This document shows, piece after piece, positions 1-64,000 of a DNA stretch of 64,000 nt. Numbering within the stretch: position 1 is the first letter of the stretch; each line of letters opens with the position of its first letter. The stretch covers positions 10,282,722 to 10,346,721 of the forward strand of contig OZ037766.1 in NCBI GenBank assembly GCA_964035545.1, read 5' to 3'. Under the pieces are notes generated by a model. The model searched no databases and had not been told where the DNA came from. It worked only from the letters and a program-made list of their open reading frames with translations. The position numbers and the translations under genes were made by a program. Source of the DNA: Bugula neritina. Taxonomy: Eukaryota; Animalia; Bryozoa.

Positions 1-896
1 TGATAACAGAATAACCAGCTAACTATACGCAAGTAAATAACTCACGCTCAGTAATTGCACAAATTACTACAATATTTAAATTTATTGAAGATTGTCTGTT
101 ACATAGCTCTGTCCTGGTAATAGTAATAATAAAATAATATTAGTATATGTACTCTTAGCTAATAATGGTTACATGAATCAGCAAAATGTTTTTCCTAATG
201 CTACAACCTTATAGAAGCATCTTCCTTCATAAGCTCAAGTCATCACGGCTAGTAGTTCGTTTATTCAAGATCTTGTTCTAATTTACTTTTATTTGTTTGG
301 ACTTCTATCAATTTAAAGCAATTATATTAATTTCTAAAAATATTATTTGAATAACAAAACTAATTCAAAATCATTAAATGCTAGCCATCAGAAATTTGAG
401 TGTACAATGTCGTATCTATAAAATGTCAAGTTTAGCTACGAATTCCTGTACAAGCATAAAGAAGATAGGCATGTATGCTTTGGGTTTTCATTGATAACTT
501 GATGTATATACATGTGAAGGTGGTCATACTTACAGCTGATTGGTTGGGGTTTGTTTATACACATGGTATACACCCTTAATCAACTCTGGTTAAGTCAAGG
601 ATATACAGTCGGTAGTTAGGTAGTATGTTAAAGACCAACACTTTATCGTGACAAATAGTAATAATATATATTATGTATTTAGTCTAAACTCTAAAATAAT
701 TATACACGTAGCTGTTGAAAGCATTCTCACAACTGTCTGTTGAAAAGTTAAGTTGATTATTGAGTTGGTAGTTGCAACAAATAACTGGTTGACTAATGGA
801 CCCAAATCTCTAAGGGCCTGCTATGTGTGACCAACAACTGCCACCTAATTAGAATGGTCAAGAGTAAATAAAATATTCAAGCTGATGTCTTTGTAG

Positions 897-3800
897 TTGG
901 TGAGAAGGATTTGAAATGCTTTGACGATAATGCCTGGGTGCTGAGCAGTTACCGAGTTTGGCGTTACGCGAGAAGTACCTGCAATGAAACGTTGGGGGAC
1001 TATTTCTATTTGTTTGCAAACTTTCTCTATGACGTGTCTACACCTGTGAGTAGTTTCATTTAGCAAATATTCTGTTTGACCTACTTTTACAAAGTGTTAC
1101 CTCATTGAATACAAATAAAATACAATGATGAGGTAGTTTAAAGAAAACTTATCTAGCCTGTTCGCTAGCGGAAAATTCTTATGTATGAAGTTTGTTGACC
1201 ATATAGGGAAAAAGCAATTTAGCTTATAAAATATTTGCGTAACTAATTATATTTCCTAGATTATGTTGTTGTAATTTTTTGCTCTTTAATTTTTGATATT
1301 TCATGCAATCATGTAGGTACTTTTTTATCTAAATATTTTAGTTTAATGTTATACACTTAGAGTACATAATAATGTAGATATATGTAAATTATACTATAAA
1401 TTTGTATTTAGTGATATTAATTTTATTTAGCTTGCCATATGCCCAGGTTCAGAGTAAATGCAATAAGTCTCAACTACACATGAGTAAATTAAGTATAATG
1501 ACATTATTCTGAACATATGTTCTCATAAATCTTTATAACATTGATATTACTGACATATTAGTATAAGTAAATTCAATAGCAGTATGGGATTATTCTATAT
1601 ATTTAATGCATAGTTGTATTTCAAAGCTTTTCATTTTAAGCTGATCTCCAGAATGTTGATGCTGTCATAATTTTTCTGACCCTAATATCTACAAATTAAG
1701 CAACTGGGGAATTTTTTTAACAAAAAGTAATTTTTGGTGCCTTGATGTTCTAAATAAGTGCATTACACTTAAATATTTACTTAGAATTGATTGTCTAAAA
1801 ACCCTGAATTAAGATCATCTACAAACATAATTAGTTACTTACCTTGAAGCTATATTATGAATAATTGATGCAAGTGAAGATTTCTATGTATGATGAGCAC
1901 TATATAAAATTGTAAAGAAAGATATATGTTAGATATATATACACACACAGCCTATATATACATACATACTTGTGTGTATATAAATATTGATTGCTATGTA
2001 TATTGCTTCACTATATGCTTTTGAGCAAATTAACAAGTTTTTCATGTATTTGGTGTTTTTATAACATAAAAGGAATTTTGCATTCAATTTTCTCTCAGTT
2101 TTTTACTAAGCAGTACATTAGGTTATTTTCTAAGCTATGGAAAGTTGTTCTTTATTACTACTCATATTATAAGCCTTTGCAATAGTGGTATTTAGCAGGA
2201 TGGCAATGTATAACTATATAGGAGTCTTCAAACAAAGTTTACAGAGTTTAAAATGCTTTATCAATCAAATTTAGTCCCATGGTTTTGGATATTTCTCAAT
2301 ACAAATTTATGTAGATTCTATTGTCTAAAAATAAAGTAAACGGTAGATTGATAAGTTGATGAGTTTAATTTGAAAGAAAATCTTACGAAACTTTTAAGTT
2401 CTCAATGTAAAACATTTTATAAAAGTGTGTTATAACTTTTACCTTCCAGTTTTTACTTGTTAAATTTTGGGCCTCTGTCATTTGCTGTCCGCAATAAGTT
2501 TAAGACAGCAAAATGATCTATTAAGCTTGACATATATTCAATATTATCAGTTATTTTGACAGTCATGCACATTATATCTAACTTGGTTAATGGATAAAAT
2601 TGATTTTTGGTAAGCATTCCTATTGGGACTAATAGAAAATTACTTTGCACCGTATGGCATCCTCAATTGGTCAACATCTCATTATACAGGCACAAGCTTA
2701 TATTTATTCAAATGTAATGGATTAGCCTTCTTAGAGCTGCTTCAGCTCCTTATGGCCAATGAATCTTGGAAGTCAAGTTGACCAATCGATGAATTATATT
2801 TATATAATAATATCAAAATTCTAGGTATAGGCTTTAGACTCATAGAATGCCAGTTGGTTCTTACACTTGTTTTTTTACTACTACCGAAGTTTGTGTAATT
2901 TTAAGGTTCCATTAGAAAAGTATTAAAGCATTAATTGTAAAAAACATTATTGACTTCATACGTAGAAGCTGAGTGCATCCAATGTACTCAGTTAGATTTG
3001 TTTAGGGAATTGAGGCTAGTAAATTAACCATACTCAATAAAAATGCTTATTATTTTACTACTAGAAGTTAATTGACAATGATTGTTGATAGTAGCATCAG
3101 CTTGGAAATTGATTAACTGTTTTTAATAATCATAGGGACTAGAAATTATGGAGTGCAATGTTTCCTCAGTCAACACTGATTTATTTGATGATACTACACT
3201 CCATCTTCCAAAGCAGCTAAAGAAAGGTTTGTTATATTTTATTGTCGTTAACTCTATTAAGATTTATCAAACAAAATTTTATTCTTAATAATAATAAAAA
3301 GTTAATCTGAAGAATAGACTCTGAAAAGAACTAAAAAGATTATTACTAATTCTTTATTATTGTCTTACATTTTATAATTATAATTATTATAAGTTTAAAC
3401 TTTAGACCTGTAGTTTGACAGCAACAATTTTATTTTTTCTAGTACAGTAAACCTCCTGCTGCATTTTTTGCTATGATTTGAGTCCATGTTGCACATAAAA
3501 CTGTTTTGCATTCGTTCCAACTAAATTCTGATTAATGCATTTATAATTAATAATATGAGTTATATCTGTTTTTTAAATTCTCTAGAAGCTAAAGAGATAA
3601 TAAATTAAATATAGACATTCTTATTTAAAATTTGGAAAGTGTTAGCTGCCTGGGCAGTGGGATAGCATAGCTTGTAACTAAGCAACTGAATCTACTATAA
3701 TAGTACTCTTAAATATGATTATAAAAAAGTTAACTGATGTTCAACCAACAGTAATATTATTATGATTAGAGTTGTTGGCCAATATCAACACCAACATAAA

Positions 3801-6800
3801 TACTTATAGCCTATTATGCTTTATTTTAAAAGATATTTCCGCAAAAACATGGCTGTTGAAACCACAGTTAAAATATGAAACATAATATTCAGATGGGGAC
3901 ATTTTTGACAAAATAATTTTCTTTGTGTATTCCTTAGAAAATTTTTATGCAGTATTTATAAATAACAGTTACTATGAATCTTATAAAGAGATGCGCTTGT
4001 GCATAAATTATTCTATATTTCTACTCAGCTAGTTAAAGTATGTCAGTTTTGCACATTTCATCACATCCAGGCTTTTCTGAGTATGCAACTTGCATTATGC
4101 AACACACTCTGGTTTTCAAAAAAAGCTGGTAACTTAAAATAGCCATAATTTTGAGAAAATATCTTCTCAAACGTTGAGAAGAGCCTTTAAAATTCTAGAT
4201 AATCAGAAAAATAATGAACTATATTGGTTTCACTCAAAATAATGTATTTGTAGTAATCATTTCTTTTCCTATGTCAGTAATGAAACTTACAATTGATGCA
4301 AATATTATTTTTAAACCAATTACTGTTAAGATATGAAAGAGTGCTAGGAAGCAAAAAACTTTTAATTGTTCTAAAATTAATAAGCACTTCTAAAAATGTA
4401 TTATAATATGTTTCTGTGGTACTTTGGCTAAACATGTGAGTAACCCCTCTACAATATAATTGTTTAAATTATAAAAGTTCTAGGTTTGCATATACAAGTG
4501 TATAAAGACAGATAGTCTATGATTATCACATGTACTATAGATCTCACCCCCATGATGTTTGAGTTACCCTACATTATCATTGGGGTCCTCCTCTTTGGTA
4601 TACTGATCATCATAGTAGTCTTCATATGCTGGAGGTTAAAAGGGCATCACAAAACCTCTAAATACACCTCCAATAAGGCTTCTTGGCATGTAAACAGCAA
4701 GGATATTGTACTCTTTGAATGCAACGACCCTGGTCTAGAGGATACAAGCAGTCTATACTTACAGGTAGATTTACTTGCCTCTGTGCTAAAGAAACATTCA
4801 CACAGAAACATACTTACATAATAACACATTTTATTATGAGAATTATATTATAGCATTGTATAAGTTTTATGGTCAAGAGTAGGAATAGAAACTATAAGTG
4901 TTATTCTTCAGGCATCAGAGTTTGTGACCGACAGCGAGAAACTAGATGCAGCTGTGAAGGAATTTACCACAGACTTTGGTCACTTCAAGGATCAGCCAGT
5001 TTGTTTGAAAAAAATCATAATAAAAGACTTTCAGCCTACAACTCAGCAAGAGAAAGAACTAGAGCTTGTAAGTTTTGTATCACTATATTGTAAAGGTTAT
5101 AGTTATAGGTTAATGAGCATGTGCACATATATGCATGTGTTAATGTGCTAATGCACTGAAAGTTATATTCTAATTTGCTAGTAGAAATATGTATTCCTTA
5201 TAACTTTTGGTGACTAGAGAATAAAGTAGATGTAAATGTAAATAAAAAGGTGTGCCTCTACTATCAAATATAGTTTGGGGGAAAAAAATTTTTAAGACAA
5301 AATATGCCAATATTTGACTGTCAATATATAGGATGAGTGCATAGCAAAGGATGACATAAACAGATGGACTAGCCTTCAACCTACTTCGTATAAAATATAC
5401 AGTGTATAAAATATACAGTGTATAAAATACCTACATTGTATATAAAATACATTGTATATAAAATACATTGTATATAAAATACATTGTGTATAAAATACAT
5501 TGTATAAATTGCCTACTAATGATGCAAGAAGAATGTCTCTAAGCTAGCAATATAATATCAAGACTGTACTCTAATATTTCTGCTGCAGATGGTGGGCACT
5601 CATCATGAGAATCTCGCTACATTCTTTGGAGTGTGTATCAAACCTTCCCACATACTGCTGATCACTCAATACTGTATTAAAGGAAGTCTGGAGGTAAGCA
5701 ATTTGCTCCATATGTTGCATGTGTTGCATTAATTTTCAGATTTTCTTACTCTGATATTGTGTTACAGTGTTGCTTGTTATCAAGCTGACATTTTTAAACT
5801 TTGTCTTTGTACAATACAGGAGATTTTTCTGTTTGAACCGGTGCATATGGATGAGACCTTCATAGCATCTATAGTCATGGACATTGTAAGAGGAATGACG
5901 TATATACATAAGAACTGTCAACTTGGTGTCCATGGTAATCTTAAGAGCTCTAACTGCCTTGTCACTGGTAGATGGGTTGTGAAACTCTCTGGGTTTGGTC
6001 TCTCAGGTTTACGGACTAAGCACAGGGAAGACAAAGGTATAACACTACATGAATAAAAACTTTTATATAATGTTGGATATTACTACAATAAGCAAAACCT
6101 CATAACAAGCAATTAACTTAAACAAATATTTAATGTCGCTTCCATTAAAGCCGGCATTGCAAAAATATATACTATGCAGCTCTCGTATTTATTTACAAAT
6201 TGTTAAAAATTAAATAATTAATTAGGCATTAAAGTAAAGTTAGATATTTTATCATTTGTTTTTTATAAACGGAATATAATATTTAAATTACATAAGTTTC
6301 TTCCTTATTATAAATTCCTTGTATAGATTACTTAAAATATAGAAATAAGCTGTGTGATGACTGTGTACTTAATGTAATTACCTGCAGATCAGCTGTGGTG
6401 TGCACCTGAGGTGATCAAACATTCAGAAGTTGCTTCTCAAAAAGCTGATGTATATTCCTTTGGAATTATACTGTATGAAGTGATTGGAAAGAGGGGGCCC
6501 TTTGGGAAAGGCTATGCCTTTTCAGTTCAAGAGCTAGAAGGTATGTCAAAATAGTATATGAATTAAAACATATATAAAAAACATTAGCAGCACAAACCCT
6601 CTAAAACATAATGCATATAGTGTATTATAGCATATAATAAGCATTCCATATAAAAACATGCAACACACTCTGAAAGATCGAAGGTTTTAGCTCAAAATTT
6701 TCTTTAATAAACATTTCAAGTGTGCTTCAAGTGTTTTTATTGACAATAACTTTTCTATAGTCAAACAGTTGCTATTCCTTGAGTTATACAAGTCAACAGA

Positions 6801-9800
6801 TTGACATGTATTTCAATTGTTATGTGCTGATAGATTATAAGTCAACCCTATAGTGACAGCTGATTAGATTTTTATAGCATGTTTAGAGGCTTTACTTCTT
6901 GTGCACTTTTCTTTTGTCTTTTTCCCAGGTGTAGTGCTCTTGTGTACTTTTCTTTAATTTATCTTCAGTCACAAAGCTTTTCCTTGAGGTTTGTAGTTTG
7001 CTGCACTGTAGAATTAGATTATATATAAGTTTAGATAAGAAACTTATAACATGCTTTGTGAGTTGATATAACTGATTCAGGTAGACTTTAGCATCCCTTA
7101 GGAAATATCATTGATTGCAGTACTACCTTCAGTGATGTAACTTTAATCGGTCAATGAACAGTTTAAATGTATTTATATTTTTCTTATAGTTTTAATTAAC
7201 CCAATCGCATAATAATAAAATGCTTTAAATAATGTACTTTATATACATATAATTACCCGTATTTCCTGAATGTATTAAATCTTAGTGCATGACCATGAAA
7301 CTTCAGTTCTACCCTGGCTATTGCCTGTTTATTACTTTGGCTCTATTTATAGCTTTAGTTCTTAACATAAGCGAAAACCTCTACCACCCAGAAACATCCT
7401 GGCTATGCTGTGAAGATTATTTGAAGAATATAATGCTATCATGCTGGCAATGTCCCCCAAGACTTCGTCCGGATTTTCCTTCCCTGAATAACCAGCTAAA
7501 ACCTCTTCGGGCCATCATGTGAGTTATCTCACCTTGCTATTACTCATTAGTCTATTTTCAACTTATACAAGGACGGTTCATGTATTTCCTATAACCACCC
7601 CACAATAATAAACTAAAAAATGTTGTTTTAGTTTAATATCAAACAAACATTAATTGATTGTTTATTCCACTATGTAATTGTTACAAAGTGATTGCATTAT
7701 TATTTAACTGTAAGTTTGGAATAACTTTTCAATCTCATATTTTGTTGTTTCAAATAAAGATGTATAATTTTTGTTGTTGAAAAGCTGGTAAATAAATGCT
7801 TTAATTTGCAAAAAACTTTTTAAGGTTTTCAGTTTTACATTATAATAATGGGGGGGGGGGGAATTCATAGGCTGCATAAATAAAGAGTAACCAGGCTAGG
7901 ATTGGACACCTCAGGCTATCAAGTTGAAAAACCTGCCTCTTAGATCCAATAAACAGTTCTGAATAGATTCTGAATAAAACAGTTTTATAGAATATTGGCT
8001 ATTTTTAAATAAATCAAAACTAAATAGGCACTGCATCATTGCATATCTATTTTAGCAGTTACTTTTTACAAATTATAAGGCTAGCTGAAAATACTTATTA
8101 TTTCAATCCAAAATAAGTCTAACTATTAAGGTCTTCCATTTCTTATGATAACTATTAATGGAACTTTTTTTGCATCAATTGTGTGGAAATTGTTCTAAAT
8201 CATATTTTTAGAGTGAATTTGATTCTTTTGGGAAATATATTTCTTGAACCTCTATAACTCGAATAATTGAATATAAATAAAATATTGCTCATATACGCAG
8301 GATATGTTACTATATCTAGCACTGCTATAGGCCATATACCTGTTAACAACATATCTCAAATATTATGAGCTAGTAAGTTTATGATCTTTAGGTTTGTATT
8401 ATTGTACAAAGCTAAAACAATTTTTATTTTTAGTCTAGTAAAATGGTTTTTTTATACCTGGTCTAAATTTTGTTTAATGATTACCCAATGAATGCAGGAA
8501 TGGGCGGTCTATTGTGGATAACATGCTAGTCATGATGGAACGATATCAAATGAGATTGGAAGATTTAGTTGAGGAAAAAACCTCTCAGCTTCAACTGGAG
8601 AAAAAGAAAACAGAAAATTTGTTACACAGGATGCTGCCACCGTATGTATCCTTCTAGAAAATTCCAAATGTATAAAGACATATTAATTTCAATTTGTCTG
8701 TAGTTGTAGAATTTCTCATATTTTTGAAAAAAAGTGTTGTAGTAGCTGGATTAATTCATACTTACATAAAAAAAGGTTGTATTTTTACTGCTGACAGCAC
8801 CAAGACAAATTAAAAATAAAGGGAATTTCAAAAAAGATTTTATTCTAATAAGAATACTTTAGCAAATAAAGTGAGGCTTTCACTAAAGTGTTGAAGTTTC
8901 TTCCTAACTGCAGCTAATCTAAATATCATTGAACTGAAGTTACATGCTATCTGATAGGAGAAGGTGCTGTTTTAGGCAAGTTGCCGATCAGCTGATATCT
9001 GGAAAGAAAGTTTTACCAGAGAGTTATTCTTGCATAACTGTCTTCTTTTCTGACATATGCGGTTTCACCAACCTTGCTTCTACTTCAACACCCATTCAGG
9101 TTAGTATAAACTTGTTTTAAATCCAGTGTTGCAGCCAATGGACTCTGTAGAATTAGAGACAGGAAAACAGGCATTGCATAGTTGTAATGCCTAATAAGTA
9201 ATTATGAAGTGTTGCTTTTTTGTAGTTGTGATTTTTGTGGAATTAAAATAGGTGTTTCCCAAACTAATTTTTTGTAGGCTGAAATTTAATTGGTATAGCA
9301 ATAGCTATTTTGTGAAGCAATAAGGAATTTAGTTTAAGTAGTTGACACCTTCTAATTATAAAAACTATCTGGGGGTGAAAGCCTTTGTGTGAATAGCAAC
9401 TTCAATGTAATAATGTAATAATCGATAATTGTATTTAATAATCTAAAATTTATTGATTTGTTATTTAACCAAAATGTAATATATGTTGAGATATTACCAA
9501 CTTTTGATTTAAAAAAAGAAATGTTCAAATTCTAGTTTTCACATAAGAAAATGATTAGTTCTATGCATAAACTTTAGTCATTGTTACGTCAAATTTATTA
9601 AAAAAGGTATTAAATTGTATGTAGGTTAGAAAGCAGAGTGGAATAAGATTATTAATGGTGTGAAGGGTGTTTATGTTATGCGTTTGCTTTGATAGACTCA
9701 GAGACCATTGAGAAATTAGTATTTATTAATTGCTCTAGATATTAAGGTCCACTCTAAGCATATAATAGATCTACAAACACAAACTGACTACTATGAATAA

Positions 9801-12454
9801 CATGAATTAAAGAGTATCACTTTGAATGAACAGCAAAAGTTTTGTTTCTGCCACATTTGCTTATACACACATGTGCTTGCAATGTACTAAATTTCATGTG
9901 TTGCCTAATTGCATTGTTTTCAATCAACAAAAATTGGAAACAATTTTTCCCTTTTTTTTCATAATTGGTATTTCATGTTATTTTCTTCATATTTTACTTA
10001 GTTGGTTTTTTAGTTGTTGACAACCTCAGAATTGTGCTGCAAAATGCTTTAGCCAAAGAAATTACCTATAGATGGATTTGGAGAGTATTTACTTAGGCAG
10101 TTGCATATTATTATCCACTTCTTTACTAAAACATGTAGGTTTCAGCTTCCATGAAATAATCTTTGTAATTACATATAAAAATTGTACAGCGTAGCTCATG
10201 TAATAATATGTCCAGTTATTTGATAACCAGTGTACATGTGATCCCATATGGTCTAGGGGTTAGGATTCCTGGTTTTCACCCAGGCGGCCCGGGTTCGATT
10301 CCCGGTGTGGGAACATCTTTTTTGTTATTTTGAAGAACAAAATTGTCATATTGTTTGTATTTTTTTAGGTTATTCGGCTGTTAAATGACCTTTACACACT
10401 TTTTGATTCGATTATAAAACACTATGACGTGTATAAAGTAGAGACAGTTGGTGATGCATACCTTTGTGTGTCTGGTTTACCAAGACCAAATGGAGATAGG
10501 CATGCTGCAGAAATTGCATTGATGGCTTTGGAATTCATGCAGTCACTTAAAACTTTCCAAATAAGACACACTGTTGATATCAAAACAGAATTGCAAATGA
10601 GAATCGGTAATATGCCATCTACAGAGAATTTTTGTGTGCGCAATACATTTATTCGATAGGATAAATTTACTGATATTTTGTATCTTAATTTGATGAATTT
10701 AGCATAATATGGTTAGCATAGAAACACAAAATATGGTTATTAAATTAAATTGCATTATTTCACTTCAGGGATTCACTCTGGACAGTGCGTAGCTGGTGTA
10801 GTGGGGGTTAGCATGCCACGATACACTTTGTTTGGAGACACTATCAATGTTGCATCGCGATTGGAGACAACTAGTGAACGTAAGCATTCACTAATGACAT
10901 AGCTAATCAATTATTAATAGCACTCAGAGTTACAAGTTACAACATATTGTAATTGTATATGTGTGGATGCAGTGCAGCCTATACTGCAACAAGGCACACA
11001 TGTTGAAACACTATTGTAATTTGTAAATGATAGATTTGTGCCACTATAAGAGTGTAAAACTAAAACAGTATATATCATAAATTGCATGAAATCACACAGT
11101 TTGCTCTTTAAGGCTAAAACTCAAAATAATATCATTCTACCAATACTAGTAAAAGTTACTGACTATGGACAATGATTTGATCAGCAAGGACTCTCAACTT
11201 TAAGACTGATGTGGTTGAAAGAATGGTTTTTCAAGGCTGATCATGACACTGTCAGAATAGACATCTGTCTGAAGCATTAATAAACTACAATTTGTATATT
11301 ATAATAACACAAGACACTTATAGATCATAAATATGCTTTTGATAATTATTGTCCCAGTATTTTATTCTATTGCAGCTATGAAAATACAAATTAGTCAGGA
11401 AACAAAAAATCTGTTGGACAAACAGGAAGGAAGTTTTACATGTGAGAAAAGAGGAGCTGTTGATATAAAGGGTAAAGGTGTGTGATCTAGTTAAAAGAAA
11501 ATAACTTTAAAATAATTGTATTCTTGCCATGGAATAATGACTGGTTTCCCAAAGTATCCCTCTCAGCTCCACCAGTTAAGACTTGGAAATAGGTCAGAGT
11601 TCATCTTAATGATTGTGGTCAGTTTCAACATGCCAATTACTGCTTTCCTATGTTCAACCATTGTAAGATGATGAACTAAATATGCTAAGCCAAATTTCTT
11701 AATGTGTAGCCTTTACATAAGAGAAGACAACTACACAACATTCAATTAGACAAATGGTTGCAGTGATCACAACTTTCAGATCAAACTGGCTAAGGTCGAT
11801 CTGAGGTCGACACATGAGAAACCAGTGAACGGCTATGAATCACTTTGAAAAAATTGATATGCTCACTATCTACTTGCAACAGCATCCTTACTACCTATAA
11901 TACTTTTAACTTATTACTAGAAAATTGTTTTTAATTATGCCTGCATTTTTTGGCCACATACAGGGAATTCCAGTATAGTTCTAGAAATCTTCTGCTTCTG
12001 TGTAGGTGAAATGCTAACTTGGTGGCTCTTGAGTTCATCTTCCCTCCTTACTACACACATGAACTACACTCAACTGTCCGTAATAACAGACACTTTACAG
12101 CTACCAGGGGCTTGTGGTGAAGGTAGTCGCCCATCAACATCCAGCAGTGATGTTGAAAATATGCTAAGGACAACTAGGCAAATCCGATCAAGAAGCAATT
12201 CAATCAAGTCTCACAGCTCTTCATCAAAATCTGCTCAAACGTTTCAGCGAGCAGGCTCTTTTAGACAAAAGATTAAAAGTGAATCTCTTAGTTCTGAAGA
12301 CAATATTGCTAAAATGGGAGGAGCTCCGTCACCAGGTCTAATGCCCATGAGCGAAGAGAAAGTTAGATTACTAAGCAGAGAAAGATCACACAGCCCGAAA
12401 TCATCTCTTGTTGCACCTGCTAATATAATCATACAAATTGACCAAGCCATGTAA
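897..12454 (+). CDS. Receptor (single-pass membrane) guanylyl cyclase; 5'-partial, multi-exon
   Basis: Phase-compatible GT-AG exons: 897-1045, 3136-3226, 4541-4764 (TM helix [20 protein letters not shown]), 4912-5067, 5589-5693, 5820-6036 ([10 protein letters not shown]), 6388-6540 (LWCAPE...[12 protein letters not shown]), 7353-7518, 8498-8641 (coiled coil ending LLHRMLP), 8976-9099 (FFSDICGFT), 10369-10606 ([10 protein letters not shown]), 10769-10879 ([31 protein letters not shown]), 11376-11477, 12006-12454 ([11 protein letters not shown] then a Ser-rich tail). This is the TM/kinase-homology/cyclase layout of NPR-like GCs. The two upstream-most exons are less certain. Confidence 0.93.
5388..5508. 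repeat. ~16-bp minisatellite (TATAAAATACATTGTA-like), about 7 copies, intronic
   Basis: Tandem units gtataaaatatacagt / tataaaatacattgta are directly visible. Confidence 0.85.
10242..10313 (+). tRNA. tRNA-Glu (TTC), inside a guanylyl cyclase intron
   Basis: TCCCATATGGTCTAGGGGTTAGGATTCCTGGTTTTCACCCAGGCGGCCCGGGTTCGATTCCCGGTGTGGGAA forms a 72-nt cloverleaf with anticodon TTC and a GGTTCGA B-box. It closely resembles the standard animal tRNA-Glu(TTC). A T-run terminator follows at ~10318-10323. Confidence 0.97.
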
Positions 12455-13314
12455 ATGTTCTGTGCAATACATTTACACATAAGATTTTATTACAGTATGA
12501 TTTTTTTCAAGTTCAAGTGCACCAAACTACATACTTAGGCTGAATAGATATAAAATTGTTTCTTTAGCATCTTATAGGCTTTATTCAAATACACAGTTTC
12601 AAAATTTTGTTTTCACCATTAAAATACTATCATACAATTTGATGAATATAATATACTGAAATACTAAAGGTAATGTTTATAGAAGACAATTCTCACTAAT
12701 ATTCTTATTATTTATAATTATTCATTTTGGCGTTGACTAACATAACCTATTATACAAGCATAATACAATATGTTGAATTCAGAATAGCATTTTAATGATC
12801 TAACATAAAAGTTTGCTAAATAACAGAGCACTATAAGATTTGTTAAATTTAAATGGTAATAAGCTAAGACTTTGAATTTTTTTAAATGAGTACTAAAAAA
12901 TTGACTACCTAAAATGCTATAAATTAATTGGCAGCCTTATCAAAAAAGAGTTAGCAATAGCATACAGATTGCACTGCTTTTACAGTATAGAAGGTAAAAA
13001 AGCTACAAATTGTAAAATGTGTTGCTTACGTAAAACTGCAGCACATGGAAAAATTCACTGCTATTCCTAGGATCTTAGTCTAAGAAATATTAATAAACTC
13101 AATTGGCTTCCAGTGCAATAAACCTGAAAAAGACCCCTTGAATAGCAACCAAATCTCCAAGAGTGAAACAGCATTTTCAACGGTGTTGGCAAAAACCTTC
13201 AATGGAACATAAATCAATGATACAAATTTAATCTACAATCCTTTTAAATACAGTTTTGAATTTTATGCATTGCATATATTTGTCAGCTAGCTCAACACCC
13301 TGATAATTTGTGAA

Positions 13315-16300
13315 CTATTTTTTCTTGTCGGGTTTCTTAGCGGGTTCAGGAAGATCTTCCAGCACATGAGTAATAAAACCAGCCATATCTGGAGATGCTG
13401 TCTCAGCAGCACGCAACAGGTCAGTTTGGAGTAAGGCCTGGTAGTTGGGTCTTTGATTAAAATCTTTTGCAAGGCTACAAAAATACACCCAAAGAAAATC
13501 TTTCGGAGTAGAATGGGAAGAAAAACTATTGCCATTATTAAGAACAATGAGAAATCTTATTAGCCAACATTATGATAGTCTCATTTCAACAGGACGAGGG
13601 CTGGGTGATGGGACAAGGAGACTAGCCCACAGATGAGAATATGACAGCTTGAGATGCAGAGTCAGAATGTCAATTTAGTATTGGGTCTAAGTTATAGAAC
13701 AAACCCAGCCAAGTTAGACCGCTTATTTTCTACCGGACACTTTACAGATCTAGGGCTAAAACCAAGGATCTTACAAGCCCACATAGAATGTTTAATAAAA
13801 ATAAAACATGACTGGTTTAGAGATATAACATCAATTCTACTAACCAGCTGTCAACAAACTGTACAAACTCTGGTGAAAAGCCAGTGTCGGGTAACTTCGG
13901 TGGTGGATCATGTACTACCTGCCTCAGCTGTTCGAAAGGTGTGGGCCAATGACTGTATGGGAACACACCTGTAGAGATCTCAATCTGCAACATATAGTAA
14001 TGGCACAGCCATGTCACATGGAGATATTATATCGTAAATAATGAAGATGAGTTGAAAATAAATTTTCTGAGAAAGGTTATACAGTGCTCCTTCCGTATCT
14101 CACTAAGCTGCGGGTTCGAAACCTCAATTCGGACATAGTAGAATACCAGATTTAACTCATGGATTTTGTTTAAATTCGGCCACTTTGTTCCTATACACAC
14201 ATGCAGTGCATAAGCCACAAAACGAGGTTCCAAGCCCTTCTTGTAACCTATGGAATTTAGCGAGAAATGGAACCGTGAGATATGGAGGGAGCACTGTAAT
14301 AGCTAATACAAGGTTTGGAAATCAAGAAGTGAAAATGACATTGGGTAAATATTTAAGAAGTATATTATTAAGTGAAAGGTTCCAAACCACTCACCATAGA
14401 AATACCTAGACTCCATATATCCGACCGAATGTCAAACCCTTTACAACCAGGTGGAGGATTGATTCTTTCAGGCTGGAAAAGTGAGGTGGCAGTGACAATG
14501 ATTACACAGACTGGTGGGCAATGAATGAGACAATACATTTTTGACATACACTACCAAGTTTAAATATAACAGTAGTTCACAATGTAGATGCTCTAGCATA
14601 CAAGCTAGTCAACCAGACTGCACCACTCAACAACCTATTTACTCTCCAAATTTCTAGAAATTCACAATAACCCTGTTTCATATACACATGCAAGTATTAA
14701 ATTGAACTTACAGCCATGTATGGTTTACACCCAGCGTCTGCTGTTTTAGCAACAGAGTCAATCAACTGGCCACTAATTCCAAAATCACACAATTTTATTT
14801 CTCCCTTTTTGCTGGCTAGAATATTCGATGGCTTTACATCTCTGTGCATGACGTTCAACTCTCGCTGCAAAAACTTCAATGCCTTGACGACCTACAACAC
14901 CAAATATGGAAACTCTGTACACCTGATCAGATGCCGCACTTGGTTGAGATGTTGTCAGGAAACAGAGACCAAGAGTGAAGATAGCACAGTATGACTCAGG
15001 GGTAATACATAGATTACATGCATTACAATCTTGCAATTAACTGCAAAGTTATTAATGAAAAGTTACTCTAAAACGCCAGATTGGAAGTTTATTAAATACA
15101 TGAAGTAACACAACATTGCAGCATTTAGTCAAGACATGTAAAGTTAAAAGTGAGAATAAGCATCTAAATCAATGCTCAGATAGTTGAAACAGCACTAACA
15201 ATGTTGAAATGAAGCTATATCTAATTTGGGTTGACTCAATGTCCCATCTACACCAATACTTACGCTGAGTGATATATTAGCTAAACAAGGTTCGGGAATC
15301 GTCTCTCCAGCAGAAAAAACTCTTTTGTAAAATTTATCTAATGAACAATCCATAACCTCCATACAAATCCAAACATCTCCCTGAAACACATGAAAATCCG
15401 GTTCAAACTATGGTTGAATGTGTTTGAAACTTTACCGAGTGAATGAAAAACACTAGCAAAAACAAGACATTATTTTCATCACATTTGATAATATTGTAAA
15501 AAATGCTATTGATTCAAACTGAACAATGTTTTCATTTGAAATTAAGTTCAAACTATGTACAGAACACATAATTTCTAATTAGATGCAAACCTTAAGCAAA
15601 ATGGATTGATAAAATTCACAGCTTTTTATTAAAACTGTCTGCAAAATATGGCTGTCAAAGTTGAGATTTGTTGATAATTAATTGGTTGTTTTTCTTATAC
15701 CAGGATATATAAACTATTCAATGAATGCGCGGACTACCTTGGACTTTGAAAACTAGCCATTAAGGTATTGGCTTACTCACCTCCCTAAACATAGCACCGT
15801 AGAAATGTACTGTATAATTACATGATCTGCTTCTCATTGACACATCTAAATCCATCAGCATTCTCTTCTCCTCTTTATTGTTCACTGTTGCTCTTATTCT
15901 CTGCAAAACGCCCACATCTTTTCTAACCAACTTGTGTGTACAGCCACTTATATTTTTAGCTAGCTTGCCAACACACCAGCATTAGGTACACTTATCAATA
16001 ACAGTAGACTGCCAAAAAAACACATTTCATCTTCCTAGTCACTTTCTCAACCAAGTCATGTGCTTAAGTGATATTTTCATAACTCAAGACAATCTAGAGG
16101 ACAAAGTCAAGCTTGACACCCCAAGCTGCTCTATTAAGTTCAACTGATGATCATTTTATAATGCCTCCTCAAACTCAACCAGCCCTACATCAAGTCACAT
16201 ATTTCGAGTACCTGTAGCAAGCAAAAAGCCTGTGTGCCAGCATTCACCAGGACCTACTAGTATTGGTAACCTGCCAGCATTCTAATTGTATGGCAGTAGG

Positions 16301-17358
16301 GTTTTGGCATCATTTATTTTTTGTGACTTTAAATTCTAATCAAAGTGCAGTAAAACTTAGCAGTCGAAAATGAACAAAAGTCTTAGAGTTGTTGTGTTGG
16401 ATCAATGCTATAAAATTTTCCTTGTTTTCTTCAATGAAAAACCTAAAACTTGTAGTTATGCATAAAATCTTTGCTGTTTCAGACATTTCCCAGTAGATCA
16501 TAAACACTACTTAAAAATATCAAGATAGATGTGTTGAACCCAAGAATTTCTTTTGCCAATATTATTTTACTATTGCTACAATACTACTGACTGATGTGAT
16601 ATTATGGCTAATAAAATCCCGTTAGACACTTTAAAATCAGATGCTGTAATTCTATCTATATGCACACACATTGCAAATAAATTATTACCTGCCGGTTTAT
16701 AGGTTTGAGTAGTAATAAATATCTTCATTGGACATGAAGCACACATATCATGCTGAAACTCAGAAAGCCATCACATACATGGCCACAAGCCATATAGAAT
16801 TTAGTGTTGAAATACCATGGATGTGCGTTATTTAAATTAGCTCCTTACTTTCACAGCCATAATGGTTCCAGAAGGAGTATGCCTCATTTTTTCTACAACT
16901 CCAAATGCACCTCTTCCAAGCTCTTCTAGCTGCTCCAGGTGATCTGCTTCGCATTCGATAGTGTGAGAACCAATGGTTATGGTTGTGTTGGAACCTAAAT
17001 TCGTGCTGGAAGGCCATAAAAATACTATAATTATACATTTTCTAAATAGACTTGGGAAAAAATTCATATCCATTTTTGGATATGAATTTATTTTTAACTT
17101 ATTTCTATTTCTAGATCTCAATGTTTCATTTTTTATTTTAGCGCCTAGATAAGAGTAAAAATTGATATATTAAAAAAATCAGTTGATGGTAAGTAAAGTT
17201 TTGTGAACTGTGTTAACAGTATCTTACCTGTCTATTTGCTTTGCAGGCTCCTGGACTAAAGGCTGCAATAACTTAGGACCTTTACGAGGTTTCTTCCCGG
17301 CTGAAGAAGGTGCTGGGCTGTCTCCAGCCGTTGGTACGATAGGGCCATTAACATCCAT
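13315..17358 (-). CDS. MAP2K6: Dual-specificity MAP kinase kinase, MKK3/MKK6 (licorne) type
   Basis: Exons (-): 17358-17228 (docking-like [13 protein letters not shown]), 17005-16849 ([18 protein letters not shown]), 15900-15781, 15380-15264 ([11 protein letters not shown]), 14891-14712 ([11 protein letters not shown], activation loop [13 protein letters not shown]), 14472-14395 (PERI..SDIWSLG), 13984-13845, 13474-13315 (stop TAG). SVAKT is characteristic of MKK3/6. The symbol denotes the MKK3/6 orthology group. Confidence 0.95.
14082..14296 (+). mobile_element. Tc1/mariner-type MITE (family A, copy 1) in a MAP2K intron
   Basis: TIRs CAGTGCTCCTTCCGTATCTCAC / GTGAGATATGGAGGGAGCACTG are flanked by TA on both sides. 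A homologous copy lies at 25738-25931. Confidence 0.85.
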
Positions 17359-18549
17359 TGAAATTGTAGTAGCCAGTTCTTCAGGCACTAATAAATTTAA
17401 CAAGTAAAAATAGTGAGAAAACCTTTTTGCTAAACTTTTTAAAATAAATAGTTATGATAAACTACATATGTAGATAACATATACATGACCATATTCGCGA
17501 GTACAAGTAATTTAAACATGGAACCAAAGAAGATAACATGAGCGAGTGAGACTACAGTGAAGTAAAATGCTTACATACCAAAATGTAATACTACAGTTTC
17601 ACCATTGCCACTAAAACTGATAGCTTGACTTGTACTATTATCTTGCTCACTGAGTGCTTATATTCCACCGGAACTAAAATATAACATATTAATGAAATGC
17701 AACCTTGAATATTTATAATCTAGATTCCAAGACTCTGATGTTACTGATACATATTTTTGTCACTGGTTAGAAATAACTAGACTATCACTTCAAGAAATGA
17801 AAATTTTATGAATTTAATCGAGAAAATAAGTAAGTAGTACATGAGATGCAATAATAAATCTTTACCTAAAAAGGTAAATTCTACAATTAATTTAGTAGAA
17901 ATAAATTCCAAATTTCAAACGACTGATTCACTATAAATTTCAAGAGATATTAATTGAATACTTGAATTATGACTGATAACCTAAAAAAGATTCTGAGGAT
18001 GAATAACTAAACTAAATACATAACAACAAGGTATATTTCAAACAGAGCAAGTTTATTGAATAGGGCTAGATAAATCCCCATAGTGAACTAGAATATGAGA
18101 GGTAGATGGAGAAAATATTTCTTTATTTCTAAAATTAAAGACCAAAAACTTTTGATTTTCTTAAAAGAAAATTTATAATCATGTTTTCCTCAGCATTCAG
18201 CTTAACAACTTTATTAAAGATCGAATATCGGGTACTAATGCTAACACAGTGACTTTCACTTTGAGTTGTTGAGTTAAGAACTCTAGGGAGCAAATTAGTA
18301 TTTTCATAGAGTTGCTTTTAGTTTTTTAAAACAAATGTCCTTCTAGCAGAAAATTTTACAATTGTGAGAGCAATGCATAATTATAAATATTAATAATTAG
18401 AATGGCTATTCTATTTATAAACTATCAATATTAAATCAAACAATATATACAGTATATTGATAAACTAATAACAAAAGAGGAAAAATTTTAATTAATAATT
18501 ATATTTTACCTTTACTTTTAGCATTAAAACTCAAATTAAATTTTAATTA

Positions 18550-19300
18550 GTCAAATAGTAATACTTATACTATTACTATTAGTGTTACTGTTAGCAAAAA
18601 AGTTTTACTAATGGTAATAGTAATAGTTTCAGTTTGATAGTAATACTTATAGTTATACTAAATCTAAACTGAAACTCTAATGATTTAATTTTATGATATT
18701 TATATGGATATAATTAAACTTCAAATTCAATTCAAATTGCAGGAATACTATTACTAATTAATAGGAATACCAATAGTATAATACTGATAGTTATACTTAT
18801 ACTGTTATAGTAATAGCCAATAGGTATAGTGTCAGTCACAGTGACTACAGGCTGAGACTAGCCCTGCTCTAAAACTAAATGAAAAAGTTAAACATTCAAA
18901 TTCAAATTGTTATTGCGATTGACTGTCGACATCCACATTGACTCATTCAGTCATTGTATTGTGATTCAGATCCAGATTGAGTTCGACTATTGACTTTGAG
19001 TGTCGTACTCATTGAATCAGTCATTGAGTTTGACATTCAGTGATTTACTCATTATGATTATCCTACACTTACACCAGGACTTTCAATATCATACTGGTAG
19101 TGATAGTCATACTGATACTCATACTGATACTCAAAGTCAAAGTCAATTGTCATACTGATACTCATAGTCATAGCCAATGTCATAGACTTAGAGTCATAGT
19201 GATAGTCATAGTGATACTGATACTCATAGTCATAATGATAGTCATTGTGATTGTGATTGTCATTGCAACAGCGTCAGTAATTTTCACATGCAAGTAAAAT
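18550..19300. repeat. Degenerate 6-bp-periodic simple sequence ((G/C)ATA(C/G)T and variants), left of the MKK/tweety island
   Basis: Example: gatagtcatactgatactcatactgatactc at ~19100. It generates the spurious IVILIL ORF. Edges are fuzzy. Confidence 0.85.
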
Positions 19301-19379
19301 GTTATTTTTTATTGATATGCAATACAAAATTAGCAAGTTACACTAATCAAGGAGTTTAAGTCAGTATTTTAAAACAAAA

Positions 19380-19650
19380 AGCAAAAGAACAGTGTTGTAC
19401 AACTACATGCAACTTTCTTATTTTGGTACTTTTCGGCCGGAAACGGTAAGACTTACCGCAAACTCTCGATTTGTAACATTAATTTATTGCAACTTCTAGA
19501 TTAGTCGATTTTCTGTATAGCGATCAGTCTGCTTAAAAAAGCCTAATATATGCGGTCAATATGTTTTCGTATATCTGTAGCAATGTCATTTAAAGCAATT
19601 CAAGTGGAGAGATCAATGTAGACTTTTTGCGATCTCTTCACCTCAGCAAA
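19380..19650. promoter_or_regulatory. Putative bidirectional promoter / first-exon island for MAP2K (-) and tweety (+)
   Basis: Non-repetitive, CpG-retaining stretch between two divergent genes. It has an ETS-like CCGGAAA motif and consensus splice donors on both strands at 19446 (+) and 19456 (-). Confidence 0.55.
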
Positions 19651-19839
19651 CCAAGGGGTGATGAATAACAGTAAACAATTAACATAGTGTTGGGCTTGAC
19701 ATATGTCATATCCATCAACTGATAACTAAGCTGTGTAAATCTAAATGTAACAAGTTCGTGTCACAAAGCAAAAGGTAACGGAATCTCTAGTTACTTAGTC
19801 TCATATCAAACATGATATCAATTATTATATCAAAGTTTA

Positions 19840-21180
19840 AAATTGCCGTTATGATAATCAAAATGATAATCATAATGAAATTGAATACGATAATCACAAT
19901 CACAATGAATGAATGATATTCATATTCATATTGATAAAGATGACAATTATCATTATGATTATGATTATCATAATCGTAATAAAGATAGGAATGATATTTA
20001 ATTTATTAATCATAATAATAATAATAATTATAATCGTAGCCATTATGATTATGATTATCATTATGATAATGAGTTTATCATTATCATTATGATTATGATA
20101 CTCATATGATTATGATTATGATACTCATACTCATAGTCATATTTATAGACTAATACTGATAGAGTCATACTCATAGGGATACTGAGTCTGATACTCAGAT
20201 AGACCATAGATGATAGTCGATAGTGATACTGATAGTCATAGTATGACTGATAGTCATATCGATGCTTAATTTTATACTTTTAGTTATAGTGTTAGTGTTA
20301 TACTAAATCAAAATGAGTAAATCTAATACTCATACTGTGATACTGATAGTGATACTCATACTCATAGTCATACTGATACTCGGTCTGAGTCACAATATCA
20401 TACTGTTACACTTACTATTACTATTAGTATAAGTATTGGTATTACTCATAGTCGGAGTCATAGTCATTCTCATACTCATAGTGATCATCATCTCGGTACT
20501 AATACTGATAGTCATAGTGATACTGATAGTCACACTCATAGTGATAGTGACATACCATGTTGATATTCATATTGACCCTGAGTATCACATCAGTATGACT
20601 TTAAACTTTGAAGTGTATGAGTATCACTGACACTAGTAGGCTACTAATAACAATATTAAAAATAAATGTAACAGTAATACTTATACTAATCACTTATTAG
20701 TATCATTGCGTGACTTCTTCATCTTGGGATTGTCATTAAACCTAAAATTGCAATTCAGATTCGTCATTCATATGATAATCATTTAATTTGATAAATGAAA
20801 AGCGTCATCCTGATGTACTTCTAGTCCTACTGTCTCAATGTGAGTCTACTAGTACTACTATCAGTCTAGCCTTTTTCTTTTGCTCGGTCATTCTGGTTGT
20901 AAGTTTCTTACTAACTGTTCAAAAATATCTGTTCAAGTCTTAGAGTTAGTCTACTAACAGCAACAGTCACATTGTCATTGTTTTATATTAGTTGTAATAT
21001 TAATAATTATATTACCTATACTTATAGCCTATAAGTATAGGTCATTTGTACTAGTAATGCTCATACTGTATTATTAGTGTTACTACTATAACTATTGGTA
21101 TAAGTATTAGATTTAGAGTTGATATCATAAGACTGACTTTAGCCGTAGGTATAACACTTCAACAGTATGAGTATAGCTAG
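19840..21180. repeat. Degenerate 6-bp-periodic simple sequence, right of the MKK/tweety island
   Basis: Runs of gattat/cattat/gataat followed by gatact/catact/catagt/gatagt. It generates the spurious ORF 20436-20630. Confidence 0.85.
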
Positions 21181-21655
21181 AAGTAGATGTGCATAAGCTA
21201 CTTGAAACTGAAATTAATTAAAACTGATTTTTTTTCTTTTAGTTACATTACAAGGATAATTATTCTTATGGTGATAATAGTATTGAAGAGGGTCATAATT
21301 TTCTGAGTTAAACTTTACGACTAATATTTGATGCTATGTTATGTTAAGCTTATTATACTTGTGTATTTAAATTGTCAATTAATTTTGTTCATGTAATATT
21401 ATTCAGTTTTCTTAATTTTAATTTTGTTTTCTACAGACCCACTGCCATTTGTTGTTGTATAATTGTGATGGTATCTGAAGATGTAATCTTTGATATTCTT
21501 TAAATGCATTAAAAGCATTTGCCAAGCAACTACTGGCTGATGTAGTGGCAGTTGAGTATGTACAGTTCTGTTCTTTGATAAAAAATTTCATGTTGGATTA
21601 TGTTGACTTGCTTTTATTTTAGAGAGCTCAGTCTGCAAGCCACTGAGAGATAGCA

Positions 21656-24600
21656 ATGGCTGTTGATATAGGAGAAACCATGTATTACAATATATCTGAA
21701 CTGGTAAAATTTTTCCATTCCTTTCCTCACTATGATCTGCAGTTTGACCCAATTGATCCAAAGTTTGATCCTGAAAGCCAACCATACTTACAGGTTTGTT
21801 GACTGAATTCTAGAGTTTCTCATTAGGAACATATTTTACACCACTTCATGCTACTTTAACTGCTCTACTCTTTAATCTGCATACTCAGGCATTCTCAGGC
21901 TTTTCATAAGTTGATTTCAGTTCAGCTACAGTGAGAAGGAAACCTATAAACAGGTTGAGATTCCAATTAGCTCAGAGCTAGTCCCTTGTCAAATCAGTTT
22001 AGTGGTGGGCCATACCCAAATTGACGTAGTAAGAGTAGGCTGCCAGCTGCCCTCCTAAACTTGTATTGTGTTACTAACCAGTCAAGAAAATAGTATGTTG
22101 AAACACAACTGCTAAGGTATCAGTATTTTGCCCAATAATTCAAATTATCATTTTAACTTCCAGAAGGATAAAGTATTGCAATGTACAACTGTAAACGTGT
22201 ACACAATTACAATATGTTATTGAAACGAAAGAAAATTTATTGATGCTTTTATTTAGAAATAAAAATTTTATTCATCATCCTAGAAGTGTAGCCTCTACGT
22301 CAACACTAAATGGCAGCAATAAAATTTCTTAACATGAAGCATAAGATAAGGTGACTAAATGATAAGTTGAATTGGTTGCAGTCAGACTGGAGTTGATAAT
22401 ATCTGCGTGTCTGATTCCCTCCAACTGATTGGAACCGGTAGAAGTACACAAGTCATAAGCCACCCAGAGCAACTGGAAAACACATATATATATTATGTAT
22501 TTTCTAGGAGCTTACAAATTTGCTAAACTTCTGATTTAGTATTTCTGCCCTAGCTTATTGGTAACTTAGGTTTTACTGCAGATGATGGGCTGGAATTTCT
22601 GTAATAAGCTTCATTTTTTCTGTCTGTATACACACATGATATTGATCAAACTTTATTGTTGTAGTCTGTAATTGCAATAAGTGCCCTATGATCCTTATCA
22701 TTTATTGTTATTCTAGAGTAAATTGGTTTACCATTGCAGTGATAACCTCTACATATTGTTTATACTTTATAGCATTCTGCTAAATCATATACTGGTACCA
22801 TGACCACCAAAGTATCATCCGAAACTTGTTGAAAATTTAATGAGATTGAATGCTATTTTAACTCCAACAGCATTTAAATTTTAGCAGCACAAACAGCCAT
22901 GCTCAAACTTTCGATTCTTTCGGCTAGAATAGCAAAATATAGTGATTTCAAGTTGGTGCTATGTTGTTGTAAGACTTCATCCCAAAACATAATCTTTGTC
23001 ATATCAATAGATGTGTTTTAAAGGTAATTTTAATTTTTATTTGTAGTCGTTAATGCTAGTAGCAGCTGTGCCCGTTTTGTGGATGTTATTATGGATCTTA
23101 ATATATCTGGCCTACTTCTGTTATCTCTGTGTAACATGCCGAAAAAACAGAGTTGAAAAATCAACCAAGTCTCCCCAACCTTCCAGATGGTTCAGCTTCT
23201 TCTTCTATGTGCTTGTCATGTGAGTTTTCAACCATTGCTTAAACTTTGATACTTTTCTTAGACTGTAATGATCAATGAGCTAAAACTTCCTATTTATATT
23301 TCAATGGTAATAATGACTTTTCAACAAGATTTAACGTTGTTTCGGTTGTAACTAATGTGTATTTCACAATGCTTTCTGTCCAACTAATCATAGAACTGAC
23401 TGGGTTCACCACAAAAGATATTGCTTGCTGATTTCATCCCAAAGTCTATTTAAGTACAGTTGTTCTATGGGCATAACGTAATTTGAATGCTATATAAATC
23501 AAATTCCCCATTTTGGTGAATTTGGGTTGAAAAATGCAGTTAGCTCATTGGTAAACAGAGCCACTTAACTTTTTAATATTTATCAAATGCATGTGTAAAA
23601 TTATGAGAGATGACATATAGGAAAACCATTTGCATCAAATGTAATTTGAACAATTTGTGTTGTTATGTAGACTCCACCCTTAGGCCTTATCTTCTGCTTC
23701 ACCAAACCCACCCTGATGAAGCACTTATTATTGCCAGGCAATGTGTTTTAGGGCAAAGTTTCCGCAGTCTAGTTACCAAATGATTTTGTTAGAAATATTG
23801 ACACTCATTCATTTGCATTGCAATTCTTTAGATTGATGATCACTGTGTCATTCTACAGTAACGAAGTTATAGACCGTAATGCACAGTCAGTTAAAGACAA
23901 TCTTCATAAAATACAACTTCATACAGGGAAGATACAGATACAGGTGACCACTTTTTTTAGTCTTTGTAACTGCTGGCCATGTTAGGATTGTTACATTAGT
24001 ACAACTAGTCAGTCTACTATACACTACTTGTCAGTGTACTATACACTACTTGTCAGTGTACTATACACTACTAGTCAGTGTACTATACAACTGTTGTACT
24101 CAGTTCTACTTGGGCATACTACTCGAAATGTAAGTGTTTTACCAGCAGAAACCCCATGCCAAAAGTTTGTTTCGACATGAATAGAAATATTGTTCACCCT
24201 GAGTCATCCATATTCCTATCAGCTGTAAATCACATCAAGGGCAGAAAGCCATGTTCTGCTAATCATTTACTAGTCATTTGACGTCACTTAGTCATAGCAG
24301 TAGTTGGCTATGAGGGTATCTCATAGTCAAGCAGTCTTCTAAGTTCTGTAGCCAATCCTTTTCTATTATATCCTGACTGAGCCTCGTGTCAGTAGTTCAC
24401 ACAGGCATTCATTGCATCCTTGAATCAAGTATGAAAAGTATATTGGAATAGTGTGCACTCCTTCCTAGTAATGTTTAGTTGCTGCTGTAAGCTGTTGTGG
24501 GGTTGCTAAACCCCATGGTGAAGTTGGTAAGCAATGAACTGTAGAGTAAGTGTCACCACTGTTGATGATGGATCTCTGGCAAATATGGTCGTCCTGGCAA

Positions 24601-27600
24601 AATGTTTAGGCATTTATTACCCTCCTTTTCATTTTGCTGGCTAGTGGTACTTAGTGACATGGCAGTGAACAGAATGGCTAGGCTAGCCTTTCCCAATGGC
24701 TATCCCTAAGAGAGATGTATGACTAGTTACAGCTGGTAGACAGGCATAAGGGATTGGGAACTAGAAAATGCAAGTTTGACATTGTCCGTCTAACATTTAC
24801 CTTGAATATACAGTAAAGCAAGAAACAGTTTTAGTGACTCCACAAACCAGCTGTAATAATGATTATATTAAGTTTATCCTGAAGTGGAACTCTAGTTGGG
24901 AACATGAAAATATTTTTTTACGATATTTTGGCTTATCTTGAAAGTTGTTGAGCGTGAGGGCAGCTACTTGCTAAACTTTTCATTCGCCTACACATTATTC
25001 ATCAGCTGGTGAACAATAATGAAATTGAATCCGAGTGATATGCGGGTGACTTGAGTAAATGACAGCCTTCATAAATATTATACTTATAGAGTCGAGGGCA
25101 TGGTGGTTGCTTGCGGTTTCGGTTAGTAATTATTCACTGCGTTAGTTGCACTGATTACTTCTGGTGATTCATTGGCTATCTTTTGTTTATTGGAAATTGC
25201 TTTTTTCAACTGGCTTTATTGCCGTACACTGTACATGATTTGATAAAATCAATTATTTCAAACTATTACAATGCACTGAAATGCTAACAGTGAACTGCTG
25301 GCATGAAAACTACTAAGTGTTTTGTCAATGCTCAGGCTGACTGAAATCTTGAAGCTTTAATGTAAACAACTTGAAGTCATTGCATAGTAAAAGGTTATAG
25401 TTTACTTAATCTTGTTACAAGGCTACAAGAGTTCATGAGATTGAAATTTGTGATGTGTAACTGACAAGGTACATCCGGTAGTTGTGTAACATCAAGGCTT
25501 CTGCATCTACATCATTTCTTTCTTACTTTGTAGCCCTTCTCCCTAGTCAAATAGTGTACAGACTGTACTATACATCCCTATGCTCATCCTAACTTACTGA
25601 TGATCTTGATTAAAAACACAGATCTGCATACTATTACATGCCATATGAATGTGATAATGATCTTATGTATTATTGTACAGCAATTCTGAAAGTTGATGTA
25701 ACATCTAACACTCGCATCTAGTTAGACTATAGAAATGCAGTACTCCCTGTACTTCTCTCAGAATTCCATAGGTCACGGGAAGAGCTTGGGCCCATGTTTT
25801 GTAGCTTATGCATGTGTGTATAGGGACATAATGGCTGAATTTAACAGATTTTGTTGATTGAATCTGGTATTCTACTATGTCATAGATTGAGGTTTCGGAC
25901 AGAACTTTAGTGAGATTCGGAGGGAGCACTGTATATCAGTTTTAGTACTTCATTTTAGAGCGCTGTGATTTTACAATCCATTGATAAACTGAAAGATGAA
26001 ACAGCTGTCTCCCTGAAGCAAGAGTTTACCACCAGCAGTGTGCTTGATGAACAGAAGAGGCCAAAACTCCAAGGACTGGCGGATGACATGACTGAAAGTT
26101 TATCACACGCCAATGAGATTGTAACTGACTCTGTACAAGACGCTCTAAGAAAGCTCACGTTTGACTCGTCTTTGTCCGAGATAATTGCTGAATATGAAAA
26201 ATACAGGTGATTTAAGCCTACCGATGGAATTGTGACTTTGTTCCTTGCTATATGCAACTGGTAATCTTGTTTTAGACTGTAGCCCCTCATAGCTTAGTAT
26301 AGGTTGGTCTTGCATACTACATGTAGACTTAAGCGTTAGATACCCTCTGAAAATTAAAAAAATGGTGCTGAATTCCCTGTTGTTGGAATAACATTTAGTG
26401 TTAGCCTACTTCAGCATACCTCATCCATAATAATTACTCCAATACAGCACACCCATTAGTCTAACGAATGGCTCTCCCGCTTGCAAGAAGTTGCAAAATC
26501 ATTCTGTCATTTTCTGTTGGTTGTTGTAGACACTTGGCCACACACGCTGTCAGTGGATTCATCATCCTTGCAACTATTCTCTCCATGTTCTCTCTTGCTT
26601 GCAAGAAAAAAGGATTTATTTTGATGTAAGTTTTAGTGAATTGGTATATCACTGATACATATACGATGGGGTTTAAGTTTAAATTCTGTTGAATCATATA
26701 CAATGGGTACTTGTTTCAGCACTTCAACTGTTTCTCTTATGTAAATAGCAGTTCAGTGTTTTATTATTAACTGTTGGGTTCCATATTGCATAGTCTCTTA
26801 TGTCAATGATATGGTAGGGGATTTGGTTACATGCAATTGGGTGGCTATTCTAATAGTTGTCAAAGTTAAATTTTTATGAAGAAAATAAGCTTCTATTAAA
26901 TTAACCAAAGTACAGCTATGGGTTTTTTGGTTCTACAACTTATTACCAACTATAGAGGTGACTCATGCTATGATGCCTCTTTGCTACTGGCAGCACTCCG
27001 TGGCTGCCTCTCAGCCCCACATGACAGCCACTGTAGATATTTAACTTGAAAGTTCAATGCCTTGAATCTACTTCTTTCAATCTTTTGTGTCAATGTTGAG
27101 CATGTTGTTGTTCAGCACTGGCTGAGCTATTTGTGTTCACACAATGCCTTAGCGCCAGTTGTAATGCTGTCTGTAATTGATATTAGTATATATTAGAGCT
27201 ATTTCTATACATGACTAGTGGTTATGTACACACTACACTGTTGATGATTCATAGGAAATAACTTAGTAGTTATTGAATTATTGTTTATAATAGTTGAGAT
27301 GTAACTTACTGCCTGGAATTTGATATTGATTAACTCTATCACTACTCCCTCTGTCTTACTATTCCAGTCTATGTTGGTAAACTTTACTCTCTAACTAACA
27401 ATGACTTTTGTTCAACCAAATATTAACAACTATCTAATGTTGTGATTTTAGGTGCGTAGCCTTGGCGGTGTTCAATGTAATACTAGTTTGGGCAGGGGTG
27501 GGGGCGTACTCCGCTCTTAGTGTTGGCACTTCTGACTTCTGTATGGATCCCACTGGCTATCTGGTCCAGCAATTGCCCTCAAGTGGAATGGTACCCGAAG

Positions 27601-30600
27601 GTGAGATTTACTGACGATGTGTTTTAGAATATAGCAAGGCGGCGATGTAGATGAGTTTAGTTGTTAGTAGGTGATGGGTGGTTGCCTTTTCACACAGTCT
27701 TACAACAAATAGTAACTTGAACTGATTCACAATGCATTTTTTTTCAGCAACAGATTCAATGCCAATTGTAATTTTAATAGCCGAGTACATTAATTTAGTT
27801 GTGGTATAATTTTATGTGTATTAGAGGTACTCTTATCCTGTAATAAGGAATGGGTAAATGTTGAACTTGTTTCCCAACCTTGTCGGTTTACTGTTTACTG
27901 TTTACTGTTTGCCTAGACTGTTCAAATTAGTGTCTACGTTGAAAGGGGAGGGTTTGGGACATTTTAGTTTTCACCTGTAATTTTCGCTTCTGTCATACAG
28001 CCATCTAGCAAACTCAAATCGTTGGTAACAGTAACAGCCTCTTGGTTGAACAATAACAATAATATGTCTCCTTAGTTTTAAATAGGGAACCTTTTCTTGC
28101 ACCAAATATTTGAGATTAGCCTTTGACTTTATTCAGTCACATGAAGTTCAGAAGCAATACAGCTTACATGGAAAGAAAACCCCAAGTTAGAAGTTTTTCA
28201 TTTTTGTGGAGTTCATCTTTTTAATATTGTGTAAACTCTAAAGTGATATTAAGTTAATACAGTCAAAGCTTTTTTCTATAATTTGTAAGAAATATGTTAT
28301 AACTTTTTAAAATATAAAACTCAAAATACTAAAAGTTGCTAATAGCTGAATGTTTTGCTTATCCAAGAAGATACAAGAGGAAGTTGAAAACTTGAATATA
28401 TTTTAGCTATTGGATACTCAAATCAAAAATCATTTATTTTATTAGCTTTCTTTTTAGCCTACCACGCCTTTTTAGTAGATCATACGTCATAGGCAAGTCT
28501 CTATTCTCAAGATTGTTGAATAAACTGCCAATAATAATTTATATATATTGCTTATTGCACCGATTGTTAGATTTTAATATCATTTGTTTCTATTTCTTTT
28601 AGAAGTGAAGGTTTTAAATTATTACCTCAAGTGCCAACCACAGGAAAACTATTTCTATGAGGTATGAGTTGTAATACCACAACACATTGTTTCTCTAAAG
28701 TCTAGACAATGCCACATAATATTTTGTTTTATCAATTTGTGTGAGTGCTAAAGGAAATACAAATGGAAGTTGAGATTTTTTAGTACTGTGCCTAAGATAG
28801 TATAATATGATCTTTGATTCAGTTGATACAATGGTTCCTCAATGACCTTTATTCTTGCTTAGTTTCTAAAAGCTTGTTGTAGCACATAGCATATAATATG
28901 CACCATAGGAAAATAGTGTCTGTCCATTGTTTTCTATGTTCCACTTTTTCTCTTCTGTGCTATTGAGTCCACCTCTCCTTAAACAATTTAGTATTACTCA
29001 ACATGAAATTAACACCATTTTTAGTCTATTTTATTTTTTATTAAATCATGAAATATTTGCATATTGCAATTTTTATAAATGTCAATTGTTTTGGGGAACT
29101 TTTAAAATCTCTGAAACACAGACCTGGTATGTTACTCCTATCTCGAACACATTACAATAGCAATGGCAACAAATTTGTAGTAATCTGATGGATTATATAA
29201 TTTTAGCCCATAGTTACACTGCAAGAGCACTTGGGTCATGTACAAGCATACATTGACGAGATCGCTGAAGCTTCTGGCAAACTTGGCTCCAGAGTAAGCA
29301 TTTTACCTGCGTACTACCTGCGTAAGATTACTTTAAAGGAAGTTTTAATAGGTTTAGGTATATATGTAATTTTCCTGTTATGCTGAATTGTTACACATAC
29401 AACCTATGAAAAAAACAAGCCTCTATTTAATAAGTAAATGGGTTGTATTTTCAAGTATAACATATTTTGTTATCTATTGAAACAAACCAATATTACTTTT
29501 AACAGCTTACTAACTCGCCATTTGCTAATGTGTATATTGTAGCAGCTTGTTTTTGTATGTTTATCAATTTTGTTACTATTTGAAGCAAGAACAGACGTGT
29601 TCTTTTGACCTTGTATATCTCTTGACAGCTACTGCTGCTACTTTATCTAAACACTGCTGCTTCATTCATATTTGCTGTTGCCAGTTCGTAACAGCCAGCC
29701 AGTAAATTGTGTTAACTGAGAAAGAATTTGTTGAAGCTGTGTAAACAATTCAAGCATTTTCCATCTAATATAGGAAAATTTTTGTAAAATACTCTTGTAA
29801 CACGTCATACGGAAGTAGAATTGCGTATAATGTTATTACTGTACTTAGCATTGCTGTGGTAAGTGCTAAACTAATGACTACTGCCACATGTTATGTTGCT
29901 GGCATTACATTATATCAACTAGATAGTTAGAATTGGAGTTGTCTTCAAATCATTGATAAACACCTAATTCAGCCATTACACGCTTTTAATACACATTATC
30001 CAACATTGATATACATAAACATAGTGTGATGGGACATTGCTCACTGCATTTACTAGATGTGTGTTACCAGTTGCTTAATTTTAGGTTTCAACAAATTTGA
30101 CAATGGCCCAGAACGATGTTCGTAGACTGATGACCAATGTGTTGACAATGTCTTCTTTTACCGAGTGTACCTATTCACACACCCATTACATGGCTGCTAT
30201 TCACAGTATATGCAATACCTGTGTGTAAGTTTTCCATTCTAATGTAGCTACTTTTCTTTTAAGTTGTCTCTTCAGTTGTTATATTATGCAAGAGATATCC
30301 AAATGTCTACAATCTGAACTCTCAACTGTTACCAGGGTTGGCGAGACTACATTGCTAGGAAGCTACTTCTTTTCCGGACTTATTCTGATCATACTTGTTT
30401 TTCTTATGCTTACGGCTGCGCAGCTGATCAACAACAGGTTAGTGTTACTATGAATCTTCTATTGCAATGCACATATTTTGCAGTGAAAAATCGCACTAAC
30501 GAAGTTTGTCGTGCCACTTTGTGATAACCAGTAGACATTTAACAGCTATAGACTTGGTAAACAGGTTTTGAACTTGTAGACTGATGATTTGCACAACAGT

Positions 30601-33600
30601 AAATTATTGGATTTTTTATTTTTCAGTAAGTTTTGGAGTGAAATAATTAATATTGTTTTCATTGTTTGCAAAGCGGATAAAAATGTCAGTTTATTCTTGA
30701 CTAAAATCAGTGCAATTCTATTAGATTTTTGGATAATAAATGAATAAAAGCAAACCAATGCAAAAAACTGTTATGAAATGTATGCAAATAGCTAAAGACA
30801 GGGGACAGGTGCAGTTTAAAGGTGTTCACTTGAGCCATAGTTTTAAATAAACTTTAATAATCATTCTAAAGCTGAAGTTTTGAGCTGAAAAAGGGCCGAA
30901 ATATTTTTTGAAATATCTCCGCTCTATCTAGCAGGACTTCATTACACAATATAAAGTTACGGTTACAATCATGATATATAACACTTGCAGTGAGTACCCC
31001 AGTTAATACTTTTAATAAATGTTACGTAAAGTAATAGTTAACAACTATGGAATTGGTAAAATCAATATTACACACTTTTGCCTCTGAGTAATACTACTGC
31101 TATTATTTACTAGTACTGTACTTAGTACTACCATTTTAAATTTAGTTAGCATAAATATTGATTCTGTAGTATAACACTAATTTACCAACTTAGTTATTGT
31201 TAAAACTGAGAAACCTAGTTAAGGCAAGTAGATGTATTTCTCACTATATAAATTAGTTCAACTCAAACACTCCAAGTCGAAGAGACTGACTGAAATTCAG
31301 AGCAGCTTCCAGTAATGAATATCAAAATGAATTCAAATTTCATATCAATATTATATCATCAACCAAGAAATATAATAAAGACGCCAAAGTAAAGCTTGCA
31401 TATATTTATATATATTTTTACTCACTTAACTTTGCTTTTAAAAGCTTTAGCATGCATGTTATCTATTTTGAATTTGATTGCCACCTAGAAGTTAGAATGA
31501 AGTCAAATTTTGGGTTTAATTATTTGAGTATTTTTACTTTGGCCATTGGGCGCATGTACTGAAGAACTTGTGTAATTTCGCTCTAAGTTGCAAGTAGAAT
31601 GTTGACTTTAAAGTTGCTGCTAAAGCACAACTAATTTGAACAACAATTCAATTATTTTAAATGTTGCTATTATTTAAAATACCTTCACTTCTGGTTAAGT
31701 AACTCCAACCAATTGTTAATATTGAAAGTCTTGGAAACTTGATAGTAAATGTTTACTATGGTCTATCAAACTTTATGTTGAAGAAGATTGCAGCAAGAAT
31801 AAGTTGTCATACTAATGTTTGGTTCTAAAACCGCTGATAACAGTGACATTCAGGGCGGTGGTTGATACGTGGTGCTGTCAATTTGATTAATTTTGACTAG
31901 AATACAAATTCCAAAGTATAATATGTTTTGCAAGGATTGATATTGAAAATTTCAATTGTCTTTTTTTAACTTTCCTATAATCAAGTTGGGTTACTAGCCA
32001 CATACAGTATATATAATCAAGAACAAAGCGATTGTTGAACGTGAGATGGTATGTAATGATAGCCATAACTAAGTTTTTAATGATTTTACAGTATCAAAAA
32101 CGATTGAAGCTGTTGTTTCATATTTTATGTTTATTATAAAAGCTAATACGTATAAACATTGGAGAAAGTCAAGTCACCCAATAACATACAGTATATTCAT
32201 AACTTTTTGACTAAACTCCCTTATTCTGTGGTGCAAAAAGACAGCATATTGTTTAGTTTCACACTTACTTTTATATATCTGAATCAGGTACAATTGTTGA
32301 TAACTATCATCCATGTCATCAATCTATTATCGTGCTTCTGTCAAACATTGTAGAGCTGACTAAATGAAAATATGTGCTGCAGCAATATCGAGCTTATGGG
32401 GGAACAGATTAACTATAACTATCCGTTGTATAATAGCATGTTTAGATTTCAAAGACTTGCTGAAGCATACACTACTATAACAAATTATATACTAAAACTT
32501 AGATGGTTGCATGGCTGTCACAGCATTTTTAAACTCGTGAATATTTTGGTGCTAATGTTTTAAAGCAAAGTGAACATTGGACAGAACTAGAAATGGTAAA
32601 CTTGTTAGCAAAACTATGTCAATCTACTGCTGTATAATTTTATAATATATTTAGAAATATTTTATGGATCGTAGGCAGCTTTTCTAATCCTATTAATACT
32701 AACCTAGATGAGATTTTTTTACTAGATGGCAATCAACATGTTTTTTGATCATATTTTTACTCTTTATACGCCGGAATGCAATGCACAGCACAATCATGTT
32801 TATGCTTTTTAACTTAGCATCACTTTATTTAACTTTTCAAAATATTTACAAAATATAGGAATATGAAGAAGGAACAAATCGGTTTTACTTGCAATTGAAT
32901 TGAAAATATTTTTCACTAACTTACAATTTTATGAATGGCCACCCATCATTAGAGGCATAAGTCACATTAACTAACTTAGTTGATGCAAATATTCTGGGTG
33001 CTCTTCATTAGCAGGAGCCAGCACATTAACCAAAGTAGATTCACCTGGTGCTCTAACTATAGTAGTGGTTAATTGAAAAATAATTATCAAAATAATAAAT
33101 AAGTTAATTTTAGGACATCTATTTGTTTCTATGCAAACTGTATTTAAAAGAATTAGCAACAGCTACTTAAACATTTGTTTTGTCACACAATTCCAAGGTT
33201 TATTCTGGTGATACAACTCTACCACTTTACCATGTTGCATTCTAAATAATATTTTTATAAAAACAAAAAGGAATACAACAATTTAAAGTAGTCAATTGGT
33301 TTTTAAAGTTATTACCAAATAACGTGATATTTCAGTTTCATGAATATTACTGAACCTACCCTGTGCCACAAAATGTTTGGAAAAAACCGTCCTCAGTTTA
33401 TTCATCTTTATATATAAATCAACTCTAAGTAGATATTTCAAGTCGAAGAATCATGTCAGAAAAAAATATATAAACAGTTAATGTTTTGCTATATATTTTA
33501 ATTTTTGAATAACTTGGGTAGAACTCCAAGTGGCTAGTAGCAAACAACATGTGATTAGCCTAAACATGTTGTAATAACTCAGCAGCCCCATTGCGATCTC

Positions 33601-36242
33601 TCATCTTGTTTAGTCGTATTACATAATCATTCAAATCAATCGGGTTTTTATCAGACTTGCACAATTCAGATGTTGAAATAAAATTTAGATGGATGATTGT
33701 TAAATATATTACAGTAGATAATAGCTGTTAATAGAGATTTTATCCATTTCGTGTTTCCCTGTCATGACAAGCTAAATACTGAAGAGTAGCACAGTCCTAG
33801 TTAGCAGGCATAGTTGCTAGCTAGTAGTAATCTTCTCCTGAACTTATTTGTGCATGCTGTAGAAAGATTCATTCTCATTCAGCTCCTGTGGTAACACAGC
33901 CAAGGTATATTTTTATGTGTTATCTGAGAATGAAATTACCATTACCTGGCATCATTATCATTTTTAAACTTTTTAAGTAACAGTGACTGCCTACAAAGGC
34001 AACTACGCTTAACTTATTAGTCATTAAAGACCTCCCAGCATGGTATAGACTTGAATGTGCATGACCATCTCAGTTGAATGCAGTGCTTTACCAAAGTGTT
34101 TATGTTGGTTGTGCTAATGTTGGTGGTCTGCATATGATGGTAATGAGGGAAAGCATATCCAAAAAGTGTAGTCATGTAAATTGACAAGGTGATTGCTAAC
34201 CATTTCAATAGTTAAAGTTCTGGAAATAGTTTCTTGTAAGCCTGTCAATGCATGCTGCTCTTTAGTGTGATTATAGTGGATCTAACTCGAGCTTTTTAGC
34301 GCAATGCATGGAGTGACCTGTAGTTTAATATATGTAATAGCATGTGTTACATTAGGCTTCATGCACTGCTTTAATTACAGCATGCCTTATTTTAATACAA
34401 GTAATTTTTACATTTTCTAATTAATTGAGTTTTGCATAATTTCATCACTGTTTTGTTTACAAAATTAGTGTTTTTTTCTACATTTTGACTAAATCACTGT
34501 ATATTTTATTCTCGTTTAGTGCTACACAACTAGTTTAAGTTCTATTTAACTTTGACTCCATGTTCATTTAACTTATCACAACTTCACTTCAATCAAATCT
34601 CTTGTTTTATAGGAGAGCCTATTTTGAAGTTGATTCACAAGACAATGACTATCAAAGTAGAGACCAGAACAACCGAAGTGACAATCCTCTGTACTATAGG
34701 TAACATAATAGCTCAACACTGAGTATCATTTTAACTGCCATTTACAAAATAACTTTGGGAAACGTACTTCAGTATACTATAAAGTAGTACATTTCAGTTA
34801 ATTTAAGTATTTAGCCATTGGTGTGTGTTTAACCCTGCGGTATATTTTCTACTTTAACTGTTCAACAAGATCCTGCCTAGTTATTTGTATATCAGACTTG
34901 CAAAATATTTTCACTTGTTGGCTTATCTATTATTCAATCTCAGTCTGACTGCATTCAGTTCTATCGGGAGGTTTCTTTAGTTCAAACATTTTCTATTACT
35001 TCAGTTTGGTAGTTGCCTCCTCGTGTGCAATATGTTGGCTACGTTTTTGTTAGTCGAAATCAAACTTTTATATTAAATTAATTACAGTACAGTTATAAAT
35101 TTTCTTTTATTTCATTAACTTATTATGTTTTTGTACATGTTCACAATTGCACATTGCGATATTTCAATACACATACTGCTCTGCTGGCTGTTTAAAGGAT
35201 AATTTTCGTTATTTAACACATGCTGATAGCACTAGTTGTATGAATTTGCTTCTTACTATAACTATATTAATTTGTTGATACTGAAATTTTATTAAGCTCA
35301 GATTGATCTGGCGGTTTTTTGACCAATTAGTCTCGAGGCAAACTAAGTTTAAACTCAGACCGACTAAATTCACATTTCAATATATTTGGAACTGCTGCAG
35401 TCAAACTGGATCAATATAGAAAAGCAGGCTTTTGCAGCCAGTACTTTTACCAGCTTTATATCAAGAGCTGCATTTATTACATTGTCACCTAACAATCCCA
35501 AATCAAGACTTACTTTTTAATTGCCTTCACTGTTAAACGTTTTCTAGCTTTCATCTCATCTTAATAGTTGGATCAACTGTAAAACAATGTAGTTTAACCA
35601 AATTATTTTGTCCTAGCTTTAAAGTAACTTATTTGTCTTTTGTTTTTGATATAAATTTGCTGTGCAAATGAAGAATTCTGGTGGATGTAACTTTATATGT
35701 TTTATTTTGCAGATTCTCTCAGATTTCAGCTGCAGATGATCATAGCAGGGCGGATGTTTCCTCGTCTCCCCAACCATCTGCTCCTACTAGAAGCTCCCCA
35801 CCACCAGCGGTATGCCTGATTCTCAGATTAAATCATAAAAAACTTATAAATTGTTTTTCCTAATTTCGTTCTACTTGTAAACATACAACAAACATAACAT
35901 AATATAATATATTATGCTGTGTTCAACATCTTATATGAAAGATGTGTGATATTCAGGTTAGTAAGTGGTTGCTTTCCCTTCACCATATTTGTTTAATTTT
36001 GTGTATATTTCATTTACTATATAACATGTTGTCTATGTACAAGATATATGCTAGATGTGTGATATTCATGTTGCTTGCTTCGGCTGTAGCATAAATGCTT
36101 AATTTTGTGTCTATTCCAGTACCAGCCCCACAAGGATTTCTATAGTACTTATGGTAACAACGGAACTATGGACAGCAACACTCGAGTACCTGTTGCTGCT
36201 AGCAACGATCTGAATCGTAACAGCAACACTTTCCGTACATAA
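21656..36242 (+). CDS. TTYH: Tweety-family (TTYH) membrane protein
   Basis: Exons: 21656-21793 (FFHSFPHYDLQFDPIDPKFDPESQPYLQ), 23047-23219 (TM1/2), 23832-23943 (FYSNE), 25959-26206 (..EYEKYR), 26530-26625, 27452-27600 (SDFCMDP), 28603-28661 (YYLKC), 29207-29293, 30085-30224, 30336-30437 (last TM), 34613-34699, 35713-35809, 36120-36242. A PPxY motif (PPPA|Y) forms across the last junction, as in TTYH tails. Confidence 0.9.
24004..24089. repeat. 22-bp minisatellite, about 4 copies
   Basis: The unit ct(a/t)gtcagtgtactatacacta is tandemly repeated. Confidence 0.9.
25738..25931 (-). mobile_element. Tc1/mariner-type MITE (family A, copy 2) in a tweety intron
   Basis: The reverse complement aligns along its length with 14082-14296 (e.g. 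gacatagtagaataccagatt, cctatacacacatgc, cctatggaatt). Ends are CAGTAC...GCACTG-TA. Confidence 0.8.
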
Positions 36243-38215
36243 GAATGCTGCCGTTGTATACTATTTAGATCTGCATCAATGCATTGATTAGAAAGGTGTC
36301 ATTTGTTGCCTTTTAGCTTTGGCAATCATAATAATGGTTATTTCGTATGTTGCACCCTATGCTTAACTAATAGAGGTAAATCTACTGTAGTACTTCATTG
36401 CAGTTTTATATTACTAATTAAATTTTCATTTCCTTCCCGACTTATGCCCTCTAGTTTTTGTAACTGTCCTTAAAAAATTCTCGCTTTATAATATGCAACT
36501 GCAGTTAAATTAATAAATTATGCACAGCTTTTAGTAATAGTGCACACATTCAGTGTTTTATTGACTGTTCATTACTTAGTTTTTCTAATTTTTGTATTCC
36601 AGTAGAAACTATGTTGTATTTTTAGCACTGCTATAATGTGTTACATTATATTCTATACGTTACATTTAAATTTGAATGTTTCAGAATTCAAGCATTAATT
36701 ACTCTGACCGTTTATACTTACTAAATAGTTTTGGCCTCAGTATACAGTAATTTTTACAATAAAATATGCCATTAGTTTATGTACCATATTTTAAATTATA
36801 ATATTTGACTTTTTTATATATATTTGGAACAATATTTGCTGTATAGCCATTAATAAAAAGTTGTAAAATATTGAAAATAAATTCATTTTTTGTTATTTAG
36901 TTTTAAATGAATTGCCAAACAATTTTCTTCAACACTTGTAATATAGCATCAATCTGCTGTTTTCTGCATCAGAGGCCAAGTAGAGCATCTTCAATAGCCA
37001 ATGTCATGTCGAAAACAGAATCAAAATAATTGTTTGAGTCAAGTGTTGAAATGTTGCCACAGTGATAACTAACTTTAGCAGATGAATAGTTCAGCTGATC
37101 TTTTCCTGAAATCAGCTTATCTTTATATATGATTTATTGGAATTGCCACATCAAGAAAACTGAAAACTAATGAAGTATTTGATGATCAATCAATTAGTTC
37201 AAATGAAACTGAGTCAATGAGTCTATAATATAGTTCAACTGATCATTTCTAATTTTAAGATCACAGATTTTGCTTAGTCAAATCTATTATATAAAATGTA
37301 CAATACATTAACCCGTATATTGAGGCATTTTAGCGAATTATATTTGTTGAAAACATTCGCTGACCCTAAACAACACAATAAAACTTATACACAGTATTTT
37401 ATTGAATACTGGAAGATAGAACATTCAAGAACAAATCTCACAAACAACTAGCTTCTGATAAAGACATAAAAGAAATGCAATTGTAACAAGTAACGTTAGC
37501 TAGCAATGAGAAAATGCCTCTATATGTGAGTAATTTGTGGAAGAACGAGTTAAATTGTTTTGGATAACTAAACCTCTAACTATTCTTTGATGAACGACAA
37601 TGTTAATGAAATTCTGGTATAAACATAAGCATATATAATTCCAATAGGCAAGAATCTTACAAAATACAAATAACTACAGAAAACACATCTATGCCAAACT
37701 TGGCAAGTGAGAACACATGAGCAATAATTCCTCTTGGTATTGCAGTTAACCAACAAAAGGATGGAGATGATTTAAAATCAGCTGAATTGAAGAATGGTAT
37801 AAATATTGTGCTAACATTCACTAAAATATTGCCATGAAATTCTTTATATGATTTAAAGACTGTTTCAAATAGGCAGAAAACATGATATGCGCTTATCACA
37901 GCTCAGCATTATAAATACAGAGTGATTCATTAATTGGAAAAAATTCTGAGTAAATAAAATAAATACAAACTTCAACAAGTGTTAGTAAAACAGTTTATAT
38001 ATTTCTACTACTACTGTTAGTGCAAACATTTTCTATTATTAAATCCTATGACAAAACCATAACAATATTACTCTCAATAAATAACTCCTGTAAAATAATT
38101 ACCTAAGAATTACATAATTGTCTCTATTTGGAAATGCATTTTCTCTTAAAAATATTCAAGAGACACAGAAGCATGTTGGTGCTTCACCAATGAAGCTAGA
38201 TAAACTCCACCCATC

Positions 38216-41200
38216 CTAGATAAACTCCACCCCCTCATACTTATAATTACCAGGAAGTTGCACTTCTGGCATTATTAAATTTCCTGAAATATCTAAAACC
38301 ATAATATAAGAAGCAGTTTTACCGTCATCTTCTTCTGATTTCAAAGCTAGAATATATTTATCATTCATGCCAGGTATGAATTTAAAACTAGAAAATCCAT
38401 GAGTTAGACTCGATGGTCCAAATGGTTTGACCACCGTAATTTTGTCAAACATTTCATCACAAACTATGAGGGTATTGGCTGCTCTTCTTTCATCTAGTTT
38501 ATCATCATATTGCTCTGAACTCATTCGCCTGGGGAGGAAATACCACTTCTTATGAACGTTGCTCCAAACTCCAGACTCATGTATTACATAGCCTAAATAC
38601 ACCAAAGAAGTCAAGTAAAACTCGTGTAATCATAAATGGCACTGTTTACCGGTAATTAAAGTGCCGATGGCTGCATTAGTTACAAACTCATATTTCCTCT
38701 AAAGAAACCAATGACACTTACAATGACTGAAAGAGTATTATATACCATTGAATGAATAAAAAAATATCAAAACCTTTCCACACACTACTTAAAGTAGGGC
38801 TGTCTTGTTATATTTAAAATATCCAGAAATACCTTAGCTATTGGCCAAATACAAAATTTTTCAGGGTTGTGTGCTCACGGAACTTTGTGTACACATCACT
38901 TCAATTAATTCTCACCTGCTCATGCACCAGACTCAGTGCCATTAAAGAACTATTAACGCCAACTATAGTAACTTTTAATACATCAAGATTATTTAAAAGT
39001 TCAAAACACAGGCTAGGCATACTGTTGAGTTAGAAGACAAATATATCTGCTGATGTGATGAGTCAATATTGGTGCCTAGTGAAATATTGAACATTAGACA
39101 ATTAAAATAGCCTATTTCCAAATGGATGATATTAGTTTTTAACCAAAAATTGGGTAAATTTTGGTGAAATATTTATTGAAAACACAGTTATAATTTACTG
39201 TTGGGCAAGATATTTTAAGTTAATATAACAATCGGCTACTAGTAACTGCTACAAGCAAGCATAAACATGCTGAGGCATCAAATTCAAATTGATTATATAA
39301 TAATCAAATTTATTACTATTATTGCCATGACAACTGTTGCTAATTCTAATCACTTTGATGGTTCCATACAATAAGTAATATAACAGTAAAAATAGATGAC
39401 TTTAATTTTGATTTCAAGATCAAAGTGATAAACATAAATATTTATATTACACTAAGTGATAAAAATTACAGTTTTTATCATAATTGCTATATTTTTTGTT
39501 GAATAATCATTGTCCATATAATGGAAAATTCAATGTGAAAATTAGAAAAGATGCTCAAAGAAATAAAATTATATTTGCTCATTATATTTGCAGAAGTATC
39601 TTAACTAATTATCTTTTCTACTGAGCTGCAACGCCCAAACCAATGAATTGATTGAAGTCATACATGTCCAAAATTTACTAGTATAAAATCAAATGGTTTG
39701 GGTTTACAAATCTAAAGTTGCATCAAGTTGTAGCCAATATATTTATGTAAATTTTAATATTAAATAAATTTAATTAATCAGCCCTACTCGAAAAGTCTAC
39801 AGAATGTAGTTGAACCTCAAAAAAAATATCAGCTCATCTCAATAAACGAAGTAAAGATGAAAAAAGGAAATATTCTAGGAACTAAGTTCTAATAAATAGA
39901 AGTTCTAGCCAAAAGTTGCGTTTATACCTCTGCTGAAAAAAGTACCAAGTTACAGTTAATAACGCTTGTCTGGGTACCCCTTTATAGTCAAACTGAAAAT
40001 CGTTGAAATCATATTGATGCGGAAGCTTACTTTCTAAAAATGAAATCTGACTCGCCTAATCGCTATTTGATGCCCTTTTTAAACGTCGTGAATTAGTGAA
40101 GTTGACAGCATAAAAGCGATAATTGAAAAGGCGTAGGCGATATAATTATTAACATATAAGTACGTCATCTAATCACCAAAGTCATAACTAAACAACAATG
40201 TTTACAAGGAGTTATTACTCCTTTTGAGTATTATTCTGAAATTAAGTTTAAGTTATCACAATGGAACAATTTTTACAAGTGGCTCTTACAATGCATTGCA
40301 ACTCAGAGAAATTTCAACCCGGCCAAATTGAATTTCTGACTGAAAATCGTGAAGGTATAAACGCAACTTTAGAATAGAAGGCATTAAACATTTACCTGGA
40401 GAAGTGATACCTGCAGCTTGTTTCATATCTTCATACCTTTTATGCCAGTCAAGGTGCTGTACACTACCATCTGGTCCCACTTGCTTCACAAACAGAGGGT
40501 TTAAATTGAGCACCTGATCAACAGTAGACAAGTCAATTTGTACACAAATGTTACATATTTTTGACATAAAAACTGAAAAAGTTTGCTTTCACTATGTTTG
40601 AACTAGTAGAAAAATGTTTAGCATAAAACACTGAGGTTTAGAAACGGAGTTTATTCAATTTTTATTTCAACTGAAAAAACTTTATTGATAATAATATGCC
40701 GATTTCAACTAGTTGTGAATTTATGAGCTTGAAAACTAGATAACAATTTTGATAGTTGAAATATTTCTACTACTAGAGTTCCTAGTGACATGAATTCATC
40801 ACATGCACAAATTCAAAACATTGCTTATTAAAATAGTTATTACATCTAATGAGTAATATACGACATGACCATCACTAACGTTTCCTTTTGAATCGGTCCA
40901 TTCTTTGCCAAGACCTCCGATATACAAATAACCGTCCTTCACAGTTGCCCATTCACTTTTGAAACCTACAGCGTATGATAAATACATAACTAGAATAATT
41001 TGGCTGTAATGAACTAATAAAATGCATTAAGCTGTCAACACTATAAAAAGTTCCAATTTTTCAAAAATCTCACTCTCTAGCAAAGAGATGCTTTTACTTG
41101 CGAGTTTTTCTTAAATTACAAATTCCCATCAAGAAAAATTTCATCAAATATCTTGTTGCTCTTTGTTTGCAATAAAACGATAATTGTTGCTTGAAACATG

Positions 41201-41919
41201 TTTGACAACCAAATATTACCTTTTGATACATTTCCAGGACCATCTGATAGTATTACCCACGGGGCAACTACATTTTCCACTATTTTATACACAACCCCAG
41301 TTCTATCATCAACTGTAATTATATCTTCATTGTAAACAACAAGCTCCGACAACTCCATACCACGACCTCCTAAAATAAACCAAAAACTCGTAAAAGACAC
41401 ATTTTTTAAAATACTTTTCATCACCATTTCACTTTAAACCAGAAACCCACCTTGTGCAAGAGAGTTATACAGATCTATAGATTTGGAATCGAATTCTACT
41501 TTAAACTTGTTATCTTTGCCAGCAATAAGAAATCCTTTTAAGTAATGGCTCTGCCATAGACTGTTGTCCACTTTAGAGCCATGGTCTAAATCAGTGATGA
41601 CAGCTATTCTGAACTTCCTCCCATTTGCTGTTGTGATTGGGGCACTAAGAGGGTATTTGTCACTATATGAAGGTGGTTTCTTTAGAGGAATAACTTTTCT
41701 TTCACCTAAAGGAGCGCTATGCGTATATATAACTAGGCCAACGAAAACTACTGCAAACAATAGAAGACATATTTGGATGACATCTTTTGGACGAAGGTTA
41801 ATGGAAGAAGCTCCAACTCTGTAACGAGTGGGAGTAGAGATTGCACGCTGCCAGTCGTCCATTTCCTTACTATCTTGTAGCCTTGTTAATTCTTTAGAAG
41901 ATCCACGACTTACAATCAT
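38216..41919 (-). CDS. CANT1: Calcium-activated nucleotidase / apyrase (type II membrane)
   Basis: Exons (-): 41919-41451 ([12 protein letters not shown]), 41369-41220 ([25 protein letters not shown]), 40965-40880 ([14 protein letters not shown]), 40513-40396, 38592-38216 ([34 protein letters not shown]). These are hallmark CANT1 motifs. Confidence 0.96.
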
Positions 41920-42461
41920 GAGTGTAATTTACTGGAGAGTGGTTATGTTTCTAAAAGTACATCAATAACACTGCATAAAAAATATAACATTAAATTTCTA
42001 CTAAATAAAATATAGAGCAATTGGGCCTAGTCATCTTTTGCTGATAGGTATAAGCTGCTCCTCAGCCATTCACAGTTTTATTTGCTAGCAATATTGTTCC
42101 ATCAGCTCAACCCAATAACAACACCTAATATTAAATATAAATACTCTAGCATACTTTATGTAGCTGACCCAGTATGCTATGCCAATAACTTTCAGATTCA
42201 GAAGCAGGTTTCTATCAGCTTCTTTTATGCTTGCAGGCAAAAACTGAATAGGAAATACTTACATACACTGGTATAAATACAGAAATACAGTTCGATAGGA
42301 AAAAAGTAAATAAAATTATTAAGTGTATAAGGAATCGAGATGGAAGTCTATATAGAGTGTACTACTATAAAACAGTTCTTGAGTGGTAAAATATGATGGA
42401 TGCTAATATTGTGCCCAATTAAGTGTCAGCTTGGTTGATTGGGTCCCACAAATTAGACTTA

Positions 42462-42875
42462 GCCTAGGGCCACACTGTGCGTATTTTCGCACGCGAAAAT
42501 TGAAACCACAAGTAGCAAAGGTGTCCACTGTAGCATCAGTGAGATTGGAAAACTACTAGCTAATAATATTTGCGTTTAACTTTACTGCTCGCCTTGTTGC
42601 TATAACTACAAGTGCGGGATAAATGAAGTTTTCATTTTTAAATCGCACTCGCTTTCAATAAAACGCAATTTACTGAAATGTAGCACTAAAATAAAGAAAT
42701 TGGGCTCGCTAAATAACTACCAGCCAATTAGGTGACGACGACAGAGACGATTCGCACTTGCGTTCAGAATGCTGAGCGACAAGTGCGAATGTTTTCTCAA
42801 CGCATACAGTGGACACCTTTGCTACTTGTGGTTTCAATTTTCGCATGCGAAAATACGCACCGTGTGGCCCTAGGC
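42462..42875. mobile_element. PIF/Harbinger (Tourist-like) MITE, 414 bp
   Basis: 71-bp TIRs (42462-42532 / 42805-42875) with 2 mismatches start GCCTAGGGCCACAC. A 3-bp TTA duplication lies at 42459-61 and 42876-78. The interior is non-coding. Confidence 0.9.
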
Positions 42876-43429
42876 TTAGCATGAGGTCAATTTACTGATG
42901 GTAAATGTAGTTTATAGAAACAAAAACATGATCTTTTAGTTTTCATATTTTGTTAGTTAGCTAGATGATGACTACTAAAAATATTCTAACTTGTCATGGC
43001 AAGCACTACTATTGGAAATTATTTATACCAACAGCTGCTGCACATATATTGACTAATAATGCTCTCTATTTATGTTCAGCAATGACATTGTGTAATGCTT
43101 GGAATAATGCAATGTTTGTTATTCCTAAGTTACGTAGAACCTCTGATTTCAATCCACACAACATTCCATTACGTATTGGCAACAACATTAATTTCGTTCA
43201 AGATGTGGTTCACGGTGCTCTACCCTGGGCTGTTAAGGAGACAAAGTTTGAATTACTGTATATGCCCCAAACAAATAAAATGATGCAACCTTGCCAATTT
43301 TCTACAATATATCATTATCTAGAAAAAATTTATGTTTTTAAAATGCACAAGTGGGCTAAAATAAAATAAACAGCCCATAACATACTCATTTATTTAAAAC
43401 TAGATCACACTACAATTTATACAATAAAC

Positions 43430-44260
43430 TACATAACTAATAGTAATAACTATAAGTACTAATAACTAACATCTACACAGTAAATACTTTGTAAGTAACA
43501 GTAAAATTATTTTCAAAAGTAAGACTAAGAAGAAATTGATACAAGTCTGATACTCAAGTTAGACAAGATTATGAAATTGAGCAAAAAGTAAAATGTAAAA
43601 TTGATACTTTATACCATTAAACTTAGTAATACGAATGGTGCATTATTAGAACAATATGGCTTATATTTTCATAATAGTACATGTAGAGCAAGACTAAGAC
43701 TACGAGAATGAACAAGTTCAAGTTATTACTTCATAATTGTCACCATCATGATGATAATCATACTTTCATAGTAATAGTGATAGTCTATTGCTACTAGACC
43801 TAACACTATGGGTATCAGTATGGTTATCACTGTGACTATAAGTATAATGAGACTGAGAGCATACAGTCTACAGCTTATAAATATAAGCACAAGTATACTA
43901 TTATATTTAATTTTACAAATATGACTTATTATTAATACTAAATCTAGAATCTAGAACTAGAAGCTTTAGTCAGTACACCTAGTCCTAGTCCAGGAAATAT
44001 CAGGTTAATTTGAATTATCAAAATGAATGTGATACTGATACAATGTCACTGACAAAAAAATTGAATGAATGATGCCGAAAGTAACTATCACTAGCCTTAC
44101 TAGCACTACTAGCACTACCACTACTACTACTAGTAACACTAACTAGCCCTACTCCTAGGGATTTGTCCAACAGTAACAATACCAATATCACTTTCAATAT
44201 AAATATGAATATAATTATAATACTTAATAGTGAAGATGAATAATATTAATTCCTAACTCT
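43430..44260. repeat. Degenerate 6-bp/3-bp-periodic simple sequence upstream of the CANT1 coding exon
   Basis: Runs such as gataatcatactttcatagtaatagtgatagt, actact and tagact/taagac. Confidence 0.75.
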
Positions 44261-44447
44261 AAGACTAGTTACCTCCAGTTACCTCCAGATTACGATCATG
44301 CTAGACCACTAGGTAGCAGAAGCGGCATGCCTCATATGTTTATGGTTGGTCAGAAAGTAAAATGCATACAATAGTCCATAAATTGGTTGCAGTGTGTGTT
44401 GCAATATTGTTTATTAGTACAGGTAAGTTAACCTGTCAATGTTTAGA

Positions 44448-47222
44448 TTATTCTGTGTGTAAATTAGTCTTGCAAAGATTGTTCCCTTTAAGGTCACGGA
44501 TTGTTCGTGGCAAGAAGCTGTTATAATAGCAGTTATTATTGGTGCTGACTGATCTTGGCTGTCCTAGTGTTTGGGCTCTAGTTTGGATAAAACTTTCCGG
44601 GGTATTTATTAGTTCGTCATACGCTGCAGAGAGTGCTGGGTGATATTCTTCCTTTTGGAGTATCCTCATAAGGAGTCTTAGCCGTTGAGTTCTTCTTCTT
44701 TCATCGAGGGCGGCCAGCTCCAGTCTTTCTTTTGCTTCTCGCACTCCTCTTCTACCCTTGATGTTAGCTATGGCTCTCACTGCCCGTGTTTGTACCTCTT
44801 CGATGGAATTTATTTCTTTTGTAGTATAGGGGTCCCAAACAGCAGAAGCATAGTCTAGGTGAGGAAGGCATAGGGATTTGTAAGCCATGAGTCTCACTTT
44901 TTCGGGGGCCCAGTGCAAAGCCCTTTTGATCATCCCCAGTTGTTTGTTTGCTAGCAATATTTTGCTCTGGATATGATTATCAAACTTCAGGTTGGCCTGT
45001 AGAGTCACTCCGAGGTATGTTGATTTGTCCACCTGTTCTAGAACTGTGCCATTTAACGTGTAGTGTGCTGGTATATCTTGCTCTTTGAATGCCATAATTT
45101 TGCTCTTTTTAACATTGAACTCCATACCCCACTTTGAAGCCCAACTTCCTGCTGCATCTATGTTCCTTTGAAACCTTAGTCTGTCTTGGTCATCTGAGAC
45201 AGGCTGGTAGAGGAGGGTGTCATCTGCGAAGAGACCAACTTCACAATCAACACAGTCAGGGAGATCATTTATGAACACGAGAAACAGTATGGGGCCGAGT
45301 ACAGAGCCCTGAGGTACCCCAGACGTCACTGGCAGTGGTTCTGACTTTTTGCCATCGAGTACGACCCTCTGAGATCGGTTTAGGAGGAAGTTGTGTACCC
45401 ATCCGAGCAGATAGTCTTCCATTGGTGCAATTGTTCGTAGTTTCTCCATTAGAAGGGCATGGGGGACCCGGTCAAATGCTTTTGTAAAATCTAGGACTGC
45501 TGCGTGAACAGCCTTATGTTTATCGACATAGTTCAGTATCTGATGGAGAGTGGCGCATAATTGGGTCTCGCAGGACAAGCCCTGGCGGAAGCCGTGTTGT
45601 CTTGTGCTCAGTACATTGTCAACGTTGGCAAGTATTTTACGTAGGATGAGATGTTCTGCCATTTTACATGGGATGCTAGTGAGTGAGATGGGTCGATAGT
45701 TTTGAGCACAATCCTCTGCACCGCTTTTATGGATAGGGGTCACATACGCCTCTTTCCACTGGGTGGGGAGCTTCTGTTGATTCATAGAGGTTTTGTATAT
45801 GATCGCAAGACAAGCGGATATTAGTGGGAGATCAACCATCAGATCTGCTTTCCTCAGGCCATCTGGACCGGGAGCTTTTCCAGGCTTGAGTTTCTGTATT
45901 AACTTGGCAATACCATTGCTGTCGATATCTGGTGGATTATCTATGTTTGTTGAGTTGGGACCAAGTGATGTCAGTTGGTGCCCACTGTTGAACTGGGAGT
46001 GGAAGAATTTGTTGAAGGTTTCCGCACAGTTTTCTGGATCTGCATTAAGGGTACCATCAGTCATTTTGAGTTTTATGCGATTTTTGTTATTTGAGTTTCC
46101 TTTGAGGTGCCGGTAAAAGGGCTTACTGTTGCCTTCTAGGAGTGGTTGGATGATTTTATTGTGACCATATTCACTTTTTACCATCCTAAAGACTTTCTTA
46201 GCTGTTTTCCGGATTTCCTTGTATTTCGCATAACTGAATAGGTCCCGGTTTGTTTTGTAGTGATTATAGCTTTTCCTCTCTTTACGTGATATCCGTCTAC
46301 ACTCTTTGTTAAACCAAACAGGTTCATTTTTAAGCTTAGACGACAGTACTTTCGTTGGGACATGGTCACATATGGCCTGTTGTAGACTAGATGAAAAATG
46401 ATCCCACATTTCTTGTACATCTTCCAATTCATCTAGGTCATGTTTAGTTCTTTGCATATCTTCCCGGAATTTGTTGATATCTACTCTGTGGTAATCTTTG
46501 ACAGTTTTGGAGGTTACTATATGGTGGTCTTTTGCTTTGTTCCATCGGATATTTGCTTTTATCATGGCGTGATCACTTAGCCCTGGGAAGATTACGTCTT
46601 GGGATGTTAAGTCTTGGGGGGAGTTGGTGCAAAGTAAGTCGAGCGTGTTGCCATGAATGTGGGTTGGTGAGGTTATTAGTTGACTTAGGTTATAGAAGTT
46701 TAACATACATAGGAATGAGTTATGAAGGACCTTATCCTGGGCCTTCAGTTTGGGTTGATAAGTGTGCCAATTAATGTGAGGGAGATTGAAATCCCCGGCT
46801 AAGATGATGTGGTCATTGGGGAACTGTTGAGTTAATAATTCTAGGTTGCTACTCAATATGGATACATCTCTATCATGTGGGGGTCTGTAGTAACATCCGA
46901 CAATTAAGCTCTCCTCTATTCTTACAAATATGATCTCGGCACTAGTTTTATCTTCTATGTTAATTTGGGTAGAGCGCAGGTTGTCATTAATGGCAATTAA
47001 GACCCCACCCCCATTTACATTACGATCCTTTCTGTAGATCCTTTTGTTGTTATAATCAAAGATGGTGTGACTTGGTATCATCTGATTTATGTGTGTCTCA
47101 GTGAGGCAGATTATGTCGGAATTACATGTTTGTGATGATAGTTCAATAGTTTTGCCTTTGAGAGATCTTACATTGGCAAGAAAGAATTTTAAACACTGGT
47201 CTGTTTGGTCATGTATCGCCAT
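44448..47222 (-). CDS. LINE ORF2: APE-like endonuclease + reverse transcriptase (924 aa)
   Basis: EN motifs NVRSL, LTET, YRPP, GDFN, TLDL, SDH. RT motifs KAPGPDG, YRPISLTS, QHGF, DFTKAFD, GVPQGSVLGP, FADD, YLGV. No stops or frameshifts. Confidence 0.97.
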   Translation of the reverse strand: MAIHDQTDQCLKFFLANVRSLKGKTIELSSQTCNSDIICLTETHINQMIPSHTIFDYNNKRIYRKDRNVNGGGVLIAINDNLRSTQINIEDKTSAEIIFVRIEESLIVGCYYRPPHDRDVSILSSNLELLTQQFPNDHIILAGDFNLPHINWHTYQPKLKAQDKVLHNSFLCMLNFYNLSQLITSPTHIHGNTLDLLCTNSPQDLTSQDVIFPGLSDHAMIKANIRWNKAKDHHIVTSKTVKDYHRVDINKFREDMQRTKHDLDELEDVQEMWDHFSSSLQQAICDHVPTKVLSSKLKNEPVWFNKECRRISRKERKSYNHYKTNRDLFSYAKYKEIRKTAKKVFRMVKSEYGHNKIIQPLLEGNSKPFYRHLKGNSNNKNRIKLKMTDGTLNADPENCAETFNKFFHSQFNSGHQLTSLGPNSTNIDNPPDIDSNGIAKLIQKLKPGKAPGPDGLRKADLMVDLPLISACLAIIYKTSMNQQKLPTQWKEAYVTPIHKSGAEDCAQNYRPISLTSIPCKMAEHLILRKILANVDNVLSTRQHGFRQGLSCETQLCATLHQILNYVDKHKAVHAAVLDFTKAFDRVPHALLMEKLRTIAPMEDYLLGWVHNFLLNRSQRVVLDGKKSEPLPVTSGVPQGSVLGPILFLVFINDLPDCVDCEVGLFADDTLLYQPVSDDQDRLRFQRNIDAAGSWASKWGMEFNVKKSKIMAFKEQDIPAHYTLNGTVLEQVDKSTYLGVTLQANLKFDNHIQSKILLANKQLGMIKRALHWAPEKVRLMAYKSLCLPHLDYASAVWDPYTTKEINSIEEVQTRAVRAIANIKGRRGVREAKERLELAALDERRRTQRLRLLMRILQKEEYHPALSAAYDELINTPESFIQTRAQTLGQPRSVSTNNNCYYNSFLPRTIRDLKGNNLCKTNLHTE

Positions 47223-48211
47223 TCCCCCGAAGGAGATTTTGTCTGTATTCTCATATTTCTTATCCGATAGTCAGTTTCTTGGTCAGTGTCACTGTTTTCC
47301 CCTTTCATTCGCTTTATCTCTTGCCGAAGGGCATACTGCTGGTCACGAATCTCTTTGCATTCATCAAGTTTGCAGTAGATCTTGCGTCCACGTAGTGTAG
47401 CATTTGTTCTTTTTAGGAATTCCCACTTTGAATATTCGTCTGGAAATTCTATTTTAATCGGCCTTGGTTTGTTTTTGTCAACTGGTCCTGAGGTCTGTAA
47501 GCGTATTGCTCTTAGGGGTTTCGGAGTTGCATGAAAAGTATCACTCGTCATTAAGTCTTTAATCATCTCCAGTGCGCTTTTACCTTCCTGTTCATCTATG
47601 CCATAAAGAACGGCATTATTTTTCCTGTTTTCAGTCTCCCGTTGTTCAATACTCTTCTTCAGCAGGTTTCGAGCACTGTCGCTGATCTCCATCCCTTTCT
47701 TCAAGTTTTCAGTATTTGACTTTGCAGCGTCGGCATATGATTTCTCTAGTTTTGTCATTCTTTCTTCAAGGGCAGTGTTTGTTGCTCCAATCTTTGCATT
47801 AAGTTGTTGCATTATGTCTTCAATTTTATTAAGCTTTCTTGAGTGGGTGCTGTGAAGCGCAAGAGAGTCTTCACCATTGTTGTTCACCCTGTCTCGGCCT
47901 TGAAGAGAAGCTTCAATGACTGGAAGGCATGTGTTGCAGAACCATTTCACATTCTTTTCATCCATTTTGTCTAGCGTAGCAACATCTGAATTGGTGAGGC
48001 TTTGGCAGGTACCATGGAACCAATCATCACAAAAATCACATTGGATCCACTTAGCACCAAATTTTTGAGAAAGGCCCCTTGTATTAGTAACATAGCAATC
48101 GACATTGTTACAAGTTTTGCATTCTGGGTTGGTTGAGTCTTTGTTTTTGTCACTTTGAGACTGTTGTGATCCTGGTTGTGGTTGGCTTTGAGTGTTCCGG
48201 GCACCAGCCAT
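47189..48211 (-). CDS. LINE ORF1: PHD finger, coiled coil and RRM-like domain
   Basis: CKTC...WIQCDFCDDWFHGTC...WFCNTC is a C4HC3 PHD finger, followed by a heptad region and RKNNAVLYGI...PRPIKIEF. The first ATG is at 48211 (the ORF track starts at an upstream TTG). It overlaps ORF2 by 34 nt. PHD-bearing ORF1s are known in CR1-like elements. Confidence 0.92.
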   Translation of the reverse strand: MAGARNTQSQPQPGSQQSQSDKNKDSTNPECKTCNNVDCYVTNTRGLSQKFGAKWIQCDFCDDWFHGTCQSLTNSDVATLDKMDEKNVKWFCNTCLPVIEASLQGRDRVNNNGEDSLALHSTHSRKLNKIEDIMQQLNAKIGATNTALEERMTKLEKSYADAAKSNTENLKKGMEISDSARNLLKKSIEQRETENRKNNAVLYGIDEQEGKSALEMIKDLMTSDTFHATPKPLRAIRLQTSGPVDKNKPRPIKIEFPDEYSKWEFLKRTNATLRGRKIYCKLDECKEIRDQQYALRQEIKRMKGENSDTDQETDYRIRNMRIQTKSPSGEWRYMTKQTSV

Positions 48212-48509
48212 CACGGACAACTAGAATCTCGTGTTGTAGTAACAATACAATATAATAATAATTATGTTTATAATTATTATTATTTATAATACTATACTAA
48301 TTCGTAGTATAGTATAGTTATTGGTTTCTAAGATCTAGAGAGCAAAAAGTTACTTTTTGTATGTTTTTGTATGGGGGAAATTTTTTGTATGCTTTGAGTA
48401 TGTTTGGATATGAGGCACGCCTTACCTAAGTGGTGAATTTTGAACCAAATTGGCATAAGAATTTAAATTTTAAATTTTTGCGTCCGCCATCTTCGCGACC
48501 TTGACCTTA

Positions 48510-48950
48510 CTACTAGAGTAAGACTAAAACTAAAAGTCTACAGCAAAAGTCCAAGACTTAGAACTAACTGAGTAACTTTATGTCTAATCAATGATTATCA
48601 TTATTATTGTCATTATCCTTATGATAATGATACTAATTGATACTGATAGAGAACGATAATTGAAAGGTCGCGGTTTGTACAACTACTAGTACTACTACTA
48701 CTACTAGTAGTAGTAGTTGTACAAACCGCGACCTACTGCTACTATTACTGAGTACTAGTACTACTACTAGTTTTATATTTTAACTTTTAAATAATAAATC
48801 TAAGAGAACTCAAATAGAAATAGAATGCCCCTAAAATTTCACCCGTTATTAGTATTACTAATACAGTAATACTTATACTAATACTAATAGTAATATTAAT
48901 AGTAATACTAATACAGTAATAGTAATACTATCGATCATCGTGATACTCAA
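48510..48950. repeat. Degenerate periodic simple sequence between the LINE 5' end and the CANT1/U2AF2 island
   Basis: Runs of gattat/cattat, gatact, actact and aatact/aatagt. Confidence 0.75.
48665..48734. repeat. Perfect 24-bp inverted repeat around an (ACT)n spacer
   Basis: AGGTCGCGGTTTGTACAACTACTA (48665-48688) and its exact reverse complement (48711-48734). Confidence 0.95.
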
Positions 48951-49345
48951 ACTGACTGGCCCTGGATTTGATGACGACGCGGACATAATTTAATAGTTAA
49001 TTTATAGTTAATGCTATAATCACTGAAGTAGAAAACTTTTATAAAATTTTGATTTCACACCTATAATTATAATATTTATTGTTTTGAGGTTTTAGTCCTG
49101 TTCAACGACGTCTAGGCATCAATTTTCTCACCTCCACTAATTTGCGGTGGCCCTTTGCTAATTTGATAATAGCTCACCAGCAAGCCCGCGTTCTACAGCG
49201 GTCGAAGTTTTGCTTAGAAACTGGGCTAACACCGCCATTGACATTCACGAACGCTCTGTGAAAAGGCTTTCCCATTCAGCTCCACCACGTCCACTCACCA
49301 AGGTTTTTTCTTCAGTGAATTTGAGTTTGTAAATAGCCATTGCTT
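48940..49345. promoter_or_regulatory. Putative bidirectional promoter / first-exon island for CANT1 (-) and U2AF2 (+)
   Basis: Complex, CpG-retaining sequence between divergent genes and flanked by periodic repeats. Minus-strand donors TTG|GTGAGT (49298) and CTG|GTGAGC (49177) are present. Confidence 0.5.
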
Positions 49346-49359
49346 AAAATTCTATCTGG

Positions 49360-50640
49360 TGTTATAGTTATGTCAAATCTGTTAGACTTAGTGTTAGTGT
49401 TACACTTTGACTTACTCTTAGAGTTAGTCTTGGAGTTGGTCTCTTAGTCTTACTCTTAGTCTTAGTCTAAGTCTTACTCTTAGTTATTGTGCTTATCTGT
49501 TGATAGTGATACTGATACTGATAGTGATACTGATAATCATAGTAATGGTGTGATACTCATAGTCATAGTGGTAATCATGCTAATACTGGGGTGCAGGTCA
49601 TTTCGTGCACAAGTCGTTTCGTACCCACTTTTTCAGGTCATTTCATACACATCTGATAAGCCGTTTCAATTTCAGTCACATCAGTATAAATTAGCTAAAA
49701 TAGTAAATACATATTTTTATATTTATTTATTGTTTGAAATATGAGTCAATGTCATGCAGTACTGCTCACAAGTGCTTTTCACATCTCATTTCGTTGCATG
49801 CTTATTTTTTATTGTGGTATGTAGATGTTAAGGAGGGGGTACTGCTCTTTTGGTGTAGAATTTAGATATTGTTGTCATTAAATGGCAGCACATAGTTAAT
49901 GAATATGTTTTTGTTTCAAAAACATGCTGGGAAGAAATAAATAAATAAACTAGTATCCTTCATGTAGTTATCCAGTGGATTATTTTTTATTCATTTTGTG
50001 TACGAAATAGACAGCAATTTATGTATGAAATGACTGTTTTGTATACGAAACGACTTGTGTTCGAAACGACAGTAGCCCCTGATACTAATATGTGATACTG
50101 ATAGTCATAGTCAATAACAATGAATATATAATTCAATATGAATATTATTTAATTGTGATACTCATACTGATACTCACTCTCAGTCTCACACTGACAGTGA
50201 CACTGAATTATTCATACTGATGTTGATAGTGATAACCACACTGTAATACTCATACTGATACTGGGATACTTGTTTTGGTTGTCATTGTGATTGTCGCTGA
50301 ATCATTGTGGTTGAGAACATTCACAGTGACAGTGAGTGTGACACTAAACAGTAAAAGTAAAAGCGCTAGAGCTGTAACTATAATCATCATTCATTATTGG
50401 CAATTACAATGAATTTCAATGACAATGTAATTAAAAATAATTGCCAATTGAAAGAAAGTTGATGATAGTCATAGTTATACTAATAATTAATGTTATAGTA
50501 ATACTAGTAGTAGTACGATAACTAATTTAAATTACTAATTTCATTGAATTGGTATTTTATTGAAAAGACCAGTAGGTTCTAAATGATAACGCTGATATTG
50601 AGTTTTAGTTAGTAACTATCACAGTTACAATTACTTATTA
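49360..50640. repeat. Degenerate 6-bp-periodic simple sequence upstream of U2AF2, interrupted by a MITE
   Basis: tcttag/tcttac runs, then gatagtgatactgatactgatagt and catact/gacact. It generates the spurious ORF 49487-49744. Confidence 0.8.
49588..50078. mobile_element. MITE with imperfect TIRs and subterminal GTC(A/G)TTTC(G/A) repeats; superfamily uncertain, possibly MULE-like
   Basis: Left end GGGGTGCAGGTCATTTCGTGCACAAGTCGTTTCGTAC versus reverse complement of the right end GGGCTACTGTCGTTTCGAACACAAGTCGTTTCGTAT. Candidate 8-bp TSD ctaatact / ctgatact. Confidence 0.75.
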
Positions 50641-51719
50641 CTGTTGTATCAGCACGAATGCTGTATGGTACGGGTGTCTATGCTTTGTGCACAGATGATG
50701 CATGATGACTCAAGTATTGTTTATTGTCTACAGTATATATTTCCATATACAAAACTGTAATAATTTTTTGCTCAATAAATTGCATATCTTGATCTTCATA
50801 CAAAATACAACTGTGAGTGAGTGAATACAGCTTACTTTTCTCCTTCACTTCTTGAGCTACACTGATTCATCCTATAACATTGATAGCTAACAAACAAAAA
50901 GCTTTTCCCTTAAAATTTCATCAAAATGCTCCGGCTACAATTCTTAGTAATAGCTAATGCGTAACTATTATTAGTAATTAATAATTTTTAATATTTGTAT
51001 TAAAATAATTATCATAATTTATTGTATGTTTTTAACAAAGTATCTGTTTTAATTTCTAAGATATTCATATTGATATATTGTAATTGCTAGTTATTGTATA
51101 ATAATAATAAAGTATAGTCATATAGGCTACTGATACTGGTATGCCTATTAATTGAAAATAAATATTAAAGTTCTAAAAAATAGTAAAAAAACATTGCAGT
51201 AGAAGTTCAGGTTGTGCCACAGTTTTTGACCATTCCCACTGCAAGTGTGGTGCTGATGGTAATTATTTGTTATTGGTAGTGTCATTGCATGCATTGGGTT
51301 TAACATTGGGCTGGGTGTCACTAACCAGTAATGGATATGGCTTACTTGGCATACAATGTTAAACTCACTGTTACTGATTGACTCACGAACTCAATCATAT
51401 TAGTGGATCAATTATGCATACTGTTAGATCATCACTTCATTTAATTCTAAGTTATTTTGTATGAACAAACATTGACTTGGCTTTATTATGCATCTAATTG
51501 ACTTTGACCCAGCTCTGAAGCAAGCTGTGCATTAACCATAAACTGGTTACGATGGACGCTTAGTAACACTTCCAATGTCTAACTGAAAGCACAGCAATGC
51601 GAGATATTGAGAAAGACTGCAATGTAGGTCAGCCAGTTCTAGCCTTTATATGTTTTCAGCCTCTTAGTGTTATTCAGGTTTTTTACTTACTTGATGCAAG
51701 ACCAAGTTTCGGTGTAAAA

Positions 51720-57817
<6,098 letters not shown>

Positions 57818-58438
57818 TCAACAAAAATGTTGCGAGTTAATTTTACTAACCTGTATGTAGAAACTTCAAACTTTATACCTGTACAGCTGTACTTATATTT
57901 ACATGTGTTGAAAATAAACTGAATGACTTTGTTAAACAATATGCTGCAATAAATAATAAACTGTGTATGTTGATAAATGTGTATGTGACAGTTTATTTGG
58001 GTTTCAGATAAAAATGTGAATTCATAATTAGAATCTTATCACTTCTGTAGCTAAAAGCAGCTGCCTTGTTCAAGCCCTGAAATCTCGCTTGAGATTTGCT
58101 CAAGCTATTTATAGCATGATGCTATAGATGCCGTAAAACTAAGATATTTAATATGTATATAGAAAGACAAAAGCTGCTAAGATAAATTATACTTTTCTGA
58201 ACATAATGCAGAATTTCTTTTTGCAGTATGTATTATATTGAATAGACAAAAAGTCTTAATCTTTTTAAGATGCAAAACATAACTACAGTTTGGAACACAA
58301 TTAGTGTAAACATTTTTACTTTAACAGTTCTAAAATTATGATAAGTTTGTTATAAAGCTGCTCAGAAACTTAGACTTTGTTGAAGGAGAATAATTGTGTT
58401 ATTGTGACAGTTCACGTCCATAAGGGCTGTTACATGCT

Positions 58439-61400
58439 TCAAAAATTTGTGCTAGAAAACATATTAGTTGTGGAGGAACCTGTTTGAGAAGTGGACTCCA
58501 TGTTGGTTGCAGATTGGTCAGTTTGCGTACTCCATAGAAGAGAGAGTGTTGTATTCTCAGTAGTATCTGGTGAGGTGGTTGTAGTGGATGACTTCCCTGT
58601 TGTAGACTCTTGTGTAGTGGGCCGTCTAGTAGTACCTCCTGCATCAAAAGTCACACTTACAAACTATCCTTGTGAGTGTAATGAAGATATGTACTAGCTT
58701 GTTTTGGATAGAATACTGAATATTTTCATATATAACATAAAAACCTTTCGGAATCCTAATTCTATAACAATTTGCCTTGATGACTCTTGTGGTTGATCTA
58801 GGTAAAGTCTGCTGCACTATATCTAGCTATAAAGCTTCCAAAAACTTTCAATCACAAAAAAACTCTCAAGTTTCTTTAAGAACTTTGTTTTTTTTTACTT
58901 TCCAAGCATGCATTAGAAATTATAAATGTTCATGTTGTTGAAAGAAGCTTAAAGTTTGAATGAATTCTGTAAATTATTATGTCAACCAGAAACTGAACGA
59001 AATTTGTATTGATTTGTACTGCATGAGGGCAAAGTTAAGAAGTCCGCCGGAACGCAGGGCCACATGATTGTACACATATTAAATTTTATTATAATAAAGT
59101 AATTTGTCACCAAACCTATGCTGTGCTAATCAGAATACATATAGCAGTTTTACTTATCTTAAGCATTAAAAAGGCCACTGAAAATGGGCAAAGGGCCTCA
59201 GGTGGCCCACTCCTGTTACACACCATTCCTTCATTAAGATTCCTCGAATTAATTTTATCTTTTTAAATAAGCTACTTGTAATCATATTTTGTTAGAAATG
59301 ATCTGCAAATAAGAATTGAAAACTCACCTGGGCAGTTGTACATAGCATTTAAAAGTTGAATATCTTCAGGAGCAAATGAGTCTACATTCCCAATTATATC
59401 TTGAACGCTTGAGTCCTTGGCCACAATGGTGTCTTTGCCATTCTTTGAGAACGCCTAGATCAAGATTATTGAAATTTATTTGCTTCAGGCATATCATAAT
59501 TTTATTGGTAGGCATTGATGATAACCAAATAGTACATTTATTATTATAAATTGTAGGAGCAGAATGCAAATTTGCAAATAAACAAGAGCTTATTACTTTG
59601 CCCAAAACCAAGCTAATAATGAGCACCGTGAGCAATTTGTGTTACAAAAAGCATTTAATGCAAAAATTTAGCAGTTGAGATGTGCTCTTATAAAATATGG
59701 TCTGGTGGTATTGGGTTCTAAAAAATTATTGCAAAACATGGCAACAATTTAGATACTGCTCAAAATTGGTGTCAATGAAATCTCTGCCAGCCATTTATGG
59801 GTAAAGAAAGTATTCGAATATTAGATACATTATTTCAAACTTGTACCAACTACAAAGATGCACTTATACTTTGTCTGAAATGGTAACAATTTTAAGAAAA
59901 TAGTTTCATAATGTTGGAAAGCTTGAAAAATTTTTCCTTTGGAAAAGTCAACTTTGTCTGATAAATTTCTGAAAAGTCTGATGAGTGCACATGAAGCAAT
60001 GTAGTTAGTTGCCATGCTTTCTTGCAGTTTACTATAAATTACAAGAATCACTCTATTTCTCAGAAACTGTTCTACATATTTAACTCAAATGCTTATACCA
60101 GAGTTGTATTGACCAATAAAACAATCATGACTTGACAAGATTTGGTTCCAAACAATACAATTATTAATTGCCAACAGTTGAATAGTTTACAATTCACAAC
60201 AAAGTGATTTATTATAACTTACTGTCCTTCCATAATGCATGACACTTCTATATTGGTAGGGTACACCATAGGGTAAACTGTTGGCTGCTTTATCAAAGTT
60301 GTGTGCTGACCTAGAATCAATGTTGTTTAAGTTGATAGTCACATACTTGTTTCTGTCGGGTCTGTTATGCTGATGGTGTACTCCGACAGCATGCATCAGC
60401 TCATGAATTATTGTAGATTTCTGTAATATAATGTTCATCTGAATGAGATCAAAATTGAAGTTTCAAACCATAATATGGTTATGACCAGCAATATGAATGA
60501 GTCATCTCAAAGCCAATAAATGAGTAAAAGATTGTTATTTGCAATTAAGAAATTACCCAATAAGAAAAACAGCAATATTTCTGTTTAGACAGCAACTAAT
60601 TTAGAAAGCTGTGTGAGCTTTGCTTTGCTAAGATTGAATATGTTTATTCTTATATCATATCAAGTAACATATTATTTAGTAATAATGCAAGAGCCACCAG
60701 TTAAAATTTGACATCTATAATTGTTTAATACTGTCTAAAACCCAAGTAATCAAATCTTTGAGTAAGATTGGTTGTTGATTTTCCAGATACTCAACTCTTC
60801 CATATAGAAAATAAATACGTATCTGATAAATTAATATTAGAAAAGCACACTATAAAAATTTACAGGAGTTTATAGTCGCTATCCTTTTGAGAATCCCTGA
60901 CGGAAAGGGTTTTTTAAAAGTGGGCTAAGGAATTTTTTCTAATGTAACACGGGAGCTTAATGCTCTTTCTAGCATCACCGCGGTGCACCACTAAACTCAT
61001 GTTAGCTAGGCCAGTATTCTAACCACTACACCATACGGCTGATACGTCAGAAAAACACACTATGTGGTAAGAATTTATTCAAATATAACTTACAGACAAG
61101 CAGCCTTCACTGAAAAGACTCAACTGTTGCTTTCCTCCATTCATTCCCAACAGTGACCAACAACCATCCAAGCTTTCAATGCTTAAATAGTTTTGTTCAG
61201 AAGATCGTTTTACAAAGTTTATACATGTCTTTTCTTTAAGATCTGTAATAGCTCTTTCAATCCTTTCCTTTTGTGCAGTTGCTAAACACAAAAGATATGC
61301 ACACTTCAACACTAACTCATGCAAGTTTATAGCCCCACCCGTCTAAGAAACCCCTGATAGAAGGGGTTTTTGGTAAATCAGGCTAAGGACTTATTCAGAT

Positions 61401-62391
61401 GGGGCACAGGAGCAATTATGACTGGATGCTCTTCCTAACATCACCAATGGCCTTTGTCAGGGCTTGAATCCATGACTTTGTGCTTACTAGGCAAATGCTC
61501 TAACCCTTAGACCACAGCTGCTCTCTACACTTCAACACTAACATCCATTATAAAGTACAAACTACACAACCAAAGAATCATCAAAATTGCTATTGTAACT
61601 AATCTAGGCTCAAAAATAGTGATCATATTTATACTATTGAAATATTATCTTTTACTGTTTATTTTACATACTGTATTGCCTGCTGATTACGTATGGAACT
61701 TTTGCATTGGTCCAGCGGTTTCCTCTTATAGCACTTCTCTTAAACCTGCCGTTATTCTTTACAGGTACAAGTATGTCTGCTTCAATAAGCTTATACTTTC
61801 TTCGATTTGTAGCTGTTCTAAGGTCTAAAAGTGACTGATTTCGTATAAATACAAGTAGTTGTTGAATTATATTAATAACAACAAAGCAAATTATAAGAAA
61901 CTTTTGTGGAATCACTGTTTACAGGACTAAATAAGCAACTAAATTAGGCAACAGCAAAACATGATTAAAGCATAAATTTATAATTTAACAGAAGATTCTG
62001 TGATGCAAATATTTTTATTTTCACCAGCATCATCCATATTTCTATTTCTAACATAATTATTATACATTCGAAATATTATATATGCATATATTGCCTGTCA
62101 CAACTTTATTGTGCCAATATTTTTTACTTTTCAAATTCTGTTAAAGTTTGAGGTTCCCTTATATTATATTCTATGTATAGTAAATTTAAACCGTGATAAG
62201 TTAATTATGGACGATAATTTTAAAATTTCCATTATATGTTAAAGCAGAGCATTTTTGTAAGAAATACAAATAATAATTTTCTGCTTTAATTACATACCAA
62301 GTGAATGTTTACGGTTTTCTATTTTAGCATTCTGTCTTGCTATTTTAATTCTTTCTTCTATTGTCGGTCTTGAATCCATATATGCAATGCT
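58439..62391 (-). CDS. Astacin-family (M12A) zinc metalloprotease with a Thr/Ser-rich tail; 5' exon(s) and signal peptide not resolved
   Basis: Exons (-): 62391-62313, 61824-61672 (EADI pro-motif, RFKR site, W..VPY), 61281-61094 (TCINF..GCWS..G..GG.QQLSL..GC), 60420-60223 (HELMHAVGVHH..RPDR, Met-turn SVMHY), 59454-59328 (AFSKNG..LNAMYNC), 58638-58439. Confidence 0.92.
60865..61041 (-). mobile_element. tRNA-derived SINE (degenerate copy 3) in an astacin intron
   Basis: Matches the reverse complement of copy 1 (agtttatagt, atccctga, aaagtgggctaagga, ctaacc..acggctg) with internal deletions. Confidence 0.75.
61317..61526 (-). mobile_element. tRNA-derived SINE (copy 2) in an astacin intron
   Basis: Colinear with copy 1 over its full length. 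A 16-bp TSD ACACTTCAACACTAAC lies at 61301-61316 and 61527-61542. Confidence 0.9.
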
Positions 62392-64000
62392 CTACAAAAT
62401 AAGAAAGTAGAAAATTCTTTTTGATATCTTTCTAAAAACTTTTGGATATCTAATTTATGTTAGTTGTAACAAATGAAAATTCACTGGGTGCACGCTAGGT
62501 TTTAGATAAAGGAATTAATATAGATTTTATTGGCAAGTGATCCTAATTAAAATAATTTGAAACTTTTAGGTAAGCTGTATTTTTATTAAAAATAATCAAT
62601 GTATAAATTTAAGCTAAAAGTAATTATTAGTTTAATGCTTTACCAAAGTCCATATCAACAAGCACAATGCTATGTTCATTTTTATTAAGTTGTGATAACC
62701 TAAACACCGAAGCTGCTGAAAAATAGAGACGTTTACTTGAAGTATGCCTCAATTCGTAAAGTTTTGCCATTTATATACCAGAAGTGTTTGTTTTGCTTCA
62801 ATGCTAAAAGATTAACAAGTTATTATGACTACATTGCTCAACAGATTATCTTTATGGGACTGCTATAACGAAGTCAATGGTCCATTAGCTTTAAATAACT
62901 TGCTCAGTCACATTTCTTTAGGATAAGTTCTGTCAATTAGTAACCAGAATTTTTCAAATTATGTTAAGAAACCATGTTGAGTAGTACAACTTTAAAGTTA
63001 TTGAAGTAGATTAGGGTAATACATATATGACTAAAGCCCACAAAGAAGCATTGCAAATACATTATTATTATTATTAAGCTAAAGTCTAGTTGTAGCAATA
63101 TAGCTAATTCCAATGTTGAAAAGACTAGTTTACATATTTAAAACACTTTGTTCTGATTTTAAAAAATGATTGTGATTGCAATCAATGGATTAAAGAAATG
63201 AGTATTGGTATTGGTTGTTTCACATTTTCAAATAATAGACTTAGTTCTACACAGCTGGAAATAGTCTTGAAAGTTCTGTATTCATTATTATTGCTGCTAC
63301 CGGTACTTTGCAATAGTCCCTTATTTGATACGATAAAAACAAACTACAGTAAACTTTTTAGAGACAATAATAATGGATGAGAATAATTTAGCTATAACAT
63401 GTTTATAAGAAAATATTATTATATTTTAAATGCATGAAAATTTTTACATTAAATGCATATTATATTTATAAACAGCAGTCTTCTTGAAATTTGGTTTGTT
63501 TACAGGATGCATGAGTTTTCTAATTTTTATCATACAAATATTTTTAATGCCATTATTTTGGGTATCTCTTGGTTTACCTCTCGCACTTAATAATATTTTC
63601 GTCTAAATTTTGTTCCAATTAATACTGCTGATTCATCTTAAATGATAAGCTAATGGAATTTTAATGCCCAAGTAAGATGACGTGCATGCATCAATTGTTA
63701 GCAATGAGTTGCACCCTCAAATCAATTACTGGCTTCTTAAGGGGTAAGTGCCATTGCTGGTGGGCAGATTTCTTGCGTCAGGCTAATAGGCAGACACATT
63801 ATATATCTATTTAATACTAACTATAAGAACTATATAGAAGATACTTGTCAGCACATTAAGGATGAAGTGATGCTGTTAATGCAATTACTGTGTTATTTTA
63901 CAGAGTACACATATTATTTCAAGTATTTATATTAAACATTTGCTTGCATATTATTAAGATACCATTAAAAGTGCACTATTCTCATCTATAGACCCGCTTT

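Follow-up and report, generated by a model that had tools for sequence, protein, structure and literature searches.

What kind of DNA surrounds the short island that separates two divergently oriented genes in this stretch of the Bugula neritina genome, and how did it arise? A first-pass annotation of the window (the whole 64,000-nucleotide stretch) had described kilobases of drifting hexamers on both sides of that island and regarded them as a promoter-flank signature, either functional or left by a mutational process. The periodicity is real: over 18451-19400 and 19701-21250 identity at lags 6 and 12 exceeds background by as much as 0.43, whereas 30 block-shuffled windows nowhere exceed 0.114. 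A left tract of 0.8 kb (18500-19290), of period 6 and ATASTS-type grammar (S = C or G), lies upstream of the first MKK3/6 mRNA exon, and a right tract of 1.4 kb (19790-21200) lies upstream of the first tweety mRNA exon. Between them is a non-periodic island of about 0.5 kb (19291-19789) that is likely a bidirectional promoter. Autocorrelation in the tracts is 0.52, 0.44 and 0.38 at lags 6, 12 and 18 over a flat background of 0.29, and Tandem Repeats Finder recovers mere fragments of them. In the right tract lag-6 identity is about 0.6 near the island and declines to 0.3 farther out, and the left tract is likewise strongest beside the island.

The architecture recurs, as had been noticed, at a second divergent pair. 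Across the whole 64 kb the only other segments above the lag-6/12 null are 43651-44300, 48451-49050, 49251-49700 and 50001-50650, and all four adjoin CANT1 and U2AF2. One tract there (43650-44267) is displaced by a 4.2-kb LINE, beyond which periodicity resumes (48519-49050); two non-periodic islands (49051-49349 and 49591-50069), the likely promoter zone, enclose a further tract (49350-49590), and a last one (50070-50650) lies upstream of the first U2AF2 mRNA exon. The impression that nothing comparable occurs in internal introns or between convergent 3' ends was borne out, no such segment of the 64 kb exceeding the null; a looser composition score flags short pieces at 24007, 27237 and 37063. 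The 2 kb upstream of the 5'-most domain exon of an astacin gene on the reverse strand (58400-64000) hold no periodic tract, which fits a housekeeping-only signature, but the start of that gene may lie outside the window.

Gene identities rest on Pfam hits among 28 chosen ORFs (guanylate cyclase, kinase, Tweety, Apyrase, LINE, an RRM protein and astacin). From their translations we take the kinase gene, on the reverse strand at 12503-17673 by Pfam and RNA contigs, to be MKK3/6 and the RRM gene to be U2AF2. Among named species the apyrase exon is closest to Watersipora subatra (74%, the next matches reaching at most 60%), so that the window resembles cheilostome bryozoans. The LINE (44268-48518, reverse strand) is full-length and intact, with a PHD-bearing ORF1, an endonuclease-reverse transcriptase ORF2, an 8-bp target-site duplication and a 9-bp tail repeat; a YY1-like word lies near its 5' end. 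It sits within a tract, and lag-6 identity across the empty site is 0.54. Other elements include a near-perfect hairpin within a tract (48665-48734; 33-bp arms, 4-nt gap, TAC/TAG core), a MITE-like element at 42458-42879 with 75-bp inverted ends (96%) and very high copy in the sequencing runs, a high-copy short repeat in an MKK intron (14100-14300) with an inverted partial copy near 25809, ordinary intronic minisatellites of 16 and 22 bp (5378-5508 and 24004-24089), and a tRNA gene (10242-10313) within the guanylate cyclase gene. That tRNA was the sole RNA family in an Rfam search of the window, the tracts giving no match. Against the window, RNA contigs carry a 30-bp in-frame insertion in CANT1 (41861) and a 6-bp deletion in U2AF2 (52365), and the 4-5% divergence of the runs suggests distinct lineages under one species label.

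The tracts follow a loose grammar that is blind to the identity of C and G. Units can be written SATAST, and the four variants occur 19, 14, 12 and 9 times in the window. As had been claimed, neighbouring units drift: 36 of 39 adjoining pairs differ at G/C positions, and the 3 identical pairs fall below the 27% expected (p 0.006). Ordinary repeats, taken from the other hits of the scan described below, have 389 of 450 identical neighbours, so the tracts are not conventional microsatellites. In a second genome neighbour identity (44/156 and 37/152) is what independent draws would give. Within the window all 15 SATAST runs lie on the forward strand, but in only four blocks; the second genome has runs in both orientations, and the common orientation reported earlier is a local coincidence rather than a general rule (10 versus 14 flanks). 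Tract GC is 29%, with C and G used about equally; adjoining G/C letters (SS dinucleotides) are avoided (observed/expected 0.54 versus 0.91), and A4/T4 runs number 12.9 per kb against 30.2 in comparison DNA and 37.5 in islands. A G or C stands between one A and one T 3.0 times as often as between two alike (AST plus TSA versus ASA plus TST), against 1.03 elsewhere, and the favoured triplets are closed under reverse complement (ACT 195, AGT 165, TCA 152, TGA 157). Two simpler accounts were rejected: a 12- or 18-bp higher-order duplication, given lag-2 and lag-3 identity at chance, and coding, since tract ORFs read ILIVIV or DTHS and the RNA contigs of the genes skip the tracts. TCT, TGT and TTT are lower in the tracts than in the rest of the window, and as TAT, also a TNT word, is not depleted, TNT depletion as a signature of TOP1 is partial only.

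At the level of sequence, several functions that had been suggested find no support. Nucleosome phasing finds no 10-bp period (lag-10 identity 0.25 against a background of 0.29), and an array of ApT sites finds an ApT observed/expected of 1.08. CpG observed/expected is 0.85 in islands (all window islands; modest, at 35% GC), 0.40 in tracts and 0.37 in the rest of the window; the core is thus CpG-richer, as in CpG-island promoters, and CpG content lends no support to a CpG-free boundary against methylation in the flanks.

Is the signature peculiar to one stretch of one genome? A scan of metagenomes and viral contigs with a five-unit degenerate pattern returned 66 metagenome stretches and 4 viral contigs, the latter being simple or coding repeats. 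Thirty of the 66 stretches come from two assemblies of apparently one animal (41-44% GC) and represent 23 loci; the remaining matches are mostly ordinary repeats, and three others (L023, L049, L054) are long drifting hexamer arrays of another kind from another organism (ACTCAA/ACTCAT/ACTGAA type). On sequence comparison the animal is likely a distant bryozoan, since a GPCR at one locus (L005) falls in a small clade for which Bugula neritina and Watersipora subatra supply the sole named members (33-41% identity); in that comparison three clusters outscore all others by a wide margin. An eIF3a exon gave no taxon, with no named bryozoan in the best 120 of 919 matches.

Gene calls in this second genome come from Pfam on the best-scoring 450 of 1566 ORFs and from six further exons compared with PDB, two of them useful. 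At all 15 assignable loci the tract lies 5' of the adjacent gene, the other eight having no gene call (among them L070, with a match 8 kb away). Adjacent genes include PMS2, TEDC1, two G-patch proteins, polo kinase, eIF3a, a FoP protein, a SAP protein and another kinase, and, in pairs, GT22 transferase with a phosphatase, a kinase with a Surp protein, Sec23/24 with Arf, SARAF with UQCRQ, MRP63 with a tRNA synthetase and eIF3L with eIF4E3. They face away from the tract in 21 cases, 3 of them weak calls (E 4e-4 to 0.011), and toward it in one, the GPCR (p 1e-5). The other four of the six exons, which we take to be parvin, UBA5, DNAJC19 and PRMT3, gave nothing relevant in PDB and were left out of these counts. 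With the window tracts as its sole training set, a Markov model scores as high 56 of 555 bins in the 5' zones of the second genome, none of 284 in gene bodies and none of 613 elsewhere, the 3.5-kb zone having been chosen after the distances were known; among bins without the searched match the figure is 24 of 495 in 5' zones. The tract-island-tract layout recurs, joined by an additional period of 4 (ASTS) in which C and G are again random (the 37/152 above), and the AST/TSA ratio is 4.9, partly circular owing to the training. The tracts are degenerate short-period repeats flanking likely promoters of housekeeping genes in the window and in a second, likely bryozoan genome, and the proposal of a lineage-level promoter-flank signature is supported.

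Beyond the first-pass annotation lie the LINE that splits the second tract, the absence of the tracts from mature mRNA and an apparent foreign leader on that mRNA. Contigs from runs whose RNA label is an automated guess splice all four window genes, and the tracts fall in DNA missing from the mature message (first introns or outrons), 0.4-1.7 kb from the first-exon acceptors and close against the island. In 10 of 10 gene-by-run cases (runs X9, X10, X11 and X17, four genes) the contig starts at a polypyrimidine-AG acceptor, at 17673, 21623, 41950 or 51678, so that these mRNAs have their 5' ends at a 3' splice site, as in spliced-leader systems; run X7 was left out because it covers introns and is unspliced through the CANT1 acceptor. 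Extra 5' letters stand above a matching AG in 8 of the 10, numbering 4 in six cases, 12 in one and 22 in one (counts taken from record coordinates). The 5'-most MKK3/6 exon (17579-17673, reverse strand) has 4 apparently non-local letters in X9 and X17; that of tweety (21623-21793, forward strand, ATG at 21656) has 4 in X9 or 12 in X17; that of CANT1/apyrase (41451-41950, reverse strand) has 4 loose letters in X10 and X11 or 22 in X17; and that of U2AF2 (51678-51750, forward strand) has 4 in X11 or none in X10 and X17. The 12 tweety letters, TAGTTGCATAAA, followed by AG, have no match with up to two mismatches in the 64-kb window (the run being 4-5% diverged, with gaps in the island), are not found in the 70 scan loci and are not present at the 5' end of the LINE; local exon-1 candidates behind the island donors differ from them. 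In six of the 10 cases, which between them include each of the four genes, the contig breaks off 6 nt upstream of the splice junction. This shared break may reflect leader variants with six common 3' letters in a 31-mer graph, the letters being available for tweety alone, and 24 letters would be roughly the point at which a shared leader merges with the contigs of other genes.

Acceptor starts, extra letters and a common break offset together point to spliced-leader trans-splicing, which these mRNAs probably undergo. Against this, short cis first exons can drop out of contigs, and the islands hold putative donor-like sites, some ending in AG (none ending in AG upstream of U2AF2), among them a 15-bp palindrome in the middle of the MKK3/6-tweety island (19444-19458) that is GT donor-like on both strands. 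Among the joints listed, the X9 and X17 contigs leave 19317-19717 uncovered, which by itself says little, given that contigs drop short branches. Regions upstream of the first exons measure 1.6-2.3 kb (longer at CANT1 with the LINE). In the second genome, donor-like words occur in islands of L063 (near 3539) and L020 (near 2208). At L063, an ORF on the reverse strand (1007-2189) resembles the UBA5 N-terminus; it shares its strand with MRP63, begins about 550 bp behind that gene and, should trans-splicing be real, would be a candidate for an operon. The likely spliced leader forms a second lead, independent of the tracts.

What, then, made the tracts? The best explanation, to which we give a probability of about one half, is a mutational footprint that renews itself through direct and inverted copying over short distances in the open, supercoiled DNA beside promoters; of the options raised by the first-pass annotation, a mutational process fits best. 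The islands would be bidirectional promoters, and their divergent transcription would put the flanks under negative supercoiling, which favours nicks and slippage there. Slippage would make and renew the 6-bp (and 4-bp) period, inverted templated copying would turn TCA into TGA and ACT into AGT, and contraction would delete perfect neighbours, so that frame is kept and C/G randomised. Such DNA would be tolerated because it is spliced out as a first intron or, likely, an outron, and a leader that substitutes for the 5' part of many mRNAs would free the region from constraint. Template switching and non-B DNA at promoters are both established processes (PMC5453318 and PMC12887540).

Several observations agree with this account. 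Over 26 hand-delimited flanks (21 in the second genome, 5 in the window) there is no strand bias relative to the inferred direction of transcription, and 0 of 418 k-mer pairs pass correction, which points to DNA rather than RNA. Short inverted repeats, counted without the hairpin element at 48665, number 8.6 and 11.9 per kb in tracts against 3.7 and 1.3 in background; over 5-mer-preserving shuffles they reach z 4.1 and 7.7 in tracts against 1.8 and -0.5, and loops of 1 nt are the commonest class. Seven allelic contig pairs were compared: their tracts carry three 6-bp and two 7-bp indels, and the DNA outside them one each of 4, 2 and 1 bp. The 6n length differences between haplotypes that had been proposed as a check are present, as microsatellite-like turnover in unit multiples, in the three 6-bp indels of one tract in the second genome only; the two 7-bp indels depart from the rule. 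Inverted repeats, tract indels and decay of the signal away from the island fit ongoing direct and inverted copying, and location 5' of genes, the symmetry of the favoured triplets and tolerance of a 4.2-kb LINE inside a tract count in the same direction.

Other observations sit less easily with a footprint of copying. Plain slippage would leave neighbours alike, so that random or less-than-random identity counts against it and requires the inverted-copy and contraction steps. Only 3-bp inversions would flip S inside ATASTS runs, and these are shorter than typical template switches. Of three tract pieces, one folds strongly as a single strand (z -5.0, against -1.8 and -2.5 for the other two). 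The allelic pairs show 6 substitutions within or adjoining tracts, none of them a C-G change, and randomised C/G without observed C-G change keeps alive a second reading, possible though less probable, in which the tracts are a selected DNA-level signal: a protein-read array that tells only S from W, conceivably through the minor groove, or a mechanical property, which would bound the nucleosome-free promoter or license housekeeping or germline genes in the manner of nematode PATCs (periodic An/Tn clusters), slippage supplying only raw material. In its favour, C/G identity is randomised while frame is kept, and SS dinucleotides are avoided, as are A4/T4 runs, in which the islands are rich. Training on the window alone is enough for a model to find the 5' flanks of the second genome, and selection accounts just as well for a grammar common to distant genomes that differ in GC (32% and 42%). 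PATCs are themselves a precedent for functional periodic non-coding DNA, as outlined in PMC4947018. The selected signal would, however, have no fixed motif and no 10-bp period; the window has period 6, to which the second genome adds period 4, only the latter is enriched in AP-1-like sites and only the former in GATA-like sites, and the tracts are indel-polymorphic and in one case split by a LINE.

A role in RNA is improbable. On this account the tracts would carry outron or first-intron signals, branch-point-like or U1-site-like, that aid trans-splicing or protect nascent transcripts, and both their removal from mature mRNA and the resemblance of the units to CTRAY and GTRAGT words are in keeping with it. 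GTRAGT, however, has no sense enrichment (10 versus 8 flanks), CTRAY is rarer in the sense direction (5 versus 17 flanks, p 0.017 uncorrected), and the tracts adjoin the island rather than the acceptors. Tracts also occupy ordinary first introns: at L006 the likely first coding exon is inside the island and the tract begins at that exon's GT donor, and at L059, too, a tract occupies an ordinary intron that follows a first exon, itself likely coding.

The first-pass annotation had allowed that the tracts might be assembly artefacts or members of a repeat family. They are not an assembly artefact: contigs from two runs of other samples (X2 and X4, about 4-5% diverged) span 19204-19878 and 20900-22015, crossing the island and parts of both tracts, and run X1, which may be the source sample, contains 0.80 of the window words. 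Remnants of a promoter-targeting transposon or satellite family are the least probable source and largely refuted, for although each DNA run has thousands of contigs that match parts of the tracts (summed depth 6,000-32,000 versus about 60) and a LINE and a hairpin element lie inside the second tract, the loose ends of those contigs disagree (agreement 0.4-0.5), as expected of such tracts genome-wide rather than of copies of one element, no termini, target duplications or conserved monomer mark or bound the tracts, and blastn among the 30 second-genome loci brought up nothing but allelic pairs and a single unrelated repeat of 360-540 bp.

C/G-degenerate periodic DNA at the flanks of housekeeping promoters is real, recurrent and apparently undescribed, literature searches having returned nothing on bryozoan promoter repeats. 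Nor is a bryozoan spliced leader reported in the literature searched, although an earlier report may exist elsewhere. What joins bryozoa, spliced leader and trans-splicing in the text searched concerns chaetognaths; the main texts of PMC13326412, PMC11789643 and PMC11480708 mention neither trans-splicing nor promoters, that of PMC7576161 does not mention trans-splicing and that of PMC7986045 does not mention bryozoans. If the tracts are only a mutational scar, they would allow active germline promoters to be recognised from sequence alone in a phylum for which no TSS maps were found in the literature searched, and would document, in nature, a mutation process that is restricted to promoters and randomises C/G. 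If they are selected, they would be the second case, after PATCs and in a different code, of periodic non-coding DNA that marks self genes. The likely spliced leader, if true, adds Bryozoa to the animal phyla with trans-splicing and bears on the number of its origins, as well as on the proposed link between trans-splicing and genome scrambling (outlined in PMC12460157; for bryozoan scrambling, PMC11789643). A union of the two leads, in which a C/G-blind periodic S/W code, recognised by some nuclear factor or sensed through chromatin mechanics, marks bryozoan housekeeping promoters and could extend over kilobases because independently evolved trans-splicing removes it from the mRNA, is speculative and on balance doubtful.

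How do the tracts compare with known systems? As short-period repeats they may be likened to the "cryptic simplicity" that Tautz et al. reportedly described in 1986. Promoter-enriched human microsatellites, as presented in PMC3566118, are also short-period, concentrated at gene starts and indel-prone, but they are G/C-rich perfect arrays, whereas the bryozoan tracts are 29% GC with unlike neighbours and interchangeable C and G, and fill up to 1.4 kb on both sides of an island. Nematode PATCs (PMC4947018), which protect genes from germline silencing, are likewise lineage-specific periodic non-coding DNA at endogenous genes whose sequence is not conserved, in a lineage that trans-splices, as the bryozoan would if its leader is real; PATCs, however, are 10-bp An/Tn clusters in introns, while the tracts have period 6 or 4, are low at lag 10, are depleted of A4/T4 runs and are confined to 5' ends. 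Template-switch mutations and TOP1-dependent, transcription-associated indels (as summarised in PMC5453318 and PMC8866115) share the short inversions, inverted repeats and short indels, but those events are scattered and the tracts are kilobase-long, any link to the enzyme being by analogy. Spliced-leader systems in C. elegans and chaetognaths (PMC3730108 and PMC12460157) have mRNAs, housekeeping ones among them, that start at a 3' splice site with added letters, as those of the bryozoan appear to; the bryozoan differs in the donor-like sites of its islands and in that no SL RNA gene was seen, and its upstream regions of 1.6-2.3 kb are at or just beyond the upper end of C. elegans outrons (90th percentile 2099 nt in PMC3730108). 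Lacking what defines either, the tracts nonetheless resemble promoter microsatellites in position and turnover, and PATCs as a periodic mark.

Follow-up and report, generated by a model that had tools for sequence, protein, structure and literature searches.

Paired genome ends partly solve, in LTR retrotransposons and RNA viruses, problems that are open questions for LINEs, namely how the encoded protein chooses its own encoding RNA (cis-preference) and how translation and reverse transcription are separated on one molecule. In the yeast LTR retrotransposon Ty1, short complementary sequences near both ends of the genomic RNA (CYC5 and CYC3) engage in a long-range interaction, and in flaviviruses and negative-strand viruses the ends pair through cyclisation sequences or panhandles, the paired form favouring replication and the unpaired form translation, with sequences that co-vary between lineages. 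Related sequence in both end regions also occurs in retroelements without ordinary LTRs, such as TART (perfect non-terminal repeats, direct and long) and DIRS1 (inverted terminal repeats and a tyrosine recombinase). Among LINEs, separate 5′ and 3′ RNA segments of R2 bind the R2 protein, and the stringent LINEs UnaL2 (eel) and ZfL2 (zebrafish) carry short tandem tail repeats immediately preceded by a conserved hairpin. The ZfL2 hairpin is bound by its cognate ORF2 protein and is needed for retrotransposition (PMC4176376).

In this report, we describe a LINE from Bugula neritina, found in a window of 64,000 nucleotides (the whole stretch of DNA analysed), whose 5′UTR and 3′UTR carry two complementary arms. 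Our preferred explanation, which on balance we think probable, is that the two arms pair on the LINE sense RNA, in a selected, long-range duplex that reaches from the 5′UTR to the last ~70 nt of the 3′UTR, and that this duplex would act as a conformational switch. Support for the structure is good; the function is what we infer from it.

The element and its two arms

The element is full-length with intact ORFs (Table 1), and other copies of its family are 96-99% identical. ORF1 is 96% identical to the B. neritina protein KAF6025285.1, ORF2 is 99% identical to protein P0001, and the first 34 nt of ORF2 lie within the end of ORF1. ORF2 encodes an APE domain followed by a reverse transcriptase, ORF1 is of the PHD type, and the 3′ end consists of a hairpin and a short tandem repeat rather than poly(A). 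By its sequence, the element is a young CR1-type (Jockey-superfamily) LINE with an intact PHD-ORF1/APE-RT organization, a classification that rests on domains, ORF1 type and 3′ end, the reverse transcriptase tree having taken in unnamed contigs only; PHD ORF1s of the Jockey superfamily are treated in PMC4120745. Self-BLAST and tblastn returned only the element itself within the 64-kb window, and Rfam gave no match inside the element, the only hits being weak miRNA matches below threshold, at a palindrome in the flanking DNA. Near the 5′ end lies a AAGATGGCGGAC box, which L012 and L028 have in the opposite orientation (L-numbers denote loci or contigs of other copies or related elements); we take it to resemble a YY1 site, and it is probably part of an internal promoter. 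The tail units of other families are different and measure 9-13 nt.

Table 1. Features of the LINE and its insertion site, in window coordinates
Feature	Position	Strand	Remarks
Full-length LINE (5′UTR, ORF1, ORF2, 3′UTR, tail)	44268..48508	-	4241 bp; limits are the start and end of similarity to L004 and L002
Target-site duplication, 5′ copy, TAGTCTTA	48519..48526	-	8-mer, followed by 10 extra nt (48518-48509) and then the element start
Target-site duplication, 3′ copy, TAGTCTTA	44260..44267	-	directly after the tail
5′UTR	48212..48508	-	297 nt; middle (~48390-48300) indel-variable among copies
AAGATGGCGGAC box	48482..48493	-	element nt 16-27; kept in L004, L005 and L090
5′ arm, ACCACUUAGGUA-A-GGCGUGCCUCAUAU	48408..48434	-	RNA nt 75-101; 48434-48423 in the 11-bp helix, 48421-48408 in the 14-bp helix
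ORF1, 340 aa, PHD finger	47189..48211	-	Pfam PF00628, E = 4.5e-6
ORF2, 924 aa, apurinic-type endonuclease and reverse transcriptase	44448..47222	-	Pfam PF03372, PF14529, PF00078
3′ arm, AUAUGAGGCAUGCC-GCUUCUGC-UACCUAGUGGU	44305..44337	-	RNA nt 4172-4204; 14-bp helix 44337-44324, 8-nt internal loop 44323-44316, 11-bp helix 44315-44305
Local 3′ stem-loop	44297..44329	-	outer stem CAUGC (44329-44325) / GCAUG (44301-44297) around an inner hairpin; local fold
Tail, 2x CTGGAGGTAA decamer	44269..44288	-	tandem repeat

A first-pass annotation had proposed an end-to-end cyclisation duplex made of a 14-bp helix with one G-U pair and an 11-bp helix with one bulge. Minus-strand reading and RNAduplex both agree with these arms and helices, RNAduplex placing a 1x8-nt internal loop between the 14-bp helix (one G-U) and the 11-bp helix (one bulged U), with an energy of -35.5 kcal/mol. 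The placement needs correction: the pairing is indeed UTR to UTR, but the 5′ arm is sub-terminal, and the 3′ arm, described as ~35 nt from the tail, lies in the 3′UTR and stops 16 nt short of the tail repeats and 37 nt short of the element's 3′ end. The duplex exceeds shuffled controls, the best 36x36-nt 5′UTR/3′UTR duplex reaching -36.7 kcal/mol versus -19.9 +/- 2.1 for dinucleotide shuffles (125 shuffles, minimum -26.7; z = -7.9); unrestricted RNAduplex on whole UTRs gave a long, uninformative structure. In a pairing-aware local alignment of the two UTRs, the observed score was reached in 5 of 4000 shuffles; the scheme is stricter than a permissive pairing score, which gave non-discriminating alignments hundreds of nucleotides long. 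Neither the 14-mer nor its complement is found a second time in the 64-kb window, and the 5′UTR and 3′UTR are each other's best partners among all internal windows of the element. When the whole 4241-nt RNA is folded, only the 14-bp helix forms in the minimum free energy (MFE) structure, a local 5′UTR hairpin replacing the 11-bp part. No inverted similarity extends past the arms in this copy. A "mirror-image" hairpin around the 5′ arm was also considered and dropped, RNAalifold on four 5′ ends having found no conserved local structure there.

Both arms are present in all copies of the family. Three independent copies with different flanks have them, and an independent NCBI assembly and read-archive contigs carry them in identical form. 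The 5′ arm is identical in L002 and differs in L004 only at the unpaired A (48422), and the 3′ arm is identical in L001-L004. L002 and L004 share with the window element the sequence flanking the 5′ arm, yet have different flanks and a target-site duplication of their own, that of L004 being AATAGTAATA with 8 extra nt, both unlike those in the window. The possibility raised earlier that the 5′ arm is host sequence is thereby ruled out, the arm beginning at element nt 75 in the same context in both copies; both arms are internal to the element. The copies are only 1-4% diverged, so that conservation within the family says little.

Pairing in related families and its possible causes

Six related families (L005, L090, L010, L012, L016 and L027; 29-55% ORF2 identity), most of them single contigs from metagenome or read-archive assemblies with element ends inferred from tails and shared motifs, have significant 5′UTR-3′UTR complementarity of their own. 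The observed score was reached by 1 of 4000 shuffles in L005, by 4 of 4000 in L090 and by 0 of 4000 in each of the other four, and these six gave the top scores among 79 loci in a scan that ignored ORF integrity. Together with the window family, seven families are significant, versus ~0.3 expected from ~52 tests. The duplexes measure 21-70 nt, and that of L027 covers the ORF1 AUG; in L010, which has no recognisable tail, a longer candidate complementarity of ~200 nt is only weak past its first 50 nt. In all seven families the 3′UTR is the best partner of the 5′UTR within the whole element, and the long-range helix is found in the full-RNA MFE structures of the window element, L005, L090, L012 and L027, the L016 duplex being missing from its MFE fold.

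The pairing is specific to each family. Own-pair scores range from 33.5 to 55.5, whereas cross-family pairs average 22.5 +/- 3.7 and reach 36 at most, and in an arm-by-arm energy matrix the diagonal is the minimum of every row and column. The UTRs of the window element and L005 are homologous, yet their cross-pairing is at background (17.5 for the window 5′UTR with the L005 3′UTR, 23.5 for the reverse). More generally, the window element, L005 and L090 have homologous 5′UTRs and 3′UTRs at only 45-55% ORF2 identity, and their arms no longer pair with one another but still pair with their own partners. The 3′ partner in L090 lies ~30 nt downstream of the site in the other two, and thus the pairing is not strictly positionally homologous. 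When the pairs of the window element were mapped automatically onto L005, indels broke the alignment and column-wise covariation was not clean; the between-family evidence, as it stands in these sequences, is whole-arm co-evolution and not clean column-by-column covariation.

The pairing is also restricted. About 45 other CR1-like elements tested lack 5′UTR-3′UTR pairing, among them the close relative L028 as well as L013, L018 and L030; the feature is therefore not general to the CR1 group and is dispensable for such LINEs. The two refuting conditions of the first-pass annotation that the analysis covered, a 5′ arm of host origin and no co-evolution of the pairing in related families, both came out in support of its interpretation, six related families having kept the complementarity. 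L091, with both UTR regions present, gave no significant pairing, and two scores were borderline, L148 (z = 3.7) in low-complexity sequence and L018 (z = 3.5) through a 15-bp match at the extreme contig edge; the pair tests covered elements with both UTRs, L088, L092, L087, L089 and L006 each missing one. In the tree, two clades with pairing are separated by families without it, and no relatives were found in viral contigs.

Across the paired families there are 193 Watson-Crick pairs, 24 G-U and 4 A-C (binomial p = 1.8e-4, scoring being equal for both transition mismatches). This bias indicates pairing on the sense RNA, as the first-pass annotation had argued from the window element, and antisense-strand pairing scores lower in 7 of 7 families (for example, 24 vs 51.5 in L027). 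We consider it quite probable, from these comparisons, that pairing of the sense RNA has been selected.

The complementarity might instead serve the minus-strand cDNA, as a panhandle bringing the 3′ end of the first strand back to the target site and so aiding second-strand synthesis and full-length insertion. An inverted repeat of the sense strand is always present in the cDNA too, the arms are sub-terminal at both ends, and such a role would fit the earlier suggestion of reduced 5′ truncation; however, the 24 G-U pairs become A-C mismatches in cDNA while only the 4 A-C become G-T, which, with the consistently lower antisense scores, makes this role unlikely. We give equally little credence to pairing in trans, in which the 5′ arm of one RNA would join the 3′ arm of another into dimers or chains in the ribonucleoprotein, much as genomes dimerise in retroviruses and Ty1. 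The 3′ arm contains a palindromic GGCAUGCC, and every argument for selected sense-RNA pairing holds for this reading as well, cis and trans being indistinguishable by sequence; but the cis helix is already favoured in whole-molecule folds, and no LINE is known to need RNA dimers. Similarly improbable is a neutral relic, left when an ancestral leader gained an inverted scrap of its own 3′UTR (by template switching, for example) and yet to decay. LINE 5′UTRs are often remodelled, many related families lack the feature, and the low divergence of the window-family copies would suit such a relic, but arms in the window element, L005 and L090 have diverged past cross-pairing with their own pairing kept, neutral decay is not expected to favour G-U over A-C, and a relic would have to arise or persist in two separate clades.

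A double-stranded DNA site, placed in both orientations and bound at each end by a host factor or element protein with pairing irrelevant, is very improbable: the arms are an inverted repeat at the DNA level and the nearby YY1-like box shows that the leader carries protein-binding motifs, but such a site predicts sequence conservation across families, whereas the arms of L010, L012, L027 and the window element are wholly different with complementarity kept, and a G-U bias is meaningless for duplex DNA. Chance or assembly artefact can be dismissed, as far as sequence analysis goes, for although AT-rich DNA commonly harbours short inverted repeats (a repeat finder gave 34 inverted pairs in 5.8 kb), the shuffle z-score, the excess of significant families and the identical arms in independent assemblies all oppose it.

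Two further candidates were rejected. Terminal inverted repeats like those of DNA transposons or foldback elements do not fit arms that are set back 74 and 37 nt from the ends and not directly beside the target-site duplication, nor the ORF1/ORF2, tail and 8-bp duplication typical of target-primed insertion. A twin-priming 5′ inversion does not fit a 27-nt arm in identical context in L002 and L004 and without similarity past the arms.

Overlap with the 3′ stem-loop and a possible switch

The local 3′ stem-loop is itself conserved, RNAalifold on seven clade-A 3′ ends giving 10 pairs, 6 of them with compensatory changes. In the window element, the 5′ half of this stem-loop is common to the stem-loop and the 3′ arm; in other families, the 3′ arm is the 3′ half of the hairpin, or takes in all of the hairpin as far as the first tail repeat. 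The long-range duplex and the hairpin are therefore mutually exclusive, a point that the first-pass annotation missed, and of the three functions first suggested (selection of full-length RNAs, reduced 5′ truncation, or a switch between translation and reverse transcription) the overlap favours the switch.

We thus propose selected sense-RNA pairing with two states, while advancing the switch itself only tentatively. In the cyclised state, which we infer would form in cells, the 3′ hairpin would be melted and the leader held in a duplex of at least 25 bp; in the open state, the 3′ hairpin would exist and the leader would be unpaired with it. If stringent LINEs are a guide, the hairpin and tail would be the target that ORF2p binds to start target-primed reverse transcription. 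The direction and purpose that we suggest for the switch are that the state of the 5′ leader (scanning and translation, or ORF1p binding) would be coupled to the availability of the start site for reverse transcription. A bolder and rather doubtful extension is that a subset of CR1-type LINEs uses riboswitch-like cyclisation, the leader keeping the recognition hairpin closed until scanning ribosomes or ORF1p open it, so that the 3′ end would become open to ORF2p only on full-length, translated RNA.

If true, such cyclisation would provide a structural basis for LINE cis-preference and full-length selection. A leader that competes for the 3′ recognition hairpin is a concrete hypothesis testable by mutation, and leader/3′-hairpin complementarity offers a sequence signature by which other LINE clades can be screened. 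It also predicts that engineered LINE-based insertion systems may differ with and without the native leader.

Relation to known systems

The window element and its relatives share with cyclising retroelements a sense-RNA complementarity beyond chance that is maintained, in seven families, despite sequence divergence. The first-pass annotation knew of no such duplex in CR1-group LINEs, and our full-text literature searches likewise found no report for LINEs; judging from the sequences, a LINE leader pairing with the 3′ hairpin is probably a selected RNA structure, as yet undescribed in LINEs. Ty1 is an LTR element, tRNA-primed inside a particle, with CYC5 adjoining the primer-binding site, whereas the window element, a LINE, primes on nicked chromosomal DNA, has the presumed RT-recognition hairpin as its 3′ partner and belongs to a group with longer duplexes. 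Flaviviruses and panhandle-forming viruses are RNA viruses with an RNA-dependent RNA polymerase and have no sequence or evolutionary relation to it, and the repeats of TART and DIRS1 are in neither case a short RNA duplex involving a 3′ hairpin. R2 resembles it in using the two ends of a LINE RNA to control the two halves of integration, but its two RNA segments are each protein-bound and show no mutual complementarity. At the 3′ end the comparison is with the stringent LINEs, whose hairpin upstream of tandem tail repeats has a covarying counterpart here; in UnaL2 and ZfL2 only the local 3′ structure has been described, whereas in the window element one hairpin strand has a competing partner in the 5′UTR.

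Anatomy and copies of the element

G+C content is about 32% across the AT-rich region, and the 44-48 kb block, which is richer in G+C, carries two minus-strand ORFs that overlap: the 340-aa ORF1 contains a PHD finger, and the 924-aa ORF2 combines an apurinic-type endonuclease and a reverse transcriptase (RT). The element belongs to the CR1-type LINEs of the Jockey superfamily, its ORF1 being of the PHD kind; the Bugula neritina protein KAF6025285.1 is 96% identical to its ORF1, and proteins from read-archive contigs are 99% identical to its ORF2. These identities point to a bryozoan source, B. neritina or a near relation, and not to human DNA. We set the ends of the element by comparing the window copy with two other copies of its family, L004 (NCBI assembly GCA_010799875.2) and L002 (a 4197-nt Logan contig). 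Assembled copies of the element come from the Logan runs SRR4020077, SRR4020086 and SRR4020088. The window copy has 10 extra nt at its 5' junction, and in L004 both the target-site duplication and the extra nt are different. Because the copies are 96-99% identical and their ORFs are intact, the family is young.

Positions of the features in the window and at other loci
Feature	Position	Description
LINE	48508-44268, minus strand	5' end opens AAGGTCAAGGTCGC...; 3' end follows 2 x CTGGAGGTAA units
Target-site duplication	48526-48519 and 44267-44260	8 bp, TAGTCTTA
5' arm	48434-48408, minus strand	RNA nt 75-101
3' arm	44337-44305, minus strand	16 nt between its end and the tail repeats
Tail units	44269-44288	
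Box	48482-48493, minus strand; L004 5626-5637; L005 about 137; L090 about 272	AAGATGGCGGAC, begins at LINE nt 16
Mid-5'UTR	48300-48390; L002 95-140; L004 about 5700-5730	30-70 nt indels among the three Bugula copies
Palindrome	48665-48734	70 bp, near-perfect; 157 nt upstream of the LINE
L004 junction	L004 4666-5303	unrelated LINE fragment has its 3' end about 300 nt upstream of the element
L087 junction	L087 3250-3300	5'-truncated copy starts directly on another copy's tail repeats, head to tail
L092 third frame	L092 4134-5036	300 aa or more; follows ORF2

The first 100 nt of the 5'UTR, arm included, and its last 90 nt are nearly identical in the three Bugula copies. The arrangements in L004 and in the related locus L087 are hints of insertion into or beside LINE tails. 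Three related families conserve the AAGATGGCGGAC box, and it stands in reverse orientation (CGCCATCTTG) in the leaders of L012 and L028; it matches the YY1 consensus, and a YY1 site is likewise present close to the 5' end of human L1. The tail units of the window element, L005, L006, L012, L016, L027, L087, L089 and L090 have in common a G-GT-A/G-AG-like core (AGGTAA, CGGTAAG, AGGTAAG, ACGTAAG, ATGTAAG) that resembles the 5' splice site/U1 binding consensus. The TAG/CTA-rich palindrome has 33-nt arms that are 94% complementary and a 4-nt loop; its outer ends include the reverse complement of AAGGTCGCG, the 5' terminal words of the LINE itself, and a comparison with Rfam gave only weak miRNA-family matches, far under thresholds.

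Predicted pairing between the 5' and 3' UTRs

The first-pass annotation had proposed that complementary UTR segments may circularise the element's RNA end to end. Both arms lie at the coordinates it gave, and its 14-bp helix with one G-U pair and 11-bp helix with a bulge (a U) were recovered, separated by a 1x8-nt internal loop, with a duplex energy of -35.5 kcal/mol. The complementarity is real; the description as end-to-end does not hold for the 5' arm, which is not terminal. The best local 5'UTR-3'UTR duplex had z = -7.9 against dinucleotide shuffles, and each UTR pairs better with the other UTR than with any internal window of the element. When the whole 4241-nt RNA is folded to minimum free energy, the 14-bp helix spans 4 kb and a local hairpin replaces the 11-bp helix. 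The 5' arm is element rather than host sequence, being present in L002 and L004 with shared sequence on both sides; its sole change in L004 is A-to-G at an unpaired position between the helices, and the 3' arm shows no difference across L001-L004. Arm conservation at a divergence of only 1-4% would say little about selection, and related families were therefore examined.

Exact-protein look-ups, together with one metagenome-contig scan and one genome-contig scan, yielded 168 further loci with CR1-like LINEs. Wherever an element had both UTRs, its 5' region was aligned to its 3' region read backwards, under a score for base-pairing, and dinucleotide shuffles served as the control. Seven families, the window family included, stand out in this test, most of the related ones being single assembled contigs and the element ends being inferred outside the Bugula family; by the same shuffle test, 5'-3' pairing was not significant in about 45 other elements. 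A scan of 79 loci that ignored ORF integrity gave its six best scores to the same six non-window families.

Families that stand out in the pairing test
Family	Clade in ORF2 tree	ORF2 identity to window	Shuffles reaching score
Window family	A		5/4000
L005	A	55%	1/4000
L090	A	45%	4/4000
L010	A	33%	0/4000
L012	B	30%	0/4000
L016	B	32%	0/4000
L027	B	29%	0/4000

Among the five members of clade A with both UTR regions, L091 alone is without significant pairing; its ORF1 is broken and it has no recognisable tail. Clade B also includes L028, which is negative. Families without pairing sit between the two clades, and the feature is missing in many relatives.

Other observations concern the wider set of loci. 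A sister group (L093-L098 and L100) carries only one ORF, 1086-1213 aa long, in which a PHD-like N-terminal part is fused to the endonuclease-RT, and has very strong local 3' hairpins with no 5'-3' complementarity. The third open frame of L092 (40% ORF2 identity) has no Pfam match, and the contig ends within it. In the genome-contig scan (L093-L172), CR1-like LINEs turned up on many contigs assigned to bacterial or archaeal MAGs, and in many of them ORF2 is a long open frame; the labels include Sedimenticola, Candidatus Thiodiazotropha, Metamycoplasmataceae, Nitrosopumilaceae and a Stappiaceae record with 'chromosome 48' and 'chromosome 59'. These contigs almost certainly stem from animal hosts whose DNA entered the bins.

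Probable selection on the pairing and alternative explanations

The related families keep the complementarity, with scores of 33.5-55.5 for a family's own 5'UTR and 3'UTR against a cross-family mean of 22.5 +/- 3.7 (maximum 36), and in the arm-by-arm matrix of duplex energies the minimum of each row and each column falls on the diagonal. The leaders of the window family and L005 are clearly homologous, sharing a terminal direct repeat, the AAGATGGCGGAC box, the AAATTT motif and the distance of the arm from the 5' end, and their 3' ends are also homologous; nevertheless, their arms no longer cross-pair (17.5 and 23.5), both helices having been rebuilt via substitutions and via insertions that match each other across the two sides. 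After realignment under scoring that makes no difference between G-U and A-C, we counted 193 Watson-Crick, 24 G-U and 4 A-C positions (p = 1.8e-4), with one further G-U in L016. Such an excess of G-U over A-C points to pairing on the sense RNA and not on cDNA or in duplex DNA. The long-range helix was present in the full-RNA minimum-free-energy fold in five of the six families checked.

Pairing in trans, between separate RNAs, is a rival to pairing within one molecule, as the sequence reads alike for both. A panhandle formed by the cDNA is disfavoured by the G-U bias, and so is a neutral relic, against which the co-evolution of the arms also speaks; a binding site in duplex DNA is likewise disfavoured, since the arm sequences are not conserved. 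Chance is excluded.

A local 3' stem-loop and a proposed two-state RNA

The first-pass annotation missed a conserved local stem-loop that, in clade A, is formed by the ~60 nt directly preceding the tail. Its outer stem covaries: the window family has CAUGC/GCAUG, L005 has CACAC/GUGUG and L006 has CACGC/GCGUG, the L005 stem recurring in one L087 copy and the L006 stem in the other, while L089 has GGCGCUC/GAGCGUU and L090 has CACUCG/CGAGUG. RNAalifold found compensatory changes in 6 of 10 pairs. The 3' arm of the window family takes in most of the inner hairpin as well as the outer stem's 5' strand, and the 3' partner in L090 is the hairpin's 3' strand together with the spacer that leads to the first tail unit. 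The whole terminal hairpin lies within the 3' arm in L012, L016 and L027; in L027 this arm extends into the first tail repeat, and the ORF1 AUG lies within the 5' arm. Because the 3' arm overlaps the hairpin, the long-range duplex and the local hairpin are mutually exclusive.

We favour, as a reading, a two-state RNA: the cyclised state would have its leader locked and its 3' recognition hairpin melted, and the open state would leave the leader free and the hairpin accessible to the ORF2 protein (ORF2p). Such an RNA agrees with the switch between translation and reverse transcription that had been suggested at the outset; the duplex could also serve full-length selection, because cyclisation needs an intact leader. 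The structural claims on duplex and hairpin rest on computations; we infer that the duplex forms in cells, that something opens it, and that ORF2p binds the hairpin of this element. The cognate ORF2 protein of zebrafish L2-clade LINEs binds a hairpin of exactly the kind seen at the element's 3' end, and this binding is required for retrotransposition (PMC4176376).

A full-text literature search, incomplete in coverage, brought up no account of LINEs whose 5'UTR and 3'UTR pair, which is absence of evidence only. Cyclisation in flaviviruses is a more distant analogue of the LINE duplex. Its closest functional analogue is the CYC5-CYC3 interaction of Ty1 (PMC3681743).
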